From Candidatus Sericytochromatia bacterium (GTDB lineage Bacteria > Cyanobacteriota > Sericytochromatia > UBA7694): a stretch of DNA of 64,000 nt. The stretch covers positions 299,074 through 363,073 of the forward strand of contig CAWCRG010000017.1 in the NCBI GenBank assembly GCA_963797915.1. Reading direction: 5' to 3'. The position numbers and the translations under genes are program-made. Shown here piece by piece: positions 1-64,000 of this stretch (positions within the stretch are counted from its first letter, which is position 1; each line of letters starts with the position of its first letter). The notes beneath the pieces are model-generated. The model saw only the letters and a program-made list of their open reading frames with translations. It was not told the origin of the DNA and did no database searches.

Positions 1-932
1 TCTTTGACCTGTCTCGCGAAAACGCTGTCATTATTGGACAGGGGAACGTTGCTGTCGATGTCTGTCGTATTTTATCGAAGAGCATTGAAGAGCTTAAAGC
101 GACAGATATTGCCGATCATGCTTTAGAGGCGCTGGCCGAAAGCAAAATCAAAAATATTTATATGATTGGCCGTCGAGGCCCTGCTCAGGCAGCTTTTACT
201 CCTCAGGAAGCCAAAGAGCTGGGCGAGCTCGAACTCACCGAAGTTGTCATTGACGCCGCCGATCTTGATCTGAGTGAAGCCGATGAAGCTGAGTTAGAGA
301 TGAATCCTGCCAAACGCAAAAATGTGGCCATGATGCGCGATCTGCTCTCCAAATCTCAGGCAGGTGAATTTGCTAACAAGCCCCGCAAACTGCATCTGAT
401 GTTTTTCCAAAGCCCTGTCGCTTTGGAAGGGGACAGCGGTAGCGTTGAACACGTTATTTTAGAACGCAACGCGCTGAGTGGCGAAGCTGGCCAGCAGCGA
501 GCCCGCGGCACCGGAGAAAAGACATCTCTGGACAGCGGCATCTTTTTCCGCAGCGTAGGCTATCGTGGCTTGCCGATGCAAGGGGTTCCTTTTCGCGATG
601 ACTGGGGCGTATTTCATAACGAAGGAGGCCGCATTGAAACCGGTATGTACACCGCTGGTTGGATCAAGCGCGGTCCCTCGGGGATTATTGGTACCAATAA
701 GCCCTGCAGTTATGACACCGTAAAAATGTTGCTGGAAGACGTGGATCAGTTAGAGTGTGCGGTGGCCGATACAGAACCTTTGCGTGCTAAGCTTCAAAGC
801 AAAGCCGTTCGTGTGGTGTCTTATGCAGACTGGAAAAAGATTGATGAGGCAGAGGTTGCTGCTGGCGCCGCTAAAGGTAAATCCCGCAGTAAATTTACCC
901 GTGTAGAAGATATGCTGGCAGTACTGACCTAG
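1..932 (+). CDS. NADPH:ferredoxin/adrenodoxin-type reductase (FprA-like), 5' end lies outside the window
   Basis: ORF is open to position 1 in the frame of the 162..932 ORF. The translation (…IGQGNVAVDVCRIL… GWIKRGPSGIIGTNK…) resembles the C-terminal NADP-binding part of adrenodoxin reductase/FprA family flavoproteins. Confidence 0.65.
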   Translation, partial: FDLSRENAVIIGQGNVAVDVCRILSKSIEELKATDIADHALEALAESKIKNIYMIGRRGPAQAAFTPQEAKELGELELTEVVIDAADLDLSEADEAELEMNPAKRKNVAMMRDLLSKSQAGEFANKPRKLHLMFFQSPVALEGDSGSVEHVILERNALSGEAGQQRARGTGEKTSLDSGIFFRSVGYRGLPMQGVPFRDDWGVFHNEGGRIETGMYTAGWIKRGPSGIIGTNKPCSYDTVKMLLEDVDQLECAVADTEPLRAKLQSKAVRVVSYADWKKIDEAEVAAGAAKGKSRSKFTRVEDMLAVLT

Positions 933-947
933 ACAGGTCCGATAGAA

Positions 948-995
948 AACTGCCCCGTTGCAAGCCGTCTGACTTCTTTTGTCAGATGGCTTTTT
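948..995. terminator. Putative bidirectional rho-independent terminator between convergent genes
   Basis: Inverted repeat agccgtctgac / gtcagatggct followed by a T-run (ctttttt), lying between the stop at 932 (+) and the stop at 1002 (-). Confidence 0.4.
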
Positions 996-1001
996 TAGTC
1001 T

Positions 1002-1934
1002 TTAGCATAAGGGAACAAATGCGTTTCTGGCTTCAAGGCGTTCGATAAGTGGGTCGGCTTCGGCTTTGCGTAAAAGATTTTTAAGCAGGCTGAGTTTGCG
1101 CTGGGTTTCTGAAGTTGCGTTGAGTTCTTCGAGAACCCGCTGTCGTTGTGCAAGAGAAAAAGGCCCCACATGTTGGTTAAGGATCTCAAGGGTGCTGACG
1201 GGGCCAACAGCGACCAATTGCAAAAACTGACACAGCTTATCTTCTAAGTAGTCTAAATCCTTGCTGCTTAAGTCTTGAATATCAAAAAGAGACAGACCAC
1301 TGCCGTGATGAGCAGCCTCATCGGCCAAAATGCCGTGCAGGGCTTTACGCGCTTCTGGATGTTGGCAGGTATTGGCCATTTTTGCGTAGTGCTCTACCCC
1401 CCATCCTTCGAGGACCACTTGTACTAACAGCAATAAACAGCTGCGCTCTCCTGTTAAGATCAGATGGTGGAGAAGCTCTACAAAAGGGTTCGTGGTCAAG
1501 TTTTCTGGGTGTCCCATACTGTTATCAATGAAGTGAAAGTGCCGTGCTTCTTCTGCGGCAAACAGAGAATAAAGCTTTTGCTCATTGAGGGTTGGGGCCA
1601 ATAGGCTCATCTTTGCAGCAAAGCTCATGCCCGCCTTTTCAATGGCGTAAGCCTCACTAAAACGGGCGTAGGCCAGATCATAAGCCACCCGCTCCTGCGT
1701 CAGAGGAGACGCCTCTTGTAAACAACTGACGGCACCCACCTCTAAGTCAGCCAGACTCCACAGGGTTTCAAAAGGAAGCGGCTGACTGCTCGATGTGGAG
1801 TGCCCTTCGGTAAACCGGCGACTTAAAATACGCTCGACTTCAGCCGTGCTCAAATGGTGGGCTTTGGCTAAGGATTGTGCCAGCGTTTCCTGAAGGGTGT
1901 TATTGAGACTGCCTCGCAAGCTGTCAACGCTCAT
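1002..1934 (-). CDS. Ferritin-like diiron-carboxylate protein (putative oxygenase, AurF/desaturase-like)
   Basis: Two E-x-x-H motifs (EEARHF… ADEAAHH) at the spacing typical of diiron four-helix-bundle oxygenases. Its start at 1934 overlaps the upstream ORF stop, suggesting an operon. Confidence 0.45.
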   Translation of the reverse strand: MSVDSLRGSLNNTLQETLAQSLAKAHHLSTAEVERILSRRFTEGHSTSSSQPLPFETLWSLADLEVGAVSCLQEASPLTQERVAYDLAYARFSEAYAIEKAGMSFAAKMSLLAPTLNEQKLYSLFAAEEARHFHFIDNSMGHPENLTTNPFVELLHHLILTGERSCLLLLVQVVLEGWGVEHYAKMANTCQHPEARKALHGILADEAAHHGSGLSLFDIQDLSSKDLDYLEDKLCQFLQLVAVGPVSTLEILNQHVGPFSLAQRQRVLEELNATSETQRKLSLLKNLLRKAEADPLIERLEARNAFVPLC

Positions 1935-2721
1935 AGGAGGGGGTTCCTTCGGGCGACTTTTTTTCTTGTGGCGCAGGCGCTCTTTTTTTTCCGCGCTTTT
2001 TAAAGGTCTTTAGGGCATAGGCGAAGGGCATGGCAAAAGTCATTTCTGCGATGCAGGCCAGTTCGTCTCCCTTTTCCCAGTGGGGGTTTTGTTCGGCAAA
2101 AAAGGCAATGCGTTGATTACCGTCACACATGTCTGAGGTAATGGGGGTGACTTCTGCTTTTAAACAGTCCTTGGTTTTGAGCTGTTGGTTCGAAAATTGA
2201 ATGATGCCGCTTTCGGCGTTGTAGTGTTCGGGGTAAAGGGTCTTTCCAAAGGCGTCAATGATCTGCTGCATGGGTGACGGCGTCGGCTTTTCATGGCGAG
2301 GATAGTGTACCGGGAAGTTATTGGCCATCAGCAGATAAGTCTTGTAACCTTTGGAGATCAAAAACCAATAGAGCGGTGTGAAGGGTTTTTTTAATTTGGC
2401 CAAAAACAGATGCTTTAAAAAGGCCACGCCCAGGGTGCCCTGCCCCCAGTAGTCTTCATGCACCACGGTATCTCCGCTGAACATGCCGCGCACGCGTTGC
2501 CCGCTGATTTCTGTTTCCAGACCCACCAGGGTAGAAAACCCTTGAATGCTGTTGTCTTTGCGATCTTTGAGTAAAAAAACGTGGTCTTTGTGTTGTAGAT
2601 CCTGCTGAAACTGAACAAAATCGATATTGCTGTAATACTGAGAAAACAGACGAAACATATCCGCGATGGTGGTTTGTGATAGAGCGTTAACGGCAACGCC
2701 TTCGGCTTTGAGCTTTTTCAT
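1924..2721 (-). CDS. Putative N-acyltransferase (GNAT-like fold, resembles N-acyl amino acid synthase/OlsB-type)
   Basis: 265-aa ORF whose stop overlaps the downstream gene start. The assignment rests on weak overall resemblance to PF13444-like acyltransferases; no catalytic motif was verified. Confidence 0.35.
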   Translation of the reverse strand: MKKLKAEGVAVNALSQTTIADMFRLFSQYYSNIDFVQFQQDLQHKDHVFLLKDRKDNSIQGFSTLVGLETEISGQRVRGMFSGDTVVHEDYWGQGTLGVAFLKHLFLAKLKKPFTPLYWFLISKGYKTYLLMANNFPVHYPRHEKPTPSPMQQIIDAFGKTLYPEHYNAESGIIQFSNQQLKTKDCLKAEVTPITSDMCDGNQRIAFFAEQNPHWEKGDELACIAEMTFAMPFAYALKTFKKRGKKRAPAPQEKKSPEGTPSYER

Positions 2722-2726
2722 GATGA

Positions 2727-3812
2727 TTATCCAGATATTTTTCGTGGTTGACTGCGTTGCAGCAGCGCGTTTAGGTCTTCTTCGGGCAGGGGAGTCGGGC
2801 TGGCATAAGTGCCAAAGCCCCAGGGTGTGGCCACTTGTTTTTCAAGATGCTGAATGAATTTAATAATGGCCTCGTCTTCTTTGATGGGGTGCTGAAAGCG
2901 AAAACGGATGGTTTCGAAAACCTGCGTATCGCCTTTGGCGAAGTAGTTACCCACTTGCTTCGTGGCCCATAAAATCAGGGGATTTAAGGCACTCAACCCG
3001 GGCAAGTTGGGCTTTTGCTTGGGCGTTACCAACAGGGTCAGGCCTTCGGCTTTGCCCTCGGCGGTGGGGCGTAGCGCAAAAATGATGTGGCAATGCAAAA
3101 AATCGGGGCCTACGGTAACGGAGCCGGTGGTGCCTGCGGTATAACACATGGAGTAGGTCAGGTGGCTGGCGTAAAAACGTTTAAAGAAGCGCAAATACCA
3201 TTTTGTCTCAGGAATGAAGGTGATGTTGTTGAATTGAATACTGTGGGCATTGAGCGCCTGGGTGTCAAAGGCCACGTCGACGGGCAGATTGTGCACCGAA
3301 GTGAAGTGATGGGCGTCGATGGCGTTAATCATAACCACATTGGGGTGGCAGCCTTTGACGAACTGATTCCCGAAGATGGTTTCGACTTCAACCCCTTCGA
3401 GTTCAGGAATCGTATGTACGTCGTGGGTCGGGGTCTCGCCGGTGTAAATCCACAGGGTGTCGTATTTTTCTCGCACAGGATGATGCTTAATTTGGGCCTG
3501 AATACCCGGTGATTTGCGGCAGGGAATATCCACCAATGCGCCCTGATCGTCATATTTCCAGTGATGAAAAAAGCAGCGAAGCCCCGTGCCGTCTACTTTT
3601 CCCTCGGCCAGATGCGCTCCCATGTGCGGGCAATATGCATCCACTGCGCGCGCTACACCATCTTCACCGCGATAGACGGCCAATTCTTTCCCCAAAAAAT
3701 TAAGATGTTTGACCTGACCTTTTTTGAGGTCTTTTGATTTCATTGCCCAATACCACGTCTCGACGACGCTCTGGGGCTGATTAAATACTTTTGTACGGGT
3801 GAGTGCGGACAT
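2727..3812 (-). CDS. Rieske [2Fe-2S] non-heme iron oxygenase, alpha-subunit type
   Basis: Rieske motif CPHMGAHL…17 aa…CFFHHW (C-x-H…C-x-x-H) in the N-terminal third. Length and layout resemble PrnD/KshA-like single-component Rieske oxygenases. Confidence 0.8.
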   Translation of the reverse strand: MSALTRTKVFNQPQSVVETWYWAMKSKDLKKGQVKHLNFLGKELAVYRGEDGVARAVDAYCPHMGAHLAEGKVDGTGLRCFFHHWKYDDQGALVDIPCRKSPGIQAQIKHHPVREKYDTLWIYTGETPTHDVHTIPELEGVEVETIFGNQFVKGCHPNVVMINAIDAHHFTSVHNLPVDVAFDTQALNAHSIQFNNITFIPETKWYLRFFKRFYASHLTYSMCYTAGTTGSVTVGPDFLHCHIIFALRPTAEGKAEGLTLLVTPKQKPNLPGLSALNPLILWATKQVGNYFAKGDTQVFETIRFRFQHPIKEDEAIIKFIQHLEKQVATPWGFGTYASPTPLPEEDLNALLQRSQPRKISG

Positions 3813-3887
3813 TCAAACCTCTTTTGGGGCAACTTTTGGGTAGGACTCACGATATATTGTAGTATATAGGCGTTGTTTATGTGAAAA

Positions 3888-5159
3888 TTGCGTCAATGTT
3901 ACCGCTTTGTTAAACAAAGTAAGGATGATGAAAAAATGTTAGAACAAAATGCTCCCGTTCAGACGACTCAGGTGCCTCCAGCGACGCTTAAGGCGCCAGG
4001 GCCTTTTGCTGAGCATCCTAAAACCTATAAAAAAATTGCTTTAAACCTTAAACGTAACCACAAGCAAGACAATACCGATGCCTTAGATGCGCTTTCAGAT
4101 CGCTTTGATTATGCGGCCTGTGCTGATCAGTACTGGAACCCCGAAAAATTCTCATTGCTTTACGGTACGCCCCTTTGGCACGAAGCGACGGCATCTCAGC
4201 GAGTCATTCTCAATCAGCTGTATTGGGTAGGTTATTATTCACAAATTATCTCAGCAGAGATTGCCACTATTTTTTTGAATCAGACCGCCGCTGCCGGTCT
4301 CTACGGCATTGAGGATTTTCGTATCGTCTGCGATACCTTAGACTTTGAGTCCCATCAGGAGCGGGCGCATATTCACGCTTTTAAAACGATTTCAGACGCC
4401 ACTGAAAACGCTATCTTTGGGGAGCGCATGTTTAGCTACCCCATGAAAAACTTTGCCTCTGAAACCATTATTTATCAAAACACCAACCCCTTTAAAAGTG
4501 CCTGGAAAAAATTTCAGCTCCACTACTTTGCCTATCTCTCTTCTTCAAACGCTTTTTTGGCCAGTCAGTATCTCACCGTGAGAGGCATGCGCACGCTAAA
4601 CGGTAAAATTGTACAGCACCAACTCAGTCAGTTTTACGACAAGCATCCCGATCAGGCCAATGCCCCGATTCCGGCTCAAATTAGCTATCATCACTTTTTA
4701 GACGAGTCTTATCACTTTAATAGTTCAACGCTGATCGGTCATGAGGTGGTCAAAAGCCTGAAGCCGCCGACGGCCTTTGAAAAGTACGTTGCCAATTTAG
4801 CAGTCAAAGGCTGTCAGCGGGATCATTATGCCTTCAACTGTTCTGTGAACGGTATTTTTTGGTACGAGCCCGCGGTGTTTGGCACCATTTACAAGATCTT
4901 ACGCAGCCAGGTCTTTGGCTTTTCGCGTGCTGAAGCCCTGGCGATGATGGAGCGTTGCTTTTGCCAGGAAAATGAAGGCGTTCACGAGGCTTTTAGCACC
5001 CATCAGGTCGCGCGTGAGTCTTATGCACAATATCTCTCGGATCTGCCTTTTTTAACCCCTGAAAACCGAGCAGTTACCCTGATGAAGCAATCCGATATTC
5101 CTGGCTATTTGCGTACCAATCGCCGCACTTTTGCGCGATTTAAGCAGGGAGTGGCCTGA
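3888..5159 (+). CDS. Ferritin-like diiron oxygenase, AurF/CmlI-like arylamine N-oxygenase family (putative)
   Basis: Motifs ESHQERAHIHAF and LDESYHFN (E-x2-H / D-E-x2-H) as found in AurF-type diiron enzymes. An alternative start at 3936 (ATG) is preceded by AGGA. The stop overlaps the next start (ATGA). Confidence 0.5.
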   Translation: MRQCYRFVKQSKDDEKMLEQNAPVQTTQVPPATLKAPGPFAEHPKTYKKIALNLKRNHKQDNTDALDALSDRFDYAACADQYWNPEKFSLLYGTPLWHEATASQRVILNQLYWVGYYSQIISAEIATIFLNQTAAAGLYGIEDFRIVCDTLDFESHQERAHIHAFKTISDATENAIFGERMFSYPMKNFASETIIYQNTNPFKSAWKKFQLHYFAYLSSSNAFLASQYLTVRGMRTLNGKIVQHQLSQFYDKHPDQANAPIPAQISYHHFLDESYHFNSSTLIGHEVVKSLKPPTAFEKYVANLAVKGCQRDHYAFNCSVNGIFWYEPAVFGTIYKILRSQVFGFSRAEALAMMERCFCQENEGVHEAFSTHQVARESYAQYLSDLPFLTPENRAVTLMKQSDIPGYLRTNRRTFARFKQGVA

Positions 5160-5452
5160 TGCCTGAGGTGAGACATACCCTGCATTTTAAAAATGCACCG
5201 TCGATGACGGTGATCGAAGGCGAAAGCCTCTCTGAATCCCTGGACGTCATGAACACCCCGATTTTATTTGGTTGTCGCACCGGCATTTGTGCCACCTGTC
5301 TGGTCCGTGTGATTTCAGGCCAGGAATCCCTGCCGCCGCTTTCTGAAGAAGAGTCTGAAGTTTTGGAGCTAGAAACCGATGATCCAGACTGCCGTTTGGC
5401 CTGTCAGTTACACTTGTCGGGAGACGTAACCCTGGAATATGTGGGTAAATAA
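5159..5452 (+). CDS. [2Fe-2S] ferredoxin
   Basis: C-x4-C-x2-C…C pattern (CRTGICATC…C); 97 aa; translationally coupled (ATGA overlap) to the upstream oxygenase gene. Confidence 0.75.
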   Translation: MPEVRHTLHFKNAPSMTVIEGESLSESLDVMNTPILFGCRTGICATCLVRVISGQESLPPLSEEESEVLELETDDPDCRLACQLHLSGDVTLEYVGK

Positions 5453-5462
5453 GTGAATACTA

Positions 5463-6515
5463 ATGAACGCTGAACCTGTTTCTGAACCCGTTAGCCACAA
5501 ACACTTTTGGTATATTGCTTGCCAGTCTCACGAGCTGGGAGAGCAAAAGCCGATTCAACGCACGATTCTCGACGAGTGGGTTGTGCTTTTTCGCGATGAA
5601 GAGGGGCAGGCCGTGGCGCTGCAAGACCGTTGCCCGCACCGAAACTTTAAATTGTCTGAGGGATATTTGCAGCAAGGTCAGCTTCAGTGCGCTTACCACG
5701 GCTGGGTGTTTGACGGCCAGGGGCAAGTCATCGCGATTCCTTCGGAGAGTCATGACTTTAAACCCCGTAAAACCCGCTGTGCTAAATCTTTTGAAGTCCT
5801 TGAACAAGATGACTTTATCTACGTGCGCCTGGCCCGCCACCCGGAAATGGACGCGCCCCCCTTTGTCATGCCCCATTACAAAGAAAAAGGCTATAAAACG
5901 GTACGCCTGTTTAATGTCTTTGAAAATGACGTGACCAATTGTGCCGAAAACTACGTCGATGTTCCCCATACCGTCTTTGTGCACGATAAAATTTTTCGGG
6001 TCAGTCGCGACGAAAAAGTAGAGGCCACGGTGACCCGTAAAGCCGGCTCTGTTTATATTGACTACCGAGATGAAACCGATAATATGGGCTGGTTTTCGTT
6101 TTTTTTAAATCCTAAAAAACAACCCATTGTCCACAAAGACGCTTTTCATAGCCCCAATGTCACGAGTGTCGAATATATTTTTTCTCCGGGCAAAAGTTTT
6201 TACATTAGCTCTCACTGCACACCGGTCAACGATCGCTTAACCCACGTCTATACTGACTTGACCTATCAATTTGGTCCCCTGTTTAATTGGGCCGCCGGCC
6301 CGATTGTTCGCTATCAGGGCCAAAGTGTGATTGACCAGGATATCAAAGTTCTCAATACCCAGATGGAGGTGATTCAAAAGTATGGGGTAAAGTTTAGCCA
6401 TTCTAACGCAGATATTGTTCATATTCTGATTGAATCGCTCCGCCACGCCATTGATAAAGGCCAGAACCCGTTGACCCTGAGCGAGCAAACCCATGACTTC
6501 CGTTTCTGGATTTAG
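5463..6515 (+). CDS. Rieske [2Fe-2S] non-heme iron oxygenase (second, distinct family member)
   Basis: Rieske motif CPHRNFKL…CAYHGW, 350 aa, immediately downstream of the ferredoxin. Confidence 0.8.
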   Translation: MNAEPVSEPVSHKHFWYIACQSHELGEQKPIQRTILDEWVVLFRDEEGQAVALQDRCPHRNFKLSEGYLQQGQLQCAYHGWVFDGQGQVIAIPSESHDFKPRKTRCAKSFEVLEQDDFIYVRLARHPEMDAPPFVMPHYKEKGYKTVRLFNVFENDVTNCAENYVDVPHTVFVHDKIFRVSRDEKVEATVTRKAGSVYIDYRDETDNMGWFSFFLNPKKQPIVHKDAFHSPNVTSVEYIFSPGKSFYISSHCTPVNDRLTHVYTDLTYQFGPLFNWAAGPIVRYQGQSVIDQDIKVLNTQMEVIQKYGVKFSHSNADIVHILIESLRHAIDKGQNPLTLSEQTHDFRFWI

Positions 6516-6524
6516 GGGGCCGTT

Positions 6525-7250
6525 ATGTTAGTCGCGATCACCTTCGGCTTGCTTTTTTTATGGTTATTGACCGCTGCGGCTGAGCGGGCGCAATTGCGTC
6601 AGAAGACCCTGTTTGAGTGGGTCTTAGACAGCAGTAACTTAACCATCCAGGGCACCCTGATTCCGCTATTGCAAACGGGCCTGCTTTTTGGCGCGCTTGC
6701 TTTTATCTGGCCCGAAGGGCGTGGATTCCTGAACATAGAACCCTTTTGGGGCTTCGCTCTCAATTTTTTTATGGTGGACTATTTATACTACTGGAACCAC
6801 CGTCTCTTGCACCAGCGGTCACTGTTTCCCCTTCATGTGGTGCACCATACGGTAAAGCATATGGATGTGTTTGCCACCTCTCGCAATAGTTTGATCACCA
6901 GCTTTTTTATTGTGTACCTCTGGGTGAATGGCTTTTTATTGTACGTGACGGATCTCAACAGGGGCTTGCTATTGGGCATGAGTGTGTCGGCAGCCCTGGA
7001 TATTTGGAAGCATGCCTCGCTCGGCAAGCGTCACCCTCAGCTTCAGCGCCGTTTGTCTCAGGCGGGAATCATGACGCCACTGGATCACGCCTGGCATCAC
7101 GCTCAGCGTTTAAACAAAAATTATGGGGCCAATCTGAACTGGTATGACAAACTTCACGGCACGTATTATGCCAGTGATACCTATCCAGAACGTATGGGTG
7201 TAAAAACCGCCTTAAGGCCCTGGCAGAAGCTCTTGTTTCCTTTCTCATGA
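6525..7250 (+). CDS. Fatty acid hydroxylase / sterol desaturase superfamily membrane protein
   Basis: Histidine boxes WNHRLLH, HVVHH and HAWHH within a hydrophobic membrane protein, typical of the FA_hydroxylase family (PF04116). Confidence 0.75.
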   Translation: MLVAITFGLLFLWLLTAAAERAQLRQKTLFEWVLDSSNLTIQGTLIPLLQTGLLFGALAFIWPEGRGFLNIEPFWGFALNFFMVDYLYYWNHRLLHQRSLFPLHVVHHTVKHMDVFATSRNSLITSFFIVYLWVNGFLLYVTDLNRGLLLGMSVSAALDIWKHASLGKRHPQLQRRLSQAGIMTPLDHAWHHAQRLNKNYGANLNWYDKLHGTYYASDTYPERMGVKTALRPWQKLLFPFS

Positions 7251-7888
7251 CCCTTTTATCTCGGTTATTGGCGCTCTTTCCTGCATCGGTGGTGCTACTC
7301 ACTGTTCTGGCTCTGGGTCTTGCCCTTAGCCCTGTTTCACTGCTGTGGCGAATCGTGGGGGCTTTGACTTTGCCCTTCATTCTCTATCTTTATCCGGTCA
7401 TGGTTTATCGTTTATTGACTTACTTTAAGCCGTTGAACACCCCTTTGCGTGAAGAATTAACGGGCAACCATTACAGCCACTGGTGGGGCAGTCACCAGGT
7501 GCAGCTGATTTATTTGGTGCTGCCTGTGCTGGAGCGCTTTTTACGGGTGATGCCCGGCGTTTACAGTGCCTGGCTAAGACTCTGGGGCGCAAAGATTGGC
7601 CAACAGGTCTATTGGACGCCCAATGTCGAGGTTCATGATCGCGCATTGCTGCAGCTCGGAGACGGCGTATTACTGGGGCACGAAGTCAAGCTGGTGTCTC
7701 ATGTGGTGATGCCTCATCGACAGCATCTAAGGCTTTACGCCAATCCGATTATTATTGGCGATCGGTGTTTTATTGGTGCGGGTTCTGTCCTGGGGCCGGG
7801 CGTGCGAGTTGATGCACAGCAGGTTTTACCCGTGCGCACCGAAGGGCGCATTAATCAGCGTTTCCAACGCTTTGAGAAAACCCCTTGA
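7247..7888 (+). CDS. Membrane protein with a hexapeptide-like C-terminal segment (possible acyltransferase)
   Basis: Two N-terminal hydrophobic helices. A C-terminal IGDRCFIGAGSVLGPGVRV segment resembles left-handed beta-helix hexapeptide repeats. Start and stop codons overlap the neighbouring genes. Confidence 0.3.
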   Translation: MTLLSRLLALFPASVVLLTVLALGLALSPVSLLWRIVGALTLPFILYLYPVMVYRLLTYFKPLNTPLREELTGNHYSHWWGSHQVQLIYLVLPVLERFLRVMPGVYSAWLRLWGAKIGQQVYWTPNVEVHDRALLQLGDGVLLGHEVKLVSHVVMPHRQHLRLYANPIIIGDRCFIGAGSVLGPGVRVDAQQVLPVRTEGRINQRFQRFEKTP

Positions 7889-9525
7889 TCTTAAGTTCTC
7901 TTTTACAGGGCTATACCGGCTACGCTTACCGGCGGTGGCAGCATGCTTTAAAGCACCCGCAACAGGCCCAGCAGCGCACGCTTCAGCAGATCCTTGCCTT
8001 ACAAGCGCGCTTGCCTCAGCGTAAAGGACGCTGGGGTAAACGGCAAAAGCTTCAGGCGCTGCTTGCCCACTTGCGTCAGCTGCCCTTGCAAGATTATGAG
8101 GCCTTGCCAGAGCTGTCCCCATTAACCCATGATCCCCCACTGTTTTATGAGCTCACCAGTGGTTCCAGCGGCGCGAAAAAGCGCATTCCTTACACCCGCC
8201 CCTTGCTCAAGAGCTTTACCCAGATGTTCTTGTGCTGGGCCCATGATATTTTAGTGACCTTACAGCAACAGGGCAGACCTTTTGCCGGCGGACAGGTGTA
8301 CTTTAGCGTGTCTCCTCAGTTTCATGAGCCATCGACCCATGTGGACAGGGGACTGATTGATGACAGTGATTACCTGACCGGGTTGAGTGCGCGACTGTTT
8401 CAGCGCTTTCGGGCGGCTCCCAATACCCTGCGCCACCTACAGCAGCCGGCTCACTTTTGGGATGTGCTGGCCCTGGCACTCTTGCGAGCCCCCCAATTGG
8501 AGGTCATTTCGGTCTGGTCCCCCAGTTTTTTGCGGGTGCTTCAAAGCCATATACGTCAACATGGTGAGCGTTTGTCGGGGTTATTGGCGGAGCCTGAGTT
8601 GCATTATGAAGGCCTTTGTTTTGCCCTGCCCGTGCCCGCGCCCGCTCGACAGCGGCGCTTAAAAGAGACGCTGCTGTGGCTCGCGCATCAAGACCGTCAA
8701 CAACCTCAGCCTCCTGTGCCTGTCTGGGTGTGGGCGCAGTGTTTTCCTCACCTCAAACTGATTTCTGCCTGGGGGGCTGAAAATGCGGCCCGCGACTTTG
8801 CTGCTTTGCGGGCCGACTTTTCGTTTGCGCATGTGCAAGAAAAGGGGCTATTGGCTACTGAGGCTCCCCTCACGATTCCTTCGGAGCAATGTGGGGGGTT
8901 CTTACCTTTACCCCAGGAGGTTTTCTACGAGTTTATCCCTCTTGATGGTCAGGGACAGCCGATACTTTCACGTCAGTCCTCAGAGCAGTCTCAGCCCCTG
9001 CTCTTACATGAGTTGACCCCTGGCGAAGCCTATGAAGTGGTGATTAGCCAAAAGTCGGGGTTGCTGCGCTATCGCTTAAAGGATCGTGTGCGGGTGACTG
9101 CTCTGTGGGGGCTTACGCCCCATTTGCGTTTTGAGGGGCGCAGTGAGGCCCTGTGTGATCTCGTAGGTGAAAAGCTCAACGCCGCCTTTGTGGCGCAGGG
9201 GGTGCAGCAATGTTATCCGACGCAGCGGGTCTGTGTCATTCCTCAGCTGTCCCCAGCGGGCTACGTGTTGGTCGCAGAGCAGGCGCTCAATGCCGCAGAC
9301 CTTGAATCCTATTTTTTGACCTCGCCCCATTATTGCAACGCGCGAAGCTTAGGCCAGCTTCAGCCGCTTCGCTTGCAGGTTATTCCTCAACTCCACAGTC
9401 ATTTACATCAATTTTTTGTGAGCCAACGCCACATGAAGTTAGGGGATATTAAAGATCAGTTGCTTTATTATCGGGAGCAAGACGGTCAGCTGCTGCAATA
9501 CCTTTTGGCAGCGGCGCATCTTTAA
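7885..9525 (+). CDS. GH3-family acyl-acid amido synthetase-like adenylating enzyme
   Basis: YELTSGSSGAKKRIPYT resembles the GH3 (PF03321) phosphate-binding motif. 546 aa; start overlaps the upstream stop (ATGA). Confidence 0.55.
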   Translation: MILSSLLQGYTGYAYRRWQHALKHPQQAQQRTLQQILALQARLPQRKGRWGKRQKLQALLAHLRQLPLQDYEALPELSPLTHDPPLFYELTSGSSGAKKRIPYTRPLLKSFTQMFLCWAHDILVTLQQQGRPFAGGQVYFSVSPQFHEPSTHVDRGLIDDSDYLTGLSARLFQRFRAAPNTLRHLQQPAHFWDVLALALLRAPQLEVISVWSPSFLRVLQSHIRQHGERLSGLLAEPELHYEGLCFALPVPAPARQRRLKETLLWLAHQDRQQPQPPVPVWVWAQCFPHLKLISAWGAENAARDFAALRADFSFAHVQEKGLLATEAPLTIPSEQCGGFLPLPQEVFYEFIPLDGQGQPILSRQSSEQSQPLLLHELTPGEAYEVVISQKSGLLRYRLKDRVRVTALWGLTPHLRFEGRSEALCDLVGEKLNAAFVAQGVQQCYPTQRVCVIPQLSPAGYVLVAEQALNAADLESYFLTSPHYCNARSLGQLQPLRLQVIPQLHSHLHQFFVSQRHMKLGDIKDQLLYYREQDGQLLQYLLAAAHL

Positions 9526-9931
9526 AAAAGACCCAGAGCACGTGGGGATACTTTTGCATAAAGGCGTCTTCATACCCTTTTTGTGAGCCCTCCACGACCC
9601 GCCAGTTCATGATAATGGCTTCGCGATAGGTGGCAAAAAAAGACGTGATCGTTTTCGAAACCTGTCCATCTTCTGTCCAGTGAGCGACAAATCCTGACCC
9701 GTAAAAAAGAGCCGATAAGCCCAAAAATGGCCAGGGGTTCTTTTCTCTCCAGAGTTTTTTTATTCCCCAGGGGAGAAAGGGTATCGCGAGCCAATACCCG
9801 AAGGCGTGAATAACCTGCACCCGTGGGTTCAGGTGCAGGTAAAGAAAATAGTCTGAAAAGTTTTCAAAATCCGCGGGTCCATAATGGTGAAGGTGTGTTT
9901 GTCGAAAGGCCCGAGTGGTGGTGCTTTTCAT
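9449..9931 (-). CDS. DUF962/Mpo1-like small membrane protein (putative)
   Basis: 160-aa hydrophobic protein with overall resemblance to the DUF962 family. It overlaps the convergent GH3 gene by 77 bp. Confidence 0.35.
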   Translation of the reverse strand: MKSTTTRAFRQTHLHHYGPADFENFSDYFLYLHLNPRVQVIHAFGYWLAIPFLPWGIKKLWREKNPWPFLGLSALFYGSGFVAHWTEDGQVSKTITSFFATYREAIIMNWRVVEGSQKGYEDAFMQKYPHVLWVFFKDAPLPKGIAAADRLAPDNKATDL

Positions 9932-9936
9932 GGCGG

Positions 9937-10428
9937 TTATTCTGCAATCACCACTTCTTGCGTCCAGGCGCTTAAGGATAAGCGACAGGTTTTTAAGTAA
10001 TCGATGATCCTGGCTTTGCTAACGCCGCCTTCGAGGCTCAGGTCAAGCTCTAGCACAATACGATCATCGTCAGCGATGTAACTCCGTGAATAGCGTTTAC
10101 TCTGATTCCAGGTATTGACGTGCTGTAAATTGGCCTTGGAGTCTGAAAAAGAAATTTGAAATAGCAGAGACTTCCCATTTTCGTCAATCATGAGCGCGGC
10201 GCTGAGACCGTCGATTTTCCAGATGATATCGTCTTCTTTATCGACGGTGACGCTATACCCTTCGGTTTTCATAATGGCTTCAAGGGTTGTTGTATCGAGA
10301 GCGGTGTAGAGGGGCGCTGTGATCTGACTTGTGGGTTTTGCATCGGCAGCCGCTACAGCTTGCTGAGTCGGAGTGGCTACAAAAAGTAACAAAAGGCTGA
10401 GAAAGAGTGTTGAACAAGAATTTTTCAT
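9937..10428 (-). CDS. Secreted hypothetical protein (YbjN-like?)
   Basis: N-terminal signal peptide (LFLSLLLLFVATPTQQAVA), 163 aa. Confidence 0.35.
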   Translation of the reverse strand: MKNSCSTLFLSLLLLFVATPTQQAVAAADAKPTSQITAPLYTALDTTTLEAIMKTEGYSVTVDKEDDIIWKIDGLSAALMIDENGKSLLFQISFSDSKANLQHVNTWNQSKRYSRSYIADDDRIVLELDLSLEGGVSKARIIDYLKTCRLSLSAWTQEVVIAE

Positions 10429-10513
10429 CGCGATTTCCTTTGGGCTAAGATGAGAGATAGGTCAAAATGATCTTACTATATCAAAGATATTCTTTTTTGG
10501 GGAGAAAGGTGAT

Positions 10514-11204
10514 TTACCGAGATCTCAACGGGTTTTGGGCCTGCACACGGCACGGATTACCGTAGGCAATACTGTTGGCGGGAATATCCTTGGTGACCAC
10601 ACTGCCCATGCCAATCATGCAGTTTTCGCCAATGGTCACATGGTCCCGCACCGAAGCTCCTATCCCAATGCGCGTTCCTTTACCTATGCGTACAAAGCTC
10701 CCTAACATTACGCCTGGATTGAGGGTTACAAAGTCATCAAGAACACAGTGGTGGCCAATACTACAGTTGCTTCTAATATTGATGCCAAATTTTAGTGTGC
10801 TGCAGGCACCAACTGCGGTGAATCGCTCTATTTGAGCTCCAAAGTCCAGGCTTGCAGAGCGAGAAATGATGGCGGAAGGATGAATAAGTCGAGGAAACTG
10901 TTCGTTCGTAAGCTAACGGTAACAGTTTTTTAAAGGCCTGGTACACAATGGCCTTGACCGGGCTGTGGGCCATTGAAAACGCGAACTGTCCGCTCTGGGC
11001 CAATTTTTCTCGCTCTTCAGAGTTTAAGGTGCCGAGGGTATACACGTCGTGTTGCCAATTGGAGTGCGGTTGAAACTCTGCTCCAATGTTTACAGGAATA
11101 TTAAGTAAGATATTGAATTGAGTTATGTCCAGGGCCTCTTCGGCGAGCTCCATCAATGAGTTCAGTAATTTTGGCTCACAGCCGAGAATAGATAAAGAGT
11201 TCAT
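10514..11204 (-). pseudogene. Frameshifted tandem paralog of the NeuD/PglD-like hexapeptide acetyltransferase
   Basis: ORFs 10773..11204 and 10514..10708 together align along the full length of the intact 11386..12072 protein, with about 85% nucleotide identity in the aligned 3' region. The reading frame is lost near 10709-10772. Confidence 0.6.
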
Positions 11205-11385
11205 TTTTCTACTTCTTTGGGGTTGATTGGGTTTCAGCGTCGATGGCGCTATCGCTCAGTTAGCATAGCAAATATGCCCGGTGTTGGTGGCTTTATTGAA
11301 TGCTGACCATCCTTTGGCGTTTGCCCGTTAGTGAGGTTGTTTTGCGAATAGCGTTTCTTTCGTTGCTTTGAAGGCTTTGTTGCGC

Positions 11386-12072
11386 TTATAAAGTTCCCAG
11401 GGCATTTTGCCGCTGCACACGGCATGGATTACCGTAGGCAACACTATTGGCGGGAATATCTTTTGTGACCACACTGCCCATGCCAATCATGCAGTTTTCG
11501 CCAATGCTCACGTTATCTCGCACCACAGTACCTGCGCCAATACGTGTCCCTTTACCTACGTGTACAAAACTACTCAGGGTCACGCCGGGGTTGAGGGTTG
11601 AGAAGTCTTCCAGAATACAGTGGTGTCCCACGCTACTGCTTCTTTTGATATTGACACCAAAGCCCACCCTACTGCAGGCACTTATGGTCACGTTAGGATC
11701 AATGTGTACACCAAACCCGACGTTAGCAGAGCGAGACACCACAGCGGATGGGTGAATAAGTTGGGGAAATTGAGCGTGCTCCAAAGCAAAGACATTTTTA
11801 AAAGCCTCGTATAGAATGGTTTTGACCGGGTGGTGAGATACGGAAAAGGCAAACTGTCCCGCATTGCGCAGACGATCGATATGCTCTGGTGTCAGGGTCT
11901 CCAGGGTGTAAACACGGTGTTGCCAATGGGCGTGTGGTTGGAACTCTGCTCCTATTTTCACAGGAATATTCAGCAAAATGTCAAAGTGAGCCATGCCTTG
12001 AGCGTCCTCAGCCAGTTCCATAAGAACATTGAGTAGGCTTGGATCACAGCCGAGAATGGTTAACGGTTTCAT
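11386..12072 (-). CDS. Hexapeptide-repeat sugar N/O-acetyltransferase, NeuD/PglD-like
   Basis: C-terminal left-handed beta-helix repeats (VGKGTRIGAGTVVRDNVSIGENCMIGMGSVV) and an N-terminal Rossmann-like segment. Start overlaps the upstream stop. Confidence 0.6.
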   Translation of the reverse strand: MKPLTILGCDPSLLNVLMELAEDAQGMAHFDILLNIPVKIGAEFQPHAHWQHRVYTLETLTPEHIDRLRNAGQFAFSVSHHPVKTILYEAFKNVFALEHAQFPQLIHPSAVVSRSANVGFGVHIDPNVTISACSRVGFGVNIKRSSSVGHHCILEDFSTLNPGVTLSSFVHVGKGTRIGAGTVVRDNVSIGENCMIGMGSVVTKDIPANSVAYGNPCRVQRQNALGTL

Positions 12073-12899
12073 CTGGTATTTCTTTTCGTATTATAGATGT
12101 TGAGTGTTTTACTGGGCATAAGGACTCTTTCATGAATCGCCATCAGCTCATGGACACGCTTCAATAAACTTAAATTAGAAGCCTGCTGGGTCCGTTGGGA
12201 GTCAAACCACAAATTATCTTCTAATCCCACCCTTACGCCCAGTCCTTTGGCAATGGCAATGGCGTTGGTTTCTAATTGATAGTTTCCAATGCCTCCCAGG
12301 CTGATAAAGTGATCCTCAGGAAGCTGATCCACCATGGAGCCCAATTGACTCAATTGGGTTTGTGCGCCAAAAATATTGCCAAAGAGCAAATTCCAGTAGA
12401 TGGGATGCTGTAGATTAAACTTTTGAATGAGAAATTTTCCGTAATTGATCATTCCTAAATCAAAACATTCCAGCTCAGGCACAATGCCATAGGCGAGCAT
12501 TTTGGTGAGTAAATCCTGGATCATTTGGGGGGCGTTAACGGAGGGGGTATTTAAAAAATTCAATGAAGAAAGCGTCAACGAGCACATATCTGGATAGAGC
12601 TCCATGACCGCAGAACGCTTTTCCAGCTCGGGAAAGTTTCTGCCCGAAGTACTTAAACAGAGAATAAGATCAGGACAGAATTTATGGAGTCCTGTCATGA
12701 TTTCCTGGTAAATTTCCGGCTCATATGCCGGACTTTCATCGGTGTGGCGGGCATGTAAGTGGGCGATCGTTATGCCTATTTCGTAAGCCTCATGGGTTTG
12801 CTCAATAATTTCGTTGGGCGAAATGGGGACACAAGGGTTTTGCTGTTTGGTGGGAACCATTCCTGTGGGGCAAAAATTTACAATAATTGGGTTAGGCAT
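12069..12899 (-). CDS. BKACE family enzyme (3-keto-5-aminohexanoate cleavage enzyme-like, DUF849)
   Basis: NFCPTGM… motif and a TIM-barrel BKACE-like sequence of 276 aa; translationally coupled to the acetyltransferase. Confidence 0.65.
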   Translation of the reverse strand: MPNPIIVNFCPTGMVPTKQQNPCVPISPNEIIEQTHEAYEIGITIAHLHARHTDESPAYEPEIYQEIMTGLHKFCPDLILCLSTSGRNFPELEKRSAVMELYPDMCSLTLSSLNFLNTPSVNAPQMIQDLLTKMLAYGIVPELECFDLGMINYGKFLIQKFNLQHPIYWNLLFGNIFGAQTQLSQLGSMVDQLPEDHFISLGGIGNYQLETNAIAIAKGLGVRVGLEDNLWFDSQRTQQASNLSLLKRVHELMAIHERVLMPSKTLNIYNTKRNTR

Positions 12900-13049
12900 T
12901 TTTGTGCGACCTATCTTTTATGCTGTCTGGGCTATGCTAATAATATCAAAGTATGCATGTTTTGTTCCCTCCATTTACGTGAAGCAATAATACGGGGTAT
13001 AGTGAGAGTGAGCCAATTGTGACTTCAATAAGAGAGGCAATATCGCGGT

Positions 13050-13460
13050 ATGCAACACATTTATCGGGTCATTATGATTGCTGTCCTTTTACTTTGGTCA
13101 GGCACCGCTGCCGCCTTTTTCGAAGGCACACCCGATCTTGAACTTACGTCAGAGTCTGTACAAGCGGTGCTGTTAAAATTAGCCAATGAAAAAATATGTG
13201 ATCCTGAAAGCGAAATGTATTGCGAAGCCCACACGGCTTTTGTCTTTAAAAACGACGCCGTCGTTTTGCTTTCTGTTCAACCGACAGCGGGTTTGTTTAT
13301 GATCTTTCAAAAAGATGCGGATCGGTGGACGCCCAGAGGCACGTATCCCCTTCTCGACTACGAAAAGACCCTGGTCGATAGTGAACTTTCAAAAGCTGCA
13401 CAGAAGCACTTTATTCAAGCTTTTACTGCTTATGTTGCGTCCAGGGCAAAGTCCAAGTAA
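13050..13460 (+). CDS. Secreted hypothetical protein
   Basis: Signal peptide (IAVLLLWSGTAAAFF); 136 aa; immediately upstream of, and 2 nt from, the Rieske gene. Confidence 0.45.
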   Translation: MQHIYRVIMIAVLLLWSGTAAAFFEGTPDLELTSESVQAVLLKLANEKICDPESEMYCEAHTAFVFKNDAVVLLSVQPTAGLFMIFQKDADRWTPRGTYPLLDYEKTLVDSELSKAAQKHFIQAFTAYVASRAKSK

Positions 13461-13462
13461 AC

Positions 13463-14539
13463 ATGAACGAACCCCGCACAGAGCTTTTGAATCAAACCAC
13501 ACAGCCTCCCGTTGTCCACAAGGTTTTCAACAACTGGCAGGTGGTAACTGAAGGTTGGTATATCTGGGGTGAGGCCAGTCTCCTGGCGCGCAATACGGTA
13601 AAAACCCGCAATATTGGATCCCAAAAGATTTGCGTGTTTCGCGATGATACCGGTGCTGTTCACGCCATGGACGGTTTTTGCCCACATATGGGTGTAGATC
13701 TGGGCATTGGTAAAGTGGTTAATAATCGGGTTCGCTGCTTTTTTCATCACTGGGAATACGGCGCCAACGGTAAATGCCAGCATATTCCCATTCAGCAGGA
13801 GATTCCCAAAAAAGCCTGTTTACGTACCTATGCCTGTCAAGAAAAATATGGGTATATCTGGGTGCACCCCGATAAAGACACGGCGACATCAGTCCTTGAA
13901 ATACCGGGTCTGGCCGGACAAGCAGTGACGGTAAAGCCGGGCAAGGCGTATACCCGCCGTTGCCACCATCATATTACGATGATTAACGGCATTGATCCTC
14001 AGCACCTGAGTACGGTGCACGATATTCATATGAATATGGATGTGGTGATTGAACAAGCCGAGCCGCGATTGGTGGAGATTGTCTTAACAGGACAAATTCC
14101 TGACGTGACCTGGCAAGAGCGGCTGGCTCGTAAAATACTGGGCCCTCAGTACAGCTACGCGATGAAGTATGCCGACGGATGCCTGGCAGGATTGACCCTG
14201 CTTAAAGATGTGCAGTTTTTTGGCCGTAAAAATGGCTTGCCTGAATTGTATATGTTTTTTGCTTACCAGACCGAAGCGCCGGGTAAAACCCGCGTTCAGC
14301 CCATTTTCGTGACCCGTCAGCGCAAAGGCTTCAGCGGTTGGATCATTTCTCAACTGTGTTTGCTTTTTACCCGTATCGGTTTTCAGTCGCTTCAGGGAGA
14401 AGACGGTCAGGTCTATGAAAATATTCGTTTCAGCACCCAAAATCTGCTGGCGGTTGACGCCCCTGTAGCCCGTTATATTCGTTATATTAACCAGCTTAAA
14501 TCTTCTTGCTGGGGTTTTTCTGGCTCAGCTTCACCTTGA
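13463..14539 (+). CDS. Rieske [2Fe-2S] oxygenase, paralog of the 2727..3812 gene
   Basis: CPHMGVDL…CFFHHW Rieske motif. Collinear similarity to the 2727..3812 protein includes the shared CFFHHW(K/E)Y segment. Confidence 0.8.
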   Translation: MNEPRTELLNQTTQPPVVHKVFNNWQVVTEGWYIWGEASLLARNTVKTRNIGSQKICVFRDDTGAVHAMDGFCPHMGVDLGIGKVVNNRVRCFFHHWEYGANGKCQHIPIQQEIPKKACLRTYACQEKYGYIWVHPDKDTATSVLEIPGLAGQAVTVKPGKAYTRRCHHHITMINGIDPQHLSTVHDIHMNMDVVIEQAEPRLVEIVLTGQIPDVTWQERLARKILGPQYSYAMKYADGCLAGLTLLKDVQFFGRKNGLPELYMFFAYQTEAPGKTRVQPIFVTRQRKGFSGWIISQLCLLFTRIGFQSLQGEDGQVYENIRFSTQNLLAVDAPVARYIRYINQLKSSCWGFSGSASP

Positions 14540-14613
14540 TCGATCATTGAAAGGGTGTTGCGTCATTTTGGGGTGAAGGCTTTTTTCTAAAAGAGTGCTA
14601 AGCTGTAAGGCAT

Positions 14614-16629
14614 ATGAAAGCGCGTGTGTTGTTTTGGTGTCTGGGCTTATGTGTGTGGGTGTGTTGTATTGGGTGGAGTGGTTTTGCTGCCTTATCTGCG
14701 TGGTCATCTCCGTTGACAACAGGTACCGTTCGTTTGTATACAGCCCCGGTAGGCACCTCTTTATCGATTCATGAAATTCGCCGCCTGTCAGAAAACCAGT
14801 GGCGTCTGTCAAATCTTAACAAAAGCTTCGGGCTTATTCCTGAACAGGAAGCCTGGCTTCGCGTTCCTGTGTCTTTTGCAACGTCTGGTGCTCCACCCTA
14901 TTATCTGGTGGTGCATCGTGCGAATTTAAAAGAGGTGTGTCTTTTCTCGCAGGCTTTTGAGTCCTGTTCCTCGGCCCGTCATGCTCTGGCCAGGGACTCT
15001 CTCATTTTGGCAACAGAACCTATTTTTTCTTTAGCGCATCTGTTGCCTGAGGAATCGGTCATGTACCTGCGTGTTCGAAGTGCAAATTATATTACTGTGC
15101 CCTTTAGCATTGTCTCTCAGCAGGCCTTAAAGTCTCAGTATTTACTCAAACAGCTGTTGGACTTTAGCGCAATGGGCACTTTTTTTAGCCTGATTTTCTT
15201 AAATCTGGTATTGGCCTTTTGGCTCAAGAAAAGTGTTTATCTTCTACATGCAGGTGCTCTTCTCTGTTGGAGTATTGCCTGGTTCGGGATCGTGATGGGG
15301 TACAGCGCTTTTTTACCTGCGAGCTTTCATGATTTGCTGCTGGGTCAAGGGCCGATTTTTGCACTGCCAGCCATTTTATTTTCTTTGCTTGCTTACCAGC
15401 TCTTTGCGCGTCATGAGTTCAGTCCGAGTTTAAGGCGATGGCTCTGGTTTTTTCCGGTATTTTTGACATTGACCTTTGTCATTTGGCTTTTACCGTTTCC
15501 GCTATTGCACCTGGTACTGATCCGCTTATGGGCGCTGGGCATGATTGTCCTGGTGGTGTTGGGGCTGTTTTTTAGCCTGCGATTCAAGTCGCATTGGTCC
15601 GCGTTTTATCTTTTTTGCTGGCTGGCTTTTTATGGCACAGTATTTGGATTGAATTTATTTCATTTTTCGCTGCTGCCGTTGACGTTGCTTGCTTATAGCT
15701 ATTTTTCGTGGCTGCAGTGCTTGAGTATGTTGACCCTGGTCTTGATTCCGCTGTTGTCGGTGGAAAGCTTAAAGCGTGTCGCCGATGTGTTAATGATGCG
15801 AAACCTTATGTTTGCATTGGATCAGCGGCAAGTTTTAGAAAAGCGAGTAGCAGAACGGACCCTGGCTTTGCAGGCATCTGTGGCGTTGCTAGAAGAAGCC
15901 AATGAGAAGCTCACTGTGCTGAATCGTTCCAAAGCCCGCCTTTTTGTGATCCTGGCCCATGACTTACGCACACCTTTTTTGAGTATGCTAACGCTTCTGA
16001 AGGTGTTTGAGCGGGGGAAAATGAACCAGGCTGGCTTTTTAGAGATGCTGCCGCGTTTAAAAGGTCACCTTGAAAATGTAAGCGCTTCTTTAGACAATAT
16101 GCTCACGTGGATTAAAGCAGAGCTGGAGGGTTACTCTCATCAGCGTCAATCCTTGTCTGTGAAAGATTTGATCACCGAAGTTTATGGCATGTATGAGGAG
16201 CCTGCGCGACAGAAACAGGTTCACCTGAAAATGAAGCAGATCAGTTCAGAGCTGCGGGTGTGGGCCGACCGAAACCATGTGCGGTTGGTGTTGCGTAATA
16301 TTGTGGGCAATGCGCTGAAGTTTACCCCGGCGGAAGGGACGATTGAAATCTGGGCTGAACGGGAAAGCGGCACAGAGATCAGGATCTTGGTTCAGGATAC
16401 TGGAATGGGTTTTTCTGCAGCTGACCTGGAGCGCTTTCACGCCAGAAAGGCTTTAACATCGCAGGCGGGAACTTCAGGTGAAAAGGGGCTGGGCCTGGGA
16501 CTTCAGGCTTGTTTGGCTTATTTAGAAGTCAATCAAGGCACCTTAAGTCTGACGTCTTCCTCGCCGGGCTCCTGTGTTCAGTTTACGCTGCCCTGCACTT
16601 CGGTACGTGATGTCGACACCCAGGACTGA
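14614..16629 (+). CDS. Sensor histidine kinase with 7TMR-DISM extracellular and 7TM domains
   Basis: Signal peptide plus periplasmic domain, seven hydrophobic helices, an H-box (ILAHDLRTPF) and a HATPase_c segment with N, G1 and G2 boxes (NALKFTP… DTGMGF… GLGLGL). Confidence 0.8.
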   Translation: MKARVLFWCLGLCVWVCCIGWSGFAALSAWSSPLTTGTVRLYTAPVGTSLSIHEIRRLSENQWRLSNLNKSFGLIPEQEAWLRVPVSFATSGAPPYYLVVHRANLKEVCLFSQAFESCSSARHALARDSLILATEPIFSLAHLLPEESVMYLRVRSANYITVPFSIVSQQALKSQYLLKQLLDFSAMGTFFSLIFLNLVLAFWLKKSVYLLHAGALLCWSIAWFGIVMGYSAFLPASFHDLLLGQGPIFALPAILFSLLAYQLFARHEFSPSLRRWLWFFPVFLTLTFVIWLLPFPLLHLVLIRLWALGMIVLVVLGLFFSLRFKSHWSAFYLFCWLAFYGTVFGLNLFHFSLLPLTLLAYSYFSWLQCLSMLTLVLIPLLSVESLKRVADVLMMRNLMFALDQRQVLEKRVAERTLALQASVALLEEANEKLTVLNRSKARLFVILAHDLRTPFLSMLTLLKVFERGKMNQAGFLEMLPRLKGHLENVSASLDNMLTWIKAELEGYSHQRQSLSVKDLITEVYGMYEEPARQKQVHLKMKQISSELRVWADRNHVRLVLRNIVGNALKFTPAEGTIEIWAERESGTEIRILVQDTGMGFSAADLERFHARKALTSQAGTSGEKGLGLGLQACLAYLEVNQGTLSLTSSSPGSCVQFTLPCTSVRDVDTQD

Positions 16630-16709
16630 GCCTCACTTCACTTAAGAGAGAGTCAGGTAGCAGTTGAGCAATGAGCGTTTACGAAAAAGAGTGATAGGCT
16701 GTAATACAT

Positions 16710-18704
16710 ATGAGAATGAGCGTTTGGTTTTGTTTACTGGCTCTATATGCTGGGGTATGCACTTTTTCTATGCCATTTGCTTACGGATCCCCTTTTTTGA
16801 GAGATTCTATTGAACTCTATACAGCTCCTGTGGGCTCTCATTTGTCTATTCAGGATATTCGTCAGCTGCCGGACCACCATTGGCGTCCTTCAGATCTCAA
16901 TAAAAGCTTTGGGTTTATTCCTGGACAAGAGGCCTGGCTAAAGATCTCATTGACTGACCCTGGCGCGCAATCCCGCTATGTGGTGGTATACCGAGCCAAT
17001 TTAAAAGAGGTCTGTTTTTTCTCAAGGGGTCCTGCCTCCTGCTTTTCATCCGCTCAGCCCGTTGAGACCTTTCCGTTTTTACCTGCGGCGGAGCCCGTTT
17101 TCTCTCTGGGGAAGCTATGGTCTGGAGAGTCTGTCGTTTACGTCCGCGTTCGCAGTATAAATTACGTTACCGTACCTTTGGCCATTGTTTCTCAGTCGGA
17201 ATTAAGGGCTCAGTTTTTTCTGAAGCGACTATTGGACTTTAGCGCGATGGGCACTTTTTTTAGTCTGATTTTATTAAACCTGATATTGGCCTTGTGGTTG
17301 AAAAAAAATGTGTATGTTCTGCATGCGCTCGCTCTTCTCAGTTGGAGTGTTGCATGGTTCGGTATTCTGATGGGGTATAGCCGTTTTTTACCTTATCCCT
17401 TTCATGGTTTTGCGCTGGAACACATGCCGGTCTTTGCCTTAATGGCAGTGCTCTTTTCTTTACTGGCGTACCAGCTCTTTGCACATCATGAACTCAGTCA
17501 GAAAGTAAGGCGCTGCTTCTTCTTGCTTACCCTGCTTTTGACGTTGACGCTGTTGAGTTTGTCCTTGCCGTTTCCGTTACTGCATCTGTTGCTGGTGCGC
17601 TTATGGGCCTTAGGAACGTTGGCTTTGGTTGTGTCGGGCTTATTTTTGAGCCTGCGGCTAAAAAAGTACTGGTCCGCGTTTTATCTTTTGTGCTGGCTGG
17701 CTTTTTATGGCACCACTTTTGTGCTGATTTTACTTCAGTTTTCAGTGCTGCCCTTCACACTGCTGACCTATAGTTATTTTTCGTGGTTGCAGTGTTTGAG
17801 TATGCTGGCCTTGATTTTGATTCCACTACTGTCCGTAGAGAATCTTCAGCGCATTAAAGAGGTGTTAATGATGCGCAATCTCATGCTTGCCTTGGATCAG
17901 CAGCAAATTTTAGAAAAGCGGGTTGAAGAACGTACTCTGGCTTTGCAGGAGTCTGTGGCATTGCTGGAAGAAGCCAATGATAAATTGACCGTGCTAAATC
18001 GTTCCAAAGCCCGTCTTTTTGTGATCCTGGCCCATGATTTACGCACGCCTTTTTTGAGTATGCTATCGCTCTTGAAGGTGTTTGAGCGAGGGAAAATGAA
18101 TCAGGCCGGTTTTTTAGAGATGTTGCCGCGTTTAAAACGTCACCTTGAAAACGTTAGCGCTTCTTTAGACAATATGCTTACCTGGGTTAAAGCAGAACTA
18201 GAGGGTTATTCTCATCAGCGTCAATCGTTGTCTATAAAGCGTTTACTTGAGGAGGTTTATGGTGTGTATGAGGAGCCTGCACGACAAAAACAGGTGCATT
18301 TGAAAATGCGTGCTGTGGGTGCAGACTTACGGGTATGGGCAGATCGAAACCATGTGCGGCTGGTGTTACGCAATATTGTGGGTAACGCGTTGAAGTTCAC
18401 CCCGGTGGAAGGGACGATTGAAATCTGGGCTGAACGGGAAAGCGACACAGAGATCAGGATCACTGTTCAGGATACTGGAATGGGTTTTTCTGCGGCTGAC
18501 CTGGAGCGCTTTCAGGCCAGAGAGGCTTTAAATTCGCAGGCGGGAACCTCTGGTGAAAAGGGTTTGGGTCTTGGACTCCAGGCTTGTCAGGCTTATTTAG
18601 AAGTCAATCAGGGCAGCTTAAGTATTGCTTCTCTTTCTTCAGGAGCCAGCGTTCAATTTACGCTGCCCTGTGCTTCGGTTTACGATGAAGATATCCTGGA
18701 TTGA
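16710..18704 (+). CDS. Sensor histidine kinase with 7TMR-DISM and 7TM domains (tandem paralog)
   Basis: Collinear, roughly 70% identical to the upstream kinase, with the same domain order. Confidence 0.8.
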   Translation: MRMSVWFCLLALYAGVCTFSMPFAYGSPFLRDSIELYTAPVGSHLSIQDIRQLPDHHWRPSDLNKSFGFIPGQEAWLKISLTDPGAQSRYVVVYRANLKEVCFFSRGPASCFSSAQPVETFPFLPAAEPVFSLGKLWSGESVVYVRVRSINYVTVPLAIVSQSELRAQFFLKRLLDFSAMGTFFSLILLNLILALWLKKNVYVLHALALLSWSVAWFGILMGYSRFLPYPFHGFALEHMPVFALMAVLFSLLAYQLFAHHELSQKVRRCFFLLTLLLTLTLLSLSLPFPLLHLLLVRLWALGTLALVVSGLFLSLRLKKYWSAFYLLCWLAFYGTTFVLILLQFSVLPFTLLTYSYFSWLQCLSMLALILIPLLSVENLQRIKEVLMMRNLMLALDQQQILEKRVEERTLALQESVALLEEANDKLTVLNRSKARLFVILAHDLRTPFLSMLSLLKVFERGKMNQAGFLEMLPRLKRHLENVSASLDNMLTWVKAELEGYSHQRQSLSIKRLLEEVYGVYEEPARQKQVHLKMRAVGADLRVWADRNHVRLVLRNIVGNALKFTPVEGTIEIWAERESDTEIRITVQDTGMGFSAADLERFQAREALNSQAGTSGEKGLGLGLQACQAYLEVNQGSLSIASLSSGASVQFTLPCASVYDEDILD

Positions 18705-18771
18705 CCCTGTTCAGGTCTCTCGATCTATGTTCAACTGATATATATAGCATAAGCAAAAAAAGGAATACACT

Positions 18772-20595
18772 GTGGACATTCAACAACAAGTTAATAATGT
18801 GAATATTCAAATTGCCACGGTCAACGGAACAGGCAGCCAATCGGCCAACCTGATTCTGATGCGCTCTATTTTTAATATGAGTGTACCCGTGGCCGCCAAG
18901 AATCTCTTCCCTTCAAATATTGCCGGGCTTCCCACCTGGTACACCGTCAGAGTGCACGAAAAAGGCTATCAGGCGAACCAGCAAGCTTGCGATATGATCG
19001 TTCTGATGAACCCGAATACCGTTTATGACGATATTCGCGCCCTGCGTCCCGGCGGGGTGGTGATTCACGATCAGGATATGAAAGTCGATCACGCGTTGCG
19101 AGAGGATCATATTAATTATGGGGTGCCCTTTGGCAGCCTGGTGAATGAAGCCACAGATAACGCCAAACTCAAGAAAAAAGTCGTCAATATGATCTATGTG
19201 GGGGTGTTGGCCCATCTGCTCGACATTGACCCGGCATCTATTGATCAGGCGGTGCAAAAGCAGTTCTCAGGCAAAGAAAAAGTGGTCAAGCTGAATGCTG
19301 AAGCGATTCGTATTGGCCGCGACTGGGCTGCCGAGCACTTAACCAAGCAAGATCCCTTTGTTTTGGAATCTGTGCCTGGCGCCACCGAAGGTAAAATACT
19401 CATTGAAGGCAATAACGCCACCGCCCTGGGGGCCTTAATGGGGGGCTGTACGTTCTTGTCCTGGTATCCTATTACCCCTTCGAGTTCTGTGTGTGAAGGT
19501 CTTATCGATTACTTCGGGGCTTTTCGCGTTAAAGACGATAAAAACCTTTATGCAGCGATACAAGCCGAAGATGAGATTGCAGCCATTGGCATGGTGTTGG
19601 GGGCTGGCTGGGCCGGTGCTCGGGCGATGACCGCTACTTCAGGCCCCGGTATTTCTCTCATGTCGGAACTGGCGGGCTATGCTTACTATGCCGAAATACC
19701 CAGCGTGATTGTCAATGTACAGCGCATGGGGCCAAGTACGGGCTTACCCACTCGCAACTCACAAGGTGATTTAACCTCTGCCTACGGTTTGTCTCATGGA
19801 GACACCCAGCATATTGTCTTGATTCCTGGCAATGTCGAAGAATGTTATACCATGGCCCAGGACGCTTTTGACCTGGCAGAACGCTTTCAAACCCTGGTGT
19901 TTTTACTGAGTGACTTGGATCTGGGCATGAACACCTGGATGGCTGAGCCTTTCAGTTATGCCACCCAAAGTCTGGACCGGGGTAAGGTCTTAGATGCTGC
20001 CGCTCTGGAGCAAGTGGAGCAGTTTCACCGTTACGCCGATGTCGACGGTGACGGCATTCCTTACCGAACCCTACCCGGCACCCGTCATGCGAAAGCGCCT
20101 TACTTTACGCGCGGCTCAGGTCACAACGCCCAGGCCAAATACACCGAAAAACCTGACGAATGGAAAGCTGGCCTGGATCGTTTGACCCAAAAATTTGCCA
20201 CGGCAGCAAAAGAGCTTCCTGCTCCTTTACTGCAAGTGGGAGACGGTCATACCGATTTCGCTTTAATTGCCTATGGCTCGACAGATGTTGCGATGCCAGA
20301 GGTTCTCGATATGCTTCAAGATCAGGGAGTCCAGCCCGATTATTTGAGGTTGCGGGCTTTGCCTTTTCATCCTCAAGTGCGCGCTTTTATTGAAGCTCAG
20401 GAACGGGTCTATATCCTTGAACAAAACCGGGACGGACAATTATTGCGTCTGTTGGCTGCGGAGTATCCCGATTTGGCGCCTCGCTTGCGTTCGGTTACCC
20501 ATTATGACGGCACCTTTGTAGACGCTTTGTCTTTAAGTAATGCGGTTCTTACTCATGAAAATATCTCACCAGTGGAGGCTATCGCCCATGTCTAA
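18772..20595 (+). CDS. korA: 2-oxoglutarate/2-oxoacid:ferredoxin oxidoreductase alpha subunit (KorA-type)
   Basis: 607-aa protein with the N-terminal gamma-like region, YPITPSS and TPP-enzyme motifs. A GTG start is preceded by AGGA. Confidence 0.8.
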   Translation: MDIQQQVNNVNIQIATVNGTGSQSANLILMRSIFNMSVPVAAKNLFPSNIAGLPTWYTVRVHEKGYQANQQACDMIVLMNPNTVYDDIRALRPGGVVIHDQDMKVDHALREDHINYGVPFGSLVNEATDNAKLKKKVVNMIYVGVLAHLLDIDPASIDQAVQKQFSGKEKVVKLNAEAIRIGRDWAAEHLTKQDPFVLESVPGATEGKILIEGNNATALGALMGGCTFLSWYPITPSSSVCEGLIDYFGAFRVKDDKNLYAAIQAEDEIAAIGMVLGAGWAGARAMTATSGPGISLMSELAGYAYYAEIPSVIVNVQRMGPSTGLPTRNSQGDLTSAYGLSHGDTQHIVLIPGNVEECYTMAQDAFDLAERFQTLVFLLSDLDLGMNTWMAEPFSYATQSLDRGKVLDAAALEQVEQFHRYADVDGDGIPYRTLPGTRHAKAPYFTRGSGHNAQAKYTEKPDEWKAGLDRLTQKFATAAKELPAPLLQVGDGHTDFALIAYGSTDVAMPEVLDMLQDQGVQPDYLRLRALPFHPQVRAFIEAQERVYILEQNRDGQLLRLLAAEYPDLAPRLRSVTHYDGTFVDALSLSNAVLTHENISPVEAIAHV

Positions 20596-21634
20596 CGTAT
20601 CAGCTAAATCGGCCAAACCGGCCAAAACCAATCACCTCGGATTATCCAAAGCGGATTACCAGGGGGGGCCCACCACCCTGTGTCCCGGTTGTGGTCACAA
20701 CGCGATTTCAAATCATATTATTCAGGCCTGTTACGAAGCGGGTGTCGATCCTGCCATGCTGGGTAAATTTAGCGGGATTGGCTGCTCTAGCAAGACCCCC
20801 GCTTATTTTGTAAGCCAGGCTCACGCGTTTAATTCGGCCCACGGTCGCATGCCCTCTGTAACCACGGGAGCCCTGGTGGCCAACCACAAGCTTGTGGGAC
20901 TGTCTGTCAGTGGCGATGGAGATACCGCCAGTATTGGTATTGGGCAGTTTATTCACGTGATTCGGCGTAATTTAGATATGGTTTATATTATCGAAAATAA
21001 CGGTGTCTATGGCTTAACCAAAGGGCAGTTTTCTGCCACCGCAGATCTGGGTAGTGTCTTAAAAAAAGGCGCAGAGAACCCCTTTGAACCTGTCGACCTC
21101 TGTGGTTTGGCGATTGAGCTTGGATGTGGCTTTGTAGCTCGCTCCTTCTCAGGCGACAAAAAGCAGCTGGTGCCCCTCATTCAAGCGGCCTTATCGTTCC
21201 GGGGAACGGCCGTTATTGATGTGGTGAGCCCTTGCGTCACCTTTAACGATCACAGTGGTTCCACCAAAAGTTATGAGTACGTCAAGGAAAACGATCAGCC
21301 TTTACAAGAACTGGATTTTATTCCTCACTTTGACGAAATAGAAGTCGATTACACCGACGCTGTGGATGTAAAGCTACATGATGGTTCTCACCTCAAACTC
21401 AAAAAACTGGGCAATGATTACGACCCTAAGGATCGCTTAGACGCCATGCGTCAAATTAAGGTGAATCATGAAGCCGGACATTTGCCCACCGGGCTGTTGT
21501 ACTATAACGACGCCAAAACGCCCTTTGATGAGGTTTTAAATCTGTCTGATACCCCATTGTCGTTATTGCCCACCGAGGATTTGCGCCCGACCCAGGCTCA
21601 GTTTGACGCGGTGATGCAGCGTTTTATGGGATAA
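20588..21634 (+). CDS. korB: 2-oxoacid:ferredoxin oxidoreductase beta subunit (TPP-binding)
   Basis: CPGCGH motif, GDGD TPP-binding motif; ATG at 20588 overlaps the korA stop. Confidence 0.8.
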   Translation: MSNVSAKSAKPAKTNHLGLSKADYQGGPTTLCPGCGHNAISNHIIQACYEAGVDPAMLGKFSGIGCSSKTPAYFVSQAHAFNSAHGRMPSVTTGALVANHKLVGLSVSGDGDTASIGIGQFIHVIRRNLDMVYIIENNGVYGLTKGQFSATADLGSVLKKGAENPFEPVDLCGLAIELGCGFVARSFSGDKKQLVPLIQAALSFRGTAVIDVVSPCVTFNDHSGSTKSYEYVKENDQPLQELDFIPHFDEIEVDYTDAVDVKLHDGSHLKLKKLGNDYDPKDRLDAMRQIKVNHEAGHLPTGLLYYNDAKTPFDEVLNLSDTPLSLLPTEDLRPTQAQFDAVMQRFMG

Positions 21635-21643
21635 CCACAGCGG

Positions 21644-22210
21644 GTGATGTTTGAAACCGATCGGCTGATCTTGCGTCCCCTATACGAAGCGGATTATGAG
21701 GCCTGGGTAAGCGGATACGCCCAGGCCTTACCTGCTCAGGGGCCTTTCGACAGTGCTCCGCTGTCTGAAGCGCAATTAACCGAAGACTGCTATAAAAGCT
21801 TACTCTGGTCAGACTGGCAGGCCTTTGAAGCGGGGTGGTCTTTTAATTTTTATGCCTTTCGTAAAGACGCTGGTGATTTTATAGGCGCCTCTCAAGTTTG
21901 GGGGGTACAACGGGGCGACTGTCAACGCGGAACCCTGGGCTTTTGGGTGTTTAATACCCATTGGCGACAGGGTTTGGGTTACGAAATGGCGGCGGCGACC
22001 CTGGCTTATGGTTTTCGTGATTTAGGTCTACATCGTATTGAGGCAGAGGTTTTACCGGAGAATGAAGCTTCTGTAATCTTATGTCACAAACTGGGAATGA
22101 AGCCCGAAAGCCTTCGCAGGGGCGCTTTACGCGTAGCGGGTACCTGGCGAGATCACGCGGTTTTTGCGGCGCTGGCGTCTGACGTGCCCGCGCCAAAGCC
22201 AGGCGTTTAA
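21644..22210 (+). CDS. GNAT family N-acetyltransferase (RimJ/RimL-like)
   Basis: 188-aa protein with the characteristic acetyl-CoA-binding segment (QRGTLGFWVF… QGLGYEMAAA). Confidence 0.7.
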   Translation: MMFETDRLILRPLYEADYEAWVSGYAQALPAQGPFDSAPLSEAQLTEDCYKSLLWSDWQAFEAGWSFNFYAFRKDAGDFIGASQVWGVQRGDCQRGTLGFWVFNTHWRQGLGYEMAAATLAYGFRDLGLHRIEAEVLPENEASVILCHKLGMKPESLRRGALRVAGTWRDHAVFAALASDVPAPKPGV

Positions 22211-22364
22211 ATGCAAAATATAAAAATTTCGAACTTTTTTACTCGCCGCGTCATAAAAAGCCTTGCCTTTTTACGCGCCGTGTTATAAACTAATAATATA
22301 AGAAAAGCGAACACCTCGAAAAGGTCAAAAAGTATCGCAAACGGATAAATCAGGAGATATTAAC

Positions 22365-22772
22365 ATGGATATTCTTAAAAGAGCCAGTCTATTAACCGCG
22401 GAGTTTATTTCTCTAAGCGCAGATAAAGTACAAGAAGTTGCTGACGAGTTTGTGAAAAAAGGAACCCTTCACGATAGCGAAGCCAAAAAGTTCGTTTCTG
22501 AAGTGCGTGATAACCTCGAAAGTCGCGAAAAAGAATTCACCCAGCGTTGGGAAAACATGGTGTCTAGCGTTCACCAATTGGGTACCACCCTCGGTATTTC
22601 CAAGGTCGAAAAAGACAATCTCGACGATCGTATCGATGAGTTAGAGCGTCATGTAGACGAACTTAAAATCCGTCGTACGACCCTGAGCAAAGAAATCGAA
22701 AAAGACGAAGTTTTGGCCACTGCCTCTGCCCAAACTTCAAGCAAAATTGCTGCTTCTACTCCCAAGAAGTAA
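22365..22772 (+). CDS. Hypothetical coiled-coil protein (phasin-like?)
   Basis: 135 aa, highly charged and predicted helical. Followed by a terminator. Confidence 0.4.
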   Translation: MDILKRASLLTAEFISLSADKVQEVADEFVKKGTLHDSEAKKFVSEVRDNLESREKEFTQRWENMVSSVHQLGTTLGISKVEKDNLDDRIDELERHVDELKIRRTTLSKEIEKDEVLATASAQTSSKIAASTPKK

Positions 22773-22796
22773 GCATCTGAAACCCTTGCATTAACC

Positions 22797-22837
22797 CCCC
22801 CGGGGCTCCATGACTTTGTCAGGAGCCCTTTTTTTCA
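22797..22837 (+). terminator. Rho-independent terminator
   Basis: Stem ggggctcc…ggagccc followed by ttttttt, directly after the 22365..22772 ORF. Confidence 0.45.
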
Positions 22838-22931
22838 TGGGGGTTGTCAAAGGAATATTGGCAATTGTTCAAAAAATAGGGCATAATGCCATAAATCACT
22901 CGCGAGATGATCAAAAAGGAACTTTAACCCC

Positions 22932-23249
22932 ATGATACTGCTTACAAATATTGAAACGATTCCCGGTAAAAAGATTGTTGAACATTATGGTGTTGTCAGC
23001 GGAAGCACGGTCAGAGCTAAGCATGTAGGCCGTGACTTTATGGCCTCGCTTAAGAATTTGGTGGGTGGAGAATTGACGGGCTATACTGAATTACTCAGTG
23101 AAGCACGGGAAGAAGCCACGAAACGTATGCGTCAACAAGCTGAGGCGCTGGGGGCCAATGCCGTCGTGAATATTCGCTACTCAACATCTTCGGTGGCAGC
23201 CGGTGCTGCCGAACTTTATATTTACGGCACGGCAGTGCGGATAGAGTAG
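22932..23249 (+). CDS. YbjQ/UPF0145 (DUF74) family protein
   Basis: 105-aa protein with the family-typical GGELTGYTELLSEAREEA and IYGTAV segments. Confidence 0.7.
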   Translation: MILLTNIETIPGKKIVEHYGVVSGSTVRAKHVGRDFMASLKNLVGGELTGYTELLSEAREEATKRMRQQAEALGANAVVNIRYSTSSVAAGAAELYIYGTAVRIE

Positions 23250-23258
23250 GTACTTACG

Positions 23259-23738
23259 ATGGCACTCGTTCTTAATTTAATTATTTTTCTGGGACTCCTG
23301 GCCATTGGCTACTTTTTTGGACAGCAAGCAGAAAAAAAACACTATCTCAGTATTAACGCCCGTGAAAAAGAATACCGCGCCCTGCCTTTGATTAATCTCA
23401 AAAATCCTGATTTTTTAGAGCAAGATGTAGAATTAGCGGTACTGGTCACCGGCAATATGGTGGTGGCCGTGGATTATTTTAAAGTCTTTGTGGCGGCCTT
23501 GCAAAATCTTTTTGGGGGCCATGTTACGCAGTACGAGCCCCTTGTGGATAGAGCCCGCCGGGAGGCGACGTTACGTATGCAGGAAGAAGCGCTGCGTCAC
23601 GGGGCCGACTTGGTTATGAATGTGCGTTTAGATACCAGCTTTTTGGGCGATATGCACAAACGCAAATCGGGTGTGGGCAGTATTGAGTCGATTGCTTATG
23701 GCACCGCCATTCGCTACAAAGCCAAGCAGCTGTCTTAA
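23259..23738 (+). CDS. Membrane-anchored YbjQ/UPF0145-like paralog
   Basis: N-terminal TM helix followed by a YbjQ-like domain (GGHVTQYEPLVDRARREA… AYGTAIR). Confidence 0.6.
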   Translation: MALVLNLIIFLGLLAIGYFFGQQAEKKHYLSINAREKEYRALPLINLKNPDFLEQDVELAVLVTGNMVVAVDYFKVFVAALQNLFGGHVTQYEPLVDRARREATLRMQEEALRHGADLVMNVRLDTSFLGDMHKRKSGVGSIESIAYGTAIRYKAKQLS

Positions 23739-24567
23739 TGCAGTACGTTCCGACACCCCTTCCCGAAGAAAATGTGAATGTCTCCAGGCGCTCGCCGCTT
23801 TGGGATTTGACCACTCTATTGGGTGGTGTGTTATTGATTTTGCTTTTGGTCTACTGGCTGCTTGGTTTTGCGGTGGATTATTATGTGCCGCGTCTTTCCA
23901 TTGAAAGAGAATCCCAGCTGGGGCAGTCTTTTTCAACGGCTTTTGAGCATGAGCTTACGGCGGTTCAGGCTCGAAAACAGGCCTACTTACAAAACCTAAT
24001 GAACGCTCTCGTCAAAGAAAAATACGGGAACACGCCGCATTTGGATTATCGTATTCATCTCAATCCAGAGCCCGAGTCCAATGCTTTTGCTTTTCCCGGG
24101 GGGCACATCGTGGTCATGGAGGGCCTGGTGGATCAGGCCAGTTCTGAAAATGAGCTGGTTTTTGTATTGGGCCATGAAATGGGACATCTGCATCATCGTC
24201 ACAATTTGCGTGCCATGGGGAGAAGCTTGATCTTCTCTATCATGACAGAAGCTGTTTTGGGGGGACCAGCGGCATTAGCAAAAATGTATCCAGCTTTACG
24301 CAGGGCTTGCAATATGGTTTTTCTCGGGCCCAGGAGCTAGAGGCTGACCTCACGGGGATTGATGCGAGTTATGCCCATTATCATCATGTGGGGGGGGCGC
24401 TAGATTTTCTGACGCGCCATCAAAAGGAAGCGGGCTTTGCCGGTTCTCAACTCGGACAGTATTTCGCCTCTCATCCCCATCCTGAGGGCCGCATTGAGCG
24501 ATTAGAAGCGCAGTTTGCCCAAAACCAGTGGACGTTAAAACCCATCAAACCCCTGCCCAATTTTTAG
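23738..24567 (+). CDS. M48-family zinc metallopeptidase, reading frame interrupted near 24290-24305
   Basis: HEMGHLHHRH (HExxH) lies in ORF 23738..24340. The downstream FSRAQELEAD motif typical of M48 lies in ORF 24307..24567 in another frame. A single frameshift joins them. Confidence 0.6.
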
Positions 24568-24579
24568 AGCTTTAGCAGC

Positions 24580-25275
24580 TTAGGTACCGATTACCGTGTC
24601 GGGCAAAATAACAAAAAAGAACACGCTGAGATAATGGCAGAGTGAACCCGCCATGACACACAAATGCCAAATAGCGTGGGCGTATTTAAATTTGTGGTCA
24701 AACAAGTAAAAGAGTGAGCCCAGGGTGTAAAAAATACCGCCTGTGCCTAAAAGGGCCAGGCCCTGCCAGCCAATACTGTAGTAAAGATCTTTCATAAAAA
24801 ACACACACATCCAGCCCATGGCAATATAAGCGAGGGTTGATAAGACGTCGGATTTATAAAAGAAAAAGACCTTGTATAACACACCAATCACCGCAATGAG
24901 CCAGATCAATCCCAACATAATCCATGATTTGGTGCTGTTGAGAGAAACCATTAAATAAGGCGTGTAGCTGCCCGCGATCAGCAAGTAGATGGCGCTGTGA
25001 TCCACAACTTCCAGGGCTTTTTTCCAGGGCACGTCTATGGCAAGTGATGTATGAAACAGGAGCGAGCCAATATACATGACAATTAACGTGGCGCTATAGG
25101 TGCTTGCCGCAAAGATTTTTGTTATCGAGTGGCTTTGCACTGCCAGGCCCACGAGGGTGCCAAAACCAATCAGACTCAACAGCAGCCCAAATCCGTGCAG
25201 GGTAATATTCAAAATTTCTTCTTGAACCTGTGATTCAAGCGGAGGGGTAAGAACAGGTACTGTCGATTTTTTCAT
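24580..25275 (-). CDS. Hemolysin III / PAQR family channel protein
   Basis: Seven-TM protein with LDHSAIYLLIAGSYTP and HAIWH motifs. Probable start is MKKSTVPV at 25275; the ORF extends further, to 25371. Confidence 0.75.
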   Translation of the reverse strand: MKKSTVPVLTPPLESQVQEEILNITLHGFGLLLSLIGFGTLVGLAVQSHSITKIFAASTYSATLIVMYIGSLLFHTSLAIDVPWKKALEVVDHSAIYLLIAGSYTPYLMVSLNSTKSWIMLGLIWLIAVIGVLYKVFFFYKSDVLSTLAYIAMGWMCVFFMKDLYYSIGWQGLALLGTGGIFYTLGSLFYLFDHKFKYAHAIWHLCVMAGSLCHYLSVFFFVILPDTVIGT

Positions 25276-25465
25276 ACTTATCATTTTATGCGTTGCGTCA
25301 TTTTTGTGCAAGTTTTTCTTTTGTAGTGCCCCTTTTAGCCAGATCTTAACCTGAAATGTGATACATTGCACAGTAAGGTTAAGAGAAAGTTATTAACCTA
25401 AAATTAACCTTGCCAGAGAATCCCTCCTATCTCATTAAACACAAAAGAAAGCCCCATGTTTAAAT

Positions 25466-26984
25466 ATGTTTAATCCACTTGTTTCCACGCCTAAAAACAC
25501 CCATACCTCTGACTTTAATGCCCAGGCGCGCGCTCCTTTTTTTGAGGCCTTAAAGGCTTATACCGAAAAAGATATGGTGGGTTTTCATACTCCAGGACAT
25601 AAATATGGAGCCGGTATTGATCCTGAGTTTCTGGACTTTGTGGGGCGAAAAACCTTTGAGATTGATCTTTGTGAACTGCCTGAAGTGGATAATCTCCATG
25701 ACCCGGAGCACGTGTTAAAAGAGGCGATGGAGCTGGCAGCCCAGGCTTATGGCGTGCAGCACAGCTTTTTTCTGGTGAACGGCTCCACCTGTGGAAACAA
25801 CACCATGGTGCTGACGGTATGCGATCCCGGAGACAAAATTTTGATTCCCCGAAATGTTCACAAATCGGTGATTAGCGGCATTTTGCTGAGCGGGGCTATT
25901 CCTGTTTATATTACCCCGACCTGGGATCGCGAGCTTGGAATCGACCATAACCTAACCCCTGAGGCGGTAGAGGCGGCTTTAAATCGTTACCCTGATGTCA
26001 AAGGCCTTTTTGTGGTGAACCCCACCTATTATGGCGTAAGTTCTGATTTGCGGCGCATTGCCGAGATCTGTCATCGCCACGGCAAGCCCCTGCTGGTGGA
26101 CGAAGCCCATGGCCCTCATTTGCACTTTCATGAAGACTACCCCTTGTCTGCAGTGGATGTGGGCGCCGATATGGTGGTGCAGTCTACCCATAAAATTATT
26201 GCGGGCATGACCCAGAGTTCAATGCTGCACATTAACGAAGGCCGTGTTAATCTCAATCGGGCCCGCAAAGTGTTGCAGTTAATGCAGAGTACGAGTCCCA
26301 ATTATTTATTGATGGCCTCTTTAGATACCGCTCGACGCCAGATGGCGCTGCACGGTCAAACCCTTTTGCAGCACGCCTTAGATATTTCTCGCTGGGCCCG
26401 TACCGAGCTCAACAAAATTCCGGGTATTCATTGTTTTGGCACCGAGCGCGTGGGCTTTCCGGGCCTGTTTGCCCTGGATGAAAGCAAGCTTACGATGAAT
26501 GTTTCTGACCTGGGAGTCTCTGGCTTTGATTTTTGTGACTGGCTCAATGAGCGCTATGGCATACAGTCAGAAATGGGCACCCTGACTAACGTTTTAGAAA
26601 TTGTCACTTTTGCCAATACCCATGACGAAATGGTTCGTCTGGTCGAGGCCGTGCGAGGAATTTCTCAGGACATACATACCCAGGGGATTCCCCGCCAGGC
26701 GCTGCCTCTACTTGCAGCAAATGGATCTGCCTGACTTACCTCAAGCTGTTTTAACCCCTCGTGAAGCCTTTTACGCCACGGTAGACACCGTGCCCTTTGC
26801 ACAATCGGCAGGCCGAATCTGTACCGAAGTCGTTTCTCCCTATCCACCAGGTATTCCGATTTTGGTGCCCGGCGAACGCATTACCCAGGAGCTGGTGGAC
26901 TATTTACAGTTGGTGTATCGCCACGGCGGGTTTATTAACGGGCCTGACGATGTCCGCCTCAACACCATTAAAGTGGTGGCTTAG
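25466..26984 (+). CDS. PLP-dependent Orn/Lys/Arg decarboxylase (SpeA/YaaO-like), frameshift near 26720-26730
   Basis: HTPGHK motif and the major domain in ORF 25466..26734. The C-terminal OKR_DC_1_C-like region (AVLTPREAFYA…) continues in ORF 26601..26984 in another frame. Confidence 0.75.
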
Positions 26985-27862
26985 AGCATCCAGCCGATGG
27001 CAAACAAGAAACTATAAATCAGCAGGCATTTGCCCGTTTCCCCCAGCATCGGATTGAGTGCGGGGTCTGCGTCTAAACGAAAGACTTTCAGCAAGTTGGG
27101 TATACAGAGTACAAACGTAAAGCTGGCAGCGAGGGAGTAGGGGTGCTTCTCGGGGGTGAAGTAGAAGATTATCCAGGGAATTAAACACGCGATCAAACAA
27201 CATAAAAAATACTCTATGCGTACGACATTTGCGCCAAAGCGAACCGCCAGTGTGCGCTTATTGCTTTCGGCATCGGTGAGACGGTCCCGCAGATTGTTTA
27301 CCGCCAGAATCGCTGTCGAAAAAAGCCCGGGTCCTAAAGAGGCTAAAAAGATAGCGCTGTTGAGTTGTAAGGTTTGCACATAATAGGTGCCGACGGTGGC
27401 GACCACGCCAAAAAACACCAGTACAAAAATATCGCCTAAACCGAGATAGGCCAGAGCGTAGGGCCCGGCGGTATAGAGCACGCCGCTAATGACCGACAAA
27501 CACCCTAAAATAAAGACCGGCCAGCCCCCGATATAGCTTAAATAGAGGCCTGGAACGGCTACCAGGGCAAACATGAGAATAAAAGCGTTACGCACGGTCT
27601 CAGGCGCAATCAGGCCCGCCTGAGTGACCCGTGTGGGGCCTAATCGCGTGCTTGTATCAGCCCCTTGTACAAAGTCGAAATAATCATTGGCAAAATTGGT
27701 GCCCAGCTGTAGTAGTAGGGACCCCACCAGGCAGGCGAGCATGGCCCACCAGGCAATACCGCTGCTTTTAAAGGCCATCGCCGTGGCAACCACCACGGGA
27801 GCTACCGCTGCACCCAGGGTTTTGGGCCGCGAGGCCATGAGCCAGAGTTTCCAGGTTTTCAT
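26981..27862 (-). CDS. menA: 1,4-dihydroxy-2-naphthoate octaprenyltransferase (UbiA superfamily)
   Basis: 293-aa polytopic membrane protein with NDYFD and DxxxD-like motifs (NNLRDRLTD); overall MenA-like. Confidence 0.7.
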   Translation of the reverse strand: MKTWKLWLMASRPKTLGAAVAPVVVATAMAFKSSGIAWWAMLACLVGSLLLQLGTNFANDYFDFVQGADTSTRLGPTRVTQAGLIAPETVRNAFILMFALVAVPGLYLSYIGGWPVFILGCLSVISGVLYTAGPYALAYLGLGDIFVLVFFGVVATVGTYYVQTLQLNSAIFLASLGPGLFSTAILAVNNLRDRLTDAESNKRTLAVRFGANVVRIEYFLCCLIACLIPWIIFYFTPEKHPYSLAASFTFVLCIPNLLKVFRLDADPALNPMLGETGKCLLIYSFLFAIGWML

Positions 27863-28380
27863 GGGTTGTTACTTTCTATTGAAACGTTATAGACCCATCC
27901 CAAAGCCGGGGTCCAGTTTACTTCGGCCAGACGCTTTGCTGACAAGAGGGGCGGATGCAGGTCAAGTTGTGCAGATAGCTCGCTCAAGAGCATTTCTATC
28001 GCCGAGGGCACAGCTGTTGGCATGGATATTGTCTCCTTGATGACTTGTGTTAAACGGAGCCCCTCGTCGTTGTAGGTCCATTGTTTCTGATCAGCGGCAA
28101 ACGTATACTCCCATTCTCCCCACAGGTTTTTATCCACCCACTGGCCTTGAATACCGATTAGTTGAATCCCCGTGCCGGTGTTTTCTTGCAGCATGCTGTA
28201 ATACGCTCTGGCATAAGCGCTCAGAGCATCTCGCTTCCCGTTTGTGCCTTTGCTTAAAAGGGGGAGTGGTGGGTCGGCGTCTCCTGGGGGATTTGTGTCG
28301 CTGGCATTTGGTAAGGCGCATCCAGAGTTTGCGCAGAGCAAAAGGCCCGCAAGCAGGTGAAAAAATATTTGCTTAATCAT
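27859..28380 (-). CDS. Lipoprotein, hypothetical
   Basis: Signal peptide with lipobox (LLCANSGC); stop overlaps the menA start. Confidence 0.5.
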   Translation of the reverse strand: MIKQIFFHLLAGLLLCANSGCALPNASDTNPPGDADPPLPLLSKGTNGKRDALSAYARAYYSMLQENTGTGIQLIGIQGQWVDKNLWGEWEYTFAADQKQWTYNDEGLRLTQVIKETISMPTAVPSAIEMLLSELSAQLDLHPPLLSAKRLAEVNWTPALGWVYNVSIESNNP

Positions 28381-28542
28381 TGTTTAATAAACTTAAATTG
28401 TTCTTACCTCTCATTTTAACAGGCAAAACAGCTACTTTCATTAACTTTTTTGATAAAGCGTCTAAAAAACGCTTGCAATTTAAGATTAAAAATATTAAGA
28501 TAAAGATAACAAAGTTAAATAAAGATTATGCAGGTTAAATAA

Positions 28543-28998
28543 ATGCGTTTAAGCACCGCCCAGAACACACAAAACTTAGGCACTTTTCACTTTCAGGACA
28601 CCGCTTTTAAATCCGGCGATAGCAGCAAGGACCGCCAGTCTGGTAACGCGATGTATGCGCCTTATGAGCAGGGTGATCAGGTTCATTTTCAAAACCGCAC
28701 TGCGCCTCTGCATTATGCAGCACCGGCTCAACCCTCTGAACTGATGCTTTTTATTGAGCGTTTACTTTCCCTCGATATTCGTTTTTATACCTCTATTGTT
28801 GCCACCGTATTGTTTGCGGTTTTTCTCCAGGCCTTCAGTGGCTTGAGCGTTGTGCTTGTGGCACTCATTGCCGTTCCCTTCTTTTTGGTGTGGTATGTCA
28901 TGAGCTTCTTTAACTTTCAACGGGTGATGGATAATGTAAACCATGCTCAGGCCATGCGATCTCGCCAGCACAGTATGCAGATTCCTGCTACTTTTTAA
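28543..28998 (+). CDS. Hypothetical membrane protein
   Basis: 151 aa with two hydrophobic helices in the C-terminal half; followed by a terminator. Confidence 0.4.
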   Translation: MRLSTAQNTQNLGTFHFQDTAFKSGDSSKDRQSGNAMYAPYEQGDQVHFQNRTAPLHYAAPAQPSELMLFIERLLSLDIRFYTSIVATVLFAVFLQAFSGLSVVLVALIAVPFFLVWYVMSFFNFQRVMDNVNHAQAMRSRQHSMQIPATF

Positions 28999-29021
28999 AC
29001 CCTTTAAACTTTGATTTAACC

Positions 29022-29057
29022 TTGCAAGACCGTTTTTAATAACGGTCTTTTTTTTTG
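29022..29057 (+). terminator. Rho-independent terminator
   Basis: Stem caagaccgtt…aacggtctt followed by a T9 run. Confidence 0.45.
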
Positions 29058-29163
29058 TGTAAAAAAATAGGTGTTTACAATAAGTATTTTGTTGACTTTA
29101 TGTAAACAAATGACTATAATAAAATTAGAACACGAAAAATCGTTTTCAAAGGAGAAATTATTT

Positions 29164-30306
29164 ATGCTATCTCGTCACCTGCTTGCCGTCATTGCTACCA
29201 GTCTATTGCTCAATGCCTGTGTCTCATCCCCTACCCTTACGCCTGCACCTGCTCCCGGCGGTGTGTCGTCGTCAATTACGCCTCAACGTCCTGTATTGGC
29301 TTCTGCGCTCCTTAAGCGTCCATTACGCCTGGGGCGCATTGATGGGCAAGTCGTTCCTCTGGCAGAGATTGCAGGGGCTGACGCTGCTTTTGCCGTTAAA
29401 ATGGATATTGCCGTAGGTGCTGCGATGGCAGAGCCCGCCATTGGCCGCATGCCGATTGCTCCCGGTTATTATTATGGCGGCCATGACTTTAACAGCTACA
29501 GCATTCAGTATGCTGAAGAAAATATTTACCCTGCTGCCCAGGGTAGCGGAATGATTGCCGTTTATAACCAAAGCGTTAAGCCGATTATGGCTGAGTGGGA
29601 TGCCGACGCCCGTTTATTAGAGTCTCGTGCTCAACAAAATGGTGAAAACGAAGAGTATATCCAGTTTCCGGGTAAAGATGAGCCCATTCGATTAAAGCCC
29701 CGCTTTGTTTATCGTCTGGCTTCTAACGCCAAAAAAGAAACCTTAAATGTTTATGTCCTGGATAAAGAGATTCGCGTTCACCGCATGGTTTGGGGCGAAC
29801 AAAACATTGAGATCACTCGCGTGAAAATTGACTCCGATGCTGCGTTAAACATTGCTCGCCGTGCTTTTTCCAATAAGCAAAATCCTTCCGGTATTCCGGT
29901 TTACCCTGAGGCAAATAATCCCGAAGCAACAATGATTATTTATGACATCCCTCAGGATATTCAGTGGAACCTCAATTTAAATCAGCAATCACGGGACAGC
30001 CTGCGTTATTTTGTGAATATTAATTTTGAAATCAAGTCCGAAGCGCTGCCTGAACCCATGCCTTCGCGAGCTGACAATGGAAACGATCCTGAAATTGTTT
30101 ATCCGCAAGAAAATCAGTATCTTTACGGTTCAGTAGAAATTGACGCCATTACTGGTGAGATTAAGTCGATGAATCGCCCGGTGGTTTACCCCATGTACCG
30201 TGGTGGTCCCGTTGCTTATGATGGTGGTAAGCCTATGCCCGTAGACGTTATTGCGTCAGCCGATGCTGATGATGTTGTGTCATCAGCCCCTGCTGATAAA
30301 GAATAA
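29164..30306 (+). CDS. Lipoprotein of unknown function (paralog A)
   Basis: ATG at 29164 is preceded by AAGGAG. Lipobox LLLNAC. The C-terminal half is homologous to the next gene (KKETLNVYVLDKEIRVHRMVWG). Confidence 0.55.
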   Translation: MLSRHLLAVIATSLLLNACVSSPTLTPAPAPGGVSSSITPQRPVLASALLKRPLRLGRIDGQVVPLAEIAGADAAFAVKMDIAVGAAMAEPAIGRMPIAPGYYYGGHDFNSYSIQYAEENIYPAAQGSGMIAVYNQSVKPIMAEWDADARLLESRAQQNGENEEYIQFPGKDEPIRLKPRFVYRLASNAKKETLNVYVLDKEIRVHRMVWGEQNIEITRVKIDSDAALNIARRAFSNKQNPSGIPVYPEANNPEATMIIYDIPQDIQWNLNLNQQSRDSLRYFVNINFEIKSEALPEPMPSRADNGNDPEIVYPQENQYLYGSVEIDAITGEIKSMNRPVVYPMYRGGPVAYDGGKPMPVDVIASADADDVVSSAPADKE

Positions 30307-30317
30307 GGAGTTGTAAA

Positions 30318-31436
30318 ATGATGAATCGTATGTTTTCTATTCAGCCTCTGTTAGTCGCCCTGAGCTTTAGCGTGCTTGTGGCCTGCCAATCGGCACAGAC
30401 CCCCGGGCAAACGCCGGGCCCCTCTCCGTCATCAACGCTTCCTTCACCGGTGGCATCGGCAGGTACAGACACGAATGTCTCTGCTTTATTTCCCAATGCG
30501 CTCAGCAAGCGCAGCTTGTCACCGGCCTCTTTTTCCGAAGGTCAGAACGCGCAGGATACTGCGGCTCCCGCTGCTTCTGAATCCAGTAGTGGCGCCGCTG
30601 CGCCTCGTGCTCCTGGGGCCGCCCCTGCCGGTGATGTCGCTGTGGGTAAAATGATTGCCCCCGGCTATTTTGGCAGCCCTTTTGATCAGGTGGAGCTGAA
30701 GTTTGTCGAGGAACTTCGTTTTGCCGCGCCAGAAGGCAACAGTTTGTTAAGTACCTATAAGCAGGATATGCTTCCCCTGGTGAACAGCTGGGATAGCGAG
30801 GCTCGTTTGCTCATGAGTGCGGCCTCAGAAGGGCAGGAAACGTATTACCTGCCCAATGAAAAGCAAGAATCTGAACAGGTGGCGGTTAACTTTTCGTTTC
30901 AGTGGGTGTCTAACGCGAAACAAGAAACCCTGATGATCTATGTTTTAGACAAAGAAATTCGCATGCACCGTATGGTGTGGGGGCCTCCCAATATCGATAT
31001 CAGTCAGGTAAAAGTAGATACCGCAGATGCGATGGCTCGCGCTAAAAAAGCGTTCTCTGATCGCAGCAAAGATCCGGGGTACCCCGTTTATCCTGAATCC
31101 AACAGTGTGGATCCAAACATTCGTATATTGTATGCTATACCTGAAGATGCTTCCTGGGATATTTCTTTGAACGAGCAACAGGGTAAGCTCCGCTATTTTG
31201 TATCGGTTAACTTTAAAGTGAACGATGCGGCTTCACAGCGGTCAGATATTTATGCAGGGGGTTTTATTGAAATGGATGCCATGACAGGAAAAATAGAGCA
31301 GTTGAATCGTCCCACGTGGTATGAGTGGAGTGACCGTGAACCTCAATTCTCAGAGGGTTCTACCGGCTCAGCCATTTCTTCACCCCCTCTACCTCCTGAA
31401 CCCATGCTCATGACGCCTGCTGAGGGCGTAAGATAG
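30318..31436 (+). CDS. Lipoprotein of unknown function (paralog B)
   Basis: Lipobox VLVAC. A low-complexity Ala/Ser/Pro linker is followed by a domain homologous to paralog A (KQETLMIYVLDKEIRMHRMVWG). Confidence 0.55.
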   Translation: MMNRMFSIQPLLVALSFSVLVACQSAQTPGQTPGPSPSSTLPSPVASAGTDTNVSALFPNALSKRSLSPASFSEGQNAQDTAAPAASESSSGAAAPRAPGAAPAGDVAVGKMIAPGYFGSPFDQVELKFVEELRFAAPEGNSLLSTYKQDMLPLVNSWDSEARLLMSAASEGQETYYLPNEKQESEQVAVNFSFQWVSNAKQETLMIYVLDKEIRMHRMVWGPPNIDISQVKVDTADAMARAKKAFSDRSKDPGYPVYPESNSVDPNIRILYAIPEDASWDISLNEQQGKLRYFVSVNFKVNDAASQRSDIYAGGFIEMDAMTGKIEQLNRPTWYEWSDREPQFSEGSTGSAISSPPLPPEPMLMTPAEGVR

Positions 31437-32623
31437 TGCCCCGAAGAAAAGCCAATGGCGCAGGGAAAACACCGTTTTCTCTGCGCTTGCGGGCCCTGCG
31501 CAAACAAAGTCAGCTGAAAATGGATCAGCTGGCCGAGGCCGTGGGTGTTTCTAAATCCTTTATTTCATTATTAGAGTCGGGGGGGCGACAGCCCTCTCGT
31601 GAAGTGGTCTTAAATTTATCGGAGGCGCTGTTTTCCGCGCTCTCTGATCATGAGGACGATGGACACGATCAACTGCGCGATGAGTTATTAATTTTGGCTG
31701 GGTTCATGCCCGTTAACCCCCGTGCAGTTAGTGCTTATCGTGATACGTTGCTGGTGTATCAACAAGCCCTTGCCGAAAATCCTGACGATTTTCGGTTGTT
31801 TTCGCGTTGGTTGCTGGCCCTGATTCGTGCAGAACGTCAGGAAGAGGCCTACACCCATATTCAAGAGGGCCTTCAACGTTTTCAAGAAACCGCCTATATG
31901 CAGTGTCTTTTGGCACACCTGGAGTTAAGCAAAGGCAATTACGAAGCCGCTTTAATCAATCAAGAAAGTGCGCTCAAGCACGTTCGGCAGCAACCGGCTC
32001 CCCATTTAACCGAAGCAGATCTCATCTTTAATCTGGGTGCTATCCATTTTTTGATGGGCCATAAAAGTATGCGTGAAGGCGATCAAAAAATCGCTTTAAG
32101 TCATTATGAGCAGGCCATTGAAAACATGGAAGCATCGTTAGCTCTGGCTGAATCAGATATTTATGTGCTCGACGAATATGCCCGCCTATTGTTTAACCGC
32201 GCCTACCTCACCCAGGAGAATGCTCATTGGGAACAAACCATACAGGCTTATCGTCGTGTACTTATAGACCCAAAGAAAGCAGCCCTGGGAGTGAGTGCGC
32301 TGCGAGAGTCAGCTGCGTTTTTAGCCCATGCCTATACGCAAAACCAGGATTTTGCTACCGCAGAGCTTACCCTTGGTTTGCTGAGCGCTTTTCAAGCAGA
32401 ATACTGGTTGGTGAACTATTTACAAGCCTGTCTTTATACGGCGATGTTTAAATCTTCACAACAGGACCCCTGGCTAGACCGGGCTTTGCAGGCCTTAGCC
32501 GAGAGCCTGAAGCAGTCACCAGACCGGGTGCGAGAGGAAGCCCTGCACGATCCCGACCTACAGTTGCTTCGCGAGTGCCGCGCCCAAGACTTTAACCGAT
32601 TACTTAAGGAGAAAACCCGATGA
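31436..32623 (+). CDS. XRE-family HTH transcriptional regulator with TPR-like C-terminal domain
   Basis: HTH segment LRKQSQLKMDQLAEAVGVSKSFISLLESG. The C-terminal region is helical and repeat-like. The start overlaps the upstream stop. Confidence 0.6.
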   Translation: MPRRKANGAGKTPFSLRLRALRKQSQLKMDQLAEAVGVSKSFISLLESGGRQPSREVVLNLSEALFSALSDHEDDGHDQLRDELLILAGFMPVNPRAVSAYRDTLLVYQQALAENPDDFRLFSRWLLALIRAERQEEAYTHIQEGLQRFQETAYMQCLLAHLELSKGNYEAALINQESALKHVRQQPAPHLTEADLIFNLGAIHFLMGHKSMREGDQKIALSHYEQAIENMEASLALAESDIYVLDEYARLLFNRAYLTQENAHWEQTIQAYRRVLIDPKKAALGVSALRESAAFLAHAYTQNQDFATAELTLGLLSAFQAEYWLVNYLQACLYTAMFKSSQQDPWLDRALQALAESLKQSPDRVREEALHDPDLQLLRECRAQDFNRLLKEKTR

Positions 32624-34398
32624 ACAAGCACCCTTTAATCGCTACCGCATTCTTACTTTCATTGACCCTCTACACTGCCTGTAGCGCCCAAAACACTCCC
32701 TCTACCGTCAGCCCCAATCCCTCTGTTGATGCCAATGGTAATATTACTCCTTTTCCCAAGGGCCCCAAAGAACTCGACGGTATTATGCTGCCGAATGACG
32801 CATCACTTAACGCTGGTAATGGTCTGGGTAGTCGCAAAAGCAATGACGGCCTCATAAACGATAGCGCCGCAATGGTAGGCATAGAAGCGCCTGCTGCGCC
32901 GCCGATGGCAGAGTTTGCCCCGGGCGACGATGCCGCGGATGATTTCTCTACACCGGCTCCTCAGCCTACACCCACTCCGCAAAGTGAGGAGACTCCTTCG
33001 GATAACTCGCCCGAAACTTCGGTAGTGGAAGCGCAAAACTTTTTTTATTTTTCTTATGATGACTCAGCCAGTACGGCGGGTGTAGAGCAAACCAAGTTTG
33101 CCCTTGAGCGCAGTAGCCCTGTGCTTCCCAATCCTTCCTGGGTAAGGCCCTGGGAGTTTCTCAATTACGAAACCTTTACCCCGCAAAAGCTGACGACGCT
33201 AGGTACTTTTCAAGTGGCCATGGGTGTCTGGCAACACCGTGTACCCGGAAGTAATGATCCCAATACGCTCGCCGAGGAGCAAAGTGCTTATGATCTGGGG
33301 ATTCAGGTGAAAACGCCTGAAGTGAGTAAGGCAGATCGGCAAAATATCGTCTTGACGCTTCTACTGGATGTTTCTGGATCGATGAAAAGCCCCTCGGTGC
33401 AATTGAGTGAGTCGCAGCAGGTTCCTGACCTTTTAGCGGTGGCTAAAGCGGGCTTGCGCAAGTTGCCTGAACAACTCAAAGCCGGTGATGTGGTGAATTT
33501 GGTCACGTTTTCGAATGCGGCGACGACCCGTTTGGAGTCCTGGGCTTATACCGGTGAGGATACCCAGTGGCAATCCGTTGTATCGGCGTTAAATACCGAA
33601 GGGGGCACTAACCTTAATATTGGATTAGAGAAGGCCTACGCGCTGGCGCAGAAAACCTATAACTCTGCCAAAACCAACCGGGTGATGATGTTGACCGATG
33701 CTTTTGCCAACCAGGGGCAGGTGAATGCCGATATTGTGGCGCGCAATACCCAGATTAATAATGCCGAAGGCATTTACTTTTCGGGTCTGGGCCTTGGCGC
33801 TGATTTTAATGAGGGCTTTTTAAACACCCTTACCGAAGCCGGTAAGGGAAGCTATACCGCTTTAATGAGTACCACTGATGCCGAGCGTGCGTTTGGTGAG
33901 CGTTTTATTTCACTCACCCAAATTGCGGCCCGTGACGTGCGCTTTCGCCTGGATTACCCTGCTGCCTTGCAGCGTACGATCTCTGCAGCGGAGCAATCCT
34001 CTCAGGTGGCCAGCGAGGTGGACCCCATCCACTTTGCAGCCAATAGCTCTCAGTTTTTCTTAGAGCGCTTTCAGGCCGATGGTGAGGGTAACGTTAACGG
34101 AAGTATCAAGTTGACGATTGCCTATACCGATCCCGTCACCGGAGCAGAACGCGAAGAGGTGCAGTCGCTACCCCTAAGCGACCTGTTAAATCAGGAGCTA
34201 CCCAGTATTAAAGATGCCCGTATGGTGACGTTGCTGACCCAGCTGATTCAGGGCAAGGTGTCTCCAGCGGCAGCGCGTGTAGAAATGGATGCACTGCTTA
34301 ATACCCATAGCAGTGCATTGGCCAACACCTATAAAAAATATATTGAAACCTGGTTGTCTTTAGCTCAGGGCAATCAAGACACTGTTTCAGAACCTTAA
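32620..34398 (+). CDS. von Willebrand factor A domain lipoprotein
   Basis: Lipobox LTLYTAC. A MIDAS-containing vWA core (VLTLLLDVSGSM… TNLNIGL… MLTD). ATGA overlap with the upstream gene. Confidence 0.65.
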   Translation: MNKHPLIATAFLLSLTLYTACSAQNTPSTVSPNPSVDANGNITPFPKGPKELDGIMLPNDASLNAGNGLGSRKSNDGLINDSAAMVGIEAPAAPPMAEFAPGDDAADDFSTPAPQPTPTPQSEETPSDNSPETSVVEAQNFFYFSYDDSASTAGVEQTKFALERSSPVLPNPSWVRPWEFLNYETFTPQKLTTLGTFQVAMGVWQHRVPGSNDPNTLAEEQSAYDLGIQVKTPEVSKADRQNIVLTLLLDVSGSMKSPSVQLSESQQVPDLLAVAKAGLRKLPEQLKAGDVVNLVTFSNAATTRLESWAYTGEDTQWQSVVSALNTEGGTNLNIGLEKAYALAQKTYNSAKTNRVMMLTDAFANQGQVNADIVARNTQINNAEGIYFSGLGLGADFNEGFLNTLTEAGKGSYTALMSTTDAERAFGERFISLTQIAARDVRFRLDYPAALQRTISAAEQSSQVASEVDPIHFAANSSQFFLERFQADGEGNVNGSIKLTIAYTDPVTGAEREEVQSLPLSDLLNQELPSIKDARMVTLLTQLIQGKVSPAAARVEMDALLNTHSSALANTYKKYIETWLSLAQGNQDTVSEP

Positions 34399-34461
34399 AA
34401 TGCTTGGGAGCATTTTGCCGTATACTATGAGGGTGAAAGGCCTTTCTGGTGATGGCGTGTC

Positions 34462-35160
34462 ATGATCTTTAACTTTTTTCGGCGCAATAAACCTCAGTCT
34501 CCTGCTTCAGCTGAGCAATTTCCTTTTTTTGCTTCTAAAAAAGAGCTAGAAGGCTCTAAGGCCTTGCCTTTGCTGAATGAGGTTGAGGCTGAACTGCTGC
34601 GTTTACAAGGGCTAGGCGAGAAGCAGTTGCTTACACCCGGTGATCAAAATCGCTATACAGAACTTCAGCAGCAGCATCGTGAATTGCTGGGTAGTGGTCA
34701 GCTTAACGCACCCTTATCCACAAGTCTGCTGGTGTCAGAGCAAGTTCAGCCGGGTGATCTTGCCGATGAGTGGATGCGACCTACGGCAGCGGCCCACGTT
34801 TTATTGGTGGAGGACGACCGCGATTTATCTGAAATGCTCAATTTTTGTTTGCACCGTATTACCACTCAGGTCACGGTATTGCACGACGGAAACGCCGCAG
34901 TGGAATGGATCGCTCAAAACGATCCTGTGGATTTAATTTCTTTGGATCTGATGCTTCCCCGAAAAGATGGTTTGCAGCTGCTGCATTATATTCGTGCCCA
35001 GCCCGCCTGGGAAAAAGTGCCGATTTTGGTCATGAGTTCTAAATCTGATGAGTCTACGGTACAGACAGTCCTTAATGCTGGTGCAAATGTTTACCTCACC
35101 AAACCCATTCAGCCCGATGCTTACCTGGCACAGGTTCAAAAGCTGATGGCTGACCAATGA
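34462..35160 (+). CDS. Protein with C-terminal response-regulator receiver (REC) domain
   Basis: LLVEDD acidic pocket, phospho-acceptor Asp in ISLDLMLP, conserved Ser (VMSSKSD) and Lys (YLTKP). The N-terminal ~110 aa are of unknown function. Confidence 0.6.
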   Translation: MIFNFFRRNKPQSPASAEQFPFFASKKELEGSKALPLLNEVEAELLRLQGLGEKQLLTPGDQNRYTELQQQHRELLGSGQLNAPLSTSLLVSEQVQPGDLADEWMRPTAAAHVLLVEDDRDLSEMLNFCLHRITTQVTVLHDGNAAVEWIAQNDPVDLISLDLMLPRKDGLQLLHYIRAQPAWEKVPILVMSSKSDESTVQTVLNAGANVYLTKPIQPDAYLAQVQKLMADQ

Positions 35161-35173
35161 GTAGCTGATCACG

Positions 35174-36235
35174 ATGGGTACGCCATTGCAATGGTTGCTG
35201 GTGGTTGTTTTTTTTGATATTTCCCTCATTTTTGCCTTGTTGCTGTGGCGTTTGGTTTTACGCACGCAATCAAAGCGCAAGCTCGCCTTTATTAAGCAGT
35301 GGCGCTCCGTGTTGATGGGTTATGCCATGGGGCAACCCTTAACCGCTTTACCCCTGCTTAAACCCCGAGATCATAGCTTGTTCTTTATGTTGTGGAACGA
35401 CACACAGCAGCAATTGGTGGGCTCTGCCAGCCCGCGTTTAAACCAGTTGATTCAAGACCTCCAGCTGGTGCCAGAGGTTCTCAGACGTTTGCGTCGGGGC
35501 AATTTGCGAGAGCAGATGGTGGCCTGTCAAACTGTGGGCCATCTCGAAACTTTACAAGAAGCGTGGCCCTCGCTGGTGCATTTGGCTTTTGAAGGCCATG
35601 ATCGACTGGCTTTTTTTGCTTTGCAGGCTTTAATTCAGATGAGTCCAGAGGCTGCGTTACCGGTGATTTTAGATATTATGAGCACCGGTGGAGCAGCGCC
35701 TGCACGACTTTTGGGGCTGTTTCGTCGCTACCCATCTGGCGCTCTGGTGGAACCTCTCCTGGGGTTTCTACAAGAAGCCCTTTATGCGCATGATCTTAAG
35801 CGATCTTTGCATATTATTGCGCTCTTGGAAGTCCTGCCTTTTCCTTCGGTGTTGCCCACCATGCGCCAAATTTTGGTAGAAGCGACGGATCCAGAGCTTA
35901 TTGTCAGTTGTTTGCAGGTGATGACAGATTTACACGACCCCTGGTGTCTTGGCTTGAGCTTGCCCTATTTAAACCATCCTGATTGGCGGGTGCGTCAACA
36001 CGCGGTTGCTGCTCTTGGCAAAGTTGCCCAGGGTCCACAGGTTCCTGTACTGCTAAAGGGTTTAGAAGACGACTCGTCCTGGGTGGCTCAGGCAGCCTTA
36101 GAAGCCCTTTGGGAACTTCCCGGATTTCGCCGAGAGAAGTTACAGCAACTCAGCCGTGAGCATGGAAGTGCTCGGGTCAGAGAGCGTCTTCAGCAGTTTT
36201 TTGCAGAGCAGCAGGTGTTCACCCACCATGCTTGA
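35174..36235 (+). CDS. HEAT/PBS-lyase-like repeat protein with N-terminal membrane anchor
   Basis: N-terminal TM helix, then repeated helical HEAT-like units (…DWRVRQHAVAALGKV…). Confidence 0.5.
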   Translation: MGTPLQWLLVVVFFDISLIFALLLWRLVLRTQSKRKLAFIKQWRSVLMGYAMGQPLTALPLLKPRDHSLFFMLWNDTQQQLVGSASPRLNQLIQDLQLVPEVLRRLRRGNLREQMVACQTVGHLETLQEAWPSLVHLAFEGHDRLAFFALQALIQMSPEAALPVILDIMSTGGAAPARLLGLFRRYPSGALVEPLLGFLQEALYAHDLKRSLHIIALLEVLPFPSVLPTMRQILVEATDPELIVSCLQVMTDLHDPWCLGLSLPYLNHPDWRVRQHAVAALGKVAQGPQVPVLLKGLEDDSSWVAQAALEALWELPGFRREKLQQLSREHGSARVRERLQQFFAEQQVFTHHA

Positions 36236-37607
36236 ATACTTTTTTACCGTCTATTTTGTGTTGCTCAACAGCAGTTACTTACTGCTCAATTTAATTGGGG
36301 CCTGCAGCATCATTCGCCGTCGGCCCACTTATGAGTTATCTCGTTTGCCGATGGACTACGGGCGTTTTGAGCCTGCTGTCAGCGTTTTAGTGCCCGCTTA
36401 TAACGAAGAACAAACCATTGTAAGCGCCTTACAATCGGTATTACAGCTGGAGTATCACTGCTATGAAGTCCTGGTGATTAACGATGGATCGAAGGATCAA
36501 ACCCTCCAGGTATTAACGACTCACTTTGAACTACAGCCCATGCCTCTGCCTCCTGTTGAGGGGTTATCGACGGCGGAGGTCAACGGTTTTTATCGCTCGC
36601 GCCGCTATCCTTTTTTGCGTGTCATAGATAAGGCTAACGGGGGCAAGGCAGACGCATTGAATGCGGGTGCAAATCTCGCCCGGTATCCATTGGTGTGTTG
36701 TCTGGACGCCGACTCGATTTTACAGCGCGATAGCTTACGTGATGTGGTGCAGCCTTTTATTGACGGGGTTGATGTGGTTTGTTCAGGCGGAACGGTGCGG
36801 GTGGCGAATGGCTCTGCGATTCGGGACGGATTTTTAGATGCTGTGGGCATCTCAAATCATCCGCTGGCTTTGTTTCAAACGGTGGAATACCTGCGCGCGT
36901 TTTTGTTTGGTCGCGAAGGCTGGTCGCCTTTTAACGCCTTGCTGATTGTGTCCGGTGCTTTTGGCGTTTTTGATCGCGAAGTTTTACTTGAAGTGGGCGG
37001 ATATCGCCGACAAACCATTGGAGAAGACATGGAGCTTACGGTGCGTTTGCACCGGTTTATGTCCCAACGAAAACGGCCTTACCGAATTCAGTTTTTGGCG
37101 GAGCCTGTGTGTTGGACCGAAGCCCCTGAAGATTTAGGCACCTTACGCAATCAGCGTATTCGCTGGCAGCGTGGTTTGTTGGAGAGCTTATGGCTCAACA
37201 AAAAACTGCTGTTTTCTCCCCGTGGAGGCTTTGCGGGCAATGTTGCCTTTCCCTTCTTTTTGATTTTTGAGGCCGTTGGCCCACTGATTGAAGTCGCTGC
37301 TTATCTCTTTATGTCACTGGGCGTATTATTCGGATATGTTGACACAGACAGCCTGGTGCTGTTTACGATAGCCTCTATCGGTATGGGGATGACCATGTCG
37401 ATTAGTGCGCTACTCATGGAGGAAGTTTGTTTTCATATGTACCCGCGTACCCGTCAGGTCATGGTGCTCATTGCTTTTGCACTCTTAGAAAACCTGGGGT
37501 ATCGCCAGTTGAACTCATGGTGGCGTTTGCTGGGGTTATACCAATGGTTGACGGGCCAACAGCAGCAGTGGGGAGTGATGAAGAGAAAGGGAAATGAGCG
37601 CGCCTGA
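36228..37607 (+). CDS. Family 2 processive glycosyltransferase (PgaC/IcaA/NodC-like beta-glycan synthase)
   Basis: DGSKDQT (DxD-like), LDADS, and QRIRWQRG (QxxRW) motifs with flanking TM helices. ATG at 36228 overlaps the upstream stop. Confidence 0.7.
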   Translation: MLEYFFTVYFVLLNSSYLLLNLIGACSIIRRRPTYELSRLPMDYGRFEPAVSVLVPAYNEEQTIVSALQSVLQLEYHCYEVLVINDGSKDQTLQVLTTHFELQPMPLPPVEGLSTAEVNGFYRSRRYPFLRVIDKANGGKADALNAGANLARYPLVCCLDADSILQRDSLRDVVQPFIDGVDVVCSGGTVRVANGSAIRDGFLDAVGISNHPLALFQTVEYLRAFLFGREGWSPFNALLIVSGAFGVFDREVLLEVGGYRRQTIGEDMELTVRLHRFMSQRKRPYRIQFLAEPVCWTEAPEDLGTLRNQRIRWQRGLLESLWLNKKLLFSPRGGFAGNVAFPFFLIFEAVGPLIEVAAYLFMSLGVLFGYVDTDSLVLFTIASIGMGMTMSISALLMEEVCFHMYPRTRQVMVLIAFALLENLGYRQLNSWWRLLGLYQWLTGQQQQWGVMKRKGNERA

Positions 37608-37623
37608 AGTTTAAGCGGCTCTG

Positions 37624-38154
37624 CTAGGACACCCGTTGTTGCGGCAGTGGCGCGCTTTCCACAAATTGTCGAACGGCCTGCAGGTCTTCTGTTTGGAGAT
37701 CTTCGGTAAAGGCTTGCCCAGCAAATTTGGCCTGTTCTCCGTGCTGTAAGACCAGCAGGAGCGCATTAAGATGATGGGCGCTGAAATGGCGATCATAGGC
37801 CTGGTTGTGAAAAAATTGAGAGAGCTCGCTGCCGGTATAACTGGTGATACTTAACTGGTAATGGTCACTCAGATAAAGGCGTAAAATGTGCTCTAATTTG
37901 ATATAAAAAGATTCCGGGTTATGGGGCTGGGGCTTTAGTTTCTTGAGGGCTTTAAGGGCCTGATCGCGAGGATCTTTTTGAGGGACTGCTTTAACGGGCG
38001 CTGTTTTAATAGCGGACTTTTTACGTTTGAGCAATTTCCAAAGGATAACGCCAATCACGCTGAGCAGCAATAATAAAATGAGCCCAAAAATAGTGACGCT
38101 CAACCACGGGAAGTCCATACCCATCAGCGGTTTTAATCCGTGAATATCTTCCAT
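37624..38154 (-). CDS. Single-pass membrane hypothetical protein (DUF4381-like?)
   Basis: One TM helix near the N-terminus; 176 aa; 1-bp gap to the downstream gene. Confidence 0.3.
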   Translation of the reverse strand: MEDIHGLKPLMGMDFPWLSVTIFGLILLLLLSVIGVILWKLLKRKKSAIKTAPVKAVPQKDPRDQALKALKKLKPQPHNPESFYIKLEHILRLYLSDHYQLSITSYTGSELSQFFHNQAYDRHFSAHHLNALLLVLQHGEQAKFAGQAFTEDLQTEDLQAVRQFVESAPLPQQRVS

Positions 38155-38155
38155 G

Positions 38156-38662
38156 TTACCTCAACCTGTCTGTGTCATTTAATCCCTGCTCAAACAAAGC
38201 CACGTTGGCTGGCCAGGCGGCAATCTCATCTCGCCCTAGCATACGTTTTAATTGCCATACAATGCTGTTGGGCTGGCAGCAGGGAATATGGGCGAGTAAA
38301 ACCCCCAGGGTGAGCATATTTAAGCCTTGCTCAAAGTTAAGTGCACGCGCCTTCTGTAGCCATCCATCGGCATAGGCATCAATCCGTAGCGCATCTTCTG
38401 ATTGAGGGGGGGTTAAATCTCGCACGCCGGGGTGTAGATAAATCAGGGCGTTATAATCCTGGGCTTCGCTCAAGTTAATGCGCTGGGTGTCCATGAGTAC
38501 TGAGGCCACAACCCGGCCACCGCGGATTCCCCACTCCGGGTCACTACGACTCATGGCAAATTTTTGTTCGTGAGAGAGTGCGCGACACAGCAATTGGGCC
38601 ATAAAGCTGACGCCCTGTCCTCCCTGTCCGGCGATCCATAAACGCAGAGGGAGTGAGCTCAT
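38156..38662 (-). CDS. 2-oxoacid:ferredoxin oxidoreductase gamma subunit (POR_G type)
   Basis: IAGQGGQG motif characteristic of pyruvate/2-ketoisovalerate:ferredoxin oxidoreductase gamma subunits. Confidence 0.65.
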   Translation of the reverse strand: MSSLPLRLWIAGQGGQGVSFMAQLLCRALSHEQKFAMSRSDPEWGIRGGRVVASVLMDTQRINLSEAQDYNALIYLHPGVRDLTPPQSEDALRIDAYADGWLQKARALNFEQGLNMLTLGVLLAHIPCCQPNSIVWQLKRMLGRDEIAAWPANVALFEQGLNDTDRLR

Positions 38663-39375
38663 ATAAACGATCTTTCGTGGCGAAAAACGCCCAGGGGAAA
38701 TTTGCGCAGTACTCTTTTTTCGAGTCGCTCGCGAGCCTCTACAGGGCTACAGTCCCAGTAAGGAGGACACCAGCCCAGGACTTCGACAAAGCTAATGCCG
38801 GGGCCGCTACTTTGAAAGTCAAAGGCATTGATGAGCGCTGTTCGGGCTTGCTCGACGGCCTGAGGGGTGTGCAGTGCGACCCTTTGGGCGAATCCTATAC
38901 CGGGAAAGTGAGCCACTGTTTCTGTCAGCTTAAGGGGGGCACCCATGCGAGAGTGCGAGCGGCCTAAGCGCGTGCTGGTGGTGATCTGGCCCGTTAAACT
39001 GGTGGGGCTCATTTGCCCACCACTGCCGGCCATCACCAGATTATTTAAACAAATGACGGTAATGGATTCCTGACGAGAGGCGACACTCATTAAGGTATCA
39101 AGGCCTCTGGCTGCCAGATCGCCATCTCCCTGATACGTAAAGACAAGCCGTTCCGGGCGGGTGCGTTTTAATCCCGCCGCGACCGCAGGAGCTTGTCCTG
39201 CAGTGGCAGATACAAAGGGTATATTAAAGTATTGCCCCATCGCTTCACTACAGCCGCTTCCACTCACGCCAATGGCGGTATTGCGTAAGTCCTGGGGTTG
39301 AAACTGCTCCAGGACTTCTGCCAGTAAGACTTGAAGTTGGCTGTGGGTACAGCCCGCACAGTAAGCAAAACTCAT
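38659..39375 (-). CDS. 2-oxoacid:ferredoxin oxidoreductase beta subunit (TPP-binding)
   Basis: YCAGCTH and GDGD motifs; overlaps the gamma gene start. Confidence 0.7.
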   Translation of the reverse strand: MSFAYCAGCTHSQLQVLLAEVLEQFQPQDLRNTAIGVSGSGCSEAMGQYFNIPFVSATAGQAPAVAAGLKRTRPERLVFTYQGDGDLAARGLDTLMSVASRQESITVICLNNLVMAGSGGQMSPTSLTGQITTSTRLGRSHSRMGAPLKLTETVAHFPGIGFAQRVALHTPQAVEQARTALINAFDFQSSGPGISFVEVLGWCPPYWDCSPVEARERLEKRVLRKFPLGVFRHERSFI

Positions 39376-39418
39376 GGGTCAAGCTCCTCTCGAGAGGGTT
39401 TGATCTGGAGCTGCTCCA

Positions 39419-40372
39419 TTAATGTGAGCTGTAGCCCCACGGGAGCCGAGCGTTCCCAGGGAATTTTGAGGGGGCGCAAAGCATAGTGGGGTAATGTTGA
39501 CGGAGTTGTTCCCAGAGACAGCCGGGTTCAAACTCCACCACATAGAGCGGAAGATCCACGGGGTAATGCTCGGGAAGTGTTAACACTCCGGGATATAAGC
39601 TGTCGAGTACCAGCACCGCATTGTCCTTCCAGTCCATCTCTAATAGCCAGCCGCCCATGGCTCCGGTCGCAATTAAGGCATAGTTTGGCGACGATTCGGG
39701 GCTCCAGTGCCGTAACCAGCGGGAGGCCAGTTGCTGGAGTTGTTGATGCTTTTTCTGGGCTCTGCGTAAGACATTGTTGCCCTGAATGGGGGGCAGCGCT
39801 AATGCTATCCATTCTGCATCTTGTACACTCTGTGTCGTACTGAGGAGCATGGGGTCGAGCAATAAAATAACCGGCTGGCGCAGGTATGCTGCCAGGGCAA
39901 AGGCTTCCTGCACGTTGTTTTGTACATGACTCAGGTGAGAAGGCATTAAATGGGGAAAGGGGAACCCGCTCCCGGGCCAGGCGTTTTGGAAACAGGCATA
40001 GCCGTAAGGGAGGGTAGAGGCACCGCGGTATTCCGGTGCTTGATAGAGCACCACCGCATAAACACAGGGAATCTCCTGCTGAAAAAAGTGAGCTAAGCCA
40101 TGTTGCACACTGAGAAAGTCGCTGTAATTGCTGCTAATAAACGGAATGTCTCCGAGCTGCCCTACCCCCTGAGCCATTGACAGCGCCTCAGTGGGCGTTT
40201 GGGTTTGCAAACAGATCCCGTGATGTTGTTGAAAACGGGTGAGTCCTTCATTGAGGAGCAGTGACTGCATGGGACTGGGACTTCCAAAATAATGGCGACA
40301 GCCGCTTTTAAGGACTGCTTCAATACACATTTGAAAGCCGTTGTAGACGGCAGCGTGTTGTTCAACAATCAT
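39419..40372 (-). CDS. 2-oxoacid:ferredoxin oxidoreductase alpha subunit (divergent, short)
   Basis: N-terminal AVLKSGCRHYFGSPSP resembles the PorA AGCRFFAGYPITP segment. At 317 aa it is shorter and more divergent than typical PorA. Confidence 0.5.
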   Translation of the reverse strand: MIVEQHAAVYNGFQMCIEAVLKSGCRHYFGSPSPMQSLLLNEGLTRFQQHHGICLQTQTPTEALSMAQGVGQLGDIPFISSNYSDFLSVQHGLAHFFQQEIPCVYAVVLYQAPEYRGASTLPYGYACFQNAWPGSGFPFPHLMPSHLSHVQNNVQEAFALAAYLRQPVILLLDPMLLSTTQSVQDAEWIALALPPIQGNNVLRRAQKKHQQLQQLASRWLRHWSPESSPNYALIATGAMGGWLLEMDWKDNAVLVLDSLYPGVLTLPEHYPVDLPLYVVEFEPGCLWEQLRQHYPTMLCAPSKFPGNARLPWGYSSH

Positions 40373-40683
40373 GGGTTAGTAGACTGCCCGTTCCAGAACT
40401 TGTGAAATCTTAGACTCAGACCAAAGACATAACCCTTGATGTTTTTTTGCGGAAAAGCGGGCGCAATAAATGCGTCATCTGGACAAATATCAACGCAATG
40501 CATGCAGTTAATACAATATTCAGGCCACTGCATTTGCACCGGAAGAAAACCCTGAGCATTTGCCTCTGTGTGGACGCCTGCCTCTTCAAAAAGTGCGTTG
40601 GGACAGACATTGATGCACAAGTTACAGCCTTTACATTGTTCGCTGTCTAACTGGACGGTGTTCAGATGTTCTGCAGTTCTCAT
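40369..40683 (-). CDS. 2x[4Fe-4S] ferredoxin (oxidoreductase delta subunit)
   Basis: Two CxxCxxCxxxCP motifs (CKGCNLCINVCP; CINCMHCVDICP). Overlaps the alpha gene start. Confidence 0.7.
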   Translation of the reverse strand: MRTAEHLNTVQLDSEQCKGCNLCINVCPNALFEEAGVHTEANAQGFLPVQMQWPEYCINCMHCVDICPDDAFIAPAFPQKNIKGYVFGLSLRFHKFWNGQSTNP

Positions 40684-40798
40684 AAGGCTATTGTCGCATA
40701 TTTGTCAGGGGGATCACAGTTTTTATGTGCGCCAATGGCTGGTGTTTCATCTATATAAGTGTATATAATACATTTATTAAGTCTCAAGGAGTTTTATT

Positions 40799-43304
40799 AT
40801 GTCAGATCAATCCAGAGAGCGGGATCTTGTATTGGCCCCCAATGAGTATGCCTTTATTTCGGATCAAACCAAAGGCAATATTAATGTGTATGTGGGCCCC
40901 TACAAAACCAGTTTGGCCAATACAGATCAGCCGGTGTTTTTTGATGAGCAGAGCAAACGCTTTGATCGCTGTGGCTTAGAGCAGGCCACGCGGGTTTTTG
41001 CCACCGCCCCTGAAGGATGGTATATCACCCTTAAAAACCCTGCCGGTGACCAAATGCAGCCTAAAAATGGCACGGTTAATAATTTGCCCGATCTGCAGGT
41101 GGGGCATAAGATTAATTTACCCGGACCGGTTTCTTTTGGCTTATGGCCCGGACAAATGGTGAGGGTACTTAAGGGGCATCACCTGCGCTCTAACCAGTAT
41201 TTACTGGTGCGCGTCTATGACGAAGCCTCAGCCCGCAGTAACTGGACACGGGCCGTGATGAAGCTTCAGGGCAATGTGCCCGAAGAGGGGCTGAATCTGA
41301 AAAGCGCTGCTGAAGAAACGTTAAATCTTGGACAGGAAATGGTGATTCGAGGCACCGAGGTTTCTTTTTATATTCCCCCGACCGGTATTGAAGTTGTTAC
41401 TGACAGGCAGGGCGGGTTGGTGAGAGAAGCGGTAACGTTGGAGCGACTTGAGTACTGCATTTTATTGGATGAAGACGGCAATAAACGCTATATTCAGGGG
41501 CCCGATGTGGTCTTTCCTGAGCCCACAGAACGTTTTGTGGAGCGGCAAGTGAGCGGTGTGCTCTGTAAAAAGTTTCGGGCTGTCGAACTCAATGAAAATA
41601 GCGGCATTTACGTGAAGGTGATTGCGCCCTATACGTCTTCTGACGGCGATAAAGTAACCCAGCATGGCGTGGGCGACGAACTGTTTATTACGGGTAAAGA
41701 TCAGATGATTTATTTTCCGCGCCCGGAACATGCGGTGATTAAGTATGGTGCCCAGGATATTCACTATGCGGTGGCCATTCCTGCGGGCGAAGGGCGTTAT
41801 GTGATGGAGCGTAACACCGGGCAGATTAGACTGGTAAAAGGGCCCCACCATGCTGCTGCCTGACCCCCGGCGAGAGGTCATGATACGGCGCGTACTGACC
41901 ACGCCCCAGGTGCGTCTGTGGTTTCCGGGCAATGCCGAAGCGATGGAGTATAATCACCAATTGCAGGAACTCTTAGCCGATGAAAAGGGAGCTTCGGTAT
42001 TGCCCCTTTCTGTACCCCTTGCGCCGACGGGTGGGCCTGCGGATGCAAAATCTCGCAGCGCTGCCAAATCCTCAAAAAGAGAAGTTACTCCCGCGTTGGC
42101 GGGTGAGGACTTTCATCGCAATACGCAGTATACGCCACCTCGGACCATTACCTTAAACACCAAGTATGATGGGGCGGTCGCGGTGTCCATCTGGACTGGC
42201 TACGCGGTGCTCGTGGTAAGTAAAACCGGAGAGCGTAAAGTCGTGGTGGGTCCACAAACCTACCTGCTGGCGTACGATGAAGCCCTGGAGCCCATGGCTT
42301 TATCTACGGGATCTCCCAAAAGCGAGTCTCAATTGCTTAAAACCGTTTACTTGCGGGTGTTGCACAATAAAATCTCCGATAAAATTCGTGTGGAAACGCG
42401 CGATCTGTGCGAGGTAGAGATTCAGCTTTCTTATCGGGTGAACTTTGAGGGCGATTCCCAATACTGGTTTAATGTGGAGAACTATGTCAAGTTTTTGACG
42501 GAGCATATGCGTTCTCGCATTCGCAACGCGGTCAAGCAGGTGGGTGTGGAAGCTTTTTATAGTCAGGCGGCTGATATCTTGCGCGATACCGTGCTGGGAG
42601 TCAGTGACGGACAACGGACCGGCTGCACCTTTGCTGAAAACGGCATGCGGGTGTATGACGTCGAGGTGCTCAATGTCACGCTGGTGGACCAAAGCGTGGA
42701 GCAATTGTTGATTGCCGCGCAACGGCAAGGGGTTGAGCAGACCTTGCAACTCAACGCCGAACGGCGCAAGCTGGACTTTGTGCAGGCTGAAGAGGTCGTC
42801 AAGCGAGAAATGTCTGAAGCCCGCATTCTCACGGAGACTCAGCATCATGATATAGAGCTTGAACGCTTACACCGTCAGCAGGCCTTACAATTGCAGCAGT
42901 TAAAAAGCCAAAGTGAAGCAGAACAAACCCGCCTGCTCGGCGAATTGGCCAATCAAGAGCAAATGAGTGCGGTGCATGAGGCTGAGTTAATGCGAGAGCG
43001 GGTGCGTTTAGAGCAGGAGTTGGCCATGGCTCACGAACGGACGCAGCAGCGTCTGATGCTGATGCAGGGTGAGGTAGAGGCGATGGCCCGCAAAGCAGAA
43101 GCCATTTCACCTGACCTGATTGCTGCTTTACAGGCTTTTGGCGATAAAGCGCTGGCGGAGCGCATGGCGGCATCGATGGGGCCACTCGCCATTCTCGGCG
43201 GCAATAGCGTGGCCGATGTCTTGTCCCAGCTGCTGGGCGGTACCCAGCTCGAACACCTTGTGCGCAAGGCGATGCCCCTCATGGGCCATATTACTGAAGA
43301 CTGA
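40799..43304 (+). CDS. Major vault protein (MVP) homolog, single gene with apparent frameshift near 41845-41865
   Basis: The N-terminus (LVLAPNEYAFISDQTKGNINVYVGPYKTSLANTDQPVFF) parallels the first MVP repeat of eukaryotic MVP ([38 protein letters not shown]). The C-terminal ORF parallels the MVP shoulder/cap-helix region (…VDQSVEQLLIAAQRQGVEQTLQLNAERRKL…). Combined length is about 835 aa. Confidence 0.6.
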
Positions 43305-43390
43305 AACCTCAGAGGCGTTGGGAATCGGGTATAATGGGTAGTCTTCATACATGATGTATGAAAAAGTATACACCACAGAACAGGTATCCC

Positions 43391-44325
43391 ATGACCGACG
43401 TCTCTCCCATTATCTCAATTACGAATTTATCCAAGGTCTACGCCTCAGGCTTTCAAGCCCTTAAAGCCGTGGACCTGGATATTCATCGCGGGGAGATTTT
43501 TGCGCTCCTCGGTCCCAATGGTGCGGGTAAAACCACCCTGATTAGTATTATTTGCGGCATTGTAAATGCTTCTACCGGTGAAGTGCTGGCCGATGGCCAC
43601 TCGGTATTTAAAGACTATCGACAAGCGCGTAGCAAGATCGGCCTGGTACCCCAGGAGCTTACCAACGATATGTTTGAAACGGTGTGGAATACGGTAAAGT
43701 TTAGCCGTGGGCTCTTTGGTAAAGCGCCCAATCCGGCCTTGCTCGAAGATATTTTGCGCCGTTTGTCACTGTGGGACAAAAAAGATCAGCAAATTCGCGC
43801 GCTTTGGGGGGCATGAAGCGACGGGTGATGATCGCCAAGGCGCTGTCTCATGAGCCCATGATTTTGTTTCTGGATGAACCCACTGCGGGTGTTGACGTGG
43901 ATTTGCGTAAAGATATGTGGGAAATGGTGCATCAGTTACGCAAAACCGGTGTCACGATTATTTTAACCACTCACTATATGAAGAAGCTCAGGAAATGGCT
44001 GACCGTATTGGTTTTATTCGCAGCGGTGAAGTCTTTTTAGTGGAAGAAGAAAAAGGCGCTGATGCAAAAATTAGGCAAAAAGCAATTGACGTTGCAATTG
44101 GCTGAACCCCTGTCAGAGATTCCAGCGACTTTACAAAGCCTGCCCCTTACGCTCTCCGAAAATCATATGCAGTTGGTATATACCTTTGATGCCCAAACGC
44201 AAAAAAAGGGCATTGCCTCGCTTTTACGGCAATTGTCCGATGAAGGCATTGATTTTCAAGATCTGTACACCAGTGAAAGCTCCCTCGAAGATATTTTTGT
44301 TAAATTGATTGGAACCTCAGTATGA
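43391..44325 (+). CDS. ABC transporter ATP-binding protein, broken into four frames (three frameshifts)
   Basis: Walker A (GPNGAGKTT), signature (LSGG-like at a G6 run), Walker B (ILFLDEPT) and H-loop (TTHY) are spread over ORFs 43358..43816, 43771..44040, 43917..44105 and 44062..44325. Confidence 0.6.
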
Positions 44326-44331
44326 ACCTTT

Positions 44332-45082
44332 ATGCGGTTAAGGCCATTTACGGCTTTGAATTGGCGCGCTTTTTTGCACCCTTTTTCAGAGCATTGCTTC
44401 CCCGGTGATTTCGACGTCGCTCTATTTTATTGTTTTTGGTTCGGCCATTGGTTCGCGTATGACCGATATCGAAGGCACGACTTATGCCGCTTTTATTGTG
44501 CCCGGTTTGATCATGCTATCGGTGCTGACAGAAAGTCTCTCTAACGCTTCTTTTGGTATTTATATGCCCAAGTATTCAGGAACAATCTATGAAATCCTCT
44601 CTGCACCCATTTCGGCCTTTGAAATTGTATTGGGTTATGTGGGCGCTGCGGCCAGTAAGTCGGTCATGCTTGGCTTTATTATCCTGGCCACCGCGCGCTT
44701 GTTTGTGGATTTTCAGATTATGCACCCGTTTTGGATGCTCGCCTTTTTACTACTGACCGCGCTGACCTTTAGCCTCTTTGGCTTTATTATTGGGGTGTGG
44801 GCAGATGGCTTTGAAAAACTGCAAATTATTCCCCTGATGGTGATTACCCCGCTGACCTTTTTGGGAGGAAGCTTTTACTCGATCAAAATGCTGCCCCCCT
44901 TTTGGCAAAAGGTCACGCTGTTTAATCCGATTGTGTACCTGATTAGTGGCTTTCGCTGGAGCTTTTACGGTGTGGCAGATGTGAGCATTGGACTCAGTCT
45001 TGGCATGACGGCGCTGTTTTTGTCAGTGTGTTTGGTACTGGTGTGGCTGATTTTTAAAACAGGGTATAAGATTAAAAATTAA
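44332..45082 (+). CDS. ABC-2 family permease, frameshift near 44365-44395
   Basis: The N-terminal [18 protein letters not shown]… is in one frame. The remainder (ORF 44405..45082) has six hydrophobic helices. T6 and T5 runs lie at the junction. Confidence 0.55.
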
Positions 45083-45224
45083 AGTGAGCTGACCAGATTG
45101 TGTTACAGCGGTGATTTAAGAGTGAAACCCTGTGAATTGGATTCGTCCGCTTTTATTTTATCTGGTGGGAAAGGAACCGTTGTGGTAAGCGGTAGCCCTG
45201 GAAACGACTTCACTGGTGAGGTGT

Positions 45225-46112
45225 TTAGAGGCTGCGTCGCATGAGTCCATTTAATTGTATAGAGTAATGGGCTTTAACATCCCGAGTCCCGATAAGGGCT
45301 AACCCTATATTTTCTAAGTCTACGGTGACTTGTAATTTGTCACTGGTTTGAACGGTTTTCCAAGCTTGTTTCATGCCTTCCGACCAAAGGATATCGTCAA
45401 AAATAAGTAGGCTATTGGTGTGTAAATAGGGAAGAAATTGTTCAAAGTAAGCCAGGGTGGCAGTATGGTCATGGTGACCATCAATAAATGCGAAATCAAT
45501 GGGCTGGTGGTTCTCCAGCAATGCAGGCAGACAATCCTGAAAACGTCCTTCAATCACGGTGGCATAATCAGAGAGCCCCAGATTTTCGAGGGTGGAACGG
45601 CTTTGCTTAGCCAATACGGGAGAGCCTTCCAGGGTGAAAACTTGGCCTTGTTGTGTTTGTTTTAAAGCGCTTGCCTGATATGCCGCTGAAATGCCGACAC
45701 AGCTTCCCAGTTCGATACTGATCCGGGGCTCAAATGTTTTGGTCAGGTGGTATAGTAAGCTGGCCCAAAATGCAGGTTTGCTCGCGCGAGCCAAAGTGGC
45801 CAGTGATATTTCTGTTTTTATGCCCTGATACATTTCTTCTGTTGTGCGTTGCTTTTCGGGGGAGCCTGCCCCATAATCGATGCTTTCAACGATTTGTGTG
45901 CTTTGGTGAAGTTGTTGGCGATGGGATTCAATGGCCCGTATTGCCAGGGTTTCTTTTGGAGATAAGCGCTGAAAAAAGGTGTCTTCAATGGCTTTTGCCA
46001 GGGCCTGTGTCTGAGGGTTTTTGCTGTGTTTCATTTCTTGTAGAGCGGGTGGAAGCTGAGTTAATGCCACTTGGCGAAGTGCTTTTTTTAATACCTGTTT
46101 TAGTTTGCTCAT
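45225..46112 (-). CDS. Class I SAM-dependent methyltransferase (O-methyltransferase family 3-like)
   Basis: Motif I-like IELGSCVGISAAY and FIDGHHDH are characteristic of CmcI/family-3 O-MTases. Confidence 0.65.
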   Translation of the reverse strand: MSKLKQVLKKALRQVALTQLPPALQEMKHSKNPQTQALAKAIEDTFFQRLSPKETLAIRAIESHRQQLHQSTQIVESIDYGAGSPEKQRTTEEMYQGIKTEISLATLARASKPAFWASLLYHLTKTFEPRISIELGSCVGISAAYQASALKQTQQGQVFTLEGSPVLAKQSRSTLENLGLSDYATVIEGRFQDCLPALLENHQPIDFAFIDGHHDHTATLAYFEQFLPYLHTNSLLIFDDILWSEGMKQAWKTVQTSDKLQVTVDLENIGLALIGTRDVKAHYSIQLNGLMRRSL

Positions 46113-46186
46113 TGCGCCACCTCAAAAATATAATAAGTCAGTATACAGGAGTCATGAAAAAAGTCACCAATCCCTTAGCAATCCGT

Positions 46187-46345
46187 GGCTTTGATCGACT
46201 TCTCTTAAAACGGCTAAAATCTTAAATGTGATGTCCTACAATGTTGATATCGATGATTTTTAGCTGACCGCGCATGTCTTCGTCGAGTACGGTACTAAAG
46301 ATAACGTTGGCGTCGGGGTTAACTGTGTTTTCAATGGCTTCATCA
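46187..46345 (-). pseudogene. 3' fragment of a diverged ftsZ-like paralog (last ~40 codons plus downstream sequence)
   Basis: About 75% nucleotide identity to 50768..50930. It translates to …DEDMRGQLKIIDINIVGHHI*, compared with …[20 protein letters not shown] in the intact gene. Confidence 0.55.
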
Positions 46346-46609
46346 GCTTTGGATAAACCCACTGCGGGTGTTGACGTGGATCTGCGTAAAGATATGTGAG
46401 AAATGGTGTGTCAGCTGTGTAAAACTGGCGTCACGATTATTTTAACCACTCACTATATCGAAGAAGCCCAGAAAATGGCTGACCATATTGGTTTTATTCG
46501 CAGCGGTGAAGTCTTTTTAGTCGAAGAGAAAAAGGCGCTGCTGACCTTTTGGGGGGAAGCTTTTACGGTGTGGCTGATTTTTAAAACCGGCTACAAAACT
46601 AAGAACTAG
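46346..46609 (+). pseudogene. Remnant of the ABC transporter operon (ATPase fragment fused to permease 3' tail)
   Basis: 46346-46545 matches 43870-44060 (…[35 protein letters not shown]…). 46546-46609 matches the permease tail at 44862-44880 and 45040-45082 ([10 protein letters not shown]). Confidence 0.6.
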
Positions 46610-46638
46610 GGTCTGGTCTTGTGGCCTGACCCCGCGCC

Positions 46639-47757
46639 CTAGTTTTGATCCCGAGCGATGCGCGACACTGAGATGTAGGCATTGGGTTTTGACTGGGCCT
46701 GCGCGCCTTTGAAGTTCTGACGGTGTTTAAAAACCGATTCAAACTCCGCAAAAGACACGCTGCTGGAATCATTGGGATTGTAGGGATCCGCCAATAGCAG
46801 GTTATTGTCTTTATCGATGCCTGTTAGCACAACATAATGGCCCGTGTTACCTATTTGATTGGGGTTATTGTCCATAAACTGAGTGAGCAGAATGACTGAG
46901 TTGCCCTGATTCAGCTCGTTTCGCATGCGTTCCAGCATATCGGTGGCGTTACGCATGCCGTCTTTTTTTTCTCGGTGCACTTCTGCTTCAAGCTTACCTT
47001 CCGAGAGTTTCTCTAGACTTTTAGCCATCGGCTCAGGATCGATGGCTCCTGAATTGCTCACACCCATCAGCTTTCGCATTTCGCCGATGCTCTCAATATT
47101 TCCGGCCAGGCCCTGTTCTTTTAGCACCATTAAGGTACTGGTGGGACCACAAGAGGAGCCTGCTTGTTTGTGTAGTCGCGCCTGTTCACCGCTCAGCCTT
47201 CCTGCCTTGGCGGCATCTTTATCCCGGTTATAGCTGCCTTCGCCGTATTTTTTATCGTAATCAGCAAATTGTTTTGTATGCCAATCTTTGTTTGCACCCG
47301 GCTTATAAAAGTCGACGCCCTTTGGATTAAACTTTCCCTGTGCGCGGGCCTGGGCTTCGTTTCGCTCCTGTGGCTCAAGCATCTGCAATGTAGACTGGCT
47401 TAGTTCTCGGGCCAGGGCCTGGTTTTTAACCTGACCTAACGCCTGACTCACTTGTGCATATTCTTTAGGCGAAAGCTTATGGTCTGAAAAAAGCTTTCCC
47501 GTGCGGGTCTTGTCTTCAATGCCTTGAATAAATCCAGCCAGCAGCTGTTTGTCTTCTGGGCTTAAGTTTTCCTGAGCAAGCAATTGCTGTAAATTTTTGC
47601 CCTCGTCTTTTTGCAAGTGTCTGTCCTGAGTTGCCTGCTGAAAGCTTGAGCTTAAACGGGGAGGAATGGTTGTCATGGGTGTTGACGATCTTTCTGAAGA
47701 TATTAAGGGTACGTAGGAATAAACAAAAAAGCGACTTGTCTCAGCTTGAAGATTCAA
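46639..47757 (-). CDS. Peptidase C39-like (papain-fold cysteine peptidase) domain protein
   Basis: The C-terminal domain has a candidate catalytic Cys (QAGSSCGPTSTLMVL) and His (GHYVVLTGID). The N-terminal ~190 aa are charged, low-complexity and coiled-coil-like. Confidence 0.5.
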   Translation of the reverse strand: MNLQAETSRFFVYSYVPLISSERSSTPMTTIPPRLSSSFQQATQDRHLQKDEGKNLQQLLAQENLSPEDKQLLAGFIQGIEDKTRTGKLFSDHKLSPKEYAQVSQALGQVKNQALARELSQSTLQMLEPQERNEAQARAQGKFNPKGVDFYKPGANKDWHTKQFADYDKKYGEGSYNRDKDAAKAGRLSGEQARLHKQAGSSCGPTSTLMVLKEQGLAGNIESIGEMRKLMGVSNSGAIDPEPMAKSLEKLSEGKLEAEVHREKKDGMRNATDMLERMRNELNQGNSVILLTQFMDNNPNQIGNTGHYVVLTGIDKDNNLLLADPYNPNDSSSVSFAEFESVFKHRQNFKGAQAQSKPNAYISVSRIARDQN

Positions 47758-47802
47758 GTCAAAACAAGCCGCTCAATCTACTGATTAAATAACGACGGGT
47801 TA

Positions 47803-48718
47803 CTAATCTATAATTTTTTTGCCGGGATAGATAGTGGCTCCTGGGGGAGGTGTTCCCTCAACGCCCATATTTCCTTTGTCGCCCATAGGAAAGTTAGGCT
47901 TTTGTCCTGGACTGGGCTTCGTTCCGATGGGTGCCTGGCCGGGTTTACCCGTGGGGAAATTGGGTTTATTACCCAGTTCAGGCTTGGGTTTTTGTCCGTC
48001 GTGAATGTGAGCGCCTTGAGGGGGCTTGCCTTCGGTACCCATTTGAGGTTGCGGCTTTTGTCCCTGGCTAATTTGTGCGTCTTTGGGAGGCTTGCCTTCG
48101 GTACCCATTTGAGGTTGCGGCTTTTGTCCCTGTGAATTTGTGCGTCTTGGGAGGTTTACCTTCGGTACCCATTTGAGGTTGTGGCTTTGTGGTAATTTGT
48201 GCGTCTTTGGGAGGCTTGCCTTCGGTACCCATTTGAGGTTGCGGCTTTTGTCCCTGGCTAATTTGTGCGTCTTTGGGAGGCTTGCCTTCGGTACCCATTT
48301 GAGGTTGCGGCTTTTGTCCCTGGCTAATTTGTGCGTCTTTGGGAGGCTTGCCTTCGGTACCCATTTGAGGTTGCGGCTTTTGTCCCTGGCTAATTTGTGC
48401 GTCTTTGGGAGGCTTGCCTTCGGTACCCATTTGAGGTTGCGGCTTTTGTCCCTGGCTAATTTGTGCGTCTTTGGGAGGTTTACCTTCGGTACCCATTGAA
48501 GGCTTGTCGGGAAATTTTTGAGGGGTTTTAAGACTATCACTTTTCACGGGGGTAGATTGAAGGGTGTCTTTCTGGTCAATGGCTGGCTTCTGTGCTTGAG
48601 TGATGTCCTCTTTTTTAATGTCTTTGTCTTTAACTTCTCCCTTTTTCCCGATAGGGAAGGCGTTTGCTGCGCTATTTACTGCTGAAGACAGAGGGCCGGT
48701 ACTCATACTCATACTCAT
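47803..48718 (-). CDS. Lys/Pro/Gln-rich tandem-repeat protein (22-aa repeats MGTEGKPPKDAQISQGQKPQPQ), frame broken within the repeat array
   Basis: ORFs 48068..48718 and 47803..48540 overlap in two frames. The frame changes at a 64-bp variant repeat copy (48100-48163). No signal peptide. Confidence 0.5.
48034..48520. repeat. 66-bp tandem repeat array (about 7.5 copies; one 64-bp and one 60-bp variant)
   Basis: The anchor ggtaccc recurs at 48034, 48100, 48164, 48224, 48290, 48356, 48422 and 48488. Confidence 0.85.
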
Positions 48719-49236
48719 GACATCCTTTGGATTTTTAATGGTTTTAATAAAATAATTTTGTAGGCACTTATCTACGAAGACTTTTTGAGAATAAATCTAA
48801 AGACAAACGTGAAAAGTAACGATTTAAAAAACAATATGCTTCTATTTTAACTTTTTTTTCGTGAACTCTTGCGGAATTTAATCAATTATTAAGATATTTT
48901 AATCAAGCTTAGCTTTCTGCTGACGGTATTTTCTTGAAGGTCTCTTTGGGGCGTGTCCTATCGTTTACACGACGACATTTCAATTTAGAATTCTATTTTG
49001 CATCCAGCACATGCTCTAAGAGGCCGTCCCATTGCCAGGACTGCATGGGAGTATACTCAGCCCCAAGACCAATGGCACCGTTGAATATACCGGAGTTGTT
49101 GACTTCATTGCGTCTGTTGACCGTAACTTCTGTGTCACCTTGATCATCATGGCGCTGGTTCACAAAAACATTTTTATGCCTTTTGACCTTATCATTCTAA
49201 ACCACTTTGCAAACAAGGCCGATTTTTTCTTGACAA

Positions 49237-49839
49237 ATGAATATTTATTCATTTAATATAATGTGTATGAAAAGCAAAGACCCCGAAAAAATTAAAGCGA
49301 TACATTGCGCCACCCTCAAGCTCGCCAGTGACAAAGGTCTCAGTGGCGTTACGATGTCAGGGGTGGCCAAAGCTTCAGGCATGGCTACCGGTACACTGTA
49401 TATTTATTTTGAGAGTAAAGCAGCACTGTTGAACCATTTGTATCAAACCTTGAAGCAGGAGCGAGACGTGTATCTGCAACCGCAATTTGTGGAAGGTCCG
49501 GTAAAAAAACGTCTGCAACTGCTGTTTAACGAATCCATCATTTATCGTTTTGTGAATTATGAAGCCGCGGCTTTTATGGAGCAGTTTTATTACACTGCCG
49601 ATTATGACGCTACCAGCCGCGCGCTTTCAGAACAAATTATGCAGGGTCTTTGGCGTCTGTTTGAGGTGGGCAAGCAAGAGGGTATTATTAAACCGCTGGA
49701 TAACCGGCTATTATTGACCCTGGTATCAGGCTTTATGAAAGAAATTGTGCTGCAATGTAAAGCCCAGGGCACAAATCCTGAAGCGGGCGATCTATTGAGT
49801 CAGAGCTTTGATCTATGCTGGGATGCTTTAAAGGCTTAA
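49237..49839 (+). CDS. TetR/AcrR family transcriptional regulator
   Basis: N-terminal HTH (SGVTMSGVAKASGMATGTLYIYFESKAALL); 200 aa. Confidence 0.7.
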   Translation: MNIYSFNIMCMKSKDPEKIKAIHCATLKLASDKGLSGVTMSGVAKASGMATGTLYIYFESKAALLNHLYQTLKQERDVYLQPQFVEGPVKKRLQLLFNESIIYRFVNYEAAAFMEQFYYTADYDATSRALSEQIMQGLWRLFEVGKQEGIIKPLDNRLLLTLVSGFMKEIVLQCKAQGTNPEAGDLLSQSFDLCWDALKA

Positions 49840-49902
49840 CAGGCCAATCAACGAAAAATTTTTAAATTAAAAATGAATATTTATTCATAAAAAAGAAGGT
49901 GT

Positions 49903-50718
49903 ATGATGACGAAGCGTATTTTAATTACCGGGGCCAGTTCAGGCATTGGCGAAGGCACAGCACATTATTTTGCAGCCCAGGGCTGGCAAGTGATAGCCAC
50001 CATGCGCAATCCAGAAGCGGAACCGTTTGATCACGAAAATATTCGCACACTGGCGCTCGATGTGACCGATAAAACGAGTATTCAAAATGCCGTGGCCTTT
50101 GTCAAAGCGGAGTACGGGGGATTAGACGTGGTTCTCAATAATGCAGGTTATGGTGCGGCAGGGCCTTTAGAAGCCGCTACAGACGCACAAATCAAGCGAC
50201 AGTTTGATGTAAATCTCTTTGGCGTGATTGATATAACGCGGGCTTTTCTGCCGATGTTTAGAGCCCAAAAGTCAGGCCTGTTCATTAACATTTCTTCGAT
50301 TGGGGGTTTAATTACGATGCCCATGTTTTCGCTTTATCATGCCACCAAATGGGGGATTGAAGGCTTTAGTGAGAGCTTACGCTATGAACTCAACGGCCTG
50401 GGGATTCAGGTGAAAATTGTGGAGCCGGGTGGTGTGAAAACGGATTTTTCAGGCCGCTCATTGGATATGTTTGATGTCGGTGAACACGCAGATTATCGAC
50501 CCTTTGTGGAGCGTATGCTCGCTAATTTTACACCCGATCGTCAGGCGGCTTACTCTACTGCTGAAGATATGGCCAAAGTGATTTTTACAGCGGCCACCGA
50601 CAACTCAGATCAAATGCGTTATGTGGCGGGTCCTGATGCCCAGGCCCTATGGGAGCGGCGTCAAGCTGTTCCTGTAGAGACCTTTATGAGCGAAATGCGC
50701 CACAATATGTTGGGTTAA
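49903..50718 (+). CDS. Short-chain dehydrogenase/reductase (SDR) family oxidoreductase
   Basis: TGASSGIG cofactor motif, NNAG, and catalytic YxxxK (YHATK). Confidence 0.8.
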   Translation: MMTKRILITGASSGIGEGTAHYFAAQGWQVIATMRNPEAEPFDHENIRTLALDVTDKTSIQNAVAFVKAEYGGLDVVLNNAGYGAAGPLEAATDAQIKRQFDVNLFGVIDITRAFLPMFRAQKSGLFINISSIGGLITMPMFSLYHATKWGIEGFSESLRYELNGLGIQVKIVEPGGVKTDFSGRSLDMFDVGEHADYRPFVERMLANFTPDRQAAYSTAEDMAKVIFTAATDNSDQMRYVAGPDAQALWERRQAVPVETFMSEMRHNMLG

Positions 50719-50802
50719 CGCTTAAAGGGAAAGCCGCTGGACTTGAGCAAATGCTCTGGAGTCTAGCGGCTTTGATGGGCTCATCTTAAAACGGTTAAGA
50801 TC

Positions 50803-51744
50803 TTAAAGGTGACGGCCCACAATGGCGATGACGGTCACTTTCACCTGATCGCGCATGTCTTCGTCGAGTACGGTGCCAAAAATAACGTTGGCATCGGGGT
50901 TGACCGTATTGTAAATGACTTCGGCGGCTTCGTTAATTTCATGGAGCGAAACATCCTGGCCGCTGGTGATGTTAAAGACCACACCGGTGGCGCCGTCAAT
51001 GGAGTATTCCAGCAGTGGGTTCTCGATGGCTTTTTTGACAGCGTCTACAGCGGGATTTTCCACGTCCATAGAGCTGACGCCCACACCCATGACACCCACA
51101 CCGGCGTCGCTCATAATGGCGCGCACATCAGCAAAATCGACGTTGATCAGGCCGGGGATGTTAATAATGTCAGAAATGCCCTGAATGGCGAGCAATAAAA
51201 CATTGTCGACTTCTTGAAACGCATTTTTGACGGCCAGGCCGCCTTTCATGCTCTGTAATAAGCGATCGTTAGATACCACAATCAGGGTATCTACAGCGTT
51301 CAGCATGCGTTGAATGCCAGCATCGGCCTGTTCTTTACGGCGCTTGCCTTCAAACATAAATGGGCGGGTCACAACGCCTACGGTCAGTGCGCCCATGGAC
51401 TTTGCCATTTCAGCGAGAGCCGGGCCTGCGCCGGTACCGGTACCACCACCCATACCGCAGGTGACAAAAACCATGTCGGTGTCTTGCAAGTAGTGGCTGA
51501 GTTCTTCGCGACTTTCTTCGAGGGCCTTCATGCCCACTTCGGGGTTTCCGCCGGCGCCGAGGCCGCGGGTGCTTTTGCCGCCAATTTGAATGCGTTCCTG
51601 AGCGTCGACCATTGAAAGGGCCTGGGCATCGGTGTTGACAGCAATAAACTCGACCCCTTCAAAGGCGGCAGCGCGCATATGATTAATCGTATTTCCGCCG
51701 CTGCCGCCAACGCCGAAAACTTTAATGCTAACCAGTGGTGTCAT
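50803..51744 (-). CDS. FtsZ paralog comprising only the core GTPase and C-terminal domains (no linker or C-terminal tail)
   Basis: FGVGGSGGN, tubulin signature [12 protein letters not shown] and T7 loop NVDFADV. 313 aa ending …VIAIVGRHL, with 85 bp to the next gene. Confidence 0.8.
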
Positions 51745-51842
51745 GTAACTGATTCCTTATGTGTACAAAAATAGTTGAAAATATTTATTGGAAGTGTGAA
51801 ATAAATATATCGAGTGTCTCTTGCTCACAAGCATAGCACTCC

Positions 51843-53030
51843 TTAACGGGGTTGCTTGGTGTCCAATGCACAGTTCTCACCATTCCACTCGATATCCAGA
51901 GTGCTGGCAGAAAGCAGGTCAGTACCTGCTTTTTTGGCTCGCTGCAGGGTGCGAAAAAGCATGCCAAACTGTTGCCAGAAGGGGCCAGGGTCTTGCCATT
52001 TCATGAGGGGATCCCGCGCTCGCCAGAGGTCCTTTAAAATGCGGGGGGTGTGTAAGAGATCTTGTGGAATGGCGTAGCCTATCATGGCAATACTCAGGGC
52101 CACCGGTTGTCGAGCCAGGGGACGCACCGTGCGGCTTGCGGTTTGCGGCAAAAAGGCCCGTGGTAGTTCATCTTCTTTTTCAAACAAAAAAGTGCCGGTG
52201 GTGGTGCGTGGGTTGCACTCAATGGCGTAATACAGGCCCTTATACAAAATAAAGTCAAAGGAAATTTGACCCGTATAGCCAAAATAGTGCACAATGGCGC
52301 GCACAATATGCTCAATTTCGGGAATATCGACGGATTCAAAGTAAATGGTGGCTCCAGGCCCCGCAGTGTAGACGGTGGGATACACGCTGTGGGCCGTCAG
52401 CTCGCCGTTACGCGCCACGCTATAAGAGCAAAACTGAGGGCCGTCCAAATACTCTTGTAAGACCCAGGGGCTTTGGGGTGTGGGCTGAATATTTTGGTAC
52501 ACCTTATGCATGGGGGCATTAATATACACCGCACTGGCAAAACGAGAAAACTCGGCTTTGAGTACATATTGGCCCCATTCCGGTAAACGGGTTTTGAGTT
52601 GGTCTCGGTTACCAATGCGCTCGGTGGCGGGAGCCGGTAGCTTGAGCCGTTGCAAGAGTTGGTTGAAGCGGTATTTGCTGTGCAGTTCATGGAGACAGGC
52701 CATGTCGGCGGTAAACACTTCACAGCCTTTGCCCGTGCCTTCTAAGGTTTCGCGATGCTGGGCAATATAAAAGGTTTCTTCGCAGGTGGGAATGAGGAGA
52801 TCAATCTCGCGATCCACAATAATTTCTTGTAAAGCCCGAATATAGGCGGCGGTGTGTTGGCGCGGGGCGGGTACGGTAAAGTTTTTAGCGCAGGCCCGCG
52901 AAGCCCCGGCGAGGTTAGGCTGAAGGCTTTCGGCCACATCACAGCGGTGTCCCGCTTCGGCAAAGCGACGAATCAACGCTAAAGTGGCCGGACTGCGCCC
53001 GCCGGTAAACAAAATCTTGTGTGACGGCAT
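51843..53030 (-). CDS. ATP-grasp domain protein (carboxylate-amine ligase-like)
   Basis: 395 aa with ATP-grasp-like central and C-terminal segments (…LQEYLDGPQFCSYSV… ISFDFIL…ECNPR). Confidence 0.5.
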   Translation of the reverse strand: MPSHKILFTGGRSPATLALIRRFAEAGHRCDVAESLQPNLAGASRACAKNFTVPAPRQHTAAYIRALQEIIVDREIDLLIPTCEETFYIAQHRETLEGTGKGCEVFTADMACLHELHSKYRFNQLLQRLKLPAPATERIGNRDQLKTRLPEWGQYVLKAEFSRFASAVYINAPMHKVYQNIQPTPQSPWVLQEYLDGPQFCSYSVARNGELTAHSVYPTVYTAGPGATIYFESVDIPEIEHIVRAIVHYFGYTGQISFDFILYKGLYYAIECNPRTTTGTFLFEKEDELPRAFLPQTASRTVRPLARQPVALSIAMIGYAIPQDLLHTPRILKDLWRARDPLMKWQDPGPFWQQFGMLFRTLQRAKKAGTDLLSASTLDIEWNGENCALDTKQPR

Positions 53031-54073
53031 CAGTACACCAGCACCAGCCCACCCAGCGAGAGCCCGGCACCGGTGCCCAATAAACAGACCCGATCCCCAC
53101 GGGCAATGCGGTTTTGGCTGATGGCGTCATAGAGCGCCATGGGAATGGAGGCGGCAATGCAATTGCCGTGGGTGGCCAGATGATCAATATATTGGTCTTC
53201 GCGCCAGCGAAACAAACGGCGGGCGGTCTCAATGGCTCCTTTGCTGGCCTGATGGGGCACAATAAACTCACAGTCTCTGAGTCCAAAGCCTAAAGGTTTA
53301 AACAGCGTTTTTAAGAACGGCCGCAATTTTTTAAAGGCCATGCCAAGCACTTTGGGCCCATCCATGTGAAAGGTAAAGTCTGTGGGGTTGGCGCCGGCGG
53401 TGGCGATGGCGTTGGGGTGGAGGACGTTACCGCCCCCTTTGACGTAGGTGTACATTGCGCCGTCGCCATAGGTTTCTAAGCGACTCTGCAACAGCGCGCT
53501 GGATTCGCCCTCGGGAGCGATACCCACAATGGCCGCTGCTGCCCCATCGCCGAGCAGGGTGGCACTCTCTTTTTCTGCTGGATTTAACGACCGGGAGGAA
53601 ATTTCGGCAGAGACAATGGCAATGCGCCGATAACGACCCGAAGCCAGAAAGCTGGCCGCCACTTCTAAAGCGGCAATAAAGCTCAGGCAGGTGGCATCGA
53701 CGGTAAAGCTGGGAGTCCCCGAGTTTCCTTTGCCCATGGCCCGTTGAATCAAGCAGGAGGTGTCTGGAATGGGGTAGTCATAAGAGCCAGAGGCGTTAAT
53801 AATCAGGTCGAGTTCTTCGTAAGCTAAACCCGCATTTTGAAGGGCTTCGGTCAGGGCCTGGGCACCGAGATCGGCGTTGCTTTCGTATTCAGCCCAGTGG
53901 CGAACTTCAACCCCCGACTTTTGTAAAATCCAGCCGGGCTTTAGGCCCATCTGGGTCTCCAGGGTCGAAGAATGCACGGTGCGTGGCGGCAGGTACTTAC
54001 CCATGCCAAGAATCTTGAGGGGAATGGACGGTTGCTCGTGGGGGGGCTGTATGCTCATCGTACGCTCAGTCAT
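53030..54073 (-). CDS. 3-oxoacyl-ACP synthase III (FabH-like KAS III)
   Basis: Catalytic Cys (DATCLSFIAAL), His (VPHQAS) and Asn (HGNCIAASIP) triad at the canonical spacing. Confidence 0.75.
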   Translation of the reverse strand: MTERTMSIQPPHEQPSIPLKILGMGKYLPPRTVHSSTLETQMGLKPGWILQKSGVEVRHWAEYESNADLGAQALTEALQNAGLAYEELDLIINASGSYDYPIPDTSCLIQRAMGKGNSGTPSFTVDATCLSFIAALEVAASFLASGRYRRIAIVSAEISSRSLNPAEKESATLLGDGAAAAIVGIAPEGESSALLQSRLETYGDGAMYTYVKGGGNVLHPNAIATAGANPTDFTFHMDGPKVLGMAFKKLRPFLKTLFKPLGFGLRDCEFIVPHQASKGAIETARRLFRWREDQYIDHLATHGNCIAASIPMALYDAISQNRIARGDRVCLLGTGAGLSLGGLVLVY

Positions 54074-55704
54074 TACTTTAGGCGATATACGCTGTAATCA
54101 ATATCAGGGAAGATATTGTCTAAATACTCTACTTTGCCCAACCATTCGGGGTCGATTTCATTGCGGTAAATCCCCTGATAGAGTTGGTTAAAGCGGTGCA
54201 GGTGGGTTTTTACCCGCTTCACCGCATACTCCACCATGGTTCCCGTTTTCATAATAAACGGCCAATCGGAGCTCTGGGCCAGCAAGAGCTCACGGGCGGC
54301 CTGGTTAAGGGCGCGCTCAGTCTTGCCTTCGGTCACCGGGAAGCGGTAGGCCAGTTCGATCATGCGCTCGGTGGCCTTGTGCAGGTGGCGGTAAATTTTG
54401 TCGTTGGTTTCATTGAGCCAGAAGCTATTATACCCGTTGGCTCCCCAGCTCGATGGCGAAGGTTCTGCCATTTGTTGGGTGGGGTTATTGAGTAAATACT
54501 CGTAGGGCGTGGTCATTTTGTAGGTGGACTGGTTATGGGCGGCTTTGCGCATGACCAAATTGAGCCATTCGGGGCCTTCAAACCACCAGTGACCGTAGAG
54601 TTCTGCATCGTAGGGAGACAGTACCAGCGGTTTGTGTCCGTTGAAGACGTGGGCTAAATTGGTGATCTGCTCGGCCCGGCTACGAACAAAATGGTTGGCG
54701 TGGATATCGCTTTTTTGGCGCGCCATTTCGAGATTGTAGGGCTGCTTCTCGGCGGTTTTGCCCGTGATGCGGTAATACTTAATGCCGGTGTTTTTGCGGG
54801 TGCCGTCGGGCTGGACATAATCTTTAATATAGTCAAAGTCAAGATCGTAGCCTATGTCGCGGTAATACTCTCTAAAGTAATGATCGCCAGGGTAGCCTAT
54901 TTCTGAACTCCACACCTGCTCTGAGGACTCACGGTCTCGGCAAAAAACAGCCACACCGGTATCGGGGCAAAAAATGGGGGCGTAAGCGCCGTAGCGAGAG
55001 CGGGGCGTTGAGTTGACCACGCCGTGGGTGTCGGTAAAAAAGAATTCAATGCCCGCCGCTTTAATAAAGCGATCGGCACCGGGGTAAAAGCCGCACTCCG
55101 CCAGCCAAATGCCCCGTGGGCTGCGGTCAAAGTGCTTTGTATAACTCTGGGCCGCCACCTCAATTTGGGCCTGCACGGCCTCAGGGTACATTTGAAACAG
55201 CGGTAAAAAGCCGTGGGTGGCACAGCAGGTGACAATTTCAAGACAGCCGTAATCCTGAAATTTTTTGAAACCGTTGACCAAGTTGCGGTGATAGGTATCG
55301 TTAAACAGGGTATAGGTGGCCTTAAAGCGGTCGGCGTAATACAGCGCCAGCGGGTGAAACTGGCTATCCCCTCGGGTACGCACCACTTCTTTTTCGGCCA
55401 GCTCCACCAGACGGCCAATGTATACGAGGTAGCGATCCTGAAGCAAAGGATCCGCCAGCATGGCCAGCAGTGACGGGGTCATGGTCATGGTTAAGCGAAA
55501 ATCAATGCCGTCTTTGACCAGGTTTTCAAACATCACCAATAAAGGCACGTAGGTTTCGGTAATGGCCTCATAAAGCCAGTGTTCTTCGAGAAAGTAGTCA
55601 TACTCCGGGTGGCGTACATAGGGCAGATGGGCGTGAAGCACCATGGCGTGATAGCCAATGGGATCAATCTCTAAAGCGGGGGATTCAAAGCTTTTCTGTA
55701 TCAT
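54073..55704 (-). CDS. Glycoside hydrolase family 57 protein (alpha-glucan branching enzyme/amylopullulanase-like)
   Basis: N-terminal GYHAMVLHAHLPYVRHP (GH57 HxHxPY region) and a conserved C-terminal helical domain. The likely start at 55704 overlaps the upstream stop (ATGA); the ORF extends further, to 55857. Confidence 0.65.
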   Translation of the reverse strand: MIQKSFESPALEIDPIGYHAMVLHAHLPYVRHPEYDYFLEEHWLYEAITETYVPLLVMFENLVKDGIDFRLTMTMTPSLLAMLADPLLQDRYLVYIGRLVELAEKEVVRTRGDSQFHPLALYYADRFKATYTLFNDTYHRNLVNGFKKFQDYGCLEIVTCCATHGFLPLFQMYPEAVQAQIEVAAQSYTKHFDRSPRGIWLAECGFYPGADRFIKAAGIEFFFTDTHGVVNSTPRSRYGAYAPIFCPDTGVAVFCRDRESSEQVWSSEIGYPGDHYFREYYRDIGYDLDFDYIKDYVQPDGTRKNTGIKYYRITGKTAEKQPYNLEMARQKSDIHANHFVRSRAEQITNLAHVFNGHKPLVLSPYDAELYGHWWFEGPEWLNLVMRKAAHNQSTYKMTTPYEYLLNNPTQQMAEPSPSSWGANGYNSFWLNETNDKIYRHLHKATERMIELAYRFPVTEGKTERALNQAARELLLAQSSDWPFIMKTGTMVEYAVKRVKTHLHRFNQLYQGIYRNEIDPEWLGKVEYLDNIFPDIDYSVYRLK

Positions 55705-57413
55705 GAGCGGAAAACCCCACTTCCTGAGGCCAGAGAGAGGGCCGCGTTGGCTGTGGGGGCTGGAGGCCAGCTTTCCCAGGGGTGAACATGCTGCTGACGC
55801 TGGGGCTGCAAGCTGCCCGACCAGTAGTGTTCTGAGGCACCCTGAGGCCGTAGCCAATGTATTTGTTCACTGCCACCGGGCTGGGTTTGCCAGCGCACCA
55901 TGCGCTCGCTACCGGCCTGTCTAAACCAGCTAAACAGACTTGCACCCAGAAATTTCTGAAGCATGGCGTCACTGGCACCTAAGGGCAGGTACTCTGTGAT
56001 TTCCCAGGGCCAAATGGCATAAGAGATCATCAGGGCCTGATCGTAAGGGTCGGTAATCCATTGCTCAAACATCATGGGCAAGGCATCGGTGGGGAAATCA
56101 CTAAACCAGCGCACATCGTAAGGTAAGCCGAGCCAGTTTTTGATCTCACGGCCTCCGGCTTCGCTGAGCCAGCTTTCGGTTTCTTGCTGATTAAAGCCTC
56201 GGGTGCTCTGATCGCCCTGGGCGTTGACGGTTGCGGGTCTTTCGAACGTCATGGCTTCAGTGCGAGGTGCCTCAGGCTGCTTTAAGAAGACGGCACGGCT
56301 GGGGGCCGGTCTCCAGTTGACCGCTGGAGGCGTGGTGTGTGTGTGTTGCTCTGGCGCAGGGGCTGTGGGGGGCTCCGGTACAAAGGCCCGCGGAGCGGCT
56401 CTTGCTATGGCGGGTGTTGCCACGGGACTTGCCGGTGGCGTGGGGTTAAACTGGATGGATGTGGGCTGATAGGTTTCAAAAAATGCGCCCACCAGAGACT
56501 CGGCAGCTGCGTTCTCGCGGTCCCCAGCGGGTAGGGTGAGTGGGCGATGGGTGTCTTCTAGCAGGCGATCGGTGGCCACCGGACGGGAGGGCACAAACTG
56601 GGCGAATTTGTCTTGACGAATGGGGGAAACGGTGGCGGGTGGAATATAGACGGTGTTGGAGCGGAGCAAGACCTCAAAGCCCTTTGCATGGCGATACCCC
56701 AGCTCAATGCAAAGATTGCGGTCGTGCTGTTGGGTGTTGAGATACCATTCCTTAATGAGGGGGTTACAGGGCTCAAGGGTGGTGGAATGGGCGTTGCTGC
56801 CGTTATACACAATGCCGGTGACGTCAGAGACCCTGAGCATAAACACATCGGGGGCCTGGGCCAAAACGCCTTCGACCTCAACCTGACGGGCGGTGTCAAA
56901 ATCCCAGTAGACATAAAAACGGTACGGGTCAATGGGCAGGGCCACCAGCTCGTTTTCGGCGTAGTAGTCGGGTAGCTCGATCTCTTCGTCTTTTTCTAAG
57001 ATAAAGTCTTCGTGGGTGCCTTTGTGTACAAACCGGGAGGGGCTAAATAAATAGCGGAGTCGGTGTTCTTCAATGGCTTTGCGCTCGGCGGCCTGACGGT
57101 CTTCTACGGCCTCTTCGAGGGCGCGAAGGTTTTTAACCGGCGGGGTAACGGGTGGGGTGACGGGTCTCTCTGGTGTCACAGTAAGCGTAGGCGCTGCACT
57201 TTTGGGAGTGGGTTCAGCCGTGAATTGATTCACCAGGCGTTGAATTTCGGCCTGGGTATTTTCGGGGTGACGCTGGGTACAATCGCGCGTAATGCCACGG
57301 CGCAGTTTGGAGGGGGATTTGCGGTAATAGTGCTTGATTTTAAGGTGACGTGCAATTTGGCGCAGCACCCGACTGCTAAGGGCACGCAATGGATCTTTTG
57401 GTGGGGTGCTCAT
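55701..57413 (-). CDS. DUF4912-like protein with Pro-rich linker regions
   Basis: LPIDPYRFYVYWDF segment typical of DUF4912, which is often adjacent to GH57 genes. A long Pro/Thr/Ala-rich low-complexity region follows. Confidence 0.45.
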   Translation of the reverse strand: MSTPPKDPLRALSSRVLRQIARHLKIKHYYRKSPSKLRRGITRDCTQRHPENTQAEIQRLVNQFTAEPTPKSAAPTLTVTPERPVTPPVTPPVKNLRALEEAVEDRQAAERKAIEEHRLRYLFSPSRFVHKGTHEDFILEKDEEIELPDYYAENELVALPIDPYRFYVYWDFDTARQVEVEGVLAQAPDVFMLRVSDVTGIVYNGSNAHSTTLEPCNPLIKEWYLNTQQHDRNLCIELGYRHAKGFEVLLRSNTVYIPPATVSPIRQDKFAQFVPSRPVATDRLLEDTHRPLTLPAGDRENAAAESLVGAFFETYQPTSIQFNPTPPASPVATPAIARAAPRAFVPEPPTAPAPEQHTHTTPPAVNWRPAPSRAVFLKQPEAPRTEAMTFERPATVNAQGDQSTRGFNQQETESWLSEAGGREIKNWLGLPYDVRWFSDFPTDALPMMFEQWITDPYDQALMISYAIWPWEITEYLPLGASDAMLQKFLGASLFSWFRQAGSERMVRWQTQPGGSEQIHWLRPQGASEHYWSGSLQPQRQQHVHPWESWPPAPTANAALSLASGSGVFRS

Positions 57414-57577
57414 GGAAATGATCTCCTCTTATTTTGAGCCTTATGCTGATAGGTATTGTAACGCATTTATGTGTGTTTTCCCCCGAGAAGTACTGAGACA
57501 AAAAAAAGAACATATGCGACAATACGCTTAACGCCTTTTGAAATCAGTACGTGTACCGAAGGGGAATTTAAAACATC

Positions 57578-58348
57578 ATGTGTTTAGTCGTCTGGGGATG
57601 GAAAGTCCATCCTGAATATCCGCTTATTTTTATCGCCAATCGCGATGAAGCTTATCAACGTGAAACGCAACCCCTGGCTCCCTGGAATACCCAACCCGAG
57701 ATTTATGCAGGGCAAGACAAAGTCGCTGGCGGCACCTGGGCGGGCATGGCGCGCTCGGGGCACTTTGCCGCCGTCACGAATGTGCGTAGCACCACCGAAG
57801 TCAATCTTCCAGAAGATCCACAGCGGCTGAGTCGCGGCATGTTGGTGCGTCAGTTTTTAGAGAGTCGGCAAGATCCCCTCACCTATATCGCCAAAGCCGA
57901 AAACGAGAAACATCGCTACGCTGGCTTTAATCTATTGGTGGGCGATATGCAGCAGCTCATGTATTACTCCAACCACAGCGAGCGCCCGCGCTCTTTGCGT
58001 CGCGGCATTTATGCACTGAGCAATGGGGTATTGAGTGATTCCTGGCCCAAAGCCGAAGAAAGCAAGGTGGCCTTTACCCGTGCTGTCTCTTGCCGCACCC
58101 CGTTTTTTGACGACCTTTTTGCCATCATGCAAAATGAGCGCACCTATCCGACCCATATGCTGCCGAGCACCGGCCTGGCCCCTGAGGTCGAAACCGCATT
58201 GTCAGCGGCCTTTGTTAAAACGCCAAACTACGGTACCCGTTCTACCCTGCTCATGGTGGTCAACCATAAGCAAGAAGTGACGATCGAAGAGCGGGTGTAC
58301 GATGCCGGAGCCGAAGGTCAACAGAGCTATTCTTTTAGTCTGAATTAA
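57578..58348 (+). CDS. NRDE/TANGO2 family protein
   Basis: N-terminal MCLVVWG… and IANRDE motif that names the family (PF05742). Confidence 0.7.
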   Translation: MCLVVWGWKVHPEYPLIFIANRDEAYQRETQPLAPWNTQPEIYAGQDKVAGGTWAGMARSGHFAAVTNVRSTTEVNLPEDPQRLSRGMLVRQFLESRQDPLTYIAKAENEKHRYAGFNLLVGDMQQLMYYSNHSERPRSLRRGIYALSNGVLSDSWPKAEESKVAFTRAVSCRTPFFDDLFAIMQNERTYPTHMLPSTGLAPEVETALSAAFVKTPNYGTRSTLLMVVNHKQEVTIEERVYDAGAEGQQSYSFSLN

Positions 58349-58385
58349 TCCCCTTTTCTAATTAATCTAAATTTAACTAGAAAAT

Positions 58386-58436
58386 GAAAGATCGTAATGT
58401 TATGATTATCGATAATCTGAGTCATTACGATCTTTA
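58386..58436. promoter_or_regulatory. Nested perfect palindromes upstream of the large lipoprotein gene (terminator and/or operator)
   Basis: 13-bp arms aaagatcgtaatg / cattacgatcttt enclose a 14-bp perfect palindrome gattatcgataatc. Located 25 bp upstream of the 58462 start. Confidence 0.4.
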
Positions 58437-58461
58437 CACGTTTTTCTAAGGGGTATTTATT

Positions 58462-61200
58462 TTGATCTGTTTTAAACATTCCGCGTATGCGTTCGTGTTG
58501 TTCTGTTTCGTTCTGGCTGGCTGTCAGCCGCCAACACAACACAACACAACACAACACAACACAACACAACCTTCTCTTTTAAGCTCGATCCCTCAAATAC
58601 GGTTTTCTAAAGATCGTGTGGCCAATCGCAAAGCCATTATGGAGCATATTCGCTCCACTCAGCCCTTTAGCAACCCCATTGGCCCCGATAGTAATATTTA
58701 TCAAGAGTACTTAAAATACCGTTCCGGTGATTTTAATGTGAAATATTCCTGGGGGCCTGACAGCTATACCGGCGAATTTACCTCTAGAGGTTGTCGCATG
58801 AGCTTTGAGGACGATCCCACTGTCTATCGTGATTATTGGAGTATCCCTTATCACCGTCGCTGTCAAGTGCGCGAGACGGCGAGTGGTGATTGGGGAGTAA
58901 TTGCCGCCTGTGACAGCATTAAAGGATATGAAGGCAGTGGTTACCCCATTTACGATGTGCGCTTAACCTGTAGCAAAAACGCGGGGGGTAGCTGTGCGCT
59001 CTTTAACTTTGCCGCTTCTTTTCACACCTGCGAAACCACTGACGATGACGGTAACTCGGGCTGCTTTGCCCCGCTTAAAAACTCAGATGGTACATCGGTG
59101 CTAGATGCTGGAGGCTCACCGGTTTTGACGCAAGTGGCTTGTGACGGTGACGGTGACAATGAACCGACGGATCCCGATAATACCCCCGTTTTATTTGCGA
59201 TTAGAAATCGCAATCCCGTTTACGGCATGGTGCCCGGAGATGAAGATAATCAGCGGGGGAGTGTCTCACCCGCTGATCAAAACGGCGCTTATGACGCTGT
59301 TGACTTAGACGTCATTGACGATCGCAACGTGGGTTGGTTTTTAAGTGTTGATTTTAATGACCAAGAACTGCTGCGTGTTAATGGCACCGGCTCTCAATCT
59401 AGCATTGACTGGAACCCGAATAATCTGGCCATCTCTGATAATGGCATGGCCCGTATTGCTTTGATTCACGCGGTGACCCAGCGGGTCTTTAATTACAAGG
59501 TAAGGGTAGACAATGATCCTCCGGTGATTAGCGATGTGAGCGTGATGCCGACACAAAATGCTGATGTGGGAATCATTCGCGCTAAGGTTTTAGAGCGTAA
59601 CACAAGAAATTATCAGACTGGGATCAACGAGAGTCGTTTTCAGGTGCATTTCGATTCAGAGGCTCAGCAGCTTCTGGCACCCAGCGTCTCTTTTGACAGC
59701 GAAACGGGCGAGTTTAGTGCTGAATTCAGTGGTTACAGTGCCTATCATAGTGGGCAACAGGGCAGCCCCGAAAGTGAGTTTGGTTTTGAGCTGATCGCCG
59801 AAGACTATGTGGGCAACACGGCCTCTAGCCGCCCGCCCAAAGACAATCTCAAGCTTTCGATCCCCGACAACACTTGGTTCTCGCCCCACGAAGACAGCAC
59901 CAAAAAACAGGTAAGCTTTGACGTGCTGGATGTGGACAACACCGGAGCCAGCTGGACCGTTGAAATTCGCAAAAACGGCCAGGTGTACAAAACCTACACT
60001 GGATCCGGCAGCCAAACCCTGAGCTGGGACGGCCTGTTTGAGGGCGCTGCTGTGTCCGAAGGCAAGTACAATATCGTGCTGAAGAACGCGAAGCAGCCGG
60101 GGAGGGAGCGCGAGCGGGATTTTGCGCAGGTGGGTGTGGATATGAGCCCGCCGGAGATCACTTATCAATTACTAAAAACTTCTCAAGACGATCCCACTAA
60201 AGCCAAAATTAAAATTACTGCTCACGATCCCCAAACTGGTGTAAAAGAGCTGACCTTAAATCAAGTTGCTCAAAATATAATTCCTGGAGTTCCTATTATT
60301 CAGGAGTTGGAAACAGAAACGATTCTGGAAAAGAAATATATTGCAATCTATAACATAATTTATCCCACATTCACTCCTACAGAAAACAGTTTTAAAATAA
60401 CCAATACTCCATCTGACTCCATTGATGATCTACTTGATTATTTAGACAAAACACAAGTACTGGGGGAAGTCACTTCTAGGAGTAACATAAATATCCAGTC
60501 TTCTAAACCGATTACTTATAAAGGCTTAAGACCCTTAAAGTGTCAATCATATAAAGCCAACGGTACTTCAGGAAAAAGTCAATTTGAGCTAAGCTTAATG
60601 TATGATTTCGATCCTGAAGGTCCTGATTTGACTGCTATTATTTTACCTACTCAGAGCAACTATCAACCATTGGGACCTGGAGATGTAATGACGAGTGTTA
60701 TAGATGTTCCTGGTGTGAGCTCCGGTACAAATCTCAAATTGCAATTCCCTTTTTCGCAACAAAAGCAAGCAAAAATAAATGAAAAAAGAAATGCTGCAAA
60801 CGCCTTGTTTACGGAAACGAAAATTCTTAGATCTCAAGGGAAAGTAGCAAATGCTTTAGGGAAAGAAAATAGAGCAAACCTCTTGTCTGTAGATGCTCAA
60901 GTTTTAATTAATCTTGCGAACGATGAAGTAATAAGATTTGACCAAGCTACTAATGCTGCTTATTTGACTAATAGAGGTGTTTCATATAATCAAATGTACA
61001 ACCAGTATTTGTCTAATAGTCCAACTTTAGCCAGAGTTATGTCAGATATGTCTAAGTTTAAGCTGTCTTCCAATTTAAAGCTTAACAATAAAGGCTACGC
61101 TCAGTTGTTATTTTCAGGAATAAATTTGGATAGAATAAGAGACTCGCTTCAAGGTAGTGGTTCAGGCTCTTTTGAGAATTACTATAAGAAATGGTGGTGA
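58462..61200 (+). CDS. Large modular surface/secreted lipoprotein (912 aa) with a GC-typical body and an AT-rich C-terminal region
   Basis: Lipobox FVLAGC at residues 16-21. An AACAC repeat lies immediately after the lipobox Cys. Asp/Gly-rich calcium-binding-like segments. A ~105-bp block at 60056-60160 is repeated downstream. GC drops sharply after about 60165. Confidence 0.6.
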   Translation: MICFKHSAYAFVLFCFVLAGCQPPTQHNTTQHNTTQPSLLSSIPQIRFSKDRVANRKAIMEHIRSTQPFSNPIGPDSNIYQEYLKYRSGDFNVKYSWGPDSYTGEFTSRGCRMSFEDDPTVYRDYWSIPYHRRCQVRETASGDWGVIAACDSIKGYEGSGYPIYDVRLTCSKNAGGSCALFNFAASFHTCETTDDDGNSGCFAPLKNSDGTSVLDAGGSPVLTQVACDGDGDNEPTDPDNTPVLFAIRNRNPVYGMVPGDEDNQRGSVSPADQNGAYDAVDLDVIDDRNVGWFLSVDFNDQELLRVNGTGSQSSIDWNPNNLAISDNGMARIALIHAVTQRVFNYKVRVDNDPPVISDVSVMPTQNADVGIIRAKVLERNTRNYQTGINESRFQVHFDSEAQQLLAPSVSFDSETGEFSAEFSGYSAYHSGQQGSPESEFGFELIAEDYVGNTASSRPPKDNLKLSIPDNTWFSPHEDSTKKQVSFDVLDVDNTGASWTVEIRKNGQVYKTYTGSGSQTLSWDGLFEGAAVSEGKYNIVLKNAKQPGRERERDFAQVGVDMSPPEITYQLLKTSQDDPTKAKIKITAHDPQTGVKELTLNQVAQNIIPGVPIIQELETETILEKKYIAIYNIIYPTFTPTENSFKITNTPSDSIDDLLDYLDKTQVLGEVTSRSNINIQSSKPITYKGLRPLKCQSYKANGTSGKSQFELSLMYDFDPEGPDLTAIILPTQSNYQPLGPGDVMTSVIDVPGVSSGTNLKLQFPFSQQKQAKINEKRNAANALFTETKILRSQGKVANALGKENRANLLSVDAQVLINLANDEVIRFDQATNAAYLTNRGVSYNQMYNQYLSNSPTLARVMSDMSKFKLSSNLKLNNKGYAQLLFSGINLDRIRDSLQGSGSGSFENYYKKWW
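58533..58570 (+). repeat. Pentanucleotide microsatellite (AACAC)x7.6 inside the 5' coding region
   Basis: Read directly: aacac aacac aacac aacac aacac aacac aacac aac, encoding (QHNTT)n just after the lipoprotein signal peptide. Confidence 0.9.
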
Positions 61201-61269
61201 AACGCACTATATAGACTTTTTACTAACCAAAATTAGCGATACTGGTACTGGTAAAAATAGAAGAGTAAT

Positions 61270-61906
61270 ATGGGAGCAAACGTGTTTATGAAAGTAATTT
61301 CTTCACTTTGTAGAATGAGTCTGGTTGCAGTTATCAGTTATTTTTGTTTGATTCCGCAGGCAACATCTGAAGTTTTGAATTTGGGGTTTCTTCGATATGA
61401 AAACATTGATCAAACAATAATAGGTCCCCTACCCAATTGTTTATTTCCAGTAGCGGTAGATCTGTCTGTGAGTCAGTTTAAGAAAGGATATAATGATCAT
61501 TATCAGCTAACGACATTTGACCACTACATACAGTTTGTGATCAAAATTTCCATTCTGTTTAGGCGGTGATTCCAAAGGCATTGCTGTTGTACAATCAGGA
61601 AAAATAGCCGGTTATCTTTTACTAGAGCCCGTTGATCTATATCGATATGTTGAAAAACAAAGTATCATCGAATATATTACCCGTCAAACAAATCATTCTG
61701 ATTTTCTGCCTGAAAGTTTAAGAGCATCTTCGGGACAGCCATTAAATTTGTACGTGTTTCCTGAAGGCAATTACATCAAGCAGTACCTGATGTATGGAGA
61801 AGACACTATTTTATATGAGGGTCTTATAAAGTCTGACCTGTCTGCTGAGATAAAAAATATTCTGTTTGACTATGTCACGGAATATATTCAAAGCTTGCCA
61901 TCTTGA
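61270..61906 (+). CDS. AT-rich small protein with N-terminal hydrophobic/signal segment, candidate partner or immunity protein of the preceding C-terminal module (frameshift near 61545-61569)
   Basis: ORF 61270..61569 (MKVISSLCRMSLVAVISYFCLIPQATS…) continues without a start codon in the +1 frame from 61541 to a stop at 61904-61906. About 33% GC. Confidence 0.35.
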
Positions 61907-61989
61907 AGCTTTCTTCTGCCCCATAAAGTTGAGGTTCAATGAGACTTTAATCCACTGCAGGCTTATGCAAGCATAACGAGTTGGTGTGT

Positions 61990-62177
61990 CGCCAACGAAG
62001 AAGCGTTCAGTGTGTAAAACTACACGGTCGCAGCCAAATCCTGAGCTGGGACGGCTGCAAGGACAACTGTACCCGAAGGCAAGTACAACATCGTGCTGAA
62101 GAACGCAAAGCAGCCGGGCAAAGAGCGGGAGCGGGATTTTGCGCAGGTGGGTGTGGATATGAGCCCGCCGGAGATCA
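61990..62177 (+). repeat. Homology block duplicated from the main lipoprotein gene, a candidate recombination junction
   Basis: 62073-62177 is about 93% identical to 60056-60160 (…ccgaaggcaagtacaa…gagcccgccggagatca). Degenerate similarity extends upstream to about 61995 versus 59975. A 5-nt length difference upstream breaks the frame. Confidence 0.8.
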
Positions 62178-63073
62178 GTTACGAGATTGTGCGAACGGCC
62201 TCGGGTCGCAACACGGGCCAGTTAAAGATCGTGGTGACAGACAAGCAGTCGGGTGTTGATGCTGCTGCGACGGTGGCTACAAATGCCAGCGGTCAAATTC
62301 AGCCTGGGGTGCCGGTGATTCAGCAGGTGTTAACGGACAAGGAGAAAGTGGAACCCAAGCGCCAGGTGCGTTTTTATCAGCTGCTGTTTCCTGACTTTTT
62401 ACCCACAGAGACGCAGGCGGGTGGGGGTGATTTTCGGGTGGCGGCGGAAGGGGAAGCCCCTGCGGAGGCTGGCGTGGTTAACTTTGGTTCTGGACAAGTT
62501 CGCGATAATGTAGGGATCCCGTTTCAAATCGCTTACTCTTCACCTACCAATCCTTCGGAAATCGAAATAAAAAATCCTGGCAAATGCGTTTCTGGAAACG
62601 GAACTTTTAAAATTCATAAAATATACGATTTCGATTCTAGAACGGTCAAAAATGACGGCTCTGTAGATGAACGACCGGATCTTACGCTTGTTATTTTACC
62701 CAGTACGAATACCCCACAAGCACGAAAAGCAACAAATTTGGCTAAGCATTGTTTGCAATGTAATGCGCAAATTACGTCCACTCCGATTACCACAAACTTG
62801 AATAGCAATGAGTCTTACTCAGTTAGTACCATATACGATCCCAAAACAGGATTAGGGGGTGTGGCTCCAAACTTCCCGGAGGCTAAACCCATAACTTATC
62901 AAGTTGAGAACAGACAGGGAACAGCAAATTTATTAATTCAATCTGCTTGCAAAGGTAACTTGGGTTGCGCAGAAGGGTTAAAGCGAGATGAGTCTTCTTT
63001 TTACGTAGGAAGCAAAAATATTTTAGCTGGACTTGGACCATCGGCACAAGAAAATATTAGGCGGACTTCCTAA
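62093..63073 (+). CDS. Silent/orphan alternative C-terminal cassette homologous to residues ~545-900 of the large lipoprotein
   Basis: The translation begins inside the shared block (LKNAKQPGKERERDFAQVGVDMSPPEISY versus LKNAKQPGRERERDFAQVGVDMSPPEITY). It then parallels the main gene at about 35% identity (GVPVIQQV versus GVPIIQEL; RPDLTLVILPSTN versus GPDLTAIILPTQSN). It has only an internal GTG start and no RBS or lipoprotein N-terminus. Confidence 0.5.
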   Translation: MLKNAKQPGKERERDFAQVGVDMSPPEISYEIVRTASGRNTGQLKIVVTDKQSGVDAAATVATNASGQIQPGVPVIQQVLTDKEKVEPKRQVRFYQLLFPDFLPTETQAGGGDFRVAAEGEAPAEAGVVNFGSGQVRDNVGIPFQIAYSSPTNPSEIEIKNPGKCVSGNGTFKIHKIYDFDSRTVKNDGSVDERPDLTLVILPSTNTPQARKATNLAKHCLQCNAQITSTPITTNLNSNESYSVSTIYDPKTGLGGVAPNFPEAKPITYQVENRQGTANLLIQSACKGNLGCAEGLKRDESSFYVGSKNILAGLGPSAQENIRRTS

Positions 63074-63252
63074 AAATCATCCTTACAGTAGCACCATCTT
63101 TGTAATGGGGGTCGATCTAGATGTTGCTCTTTCTCTTGGCTATAATCCGACCCTTAATATCAACTTAAATAAACTCAGTCAAAGCAATAATATAAAAGTC
63201 AAACTGATAAGAAACAATCAGGGGCGCTGGCAAGCAGAGTGTCAAGGAGCAA

Positions 63253-63921
63253 ATGGAAATGGGTAAGATATTTATGAGTTCATATGTGGGTAATATGAAA
63301 ATACCGCTAGGTATACTAATGCTTCTAATGGTTTACCTGCCCGCAAGGTCCCAGTCAAATCAGTACCCTTCTCCTATTGTTGAGGTGAAAAGGGAATTGG
63401 GCAATCCTGCTCAAGGGGCAATGGGAGGAGTTTTACTCAATCAAAACTTAAGTGACTCATACGAGTTTTCCCCTTTAGTCAGAGGTTTGGGCAAAACCAG
63501 GGCAGAAATAAAAATACCCGGCTATCTCACAAAGAGCATCGGAGACATTCAGATAAACCAGGAGCTTTTCACTTTGGTTGAACATAAAAACGGTTCTTTC
63601 GTATCTCAGTACTATCTCAAGAACAAAGTAATCTTGGGTTACGTTCTTCATGATTTTTTACCCGTTACATATCACGGTGATGAGCTTTTTTTAAAACAAA
63701 TAGACACCTTTCCGAATGACTGTAGTGAGTATCTGAGTACAAAAATAGTATCTTCTACGGTAAGTTTTGATTGTTTTAAGAAAGAACATGATAATTATGT
63801 AGAAGAGTATATTTTTGAGGTGATAAATGAGCCTGATTACGTGGCCAGAATTTTGATATTAGATGCTTTCTACCGAAAAATCTGGAGCAAAATGCCAAGC
63901 AAAAAATCAATCAAATTATAG
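63253..63921 (+). CDS. AT-rich small secreted protein, candidate partner or immunity protein for the orphan cassette
   Basis: Signal peptide (MKIPLGILMLLMVYLPARSQS), 222 aa, about 35% GC, directly downstream of the orphan cassette. Confidence 0.4.
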   Translation: MEMGKIFMSSYVGNMKIPLGILMLLMVYLPARSQSNQYPSPIVEVKRELGNPAQGAMGGVLLNQNLSDSYEFSPLVRGLGKTRAEIKIPGYLTKSIGDIQINQELFTLVEHKNGSFVSQYYLKNKVILGYVLHDFLPVTYHGDELFLKQIDTFPNDCSEYLSTKIVSSTVSFDCFKKEHDNYVEEYIFEVINEPDYVARILILDAFYRKIWSKMPSKKSIKL

Positions 63922-64000
63922 ATGTCGTTTTATCTGAGTAAGGCTTTATGAGTACTCACAACGGCTTAGATAGTTGCTATGTAAAAAACCTACTTTCGTT

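Follow-up and report, generated by a model that had tools for sequence, protein, structure and literature searches.

The locus described here lies in a 64,000-nucleotide window, the whole stretch of DNA that was analysed, from a genome of the Candidatus Sericytochromatia lineage. The clade shares a gene order in which a gene for an MVP-shoulder/SPFH protein (MVP-like), an ABC ATPase gene and an ABC-2 permease gene, all on the plus strand, are followed by a slot of variable content and then by an FtsZ-like gene on the minus strand. The slot of the window holds genes for a methyltransferase, a C39-like peptidase, a repeat protein, a TetR regulator and an SDR protein. Between the methyltransferase and C39 genes, searching the whole window by blastn, with 46101-46700 as the query, revealed a patchwork of about 460 bp (46152-46609), made up of leftovers of the FtsZ-like, ABC ATPase and permease genes (Table 1).

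Table 1. Genes, gene fragments and repeats at the locus, in window coordinates.
Feature	Position	Strand	Remarks
ABC ATPase start	43358-43816	+	Pfam
Long ABC ATPase copy (source-like)	43391-44325	+	Frameshifts about 43803, 43979 and 44049
Long ABC-2 permease copy	44322-45082	+	Frameshift about 44375
ABC-2 permease ORF	44405-45082	+	Pfam
Proximal permease tail	45040-45082	+	Direct-repeat partner of 46567-46609
Class I SAM-dependent methyltransferase	45225-46112	-	Pfam Methyltransf_24
Decayed copy of terminator and downstream region of FtsZ-like gene	46152-46221	-	Aligns with 50733-50802 and, in L004, with sequence downstream of the FtsZ-like gene
FtsZ-like 3' fragment	46222-46349	-	Last 42 codons plus stop; matches 50803-50930
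Internal ABC ATPase fragment	46350-46540	+	Walker B to H-loop region; about 91% identical to 43871-44061; in-frame TGA at 46397-46399
Internal permease piece	46541-46566	+	From about 44852-44878; joined to the ABC piece beside a common CGCTGA hexamer
Second permease piece	46558-46574	+	From about 44960-44976; overlaps its neighbours via direct repeats AGCTTTTAC and GGTGTGGC
Distal permease tail and stop codon	46567-46609	+	Partner of 45040-45082; adjoins the C39 gene stop (46639)
C39-like peptidase	46639-47757	-	Pfam
TetR	49237-49839		Pfam
SDR	49903-50718		Pfam
FtsZ-like gene with terminator hairpin (source-like copy of the scar's left part)	50733-51744	-	CDS 50803-51744, 313 aa; Pfam Tubulin and FtsZ_C

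Two further features of the locus can be recorded here. The FtsZ-like protein is short, with no C-terminal linker or tail, and its gene is extremely constrained, sharing 98% amino acid but 78% nucleotide identity with a more distant relative (L004); its next-closest proteins in the genome collection come from Patescibacteria (50-54%) and DPANN archaea (43-45%). Upstream of the C39 gene, a 66-bp tandem repeat (48023-48497, 7.3 copies, 93% matches) lies in or beside a 216-aa ORF without a Pfam hit, and both the repeat region and the length of the ORF vary among relatives (159, 191 and 222 aa).

The sequence-only reading of this DNA had taken the ABC operon to be intact. Alignment with the related loci L052 and L050 instead revealed five 1-bp indels, one in the MVP-like gene (41840), three in the ATPase gene and one in the permease gene, so that the ABC-2 transporter and MVP-like genes, three adjacent syntenic genes spanning 40799-45082, are all disrupted in this sequence and their annotation is to be corrected. 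The MVP-like gene is a single ORF of 828-834 aa in relatives, and an ATPase of 311-322 aa and a permease of 253 aa are intact in L046-L048, L050 and L052, while the ATPase of L049 is called as two ORFs (155 and 156 aa). The deposited genome annotates truncated products of 141 aa (ATPase) and 225 aa. Divergence from L052 at second codon positions is still 0-0.4% in the frameshifted genes, and the permease proteins of the two are identical. Because this substitution pattern remains strongly purifying, the frameshifts are either very recent disruptions or consensus errors. Homopolymer runs lie next to four of the five sites. All five fall within 3.6 kb, whereas the 8.6 kb over which the window is comparable with L001 has no frameshift, and this clustering favours real decay of a co-functional module. 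The cluster members found for the frameshift-corrected ATPase were the window's own truncated products and the alleles of relatives, although clustering at 90% identity would hide an intact identical protein.

Within the window, the left part of the patchwork (46187-46349) matches 50768-50930 without gaps over 163 bp (E=6e-37). The sequence-only reading had placed this match correctly, but its identity is 79.8% and not about 75%. The adjoining 46350-46543 matches 43871-44064 in the ATPase gene (90.8% over 195 bp, 2 gaps, E=8e-73). Three shorter matches to the permease gene follow, 46540-46566 to 44851-44878 (93%, E=6e-5), 46558-46578 to 44960-44980 (95%) and 46567-46608 to 45040-45081 (83%, E=1e-6). 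Every match is in the plus orientation, and a repeat search and a whole-window self-blast return the same fragment pairs. The earlier description of an ATPase interior that abuts the FtsZ-like piece and is fused to permease pieces is therefore borne out by the self-comparison it had called for. As the FtsZ-like gene is on the minus strand and the ABC genes are on the plus strand, their truncated 5' ends meet head-to-head at 46349/46350, again as first described. Homology on the FtsZ-like side takes in the terminator region of the gene and, when L004 is the comparator, reaches left to about 46152. In all, the scar covers 42 of the 313 FtsZ-like codons and about 64 of the 311 ATPase codons.

The joints between these pieces have 0-9 nt of microhomology. 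At the first joint (46349/46350), FtsZ-like ...GGCTT is followed by ABC TGGATAAACCC..., and the parent sequences have only TT(C) in common. At the second (46540/46541), ABC ...AAGGCGCTG meets permease CTGACCTTTTGG, with CGCTGA present in both parents. The permease part fits exactly as 44852-44878 plus 44960-44976 plus 45040-45082, with the switches falling inside direct repeats, namely the 9-nt AGCTTTTAC (at 44870 and 44960) and the 8-nt GGTGTGGC (at 44969 and 45040). Switches of this kind are the signature of two slippage-type deletions in a permease copy.

A structure so composite could in principle be a metagenome assembly chimera of co-occurring strains. The window is indeed part of a metagenome-assembled genome, public data include related strains whose slot contents differ, and 1-bp homopolymer discrepancies occur between assemblies. 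Against this, the few nucleotides shared at the joints are far below assembler k-mer sizes, and the pieces differ by 9-20% from all copies sampled, with private changes that are seen in no relative. In addition, the independently assembled Logan contig L053 (ERR12040027) covers 45031-46515 with no mismatches and a single 1-bp indel, reproducing the order of methyltransferase, FtsZ fragment and ABC fragment as well as the 46349/46350 joint. A chimeric origin thus appears extremely unlikely. The indel in L053 is one G fewer in the G-run at window position 45858, which splits the methyltransferase into ORFs of 97 and 202 aa; such discrepancies therefore occur between assemblies of this population.

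We then consider the condition of the fragments. The translated FtsZ-like fragment has 13 of its 42 residues replaced, in a stretch where the functional proteins of the window, L001, L006, L046, L049 and L050 are all identical. At the nucleotide level it has 19 private changes in 126 sites (states found in no functional copy), spread over the three codon positions as 7/7/5. The ABC fragment has 10 private changes in 194 sites (5/1/4), and its in-frame TGA stands where Trp is expected. In neither fragment are changes concentrated at third codon positions, as they would be under purifying selection. The terminator hairpin of the functional FtsZ-like copy is strong (-28.8 kcal/mol, z=-5.9), as is its counterpart in L004 (z=-2.8), whereas the copy in the scar folds no better than shuffled sequence (z=-0.5). 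Given the even codon spread, the replaced residues, the stop codon in the ABC piece and the degenerate hairpin, both pieces are truncated copies that have decayed neutrally, the FtsZ-like one ever since it arose. The earlier claims that both translations stay open, and that the fragments derive from once-functional paralogues, do not hold for these sequences.

The alternative that the mosaic gained a function, either by supplying the methyltransferase gene with its promoter or 5' region or by encoding a chimeric ABC/permease-tail peptide of 68 aa (46403-46609), takes its appeal from position and reading frame. With only 40 bp between the methyltransferase start (46112) and the scar, scar DNA forms part of the region upstream of the gene, where promoter-like hexamers occur at 46127-46167, and the 68-aa ORF reads in frame into the permease stop. 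The promoter-like matches do not exceed shuffle expectation, and they fall in the part that L045 has in common with the window, outside the fragments; Rfam gave no hit, the remnant of the terminator has degenerated and changes have accumulated at all codon positions. The ORF is open mainly because it is built of in-frame coding pieces, and it has no exact match in the protein collection and is absent from all relatives compared. A gained function is accordingly very unlikely. An RNA element was also considered and rejected, the sole candidate being a sub-threshold PhrS hit outside the scar. In short, the mosaic is a non-functional, ordinary recombination scar, and taken alone it matters little, since recombination leaves neutral by-products of this sort in many bacterial genomes.

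More can be learned from the same locus in related strains. In six loci (L046-L050 and L052) the permease stop lies within 16 bp of the C39 stop or overlaps it. Of these relatives, L052 (Logan) shares 95-99% nucleotide identity with the window in the MVP-like gene, and its C39 gene abuts an intact permease, as does that of L048 (Logan; C39 85% identical at the amino acid level); both contigs end before the FtsZ-like gene. Among the ENA loci (C39 85%), L046 and L047 have C39 and a 191-aa ORF, and the slot of L049 has only C39 called. The JGI locus L050 (C39 86%) has C39, three repeat proteins, TetR and SDR, with the FtsZ-like gene downstream. As L050 continues in the gene order of the window, the block from 46.6 to 50.7 kb is ancestral for the clade and not an insertion. 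The sequence-only reading had proposed an inserted block of 45.2-50.7 kb; with the permease abutting C39 in the six relatives, only about 45040-46566 is extra, and the annotation of the inserted DNA shrinks from a 5.5-kb block to a 1.5-kb methyltransferase segment. Neither did the synteny comparison it had suggested yield an empty junction, since the C39-to-SDR block is present in L050 and the slot of L004 holds other genes.

We see at least four slot contents overall: a MacB-type ABC ATPase with an FtsX permease and a CrtC/lipocalin protein (L004, 10955-15463); C39 with the 191-aa ORF (L046, 8582-10304); C39 with repeat proteins, TetR and SDR (L050, 3964-9797); and the methyltransferase. In L051, an AHSA1-domain gene is found beside C39. 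The sequences around the slot are also mosaic at the strain level, which shows homologous exchange to be frequent at the locus. The ATPase gene (43250-44290) is only 81-89% identical to that of L052, with 39% of third positions differing, against 95-99% for the flanking MVP-like gene; here one allele has been replaced by another through homologous recombination between strains. Likewise, the C39 genes of the window and the otherwise close L052 share only 71% identity. A clean recombination breakpoint between the window and L050 was suspected in the permease gene, but wider profiles show a general mosaic. We therefore flag the interval from the permease gene to the FtsZ-like gene as a variable slot that exchanges content among Sericytochromatia strains.

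The DNA specific to the window, 45040-46566 (1527 bp), comprises the methyltransferase gene and the mosaic and is flanked by the 43-bp permease-tail repeat. The methyltransferase gene is absent from L046-L052 in the locus comparison, and the scar is absent from L046-L050 and L052. The only close homologue of the methyltransferase (91% amino acid identity) is in the Logan locus L045 (SRR27362799), where the gene lies 21 bp from an intact permease. L045 parts from the window just past a terminator-like element (about 46163-46190). We had considered whether L045 runs on beyond the methyltransferase into an FtsZ fragment, and rejected this, as similarity ends at about 46190. No methyltransferase-type slot ending in an FtsZ-like gene was observed among the loci compared, the L045 contig ending soon after the methyltransferase. 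A scan of JGI metagenome contigs with the methyltransferase protein and another scan with the 24-nt joint sequence gave no hit; these scans returned no donor genome with the full structure and, apart from L053, no second strain with the joint. Searches for proteins exactly matching the methyltransferase, truncated ATPase, TetR or C39 products of the window gave no match.

A mobile element (IS, transposon or integrative island) was rejected as the source of this segment. Pfam searches of the ORFs of 40.8-51.7 kb gave only methyltransferase, C39, TetR, SDR, ABC and FtsZ domains, with no transposase, integrase or recombinase. There are no tRNA genes in the window and no terminal inverted repeats around 45040-46609, and the 43-bp repeat, 83% identical and part of a longer collinear gene homology, is not a short target-site duplication.

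The two permease tails that flank the segment carry different alleles. The distal tail matches the L052 tail at 40 of 43 positions and the window's own proximal tail at 35 of 42. It probably represents the resident allele, still beside the C39 gene stop as in relatives. The proximal tail follows a stretch identical to L052, and its last ~30 bp switch to L045-like states, sharing ACAGGG...AAGATTAAAAA...TAA with this methyltransferase-bearing locus. This assignment of alleles draws on fewer than ten informative sites.

The two sides of the FtsZ/ABC joint differ in decay. Private changes amount to 15% on the FtsZ-like side (19/126) and 5.2% on the ABC side (10/194; Fisher p=0.0045). The ABC fragment has 11 of the 14 derived sites of the window's long ATPase copy, to which it is sister. 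The FtsZ-like fragment has one of five sites derived in its own lineage and resembles L046 and L050 slightly more than it does the gene in the window. As a baseline for dating we used third-position divergence in flanking genes, which is 7-14% between the window and L001 or L052, or ~4-7% per branch. Set against this baseline, the private changes and shared derived sites of the ABC fragment fit an origin no earlier than the split from the L052 lineage, where the scar is absent. The roughly threefold greater decay of the FtsZ fragment may mean that it was a decaying remnant already attached to an arriving methyltransferase cassette, or that the ABC piece was gene-converted by the long copy 2.3 kb away.

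Unequal decay bears directly on the simpler histories. One-step serial template switching (MMBIR/FoSTeS type) that accompanied the insertion of the methyltransferase and copied stretches of the FtsZ-like 3' end, the ATPase and the permease would give four collinear short segments joined at microhomologies of 0-9 nt. It also predicts equal divergence, whereas we find identities of ~80% and 91%, and private changes of 15% and 5%, on the two sides. The distal permease tail, moreover, sits at its ancestral position beside C39, a better fit to a full-length copy that was later whittled down. Template switching is in our view improbable.

An intragenomic tandem duplication of 43871-50930 in an ancestor with a C39-type slot fares somewhat better, while still being doubtful. 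Under this scenario the first copy would have lost C39 through SDR, with the methyltransferase gained separately, and the second copy would have lost most of its ABC and permease genes. The topology of the joint, the sister relationship of the ABC fragment to the long copy in the window and the deletions at direct repeats all agree with it. It requires, however, an additional, independent methyltransferase gain at exactly the deleted spot, and it leaves unexplained both the contrast between an L045-type proximal and an L052-type distal permease tail and the ~3-fold higher decay of the FtsZ piece.

The best explanation, and one that we consider probable, is that two versions of the slot, one of the methyltransferase type and one of the C39 type, were stacked by an illegitimate, duplication-type join, and that repeat-mediated deletion and neutral drift followed. 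This sequence is favoured because the two slot contents differ, the alleles of the two permease tails differ, and the locus is mosaic at strain level. The ancestral slot of the window's lineage would have held C39, repeat protein, TetR and SDR genes, the stops of the permease and C39 genes lying a few bases apart. Through an illegitimate event, a point 128 bp inside the FtsZ-like 3' end would then have been joined to the interior of the ABC ATPase gene. The resulting joint, 50930/43871 with both segments in plus orientation, has the topology expected if the ABC-to-FtsZ interval had been duplicated in tandem or closed into a circle. A second slot version, consisting of the methyltransferase, its own permease tail and the FtsZ terminator, would thereby have been placed upstream of the resident slot, possibly by homology-facilitated illegitimate recombination (a mechanism summarised in PMC6382021), with a related strain as the source of the DNA. 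The downstream copy of the ABC and permease genes would have been 5'-truncated, promoterless and redundant, and may have been whittled to about 260 bp by deletions at AGCTTTTAC, at GGTGTGGC and at a site beside the CGCTGA hexamer, after which all pieces of the scar would have drifted neutrally. The general proposal that the locus arose by past duplication and deletion, in a recombinationally active region, agrees with the earlier description. Sequence comparison shows the homologies and joints, the neutral decay of the pieces, the lack of the scar in relatives and the limits of the extra segment; from these we infer the order of events, and likewise a related strain as the origin of the DNA on the methyltransferase side.

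Unequal decay is not what one event with equal neutral drift thereafter would produce, so stacking requires either an older, imported FtsZ fragment or gene conversion. The first option leads to a more specific suggestion, which we offer tentatively and regard as less likely than its negation: the scar may be the footprint of duplicative homology-facilitated illegitimate recombination between co-existing strains, in which the methyltransferase cassette brought along an FtsZ fragment that had decayed beforehand. If true, the sequence would give direct evidence that transformation-like gene flow and the stacking of cassettes occur in an uncultured, non-photosynthetic relative of the cyanobacteria. 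In any event, the scar may serve as a small datable record of how the slot was rebuilt, by an illegitimate joint and then by deletions at 8-9-nt repeats.

Other duplications occur elsewhere in the window. Tandem paralogues of a hexapeptide-repeat acyltransferase (10533-11204 and 11386-12072) are 72% identical in nucleotide sequence, and the downstream copy is frameshifted after about 95 codons. Another tandem pair (14737-16633 and 16818-18708) consists of paralogous genes of about 670 aa, 77% identical over 1.9 kb. Finally, a 157-bp segment at 60008-60164 is 86% identical to 62030-62181; the pair links a 912-aa ORF (58462-61200) and a 326-aa ORF (62093-63073), both without a Pfam hit, and the frame is broken just upstream of the 62030-62181 copy, which marks a partial duplication.

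The scar can be compared with several known systems. Spontaneous tandem duplications in Salmonella and E. coli form novel joints by illegitimate recombination at short or no homology. The joint in the window resembles these in that the end of a segment (50930) is joined to its own start (43871) without a change of orientation, the two sharing 2-3 nt of microhomology, and in that the redundant copy was later lost by deletion. It differs in the interiors of the two copies (methyltransferase as against C39, repeat protein, TetR and SDR), where collinear identical copies would be expected, and in the unequal ages of the sides of the joint, although gene conversion could mask an equal age. These two differences make simple tandem duplication insufficient.

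Homology-facilitated illegitimate recombination offers a further parallel. One side of the segment lies in homologous permease DNA, where fewer than ten informative sites point to a possible allele switch, and the other is an illegitimate joint with 0-6 nt of microhomology, comparable to the 3-10 nt typical of such joints: TT(C) where FtsZ meets ABC, and the CGCTGA hexamer beside the junction of ABC and permease. The cargo gene, too, is otherwise seen only in a related strain. Unlike the usual outcome of that process, the product here is duplicative and not a replacement.

The slot as a whole recalls the flexible islands of cyanobacterial and other populations, in that L004, L045, L046, L050 and the window differ in content between conserved flanks. 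It is unlike them in having no integrase, tRNA or mobile-element hallmarks, and in carrying two slot versions side by side. The closest likeness for the scar itself is with gene remnants produced by deletional decay between short direct repeats (replication slippage). Its permease deletion endpoints coincide exactly with the 9-nt AGCTTTTAC and the 8-nt GGTGTGGC, and it shows neutral substitution and an in-frame stop, with no essential difference from such remnants; it is to this class that the scar belongs.

Follow-up and report, generated by a model that had tools for sequence, protein, structure and literature searches.

A tandem-repeat protein gene and a stand-alone C39-like cysteine peptidase gene form a lineage-restricted cassette in Sericytochromatia-like bacteria

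A gene for a Pro/Lys/Gln/Gly-rich tandem-repeat protein and the gene for a stand-alone C39-like cysteine peptidase directly following it constitute a real two-gene cassette, which is lineage-restricted and carried by a few Sericytochromatia-like bacteria. Sericytochromatia are non-photosynthetic relatives of cyanobacteria, and the window analyzed here is a stretch of 64,000 nucleotides from one contig of a Candidatus Sericytochromatia bacterium, which was compared with 16 distinct related loci (L001–L016; L017 is the L009 contig again). The best explanation as a whole, combining a real cassette, a frame break caused by sequence error and two cooperating products, is tentative and falls somewhat short of being probable. 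The main features of the cassette are as follows.
47803–48718, minus strand: gene of the Pro/Lys/Gln/Gly-rich repeat protein, about 305 aa when repaired, deposited as ORFs 48718..48068 and 48540..47803
47977–48496, minus strand: whole tandem array, with units of 66, 66, 66, 66, 60, 64, 66 and 66 bp
47721–47775, minus strand: terminator-like hairpin with a U-run behind it, separating the repeat and peptidase genes, found by folding
46639–47676, minus strand: stand-alone C39-like cysteine peptidase of 345 aa, with an N-terminal helical domain, a linker and a papain-fold domain
46786–47271, minus strand: active-site span of the peptidase, Gln163, Cys203, His307 and Asp324 (numbered by the 372-aa ORF)

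The downstream ORF (47757..46639) spans 372 aa, and its real start is the ATG at 47676, as in all homologues. The encoded enzyme is a member of Peptidase_C39_2, with a papain-like fold and with Cys/His plus Asp and Gln conserved. It scored 44.4 bits (E 3.3e-11) with PF13529, whose cut-off is 24, over profile positions 8–143 of 143; with PF03412 it just reached the cut-off of 22 (22.0 bits), in a partial match that covers the His region (profile positions 84–122 of 133). In the 45-member family alignment A5, Cys203 (QAGSSCGP, codon 47151–47149) and His307 (GHYVV, 46839–46837) are invariant, and Gln163 (codon 47271–47269) and Asp324 (codon 46788–46786) are nearly invariant; a PF13529 match is present in 42 of these members and PG_binding_1 in three. 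The sequence-only reading, which had assigned a C39-like papain fold with catalytic Cys and His, is thus supported by a profile score above cut-off and by residue conservation. Its "charged coiled-coil N-terminus", in contrast, is predicted to fold into six short, compactly bundled helices (residues 34–139, pLDDT 80–94), and in distant relatives this helical N-terminal domain of about 140 residues has a canonical EF-hand-like loop, DxNxDGK(V/I)xxxE. The same reading had found no signal peptide in either protein, with which the hydropathy check, the one test applied, agrees: the maximum 15-residue Kyte–Doolittle mean is 0.74 or less in both, with no hydrophobic segment. The peptidase subfamily comprises 86 representatives among 1.84 billion proteins, and no NCBIfam name was obtained for the peptidase or the repeat protein.

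The repeat protein is the product of a genuine, selected gene (dN/dS about 0.2), with dN/dS of 0.16–0.26 over the N-terminal 72 codons. The alternative that the ORF is not a gene was ruled out by this ratio, by the conserved termini and by a Shine–Dalgarno-like motif, AAGGA, lying 7–11 nt before the ATG at 48718. Intact single-ORF orthologues occur in L003, L005, L007, L011 and L015, and the carriers of an intact repeat gene amount to six lineages, all of them Sericytochromatia-like. The protein is laid out as a conserved part of about 72 residues at the N-terminus, followed by a variable number of units of about 20–23 residues and by a conserved C-terminus, ...PPPGATIYPGKKIID, which is the last unit of the EG-x-PP-x-[GD]A-x-I-x-x-G-[QK]K type. 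It is basic (pI about 9.6) and hydrophilic (GRAVY −1.31), being composed of 16.7% P, 14.1% K, 13.8% Q and 12.5% G, and it is predicted to be intrinsically disordered, since the AlphaFold2 model of the L011 orthologue contains no secondary structure (pLDDT 55, pTM 0.11). With 5 clusters among 5.8 billion proteins, the family is an orphan one. The public annotation of the contig gives a truncated product of 214 aa with a spurious C-terminus (P0012).

Tandem Repeats Finder placed the array at 48023–48497 (period 66, 7.3 copies, 93% matches, score 845), and direct parsing of the minus strand resolved eight head-to-tail units between 48496 and 47977.
48496–48431, minus strand: unit 1, 66 bp
48430–48365, minus strand: unit 2, 66 bp
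48364–48299, minus strand: unit 3, 66 bp
48298–48233, minus strand: unit 4, 66 bp
48232–48173, minus strand: unit 5, 60 bp, with an in-frame loss of 6 nt
48172–48109, minus strand: unit 6, 64 bp, lacking two single nucleotides by unit alignment
48108–48043, minus strand: unit 7, 66 bp
48042–47977, minus strand: unit 8, 66 bp, of the diverged 'QGAHIHDGQKPKPE' type
Units 1–4 and 7 translate as MGTEGKPPKDAQISQGQKPQPQ, and the motif of each unit is E-G-x-P-P-x-[GD]-A-x-I-x-x-G-[QK]-K. The shorter element hydrophobic-x-x-G-[QK]-K is shared by all units and also occurs near residue 20 of the repeat protein and at its C-terminus. Among the relatives, the unit lengths are 60, 66 or 69 bp, all multiples of three, and the unit counts are 1, 2, 4, 3–6 or more, and 8; inside the array, three short-read assemblies of relatives contain a 100-N gap. 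The units within a genome are homogenized, and the copy number varies by lineage and apparently by sample. Amplification has acted independently on different unit types in different lineages, always in whole codons. The parsing confirmed the earlier description of eight 66-bp copies, including one of 64 bp and one of 60 bp, read in two overlapping frames, and the range of unit counts supports the accompanying idea that the copy number could vary.

The reading frame of the deposited gene is broken in unit 6 (48109..48172, minus strand), where one deletion changes AAA to AA at 48148–48147 and another changes CAC(C)AG to CACAG at 48132|48131, giving a net −2 frameshift. Because of these two 1-nt deletions, the gene is split into two overlapping ORFs in different frames, 48718..48068 (216 aa) and 48540..47803 (245 aa), which together represent one gene. 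The deletions lie 16 nt apart in short homopolymers (runs of 2–3 nt), and changes in homopolymer length are typical read errors. Moreover, six further 1-nt indels occur in neighbouring genes between 39.4 and 44.4 kb (39487, 41840, 43803, 43979, 44049 and 44375). Counting against an artefact, the deletion at 43979 is outside any homopolymer, and the eight indels are clustered in a 9-kb stretch (39.4–48.2 kb), while coding sequence at 50.8–55.6 kb has none against the same relatives and ORFs elsewhere look intact. When frame-repaired, the three genes holding the last five indels show protein identities to L001 of 92.7%, 94.5% and 99.2%, with dN/dS of 0.039, 0.020 and 0.003. Such undiminished constraint favours a sequence-quality artefact over real decay, and every relative has an intact single-ORF repeat gene. 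The frame break is therefore probably a local sequencing or assembly error and not a property of the array, and the organism itself probably has the gene as a single intact ORF (about 305 aa). In line with this, the window's pseudogene copy of the ABC fragment is free of the two indels seen in the main copy, and the ABC ATPase is also split in the L004 assembly, where coverage is low (about 4). Chimeric assembly was ruled out as the cause of the high ABC identity, as L001 is matched at about 82% nucleotide identity throughout. By exact-pattern scan, no copy of this strain's array was found in metagenome contigs, and a protein-guided metagenome scan for it returned a distant L009-type locus only.

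A real frameshift is unlikely, though it deserves weighing: the vault-like, ABC ATPase, ABC-2 and 333-aa genes might, like the repeat gene, have been inactivated very recently in a locally damaged and rearranged segment, and the cell would then make a truncated product of 214–216 aa without the conserved C-terminal unit. Recent damage is conceivable because the indel-bearing stretch also carries genuine rearrangement scars, which lie directly downstream of the peptidase as three fragments.
46187–46608, strand not assigned: rearrangement scars as a whole
46187–46349, minus strand: 3′ fragment of FtsZ
46350–46543, plus strand: fragment of an ABC ATPase with an in-frame TGA
up to 46608: scraps of the 3′ end of an ABC-2 permease
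Error-prone repair tied to the duplication and insertion behind these scars could be the route. The indels are limited to 39.4–48.2 kb, where the scars and an inserted methyltransferase also sit, six of the eight are −1 deletions, and the window contains no N. However, with constraint not relaxed in the three broken neighbours tested (dN/dS 0.003–0.04), no fewer than five independent inactivations in them, all extremely recent, would have to be assumed; in addition, the array deletions and several others are homopolymer-length changes, and all relatives are intact.

The proposal that the array may be frame-unstable was not borne out. All unit lengths are multiples of three, so the gain or loss of a unit cannot shift the frame, and the break consists of two point deletions in homopolymers. 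A phase-variable arrangement, with a unit that is not a multiple of three or a long homopolymer, was found in no lineage. A contingency locus or programmed frameshifting with deliberate use of both frames, for which the sole support is the overlap of the two ORFs, is scarcely credible, since units are whole codons in all lineages, the runs are only 2–3 nt, the relatives have single ORFs, and programmed frameshifting would need two separate shifts 16 nt apart in a region with no Rfam element; programmed or repeat-driven instability is ruled out by the whole-codon units and intact relatives.

Comparison of the related loci shows that the repeat gene lies directly upstream of the peptidase in every lineage having it, including L015 with its different upstream neighbour, and that the spacing between the two genes is conserved. 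The hairpin between them (MFE −27.9 kcal/mol, z −4.26, with none of 200 shuffles as stable) is kept in L003, L007 and L011, where 7 of 19 pairs show compensatory changes, and it is present in L015 too; a search for named RNA elements around the genes gave no Rfam match at E ≤ 0.1. The repeat gene is absent from more distant loci: in the 72%-identical orthologous locus L012, FtsZ is followed by the peptidase; in L008 and L014, a paralogous peptidase stands upstream of the peptidase; and in L009 and L010, the peptidase has unrelated neighbours. Downstream of the peptidase lies a convergent ABC-2 permease in close relatives, RtcB in L008 and L014, and unrelated genes in L009 and L010. Across 39–56 kb, and in Pfam spot checks elsewhere, the gene context is ordinary chromosomal metabolism and cell division. 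Support for the earlier comparison with effector pairs of host-associated or predatory bacteria is weak, given this context and the lack of a carrier domain or a downstream immunity gene. PADLOC returned no anti-phage defence match for the peptidase, the repeat protein, the vault-like protein, FtsZ or the ATP-grasp, and the methyltransferase gave a weak mad2 match only. As for mobile origins, tblastn against phages was empty, and tblastn against plasmids yielded one weak Clostridium C39 match.

The two products may cooperate, although this is doubtful: for the peptidase, the repeat protein would be a multivalent substrate, a pseudo-substrate or a decoy. The substrate idea was raised because the G-[QK]-K motif recurs in every unit and because characterized relatives of the fold cut at Gly: according to PMC12136450 and bioRxiv 10.64898/2026.05.07.723447, ComA and LahT cut after GG, and Cpe1 and StbD-CT cut within HAG|GK. 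As with other enzymes of the fold, the segment bound by the peptidase would be extended, with Ile or Tyr as the hydrophobic P4 residue and Gly at P1, and cleavage would fall at G|[QK]K. Owing to the hairpin, the structural gene would be expressed strongly and the enzyme, by read-through, only weakly. Several observations count against a functional link: more distant orthologous loci carry the peptidase but no repeat gene, a single insertion event may account for all co-occurrences, the terminator-like hairpin parts the genes, Gly-Gly is absent from the units, and Thr replaces the "P1" Gly in P0015. A more specific version of the idea, in which the repeat protein is a polyprotein-like substrate cut by a cytosolic C39-like peptidase after the Gly of each unit (I-x-x-G|[QK]K), is improbable. 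Many Pro/Lys-rich peptides of about 20 residues would then be released, and the unit number would set the dose; alternatively, a C-terminal Gly would be exposed on a disordered tag, as in precursors of ubiquitin, UFM1 or Pup.

Doubtful as well is the rival view that the two genes are neighbours without any relation, in which the repeat protein comes from a young orphan gene inserted at a variable position between FtsZ and the peptidase. This gene would end in a terminator of its own and serve a separate role; its product could, for instance, be hydrophilic or phase-separating, or a scaffold that binds another partner. Consistent with this are the absence of the repeat gene from L012 and more distant loci, its own Shine–Dalgarno motif and terminator-like hairpin, and the variable content of the interval, which holds two further orphan genes in L007 and a remnant of one in the window. 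In addition, the N-terminal part of the window's repeat gene is much closer to that of L011 (dS 0.15) than would be expected from how the peptidases are related, suggesting separate recombination histories for the two genes. On the other hand, the repeat gene was never found away from the peptidase, even in L015, and both the spacing and the intergenic hairpin are conserved.

Cpe1 and StbD-CT, an Escherichia coli T6SS toxin and a Citrobacter rodentium CDI toxin of the papain-like or C39 type that cleave GyrB and ParE, prompt a further reading, in which the peptidase would be a similar antibacterial or anti-host toxin with unrecognized delivery and the repeat protein a decoy-type immunity factor or co-effector. 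This reading is rather improbable. The best Foldseek PDB matches are indeed Cpe1 (9L5U) and the StbD-CT C39 toxin (8SSM/8SSK), with E 3e-4 to 2e-3 and TM 0.66–0.67, weak sequence matches were obtained to these chains as well, and the peptidase has no signal peptide. A module of about 60 aa at the N-terminus is common to the L008 C39 paralogue and a 293-aa protein of L007 (E 6e-7), joined in the latter to a different C-terminal domain in a manner reminiscent of polymorphic toxins. Moreover, the immunity protein Cpi1 acts by competitive, substrate-like binding, according to PMC12136450. However, no T6SS or CDI carrier (PAAR, VgrG, Rhs or CdiA) was found in the peptidase, its window neighbours or the 16 related loci, and no immunity gene directly downstream of the peptidase was found in the window or the related loci. 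With these toxins, which act in the cytosol, the peptidase shares a similar peptidase-domain fold, agreeing catalytic residues and the lack of a signal peptide, and their HAG|GK site, which places Gly at P1 and Lys at P2′, loosely resembles the G|[QK]K of the repeat units; it differs in having 345 aa, its own N-terminal domain and no delivery domain, and the sequence similarity is marginal (E 0.011).

Among other known systems, Peptidase_C39_2 members such as the Bacillus anthracis putative C39-like peptidase 3ERV are alike in profile, papain-like fold, Gln/Cys/His/Asp residues and the lack of a transporter fusion, while the peptidase here has its helical N-terminal domain of about 140 residues and neither a signal peptide nor a cell-wall-binding domain. 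Unlike the C39 domains of PCAT/AMS proteins (PCAT1, ComA and LahT; PF03412), it is not fused to an ABC exporter (TMD plus NBD), and the adjacent ABC-2/ATPase pair is convergent, separate and of another type; the repeat protein has no Gly-Gly leader, and its recurring site is hydrophobic-x-x-G-[QK]-K. Multi-core RiPP precursors (graspetides, cyanobactins and similar) are comparable in that a small gene of near-identical tandem units sits beside a peptidase and is followed by a hairpin, whereas this locus has no recognizable leader or modifying enzyme. A graspetide or multi-core RiPP cluster involving the nearby ATP-grasp was ruled out, as the latter is PRK06849-like (345 bits), is paired with KAS III, has no MvdC/MvdD-type match and is kept in L012 without the repeat gene. 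Bacterial in-frame variable tandem-repeat proteins resemble the repeat protein in their homogenized units and lineage-varying copy number, but the one here has no signal peptide or anchor, and its unit changes leave the frame unaltered. By analogy with cornified-envelope or spore-coat substrates, the papain-fold enzyme might act as a transglutaminase or isopeptidase that cross-links the Lys/Gln-rich repeat protein, which is very improbable given that no transglutaminase family matched and that all profile matches fall within peptidase C39-type families.

For the stretch of about 9 kb with single-base indels, a check of the reads is needed before pseudogenes, phase variation or gene loss are inferred. 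To our knowledge, there is almost no experimental biology of Sericytochromatia. If the polyprotein reading were true, the cassette would represent a transporter-independent use of C39-type peptidases and a new tandem-unit peptide factory in a little-studied phylum. If the two proteins cooperate, the cassette would offer a simple and testable case of a stand-alone C39-type peptidase with a linked multivalent disordered partner, and the independent amplification of units would show selection on valency.

The gene for the Pro/Lys/Gln/Gly-rich repeat protein (48718..47803, minus strand) enters a head-to-tail array after 74 codons, for which Tandem Repeats Finder reported a period of 66, 7.3 copies and a score of 845 at 48023-48497. 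Parsing by the unit start ATGGGTACCGAAGG gave eight units at 48496-47977 (66, 66, 66, 66, 60, 64, 66 and 66 bp); the product of units 1-4 and 7 is MGTEGKPPKDAQISQGQKPQPQ, unit 5 carries an in-frame loss of 6 nt, unit 8 belongs to a diverged type (…PPQGAHIHDGQKPKPE), and unit 6 has two 1-nt deletions relative to the consensus, lying 16 nt apart. These deletions shift the frame by -2, so that one gene becomes two ORFs, 48718..48068 and 48540..47803, and the sequence-only reading had accurately described an eight-unit array with one 64-bp and one 60-bp copy in two overlapping frames.

Repeat gene and peptidase, all on the minus strand.
48718: ATG start of the repeat gene, with an AAGGA motif 7-11 nt upstream
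48701-48718: (ATGAGT)3 micro-repeat at the start codon, forming the first codons of the repeat gene
48148-48147: first deletion in unit 6, AAA to AA
48132/48131: second deletion in unit 6, CAC(C)AG to CACAG
47757..46639: peptidase ORF, true start ATG 47676, as in all homologues

The motif PP-x-[GD]A-x-I-x-x-G-[QK]K is present in every unit and in the conserved C-terminus, so the repeat protein is a single short linear motif repeated in tandem, and near residue 20 there is a less strict version, [FY]-x-[ILV]-G-[KQ]K. AlphaFold2 gave no secondary structure (pTM 0.11) for the L011 orthologue, and the protein is predicted to be unstructured. Across the 72 N-terminal codons dN/dS is 0.16-0.26, which indicates purifying selection on the gene. 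The protein is an orphan, with no Pfam, NCBIfam or PADLOC match and only five clusters among 5.8 billion proteins. As well, the start micro-repeat has one to three copies in relatives (MSTG…, MSMSTG…, MSMSMSTG…), which provides several in-frame ATG starts.

The downstream peptidase scores 44.4 bits with the Pfam profile Peptidase_C39_2 (cut-off 24), and its Peptidase_C39 score lies right at the cut-off. In a 45-member alignment, of which 42 members match PF13529, the Cys, Gly-Pro and His of QAGSSCGP and GHYVV never vary, and Asp324 and an upstream Gln hardly do, which bears out the C39-like assignment and the Cys and His first proposed from the sequence. In its AlphaFold2 model (pLDDT 76), six short helices form a bundle at residues 34-139, predicted with high confidence, and a disordered linker leads from there to a papain-like domain. 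With only 86 relatives at E <= 1e-3 among 1.84 billion representative proteins, the peptidase is a Peptidase_C39_2 member in a small subfamily whose hallmark is the helical N-terminal domain; in distant members this domain is EF-hand-like.

Ten homologues of the peptidase were found among 5.8 billion proteins, and 'Candidatus Sericytochromatia' or Cyanobacteriota MAGs account for the named genomes that encode relatives. In close relatives, FtsZ (313 aa), a variable interval, the repeat gene and the peptidase follow each other on one strand, and an ABC-2 permease, an ABC ATPase and a vault-like protein lie beyond the peptidase on the opposite strand. The repeat gene is a single intact ORF in these relatives, with both protein ends kept (N-terminus MSMSTGPL…FPDKPSMG, C-terminus [IL]YPGKK[IV]ID). 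Unit number and unit length differ among them, in keeping with the earlier suggestion that copy number may vary.

Repeat arrays in related loci and proteins.
L011: 1 unit
L015 / P0015: 2 units
L007: 4 units of 22-23 aa
P0003 lineage: 1, 3, 4, 5 and 6 units of 20 aa, depending on the assembly, unreliable lower bounds from gapped short-read assemblies

A 100-N gap interrupts the array in three independent short-read scaffolds (L001, ~5540-5640; L002; L004), so the real arrays there exceed what reads resolve, and some low unit numbers may be collapsed. Different lineages amplified different unit types, A (…KDAQIS[DQ]GQKPQ) or B (…QGAHIHDGQKPKP), the window array having seven A-type units followed by one B-type, and unit lengths in all lineages are whole codons (60, 66 or 69 bp). 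At the more distant orthologous loci L012, L008, L014, L009 and L010 the repeat gene is absent: in L012 (peptidase 72% identical) FtsZ is followed directly by the peptidase, in L008 and L014 a paralogous C39-like peptidase lies upstream and RtcB downstream, and in L009 and L010 the neighbours are unrelated. The tandem paralogous genes of these more distant Sericytochromatia (L008 7539-9598, L014 2-1881) overlap stop to start before RtcB, without a repeat gene.

Wherever the repeat gene is present, the next gene downstream, in the same orientation, is the peptidase, even in L015 with its different upstream neighbour. The two genes are separated by a strong hairpin followed by a U-run (dG -27.9 kcal/mol, z -4.3), which is conserved in four lineages, with compensatory changes at 7 of 19 pairs, and was missed by a simple consensus scan owing to its internal loop; such a hairpin would be the usual arrangement for an abundant structural gene product followed by a scarce enzyme. 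PCAT-type enzymes of the papain-like C39 fold cut after GG, with a hydrophobic P4. ComA and LahT do likewise, and the toxins Cpe1 and StbD-CT cleave within HAG|GK, a Gly-Gly site in GyrB and ParE (PMC12136450; bioRxiv 10.64898/2026.05.07.723447). Since characterised enzymes of this fold bind segments in extended form and cleave them at Gly, the repeat protein is, by analogy, a plausible multivalent substrate or decoy of the peptidase. A functional link between the two is put forward only tentatively, and similar weight is given to their being unrelated neighbours. Against a link stand the lack of Gly-Gly in the units, the Thr that P0015 has in place of the putative P1 Gly, and the more distant lineages whose peptidase has no accompanying repeat gene; all co-occurrences may also stem from a single insertion.

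Neighbouring genes and remnants in the window.
40799-43304, plus strand: major-vault-protein-like gene, ~834 aa, with Vault_3, MVP_shoulder and Band_7/SPFH matches
45225-46112, minus strand: Methyltransf_24 gene, inserted between the ABC-2 gene and the scars
46187-46349, minus strand: FtsZ 3'-end fragment, sharing 80% identity with the end of the window's FtsZ
46350-46543, plus strand: ABC ATPase pseudogene fragment with an in-frame TGA, 90.8% identical to the main copy (43871-44064), abutting the FtsZ fragment
within 46187-46608: ABC-2 3'-end scraps
48996-49172, minus strand: C-terminal remnant of a 293-aa orphan gene, intact in L007 (3850-4731)
50803-51744, minus strand: FtsZ, 313 aa, passing the TIGR00065 equivalog cut-off at 397 bits
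51843-54073, minus strand: PRK06849-like ATP-grasp and KAS III (PRK07204-like), upstream of FtsZ

The peptidase of relatives is directly convergent with ABC-2, unlike the window, where 46187-46608, together with 45225-46112, is a rearrangement scar. The orphan remnant, and a ~60-aa N-terminal module common to the L008 C39 paralogue and the L007 293-aa protein with its other C-terminal domain (E 6e-7), mark the FtsZ-to-peptidase interval as a variable spot with modular orphan proteins. FtsZ, 99% identical in protein to its L001 orthologue, stops right after the FtsZ_C domain and has neither a C-terminal linker nor the conserved tail peptide. The ATP-grasp/KAS III pairing is kept in relatives, L012 included; a peptide-maturase ATP-grasp was rejected, the gene being PRK06849-like. 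The vault-like gene adjoins the ABC-2 transporter (orthologue at L001 8824-11328), and bacterial MVP homologues have already been described (bioRxiv 10.1101/872010). Moreover, a 200-aa ORF (23738-24340, plus strand) has a Peptidase_M48 match confined to the first half of that profile (positions 2-98 of 186) and may be truncated or a short family member.

The proposal that the array itself is frame-unstable fails, because whole-codon units can be gained or lost without any change of frame and the gene is intact in relatives; two point deletions in 2-3-nt homopolymers cause the break, and a contingency locus was rejected on the same grounds. Compared with three or four relatives, six 1-nt indels break four further conserved genes of the window.

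Indels in conserved window genes, with protein identity and dN/dS against L001 in the orthologue's frame.
39487: 333-aa gene, G5 to G4
41840 (+1): splits the vault-like gene; 92.7%, 0.039
43803, 43979, 44049: ABC ATPase; 94.5%, 0.020
44375: ABC-2 permease; 99.2%, 0.003

No such indels were found against relatives in the coding sequence at 50.8-55.6 kb, and the TetR and SDR ORFs (49.2-50.7 kb) agree in length with their L007 counterparts (200 versus 190 aa, and 271 aa in both). The ABC ATPase pseudogene fragment lacks exactly the two indels of the main copy, and a like split of the ABC ATPase is present in the low-coverage assembly L004 (coverage ~4). Genes so constrained should not all be independently inactivated without other decay, so an error-prone assembly stretch is the simplest reading. 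We consider it fairly likely, from these comparisons, that the frame break is a local sequencing or assembly error and not an array property. For the indels at 39487-44375 the probable cause is poor local sequence quality in the deposited contig, as might arise where noisy or low-coverage reads bridge a repeat- and duplication-rich region. A real, very recent indel burst, tied to the scars that rearrangement left at 46.2-46.6 kb, is rather unlikely, and exact-pattern and protein-guided scans of metagenome contigs found no independent copies of this strain's array. The frame instability, the most eye-catching element of the finding, is probably an artefact.

An effector role, as first suggested for the pair, or a toxin role is improbable. 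The toxins Cpe1 (9L5U) and StbD-CT (8SSM/8SSK) do rank top in Foldseek (E ~3e-4, TM 0.66), a hydropathy check found a hydrophobic segment in neither protein, consistent with the stated absence of signal peptides, and the variable interval with its shared module would also suit such a role. However, a carrier domain and a downstream immunity gene were looked for and neither was found, no defence or toxin family matched in NCBIfam or PADLOC, and the context is housekeeping (FtsZ, KAS III, ATP-grasp, GH57 and pyruvate:ferredoxin oxidoreductase subunits).

The peptidase thus departs from Cpe1 and StbD toxins in two defining features, carrier linkage and a downstream immunity gene, and it is not a PCAT-type C39 domain, since it has no transporter fusion and no GG-leader substrate. 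That a transporter-independent C39-type enzyme would process a disordered precursor of tandem units is a long shot. Overall, the locus pairs a member of a known peptidase family with an orphan gene and does not amount to a new type of system.

Follow-up and report, generated by a model that had tools for sequence, protein, structure and literature searches.

Why would a bacterium encode an FtsZ that stops where its tubulin-like core stops, and is such a protein tied to the metabolic genes that precede it? The question is raised by a locus in the window, the 64,000-nucleotide stretch of DNA from a Candidatus Sericytochromatia bacterium that we analysed. Sericytochromatia are non-photosynthetic relatives of the cyanobacteria. 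Between positions 50803 and 57413, the minus strand carries five co-directional ORFs in the order DUF4912, GH57, KAS III, ATP-grasp and ftsZ-S, the last being our name for the gene of the short FtsZ (FtsZ-S). The features of the locus are as follows.

50730-50773, minus strand: terminator-like hairpin 3′ of the ftsZ-S stop (RNA fold)
50803-51744, minus strand: ftsZ-S, 313 aa, GTPase core and FtsZ_C subdomain (Pfam, TIGR00065, family alignment)
51830-51871, minus strand: conserved upstream element of ftsZ-S, boxes 1 and 2 (multi-locus upstream alignment)
51843-53030, minus strand: ATP-grasp gene, PRK06849-like family (NF005315, Pfam, AlphaFold2/Foldseek)
53030-54073, minus strand: KAS III (FabH-like) condensing enzyme (Pfam ACP_syn_III and ACP_syn_III_C, PRK07204)
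54073-55704, minus strand: GH57 alpha-1,4-glucan branching enzyme, 543 aa (Pfam Glyco_hydro_57 and BE_C)
55701-57413, minus strand: DUF4912 protein, 570 aa (Pfam DUF4912, 91 bits)

The earlier note on this DNA had described a 313-aa protein with the hallmarks of FtsZ, without a tail and outside a dcw or ftsA context, and all three observations hold. Like canonical FtsZ, FtsZ-S matches the Pfam Tubulin (GTPase) and FtsZ_C domains, carries GGGTGTG and the T7 loop NVDFADV, and exceeds the equivalog cutoff of the TIGR00065 ftsZ model (397 bits, cutoff 295 bits), of which it covers positions 18-321 of 353. Over residues 4-307 it aligns from one end to the other with FtsZ cores of known crystal structure, and of the 169 alignment columns with a conservation of 90% or more across 192 canonical FtsZs it retains 130. 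To judge by these matches, FtsZ-S is a real FtsZ core. Unlike canonical FtsZ, it ends directly after the last core strand and lacks a linker, a C-terminal peptide and an N-terminal extension, as well as an amphipathic segment at either terminus; there are no dcw or ftsA genes nearby, the flanking genes being TetR, SDR and TANGO2. Fixed substitutions are found at 13 canonically invariant positions.

FtsZ-S belongs to a family of about 27 protein clusters, 309-323 aa long and 72-98% identical, all from Sericytochromatia assemblies and with a common end point. In 24 members the C-terminal end lies 0-11 residues from the motif ...IAIVGK, the C-terminal pentapeptide (-VGKHL) is invariant among the 313-aa members, and proteins of identical length are found in dozens of independent assemblies. 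The source assemblies of the clade are labelled Sericytochromatia or Blackallbacteria, except for one labelled Obscuribacterales. Mean identity within the family is 78.8%, versus 82.1% in the canonical set, and FtsZ-S is, as far as such conservation tells, under strong constraint. The ftsZ-S stop codon is separated by 84 nt from a convergent SDR gene, which ends at 50718 and takes up the frames 3′ of ftsZ-S. When positions 50715-50810 of the minus strand are folded, a hairpin of -29.6 kcal/mol is obtained (z = -5.06, with 0 of 200 shuffles as stable). The hairpin looks like a terminator, and having no T-run it is not called by a simple terminator scan. Because so stable a hairpin sits in the 84-nt spacer, the 3′ end of ftsZ-S is a genuine gene end and, since the relatives end at the same motif, the tail-less form is the native state. 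FtsZ-S is a strongly conserved, lineage-specific FtsZ paralog family of the class Sericytochromatia, apparently undescribed so far.

A canonical full-length ftsZ, for which a search had been suggested, is present in the lineage. Its product is about 440-456 aa long, with a disordered linker and a C-terminal peptide (...LELPPFLRPHR), and the gene ends the dcw cluster mraY-murD-ftsW-murG-murC-murB-ftsQ-ftsZ; these dcw-located FtsZs carry the names Sericytochromatia or Blackallbacteria. Both forms occur in assembly GCA_015272195.1 (JACYMC01), FtsZ-S on JACYMC010000023.1 and canonical FtsZ on JACYMC010000173.1, with a tetranucleotide correlation of 0.96 between the two loci. The evidence for coexistence comes from a related assembly rather than from the window's own genome, and metagenome-assembled genomes can be chimeric. 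A short and a canonical protein (P0023 and P0042) also share the sequencing runs SRR12283634 and SRR12283635, and the tetranucleotide similarity between the window and the JBETAW01 dcw locus is 0.93. FtsZ-S is a paralog alongside a normal ftsZ. The two have in common the Cys in ...TCGMGGG. Our tree joins canonical Sericytochromatia FtsZ and cyanobacterial FtsZ as sister groups (200/200 bootstraps). The FtsZ-S sequences are monophyletic (200/200) and sit on a long stem that branches off outside the clade of these two. Canonical Sericytochromatia and cyanobacterial FtsZ are 72% identical in the core, FtsZ-S and canonical FtsZ about 57%. The latter value is lower than in most co-polymerising FtsZ pairs.

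Tail-less FtsZ paralogs are known from Alphaproteobacteria, namely Agrobacterium tumefaciens FtsZ1 (Atu_4673), Rhizobium/Sinorhizobium meliloti FtsZ2 and Magnetospirillum gryphiswaldense FtsZm. Like these, FtsZ-S is a whole tubulin-like GTPase core, cut directly after its end with no linker or C-terminal peptide, and is encoded apart from a coexisting tailed dcw FtsZ (essential in the alphaproteobacterial system). Unlike these, it has an independent origin and forms its own clade, which is conserved throughout a class with a mean identity of about 79%. There are no alphaproteobacterial sequences among its best matches; among the PLSDB plasmid FtsZ matches listed, identity reaches at most about 58%, with no Rhizobium or Agrobacterium in the best 15. 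A second parallel is the chloroplast FtsZ1/FtsZ2 of plants and green algae, a cyanobacterial-lineage pair of which only one carries the tethering C-terminal peptide. In the heteropolymers that the two build, the dynamics are altered by the subunit without a tail. The FtsZ1 of plants retains a linker and originated from plastid FtsZ after endosymbiosis. The likeness lies in two FtsZs with a C-terminal tethering peptide on only one; unlike chloroplast FtsZ1, FtsZ-S lacks even a linker, and its branch lies outside the cyanobacterial and canonical Sericytochromatia clade.

In A. tumefaciens the tail-less FtsZ1 forms copolymers with canonical FtsZ, on which its localisation depends (bioRxiv 10.1101/412759). 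By analogy we favour, with a probability of roughly 60%, the reading that FtsZ-S is a tether-less subunit which co-assembles with canonical FtsZ, in the manner of Agrobacterium FtsZ1, Magnetospirillum FtsZm or chloroplast FtsZ1, and that its gene is a unit with its own promoter which the upstream genes abut by chance. We infer GTPase activity for FtsZ-S, as well as polymerisation and co-assembly with canonical FtsZ: it would bind and hydrolyse GTP and assemble head-to-tail. Alone it would be unable to reach the membrane or tail-binding partners and, lacking such a route, would act through co-assembly with canonical FtsZ. In the mixed filaments FtsZ-S would dilute the tethers and tune the dynamics of the Z-ring, a behaviour known from the FtsZ1 of Agrobacterium and of chloroplasts.

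As for the gene as a separate unit, the overlaps reported earlier among the first four genes are read from the sequence as ATGA (DUF4912/GH57, 4-nt overlap), TAATG (GH57/KAS III, 1 nt) and TGATG (KAS III/ATP-grasp, 1 nt), whereas the spacers on either side of ftsZ-S are 98 nt after the ATP-grasp gene and 84 nt before the SDR gene, and not 99 and 85. Translational coupling is limited to the first four genes, and ftsZ-S is outside it. Upstream of ftsZ-S lies an element of two boxes. Box 1, GTGCATTGGACAC (51859-51871), falls within the final 11 codons of the ATP-grasp ORF, and box 2, TGCTATGCT (51830-51838), is similar to an extended -10. An alignment of the upstream regions of 8 loci, including two with other upstream genes (L017 and L019), shows the element to be conserved. 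In each of 12 related loci box 1 is matched exactly once, 85-127 nt upstream of the ATG; elsewhere among 143 loci there is only one match. No RNA structure was found in the element, which we read as a putative promoter or operator of ftsZ-S; transcription would start from it and end at the gene's own hairpin.

The order KAS III-ATP-grasp-ftsZ-S is present in the window and in L016, L018, L001, L003 and L059, lineages across which the ATP-grasp protein is only 59-63% identical. The adjacency is absent from the sister lineage L017, from L019 and from all members of 79% identity or less. Linked with the ATP-grasp, KAS III and GH57 genes only in part of one subclade, ftsZ-S seems to share a local gene order with them and not a functional partnership, though there may be weak selection for the adjacency of the last three genes. 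Because the element is kept whatever gene precedes it and the synteny is patchy, ftsZ-S is an independent unit, and the five-gene functional unit proposed earlier is not borne out.

Alternatively, FtsZ-S may be a stand-alone cytomotive filament with a job other than division, e.g. DNA positioning or segregation together with an RPA-like protein (replication initiator protein A family), as in plasmid TubZ/RepX. We consider this unlikely. In its favour, L005 and L020-L024 (the 79% clade) have as the divergent upstream neighbour of ftsZ-S an RPA-like gene (PF10134) of about 60% identity, and in L017 such a gene is found 2.3 kb upstream. This neighbour is an observation for which the co-assembly model does not account. 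The long separate branch with its changes at canonical positions points the same way, as do the missing tail and dcw context: with about 57% identity to the canonical core and 13 fixed substitutions, FtsZ-S could form homopolymers with a separate role. However, FtsZ-S scores as a bona fide FtsZ and not as TubZ, and the RPA-like neighbour is found neither in the window nor in L001, L003, L016, L018, L019, L059, L006 or L008. The contigs also appear chromosomal (dnaX, plsX and yceD nearby, lengths up to 543 kb), and PLSDB plasmids hold no close relative (best identity below 60%).

Far less probable still is a coupling of FtsZ-S to the enzymes encoded next to it, ATP-grasp and KAS III, e.g. by ligation or acylation of the -VGKHL C-terminus in place of a tether. 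The order is kept while the ATP-grasp protein diverges to about 60%, the pentapeptide is invariant, and no terminator was detected in the spacer that separates ftsZ-S from the ATP-grasp gene. Yet L017 and L019, without these neighbours, have the same C-terminus and upstream element. The ATP-grasp protein, in which a role like that of tubulin-tyrosine ligase (TTL) had been suspected, has no TTL Pfam match, only weak ones to ATP-grasp_3 and PylC_N, and reaches 345 bits against NF005315 (cutoff 406), over the full length. Its AlphaFold2 model (pLDDT 92) has as Foldseek neighbours carbamoyl-phosphate-synthase-like proteins, L-amino-acid ligases, PurK, PurD, biotin carboxylase and PylC; going by the model, it resembles small-molecule carboxylate-amine ligases rather than TTL. 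KAS III is its conserved partner across phyla: in 50 of the 67 metagenomic loci that were informative, a KAS III gene directly precedes it, whereas not one of 80 loci carries FtsZ within 8 kb, nor do any have GH57 or DUF4912 alongside. KAS III itself scores 333 bits against PRK07204, below the 402-bit cutoff, and its Cys-His-Asn triad is readable in the translation (ATCLSF, PHQAS, GNC).

The pair gives full-length matches to the PRK06849 and PRK07204 models, with the order and coupling of those 50 loci. Elsewhere the module belongs to a cassette that also encodes an OleD-like reductase, a metallo-beta-lactamase-fold hydrolase and a TIGR02304 adenylating enzyme (F390-synthetase-related). Unlike in that cassette, both window proteins fall below the equivalog cutoffs and no accessory genes surround the Sericytochromatia pair, which in the window is flanked by GH57 and ftsZ-S; in L063, a Blackallbacteria-like sister lineage, an OleD-like reductase follows the pair in the place of ftsZ-S. 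KAS III and ATP-grasp are a widespread pair, independent of FtsZ and probably engaged in the biosynthesis of small molecules or lipids. In the co-assembly reading, the upstream genes would be two unrelated modules, DUF4912 with GH57 and KAS III with ATP-grasp, that abut ftsZ-S in this subclade.

That ftsZ-S is an artefact, either a sole ftsZ truncated by sequencing or a pseudogenising duplicate, is suggested solely by its short length and lack of dcw neighbours, and is refuted by the same-length relatives in independent assemblies, the clean stop codon and the hairpin beyond it, the SDR gene in the downstream frames, the canonical ftsZ genes of the lineage, and a family identity of 72-98% with intact catalytic motifs.

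A specialised cytoskeletal paralog, as also put forward earlier, is possible; the proposed tie to glycan or lipid metabolism comes down to local synteny. The GH57 protein scores 328-351 bits against the Thermus- and Thermococcus-type branching-enzyme NCBIfam models, below their cutoffs. Its start is likely the ATG at 55704 and not the upstream TTG at 55857, because of the ATGA overlap and a 543-aa product in L060. The DUF4912 protein is proline-rich in its middle part, and its gene overlaps that of GH57 by 4 nt in the window, L001 and L003.

Five open reading frames lie on the minus strand between positions 50803 and 57413, exactly as the earlier note described them. Listed from the downstream end, they are:

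50803-51744, minus strand: FtsZ (ftsZ-S), by TIGR00065 and the Pfam Tubulin and FtsZ_C models
51843-53030, minus strand: ATP-grasp enzyme, by profile search
53030-54073, minus strand: KAS III, by profile search
best start ATG at 55704, 543 aa, minus strand: GH57 enzyme carrying the glucan branching enzyme C-terminal domain (BE_C), by profiles
55701-57413, minus strand: DUF4912 protein, by Pfam profile

We use the name FtsZ-S for the 313-aa FtsZ protein and its family. The protein scores 162 bits against PF00091 and 101 bits against PF12327 in a Pfam scan, and with 397 bits it passes the 295-bit cutoff of the TIGR00065 ftsZ equivalog, covering model positions 18-321 of 353. Its translation contains the GTPase signature GMGGGTGTG and a T7 synergy loop with the catalytic aspartates (NxDFAD, here INVDFADV); none of the T7 loop positions belongs to the 13 at which FtsZ-S differs consistently from canonical, tailed FtsZ. 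Residues 4-307 match the crystallised cores of the B. subtilis, S. aureus and M. tuberculosis FtsZs end to end, and the protein stops 6 residues after the last aligned one. The disordered C-terminal linker and the conserved C-terminal peptide for membrane tethers are missing from FtsZ-S. FtsZ-S therefore corresponds to the polymerising core alone.

Could this be the only ftsZ of the genome, with a 3′ end truncated in sequencing? This outcome, against which the earlier note had weighed its own proposal, is not borne out, as the short end is found throughout the family and tailed copies in dcw clusters exist in the lineage. All members of the FtsZ-S family terminate 0-11 residues after ...IAIVGK, whereas the canonical Sericytochromatia FtsZ has a tail of ~100-140 residues, terminating LELPPFLRPHR. 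Furthermore, the 84-nt spacer between ftsZ-S and the convergent SDR gene holds a hairpin (z = -5.1) that is far more stable than shuffled controls; the 3′ end of the gene is genuine. The lack of a tail, as claimed from the sequence at the outset, is a character of the whole family and not an assembly accident; we regard the artefact reading as refuted. The gene is also outside a dcw context, as the same note held: in the window it is not at the end of a dcw cluster and is flanked by the ATP-grasp and SDR genes.

Among the matches at ~60% identity to FtsZ-S, several have in common the uncommon Cys of ...TCGMGGG, and their Pro/Gln-rich linker is long and ends LELPPFLRPHR. One canonical protein, P0042, is encoded after mraY-murD-ftsW-murG-murC-murB-ftsQ and comes from the same three sequencing runs as the short protein P0023. 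Searching with P0042 recovers a clade named Blackallbacteria or Sericytochromatia, and three further canonical copies (P0148, P0154 and P0031) are in the same dcw context, after murB and ftsQ, P0031 coming from another sample than the window's gene. Both kinds of protein are found in the assembly GCA_015272195.1: P0154 (453 aa, dcw, JACYMC010000173.1) and P0012 (313 aa, JACYMC010000023.1), with a tetranucleotide correlation between the two loci of r = 0.96. The same correlation between the window and the dcw locus of JBETAW01 is 0.93, which suggests, short of proof, that the window's own species also carries a canonical copy. The expectation of a canonical ftsZ elsewhere is thus confirmed for the lineage and within a single assembly, but only inferred for the window's own genome. 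The dcw clusters of Sericytochromatia (L010, L057, L058 and L143) resemble those of cyanobacteria in that ftsQ and ftsZ adjoin, without an intervening ftsA. In the canonical protein of the class, the C-terminal peptide reads LELPPFLRPHR or DLDIPPFLQRYR.

Some 27 clusters of 309-323 aa, 72-98% identical, make up the tight group of proteins nearest to FtsZ-S. The named members are from Candidatus Sericytochromatia, with one HGW-Melainabacteria and one Obscuribacterales; beyond this group, identity drops to ~60%, and the matches are full-length FtsZs from cyanobacteria and Firmicutes. When species-representative genomes were scanned with family-specific peptides, the short ftsZ turned up in nine Sericytochromatia/Blackallbacteria assemblies; the scan also returned unrelated FtsZs, but no same-genome paralogs. 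Mean within-family identity is 78.8% for FtsZ-S versus 82.1% for the canonical set, and FtsZ-S keeps 130/169 of the canonically conserved columns, with 13 fixed substitutions. The family is, on these figures, under strong constraint. A plasmid origin was rejected, as a PLSDB search gave no close plasmid homolog. Rhizobium, Sinorhizobium and Agrobacterium are absent from the top 15 PLSDB matches listed, where identity falls to 49%, and the 120 best matches to FtsZ-S include none from Alphaproteobacteria.

In a neighbour-joining tree with 200 bootstraps, cyanobacterial FtsZ and canonical Sericytochromatia FtsZ are sister groups (200/200). FtsZ-S is monophyletic (200/200) and sits on a long stem outside the clade that these two form, at ~57% identity to all other FtsZs in the tree set. 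The long outside stem and the low identity together indicate that FtsZ-S is an old or fast-diverged paralog.

Tail-less FtsZ paralogs are already a known kind. Like FtsZ1 of A. tumefaciens and FtsZm, FtsZ-S has a complete core with no linker and exists beside a tailed canonical FtsZ; unlike the canonical protein, it has neither linker, C-terminal peptide nor dcw location. That said, it forms a clade separate from the alphaproteobacterial truncated FtsZs, so the likeness is one of architecture, and common descent is unsupported. Our literature search returned no paper that ties Sericytochromatia or Melainabacteria to an FtsZ paralog, and the family, an independent, class-wide case, appears to be undescribed in the literature that could be searched. 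The cell biology of the Sericytochromatia, a class of uncultured cyanobacterial relatives that lack photosynthesis, is hardly characterised. A class-wide, tether-less second FtsZ implies that their division machinery probably uses two FtsZs, an arrangement with independent origins in chloroplasts (FtsZ1/FtsZ2) and some Alphaproteobacteria. The class would thus be a third independent natural experiment on keeping a tail-less FtsZ subunit, and the compact 313-aa core is suited to in vitro comparison with its canonical partner. Annotation is affected as well: under their current label, "cell division protein FtsZ", such genes could be taken for the only ftsZ of a genome or for the orthologous one.

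What might a tail-less FtsZ do? The GTPase core of FtsZ-S is intact, with no tether or amphipathic end, and a tailed FtsZ is present alongside. In the model that we find best supported, which is drawn from sequence, the two proteins would co-assemble into mixed protofilaments, where FtsZ-S would lower the density of tethers and tune filament dynamics. The tail-less A. tumefaciens FtsZ1 has been demonstrated to co-assemble with canonical FtsZ in this way (bioRxiv 10.1101/412759), and the same work summarises truncated paralogs of this sort from R. meliloti and M. gryphiswaldense, as well as the chloroplast FtsZ1/FtsZ2 pair.

An alternative is that FtsZ-S, far from being a divisome accessory, forms a tether-free cytomotive filament with a job of its own, either in the positioning of DNA or replicons together with a replication initiator protein A family (RPA-like) neighbour, or through modification or recruitment by the KAS III/ATP-grasp pair. 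We consider it improbable that either version is correct. The first, perhaps the better of the two, draws on an RPA-like gene that accompanies ftsZ-S in seven loci (Pfam RPA, PF10134):

L005, 8424-9782: RPA-like gene
L017, 6273-7655: RPA-like gene
L020-L024, ~8430-9800: RPA-like gene

In the 79% clade this gene (~450-460 aa, ~60% identity) is divergent from and upstream of ftsZ-S; in L017 it lies 2.3 kb upstream. Its presence both in the 79% clade and in L017, the sister lineage of the window group with 198/200 bootstraps, makes the history of the neighbourhood non-parsimonious, and hints that the pairing of the RPA-like gene with ftsZ-S is ancestral.

The second version would couple FtsZ-S to its KAS III and ATP-grasp neighbours. 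The earlier note proposed an operon of all five genes. Among the four upstream genes, each stop codon shares bases with the next start codon (ATGA, TAATG and TGATG), but the linkage of ftsZ-S to them is patchy, and ftsZ-S has a conserved upstream element of its own. The five-gene order recurs in L016, L018, L001, L003/L004 and L060 besides the window. In these loci GH57 and its BE_C domain were taken from Pfam-annotated gene calls, except in L016 and L018, where GH57 comes from tblastn with an off-frame query only. In all, 6-7 genomes have the linkage and at least 7 others lack it. For example, L059 has only KAS III, ATP-grasp and ftsZ, with a radical SAM gene before the trio, L017 has the order RPA-like, HtrA, peroxiredoxin, ftsZ, then yceD and plsX, and L019 has different genes again beside ftsZ-S. 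In all members at 79% identity or less, ftsZ-S stands alone in unrelated contexts. The gene before the trio in L059 (JACYMC01, 4030-5364) encodes a radical SAM protein with Zn_ribbon_HMPTM, which together with lgt replaces GH57 and DUF4912. The window's GH57 enzyme has both the catalytic domain PF03065 (128 bits) and BE_C PF09210 (146 bits), and is below the cutoffs of the Thermus- and Thermococcus-type equivalogs (328-351 bits versus 920-1000). The DUF4912 protein has no match on plasmids, and the literature search turned up nothing useful on it.

The 98-nt spacer between the ATP-grasp gene and ftsZ-S holds the conserved element, GTGCAT[TC][GT]GACAC followed after ~23 nt by TGCTAYRCT, the second box resembling an extended -10. 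It is found 85-127 nt before the start codon in 12/12 loci of the ≥84% identity clade, L017 and L019 included; it is unique within the window and has one chance match among 143 loci. We read it as a putative promoter or operator belonging to ftsZ-S. A sigma-70 consensus scan of the spacer gave no match, so the promoter reading is based on conservation alone. An RNA structure was considered and rejected for the element (RNAalifold -1.9 kcal/mol, with no covariation), and Rfam has zero matches anywhere in the window. No canonical terminator was detected between the ATP-grasp gene and ftsZ-S, and therefore read-through into ftsZ-S is possible. The ATP-grasp frame of the window, like those of L016 and L018, is 11 codons longer (…ENCALDTKQPR; 51843-51875, minus strand) than in L001, L003 and L059. 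This extension crosses the first box, so that coding sequence overlaps the putative regulatory site.

The earlier note raised, as a speculation, that the ATP-grasp enzyme might act on the FtsZ in the manner of a tubulin-tyrosine ligase (TTL). It has no TTL match (PF03133) in Pfam at E <= 0.01, only weak ones to ATP-grasp_3 and PylC-like_N, and its NCBIfam matches are to PRK06849 and carbamoyl-phosphate-synthase-like models. The match to PRK06849 (NF005315), an uncharacterised model, is full-length at 345 bits against a cutoff of 406, and that of the KAS III to PRK07204 (NF005541) is full-length at 333 against 402; by these scores the two proteins are relatives, not equivalogs, of the modelled families. 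The ATP-grasp sequence has nothing significant among PDB chains. Its AlphaFold2 model (pLDDT 92) has as nearest folds, among the top 50 Foldseek PDB matches, 2pn1 (carbamoyl-phosphate-synthase-like), L-amino-acid ligases, PurK, PurD, biotin carboxylase, carbamoyl phosphate synthetase and PylC. TTL/TTLL enzymes are absent from these 50, and the nearest neighbours of the predicted fold are all small-molecule ligases.

Homologs of the ATP-grasp occur in Chloroflexota, Bacteroidota, Paenibacillus and others. A KAS III is directly upstream on the same strand in 50/67 of the metagenomic loci with enough upstream sequence, as in the window, where the two genes overlap by 1 nt (TGATG). FtsZ, GH57 and DUF4912 are within 8 kb of the homolog in none of the 80 metagenomic loci (L063-L142), GH57 being checked here with a correct-frame query. 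The recurrent company is instead an OleD-like reductase, a lactonase-like hydrolase of the metallo-beta-lactamase fold, a TIGR02304 F390-synthetase-related adenylating enzyme and an unannotated ~380-aa family. Examples are L078 (7010-12297) and L119 (7022-10132); the OleD-like member is a 2-alkyl-3-oxoalkanoate-reductase-type SDR, and a Rieske oxygenase is sometimes included. This cassette is apparently widespread and uncharacterised, and a literature search for it found nothing. The enzymes in it recall olefin or beta-lactone (Ole-type) chemistry, and this make-up points to lipid-like small-molecule biosynthesis as the probable role of the KAS III/ATP-grasp pair. With no profile match, no TTL fold neighbour and FtsZ in 0/80 loci, the TTL-like proposal fails; profile, fold and context place the enzyme among the small-molecule ligases, which is essentially the outcome that the earlier note had set against its own idea. 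The picture of an FtsZ operon with a tubulin-ligase analogue is not supported, and the adjoining ATP-grasp should not be annotated as one.

Some other genes in the window deserve mention. The product of 41850-43304 (plus strand, 484 aa) combines the shoulder domain of the major vault protein (104 bits) with a Vault repeat and with SPFH/Band 7, and by its domains is a bacterial MVP-like protein. At 48023-48497 a 66-nt unit is repeated 7.3 times with a 93% match, encoding a Pro/Gln/Lys-rich repeat (…KPQPQMGTEGKPPKDAQISQGQ…) within a frame that has no Pfam match (48068-48718, minus strand) and adjoins a Peptidase_C39-like protein (46639-47757, minus strand). Divergent from the five-gene cluster is a bacterial TANGO2-family protein (57578-58348, plus strand, 223 bits), followed by a 912-aa frame (58462-61200, plus strand) that has no match in Pfam and whose N-terminus looks like that of a lipoprotein.

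Follow-up and report, generated by a model that had tools for sequence, protein, structure and literature searches.

A lipoprotein carrier gene with a variable C-terminal module and an orphan cassette in Candidatus Sericytochromatia: a probable toxin-immunity-type locus

The carrier gene, its two cassettes and the junction block

The window, i.e. the whole stretch of 64,000 nucleotides that was analysed, belongs to an assembly of a Candidatus Sericytochromatia bacterium (GCA_963797915.1, contig CAWCRG010000017.1), and all features described here lie on its forward strand. The main gene (58462..61200) starts with TTG and encodes 912 aa as an open frame; the gene upstream of it is a TANGO2/NRDE gene. 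The N-terminus reads MICFKHSAYAFVLFCFVLAG up to Cys21 (codon 58522-58524), which by direct sequence reading is a lipoprotein signal peptide (58462..58524) with the lipobox LAGC. A lipobox is present in 7/7 complete N-termini of the carrier family, and it is conserved in P0012, P0014, P0015, P0016, P0017 and P0021. The carrier is predicted to be an outer-membrane lipoprotein in which a Cys-rich N-terminal region is followed by a stalk of Ig-like/FlgD_ig-like domains. Right behind the lipobox cysteine lies a perfect in-frame tandem repeat, (CAACA)x7.8 (58532..58570; TRF: period 5, 100% matches), which encodes TQHNTTQHNTTQ and may act as an on/off switch of the slipped-strand type. The N-termini of the carrier homologues contain no counterpart of this pentanucleotide repeat.

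The last constant domain of the carrier (about aa 465-555, 59854..60126) is a FlgD_ig-like beta-sandwich according to the homologue alignment and domain matches. Pfam matches to FlgD_ig and CHU_C fall on the equivalent domain of the homologues P0012-P0017, while the window protein itself gave only a weak Big_13 match in Pfam. The 3' part of this domain is the recombination block, of which copy 1 (60050..60164, encoding ..EGKYNIVLKNAKQPGRERERDFAQVGVDMSPPEI) is repeated directly at 62067-62181. What had been noticed as a near-exact repeat of about 105 bp measures 115 nt with 92% identity, and its longest exact run of 49 nt ends at 60160. The window contains exactly two copies of the 43-nt core of this repeat, where 100 shuffles gave an expectation of 0. 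Past 60160 the identity of the copies drops from 1.0 to about 0.37 within 30 nt, and the GC content falls from 0.57 (59850-60149) to 0.34 (60150-60449), the sequence being AT-rich from 60165, where block copy 1 ends. The preliminary description of a GC-typical body with an AT-rich C-terminus is thereby borne out. It had also named an assembly duplication as a possible source of the repeat. This was rejected, because the copies differ, their flanks are homologous and divergent, and the layout recurs in independent assemblies. The repeat locus is thus confirmed as genuine, with a sharp mosaic junction.

Behind the junction follows the AT-rich C-terminal module fused to the carrier (60165..61291, GC 0.33-0.39), which we assign to class A. 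It consists of an Ig-like domain, a beta-rich region with the motif C...DFD..GPDLT, a helical hairpin and a terminal beta-sheet ending in W..xC; W382 and C386 are invariant in the class A alignment. Relative to L005/P0011 the main gene contains an extra T in the run 61170-61173, and the final 30 codons of the module are out of frame in the window sequence. Without one of these T residues the gene would end at TGA 61289-61291 (942 aa), and this corrected frame terminates in the W..xC motif conserved in the family.

Partner gene 1 (61270..61906) encodes a signal-peptide protein of 211 aa if a 1-nt insertion near 61538 is disregarded. As first described it was a single open frame; the signal-peptide gene is there, yet the insertion splits it into 61270..61569 and 61571..61906, whereas its homologue in L005 (2420..3055) is intact with 211 aa. 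With ATG 61288 as an alternative start, the gene would overlap the corrected main-gene stop (ATGA). A spacer (61907..62014), common to the window and L005, leads to the orphan C-terminal cassette (62015..63266), which by homology and frame analysis lacks the 5' part of the carrier up to about codon 510. The orphan had been placed at 61990..63073; its presence stands, its extent is corrected to about 62015-63266 after two frame breaks. The 5' stretch 62015-62066 is degenerate and holds the first break, and block copy 2 (62067 to about 62181) heads the C-terminus. Over 219 aa the orphan open frame 62093..63073 and the main C-terminus share 37% identity (E 1e-32), close to the 35% estimated before, and their extreme tails are unrelated. 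The proximal Ig-like part of the orphan is GC-typical up to a second mosaic breakpoint near 62450, beyond which the distal module is AT-rich; 62302-62450 is common to the window, L005 and L006, and the sequences diverge beyond 62450. The second frameshift lies near 63050 and the true stop is TAA 63264-63266. Partner gene 2 (63253..63921), a signal-peptide protein of the class A partner family according to its open frame and the family alignment (motifs I.GYVL.D, IE.Y and A.YPK), overlaps this stop by 14 nt. The gene and its signal peptide were described correctly, its end was not: relative to three homologues a C is missing at 63873-63874, and P0061-P0063 all finish with ..DAFYP..LEQNAK..IN....L.E, so that the 3' end is probably frameshifted and the corrected end would be 63941.

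Frame-disrupting indels thus affect 4/4 coding units of the cassette region (main-gene 3' end, partner gene 1, the orphan with two, and partner gene 2), and the window copy is therefore probably inactive or error-bearing; the indels represent either decay or assembly error. Together with the normal coding density (90%) elsewhere in the window, they could suggest that the region is inert debris in this genome, left by a tandem partial duplication that subsequently decayed and without present function. We consider this improbable. Uniform divergence after a duplication is incompatible with an exact block of 49 nt beside about 37% identity, and it does not explain the compositional break at the junction base either. 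No in-frame stops occur other than those made by the indels, and at least three of the indels sit in short homopolymers, which is expected of assembly errors where the sequence is AT-rich. Compared with L005 the dN/dS values are 0.21 for the tail of the fused C-terminus, 0.08 for its last 128 codons and 0.34 for partner gene 1, which shows purifying selection until recently. Finally, the architecture is found family-wide, which shows a functional design even if the window copy is not functional.

Related loci and the joint movement of modules and partners

Homologues of the carrier were sought by HMMER search among 1.84 billion representatives. The search revealed the lipoproteins P0012-P0017, with a conserved body (30-35% identity over aa 137-727) and divergent C-termini, as well as proteins of 370-465 aa which start at the junction domain. 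Outside MAGs and metagenomes related to Candidatus Sericytochromatia, which are uncultured relatives of the cyanobacteria, no member of the carrier family was found. The locus forms an island, which is missing from the matching site in L001 and L002 and is represented by remnants only in L007.

The layout of main gene, variable C-terminus, partner, block repeat, orphan C-terminus and partner, already recognised in the preliminary description, recurs in four other assemblies, some with more than one partner behind the main gene and with up to four C-terminus/partner pairs in tandem. L004 repeats a 289-nt block at 91% identity and holds a third remnant, L008 repeats a 300-nt block at 89% plus one remnant, L009/L010 repeat a 300-nt block at 86%, and L005 comprises four pairs within 7.1 kb. 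Twelve generic FlgD_ig loci from a metagenome scan, used as control, contain no such block repeats.

At least three unrelated classes of C-termini exist, each with its own partner family. The partners of class A are all secreted and belong to one family, and one of them (L005 6309..7082) carries a lipobox. The partners of the P0014/L004-main class are tandem paralogs without signal peptides, and the partner of the 710-aa orphan of L008 is beta-propeller-like.

Sequence comparison shows that C-terminal modules and partner genes move together between carriers. The window C-terminus tail (from 60716) and partner gene 1 match cassette b of L005, an orphan there, with 95% nucleotide identity over about 1250 nt; in a longer alignment L005 1867-3383 matches window 60716-62276 at 87%. 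After frame correction the orphan matches the C-terminus of P0015 from end to end (E 5e-91); the distal modules are 58% identical, the carriers only 31%, and the gene behind P0015 in L039 is a homologue of partner 2 with 58% identity. For 5/9 modules the partner and the C-terminus have concordant best matches, against 1.1 expected (permutation p = 0.014), or for 3/8 when the near-identical pair is removed (p = 0.11); across all module pairs no significant rank correlation was obtained (Mantel p = 0.42). There are also contigs which appear to hold immunity-only remnants: L040 has kept partner 2 (90% nucleotide identity) with its C-terminus deleted, and L009 has one extra partner paralog.

These data bear on cassette-based antigenic or phase variation of a surface lipoprotein, in which gene conversion would draw on the orphan as a silent donor and the small genes would be unrelated passengers. 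A surface lipoprotein carrier with a promoterless homologous C-terminal copy downstream would suit it, and the perfect repeat in the 5' coding region is reminiscent of phase-variable surface genes. It was initially regarded as equally compatible with the data as a toxin system; we now judge it very unlikely. In every cassette an own partner overlaps or abuts the stop of the C-terminus, and the partner type tracks the C-terminus type. Furthermore, the cassettes hold wholly unrelated C-termini and not variants of one antigen, the window contains one decayed orphan only, and the N-termini of the homologues are devoid of the repeat. The polymorphic-toxin reading is favoured since every cassette has its own partner and some partner classes have no signal peptides.

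A probable toxin-immunity-type system

With a probability of roughly 0.66 we interpret the locus as a Sec-exported, lipobox-anchored polymorphic toxin-immunity-type system with orphan cassettes. The lipoprotein signal, the Cys-rich region and the Ig-like stalk would form an outer-membrane anchor that holds the variable C-terminal module off the cell, from where it may be delivered into neighbouring cells. Each module is paired with a downstream partner gene, whose start overlaps or abuts the module stop and whose product would neutralise the module and protect the producer; as the class A partner has a signal peptide, this protection, and hence the target, would be periplasmic or at the cell surface. 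New cassettes of module and partner, AT-rich against a genome of about 55% GC, may be acquired by horizontal transfer and become fused to the carrier through homologous recombination within the conserved block, which encodes the last of the constant Ig-like domains. The older module, thereby displaced, would remain downstream as a promoterless orphan with its own block copy and partner gene, and later recombination between the block copies could re-fuse it to the carrier by deletion. In the latest event in the window, cassette 60165-62014 would have been inserted ahead of the older 62015-63941.

The polymorphic-toxin layout of the preliminary description stands, a toxin activity or fold was not found. 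As it had stated, neither C-terminus displays a recognisable toxin motif: C-termini and partners matched no toxin or immunity family in Pfam, NCBIfam or PDB sequences, and structure comparison of an AF2 model of the class A C-terminus (pLDDT 63) gave generic helical or Ig-like matches only. Further points speak against the toxin reading. One scaffold with an invariant W and C underlies the class A C-termini in divergent versions, which also suits a variable binding domain. The fused module and its partner are both frameshifted, although a cell that loses immunity should be harmed by an active toxin, unless that toxin is dead as well or the indels are mere errors. In addition, no recombinant genotype and no delivery machinery were found.

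The class A modules could instead be polymorphic surface recognition or adhesion pairs, in which the tip of the lipoprotein binds its cognate partner, secreted or lipid-anchored on the own or a neighbouring cell, and the cassettes diversify kin recognition. Adjacent polymorphic ligand/receptor genes offer a parallel. The common scaffold with invariant residues and without a catalytic motif, the signal peptides on all class A partners and the lipobox on one, and the lack of a toxin fold in the model comparison agree with such pairs. The substitutions between the window and L005 concentrate moreover in one patch (60809-60892) at the tip of the predicted helical hairpin, the pattern expected of a binding interface. 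We nevertheless regard this explanation as rather unlikely: other loci hold unrelated C-termini at the same position of the carrier, with partners which have no signal peptides and therefore could not meet the lipoprotein tip outside the cell. The partner-only remnant in L040 fits retained immunity better than half a recognition pair, and orphan arrays are typical of toxin systems (PMC3482391).

Comparison with known polymorphic systems

Carriers that are exported by Sec and anchored through a lipobox, with constant N-termini specific to a lineage and with polymorphic C-termini, form a described class (Zhang et al. 2012, PMC3482391; SitA, PMC5562445), so the earlier suggestion of an undescribed delivery system was overstated. 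Sec-dependent polymorphic toxins include MafB/MafI of Neisseria with MafB-CT orphan cassettes and the lipobox-anchored APD1/APD2 of Amoebophilus (PMC3482391; PMC4287609). Like these, the window system has an export signal alone, without a dedicated secretion-system domain, a constant N-terminal carrier confined to one lineage, polymorphic C-termini each with a cognate small gene downstream, and promoterless orphan cassettes that retain part of the conserved upstream sequence. However, DUF1020/MAFB-N, APD or a MafA-like gene are missing at the window locus (Pfam negative), the carrier itself is a lipoprotein built of Ig-like/FlgD_ig-like domains, and the window C-terminus and partner families match no known family. 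The class A partner is secreted, which is exceptional for immunity proteins according to Zhang et al. (PMC3482391).

Myxococcus uses outer membrane exchange to deliver the lipoprotein toxins of its SitA/SitI system (Vassallo et al. 2017, PMC5562445). [quoted passage not shown] In contrast, SitA loci contain sitB upstream, where the window has the TANGO2/NRDE gene and no sitB-like gene; they lie largely on Mx-alpha prophage-like units and are TraA/TraB-dependent, and their C-termini are recognisable nucleases, of which none is recognisable in the window family. The window family as a rule has orphans in tandem arrays, with a repeated junction block at their head, which is not the layout described for SitA.

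With CdiA-CT/CdiI and Rhs-CT/RhsI the locus shares the displacement of the C-terminus at a conserved junction, downstream orphan C-terminus/immunity pairs that keep a homologous 5' stub, and AT-rich, horizontally acquired cassettes which can possibly be re-fused to the carrier via repeat recombination. It differs in that the carrier is a lipoprotein, that no TPS domain, FHA repeat, CdiB, VENN motif, RHS/YD repeat, PAAR or VgrG was detected (Pfam negative), and that the junction is the boundary between the FlgD_ig-like domain and VxxDxxPPEIxY, not a pretoxin motif. Borrelia VlsE/vls, a silent-cassette system for antigenic variation of a surface lipoprotein, resembles the locus in its expressed lipoprotein gene with promoterless homologous cassettes downstream, but here the cassettes carry co-varying partner genes, include unrelated domains and number 1-3 per locus. 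On the best reading the window system works like the MafB, SitA, CdiA or Rhs orphan loci and is a member of none of them; what is new here is the carrier family together with its C-terminus and partner families.

Carrier, junction block and orphan cassettes

The main carrier gene (58462..61200, + strand) starts with TTG and encodes a protein of 912 aa whose N-terminus, MICFKHSAYAFVLFCFVLAG-C, reads as a type II signal peptide with the lipobox LAGC. No gene lies between it and the TANGO2/NRDE gene ending at 58348, and promoter and terminator scans gave signals at background level. Directly 3' of the lipobox cysteine follows, in frame, a perfect (CAACA)x7.8 pentanucleotide repeat (58532-58570), which is absent from the homologues of the main carrier. 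Since the gain or loss of one unit shifts the frame, this repeat could be a phase-variation switch. The single-sequence AlphaFold model of the whole carrier was uninformative (pLDDT 34).

The carrier family was revealed by an exhaustive HMMER search of 1.84 billion representatives, which yielded 49 proteins, and not by a word-indexed search, which returned only the query with the 912-aa protein and essentially only the query with the family alignment. The contig index contained no exact match to any of the proteins encoded in the window. Full-length lipoproteins are P0012 and P0014 (lipobox LGSC in both), P0015 (LLSC), P0017 (LMAC) and, more distantly, P0021 (LFAC); a lipobox is found in all seven complete N-termini of the family. 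The full-length homologues contain a Cys-rich region and Ig-like domains, which Pfam recognizes in them as FlgD_ig/CHU_C-like, and the bodies of P0012-P0017 are 30-35% identical to residues 137-727 of the window protein. Similarity peaks just before the junction motif V-x-x-D-x-x-P-P-E-I-x-Y, and the proteins P0020, P0023, P0025, P0033, P0036 and P0041 (370-465 aa) begin at or just before that junction. According to the family comparison, at least three unrelated classes of C-terminus are attached to the constant carrier body.

The junction block of the window is a direct repeat of 115 nt (60050-60164 and 62067-62181, 92% identity), whose longest exact run of 49 nt has its last base at 60160. 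A core of 43 nt occurs exactly twice in the window, while none is expected in shuffles. The identity between main gene and orphan drops from 1.0 at 60131-60160 to 0.37 at 60161-60190 (30-nt windows), and the GC content, which is about 0.50-0.57 in the body of the main gene, falls to 0.34 at 60150-60449 and stays low to 61900, so that the similarity break and the compositional break coincide. The orphan ORF (62093..63073) matches the main C-terminus with 37% identity over 219 aa (E 1e-32), and beyond this match the two C-terminal tails are unrelated. 5' of the second block copy the homology to the main gene is weak, contains a frame-breaking gap and ends at about 62015; the orphan therefore lacks an N-terminus, and it has no start codon of its own lineage. 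Directly behind both C-termini lie small ORFs whose products begin with a hydrophobic signal sequence.

The layout put forward in the preliminary description, with a main gene, a small partner gene, a repeated block and an orphan C-terminus with a second partner, is real and recurs in the related loci L004, L005, L008 and L009/L010. L004 (NCBI GCA_051715345.1) contains a main gene, two paralogous small genes without signal peptides, the orphan P0023 and a signal-peptide partner, and has a third, degenerate junction block at its end; its 289-nt block is repeated at 91% and 69%. L005 (JGI 3300075940) carries four pairs of C-terminus and partner within 7.1 kb, and the block heads each orphan. L008, a 290-kb contig from the same metagenome as L005, encodes P0014, two paralogous partners without signal peptides and a 710-aa orphan with an unrelated C-terminus, behind which lie a beta-propeller-like partner of 373 aa and the remnant of a third block (block of 300 nt, 89%). 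In L009/L010 (ENA ERZ25074695) P0017 precedes a secreted partner and the frameshifted remnant of a partner gene; then come the orphan P0020 and a further secreted partner (block of 300 nt, 86%). A surplus paralogue of the secreted partner, without an adjoining C-terminal module, is found in L009 at 8749-9447, 1.2 kb past the array and beside a GNAT acetyltransferase gene.

Standalone cassettes which share the block with the full-length gene are thus seen in the window, L004, L005, L008 and L009. The compositional contrast recurs in the four related loci as well, with carrier cores of about 0.5-0.57 GC against 0.24-0.42 in the cassettes (values measured for L004). An assembly duplication was rejected as the origin of the repeat, because the block copies differ and the layout is present in independent assemblies. 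A metagenome scan with the conserved core matched only distant generic FlgD_ig proteins, and 12 such loci, taken as negative control, lack junction repeats of this kind.

A second mosaic breakpoint was located inside the orphan (window ~62450-62454; L005 5-153; L006 791-1220). The proximal Ig-like part at 62302-62450 is common to the window orphan, the L005 cassette a and the related contig L006 at about 90% nucleotide identity, and the sequences diverge beyond it, which means that modules are exchanged at at least two breakpoints, the PPEI junction and a site about 120 codons downstream. The GC content of the orphan also falls at ~62450.

C-terminal modules and their partners

The C-termini of the window main gene and orphan belong to class A, together with those of the four L005 cassettes (L005a-d) and of P0012, P0013, P0015, P0017, P0020, P0023, P0025, P0036 and P0041. 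In the alignment they share one scaffold: an Ig-like domain and a beta-rich part carrying C...DFD..GPDLT, then about 150-250 aa of variable sequence, and finally strands that close with an invariant W and C. The class A partners likewise form one family, with signal peptides, in one case with a lipobox, and with the motifs I.GYVL.D, IE.Y and A.YPK. C-termini and partners gave no matches to Pfam, NCBIfam or PDB sequences, and the C-termini and partners outside class A received no family assignment from database searches. A PD-(D/E)xK nuclease was suspected in the C-termini of the L004 main protein and P0014 (..VWEVKS.. / ..IWDLKS..). As these two show only a weak local match to each other (E 0.001) and no family match, a nuclease is not claimed.

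Modules and partners were seen to travel together in several instances. The tail of the window main C-terminus, the spacer and partner 1 correspond to L005 cassette b with 95% nucleotide identity over about 1250 nt; cassette b itself is an orphan whose block is fused straight to the tail. This fusion (L005 1860-1880 compared with window 60700-60730) omits about 190 codons, and the join lies at the short common motif TGAGC[C/T]CCGG, a position that points to a microhomology-mediated deletion. The substitutions that separate window and L005 are clustered at 60809-60892 (TETKILRSQGKVANALGKENRANLLSV versus KEVSVLRSQGKGVQASRKRDQAMRLNR), at the tip of a predicted helical hairpin, whereas the tail outside this patch is nearly invariant. 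The distal module of the window orphan, which runs from GKCVSGNG to its end, shares 58% identity with that of P0015; the carrier bodies share only 31%. In the locus L039 the P0015 gene is followed by that of P0062, which is 58% identical to partner 2. The modules of L005a and of the L009 main gene are reciprocal best matches, and so are their partners. In L040 (742-1622, Logan SRR27540940) the block is joined straight to the last codons of an orphan-type C-terminus, followed by an intact homologue of partner 2 (90% nt); this is a partner-only remnant whose module has been lost.

The co-variation of C-termini and partners, which the preliminary description proposed to check, is significant in the best matches and not in the overall similarities. 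For nine class A modules the best C-terminus and the best partner agree in 5/9 cases against 1.1 expected (p = 0.014), or in 3/8 without the near-identical pair (p = 0.11). The rank correlation between the two similarity matrices as a whole is not significant, since the majority of the pairs do not rise above noise. Each C-terminus has a cognate small gene directly 3' of it, and the type of this gene follows that of the C-terminus.

These observations bear on antigenic variation, which had been regarded as equally compatible with the layout. Silent-cassette systems keep arrays of incomplete silent versions of a single antigen; these arrays have no accessory genes and serve segmental gene conversion. 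A store of orphan C-termini behind a surface lipoprotein resembles such an array; however, the cassettes here each have a partner gene, some carry unrelated domains, and conversion tracts were not seen. Antigenic variation is unlikely, as modules and partner genes co-vary.

Genomic site and state of the window copy

KAS III-like, GH57, DUF4912 and TANGO2/NRDE genes follow each other at 53030-58348, and the locus lies directly 3' of the last of them. The genes for the GH57 glucan-branching-type enzyme, DUF4912 and TANGO2/NRDE are syntenic with the Candidatus Sericytochromatia MAGs L001 (78% aa) and L002 (57%). The order DUF4912-TANGO2/NRDE is kept in both, which places the window organism near Sericytochromatia. 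In L001 and L002 (around 10001-11613) the gene directly 3' of TANGO2 encodes a HAD phosphatase, and no lipoprotein locus is present. A short contig of a closer relative (L007, 1-981) contains the TANGO2 3' end, then only remnants of partner gene and junction block, and next a cation-exchanger gene. This absence and these remnants identify the locus as a variable island. No tRNA gene was found at its border, and plasmid and phage collections contained no relatives of the locus.

When set against intact relatives, none of the coding units in the cassette region has an undisturbed frame in the window. The indels (61170-61173, ~61538, ~62055-62066, ~63050 and 63873-63874) are concentrated in the 3-kb AT-rich cassette region, several of them in short homopolymers; the rest of the window shows a normal coding density of 90%. 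Without one surplus T in 61170-61173 the main protein ends ...RITIRNGGETHYIDFLLTKISDTGTGKNRRVIWEQTCL, in agreement with the family-invariant C-terminal W...C, and its stop codon (61289-61291) overlaps an ATG (ATGA). The first small gene, previously described as a single ORF (61270..61906), is broken by a surplus base near 61538, while its L005 homologue is intact with 211 aa. The orphan has a second frameshift near 63050. Its corrected reading matches P0015 end to end over the final 385 aa (E 5e-91) and has its stop codon at 63264-63266, 14 nt within partner 2 (63253..63921). The latter lacks one C at 63873-63874, and with this base restored ends ...LDAFYPKNLEQNAKQKINQIIDVVLSE, resembling P0061, P0062 and P0063.

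The indels reflect recent decay, or they are assembly errors in AT-rich sequence. In the comparison of the window with L005, the tail of the C-terminus has a dN/dS of 0.21, which falls to 0.08 over the final 128 codons, and partner 1 has 0.34. Such low values mean that selection acted until recently, or that the indels are assembly errors. Debris describes at most the state of the window copy.

Function and comparison with known systems

The preliminary reading as a polymorphic-toxin-like locus is largely right on anatomy and comparative data; the modules and partners match no toxin or immunity family. Toxicity, neutralisation by the partner and delivery are what we infer from this anatomy. 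For neutralisation, the partner genes that L040 and L009 retain in the absence of a C-terminus offer indirect evidence only. A tentative proposal, to which we give a probability of about 0.3, is that the locus would serve contact-dependent competition or recognition without a dedicated secretion machine, with an outer-membrane Ig-like lipoprotein stalk presenting exchangeable tips to neighbouring cells; the modules of class A, the commonest class, would act in the cell envelope or be recognised there, and their counterparts would be a new family of secreted or lipid-anchored partners. Alternatively, class A modules and partners may be a recognition pair.

Polymorphic toxin systems influence how strains compete and discriminate kin; to our knowledge, the carriers studied so far are nearly all from cultured Proteobacteria, Firmicutes, Bacteroidota and myxobacteria. 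The present locus defines three groups that have no match in Pfam, NCBIfam or the solved structures, namely a carrier family, a large class of C-terminal modules and a family of secreted partners, and the carriers come from uncultured relatives of Candidatus Sericytochromatia, where cell-cell interactions are scarcely explored. Their sharp junctions and compositional breaks, together with the orphan arrays and immunity-only remnants, make the loci a clear natural record of cassette capture, and intact pairs in related contigs, for example the L005 cassettes, are amenable to synthesis and testing. If class A modules are envelope-acting toxins with periplasmic immunity, they would represent a new toxin/immunity fold pair; if they form recognition pairs, a new bacterial allorecognition ligand/receptor system in non-photosynthetic relatives of the cyanobacteria.

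By the defining features tested, the locus is outside the CdiA, Rhs, MafB and SitA families. The toxin of CdiA/CdiB systems (T5SS) has an N-terminal TPS secretion domain, FHA repeats and a VENN-type pretoxin motif, and its transporter is encoded by cdiB; Pfam detects none of these in the window protein or its homologues, and the upstream neighbour is TANGO2/NRDE. Rhs/YD toxins have a shell of RHS/YD repeats, a core ending in PxxxxDPxGL and T6SS or Tc partners; no RHS match was found in the window protein or its homologues (Pfam). In the MafB/MafI systems of Neisseria a MAFB-N domain (DUF1020) follows the signal peptide and the mafA lipoprotein gene lies upstream, whereas DUF1020 was not found here (Pfam) and the window locus has no upstream lipoprotein gene.

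As a functional analogue, the Myxococcus lipoprotein SitA comes closest; its toxin C-termini are polymorphic and its immunity is encoded downstream (PMC5562445), and it has the type II signal peptide with lipobox in common with the window protein. The sitB gene upstream of sitA loci (PMC5562445) is, in contrast, absent at the window locus. SitA systems also depend on outer membrane exchange mediated by TraA/TraB. By their genetic definition, polymorphic toxin systems combine a constant carrier with polymorphic C-termini, have cognate genes downstream of these, and include standalone cassettes that recombine at a conserved block (Zhang et al. 2012, PMC3482391). The constant N-terminal region with divergent or unrelated C-termini, the cognate genes and the orphan cassettes of C-terminus and partner linked by a common homology block are all found here, so that the defining genetics fit. 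The locus fits among the Sec-dependent polymorphic toxins with lineage-specific N-terminal carriers, some of which are lipobox-anchored, and is a new carrier and cassette family of this known kind of system in a poorly known lineage.
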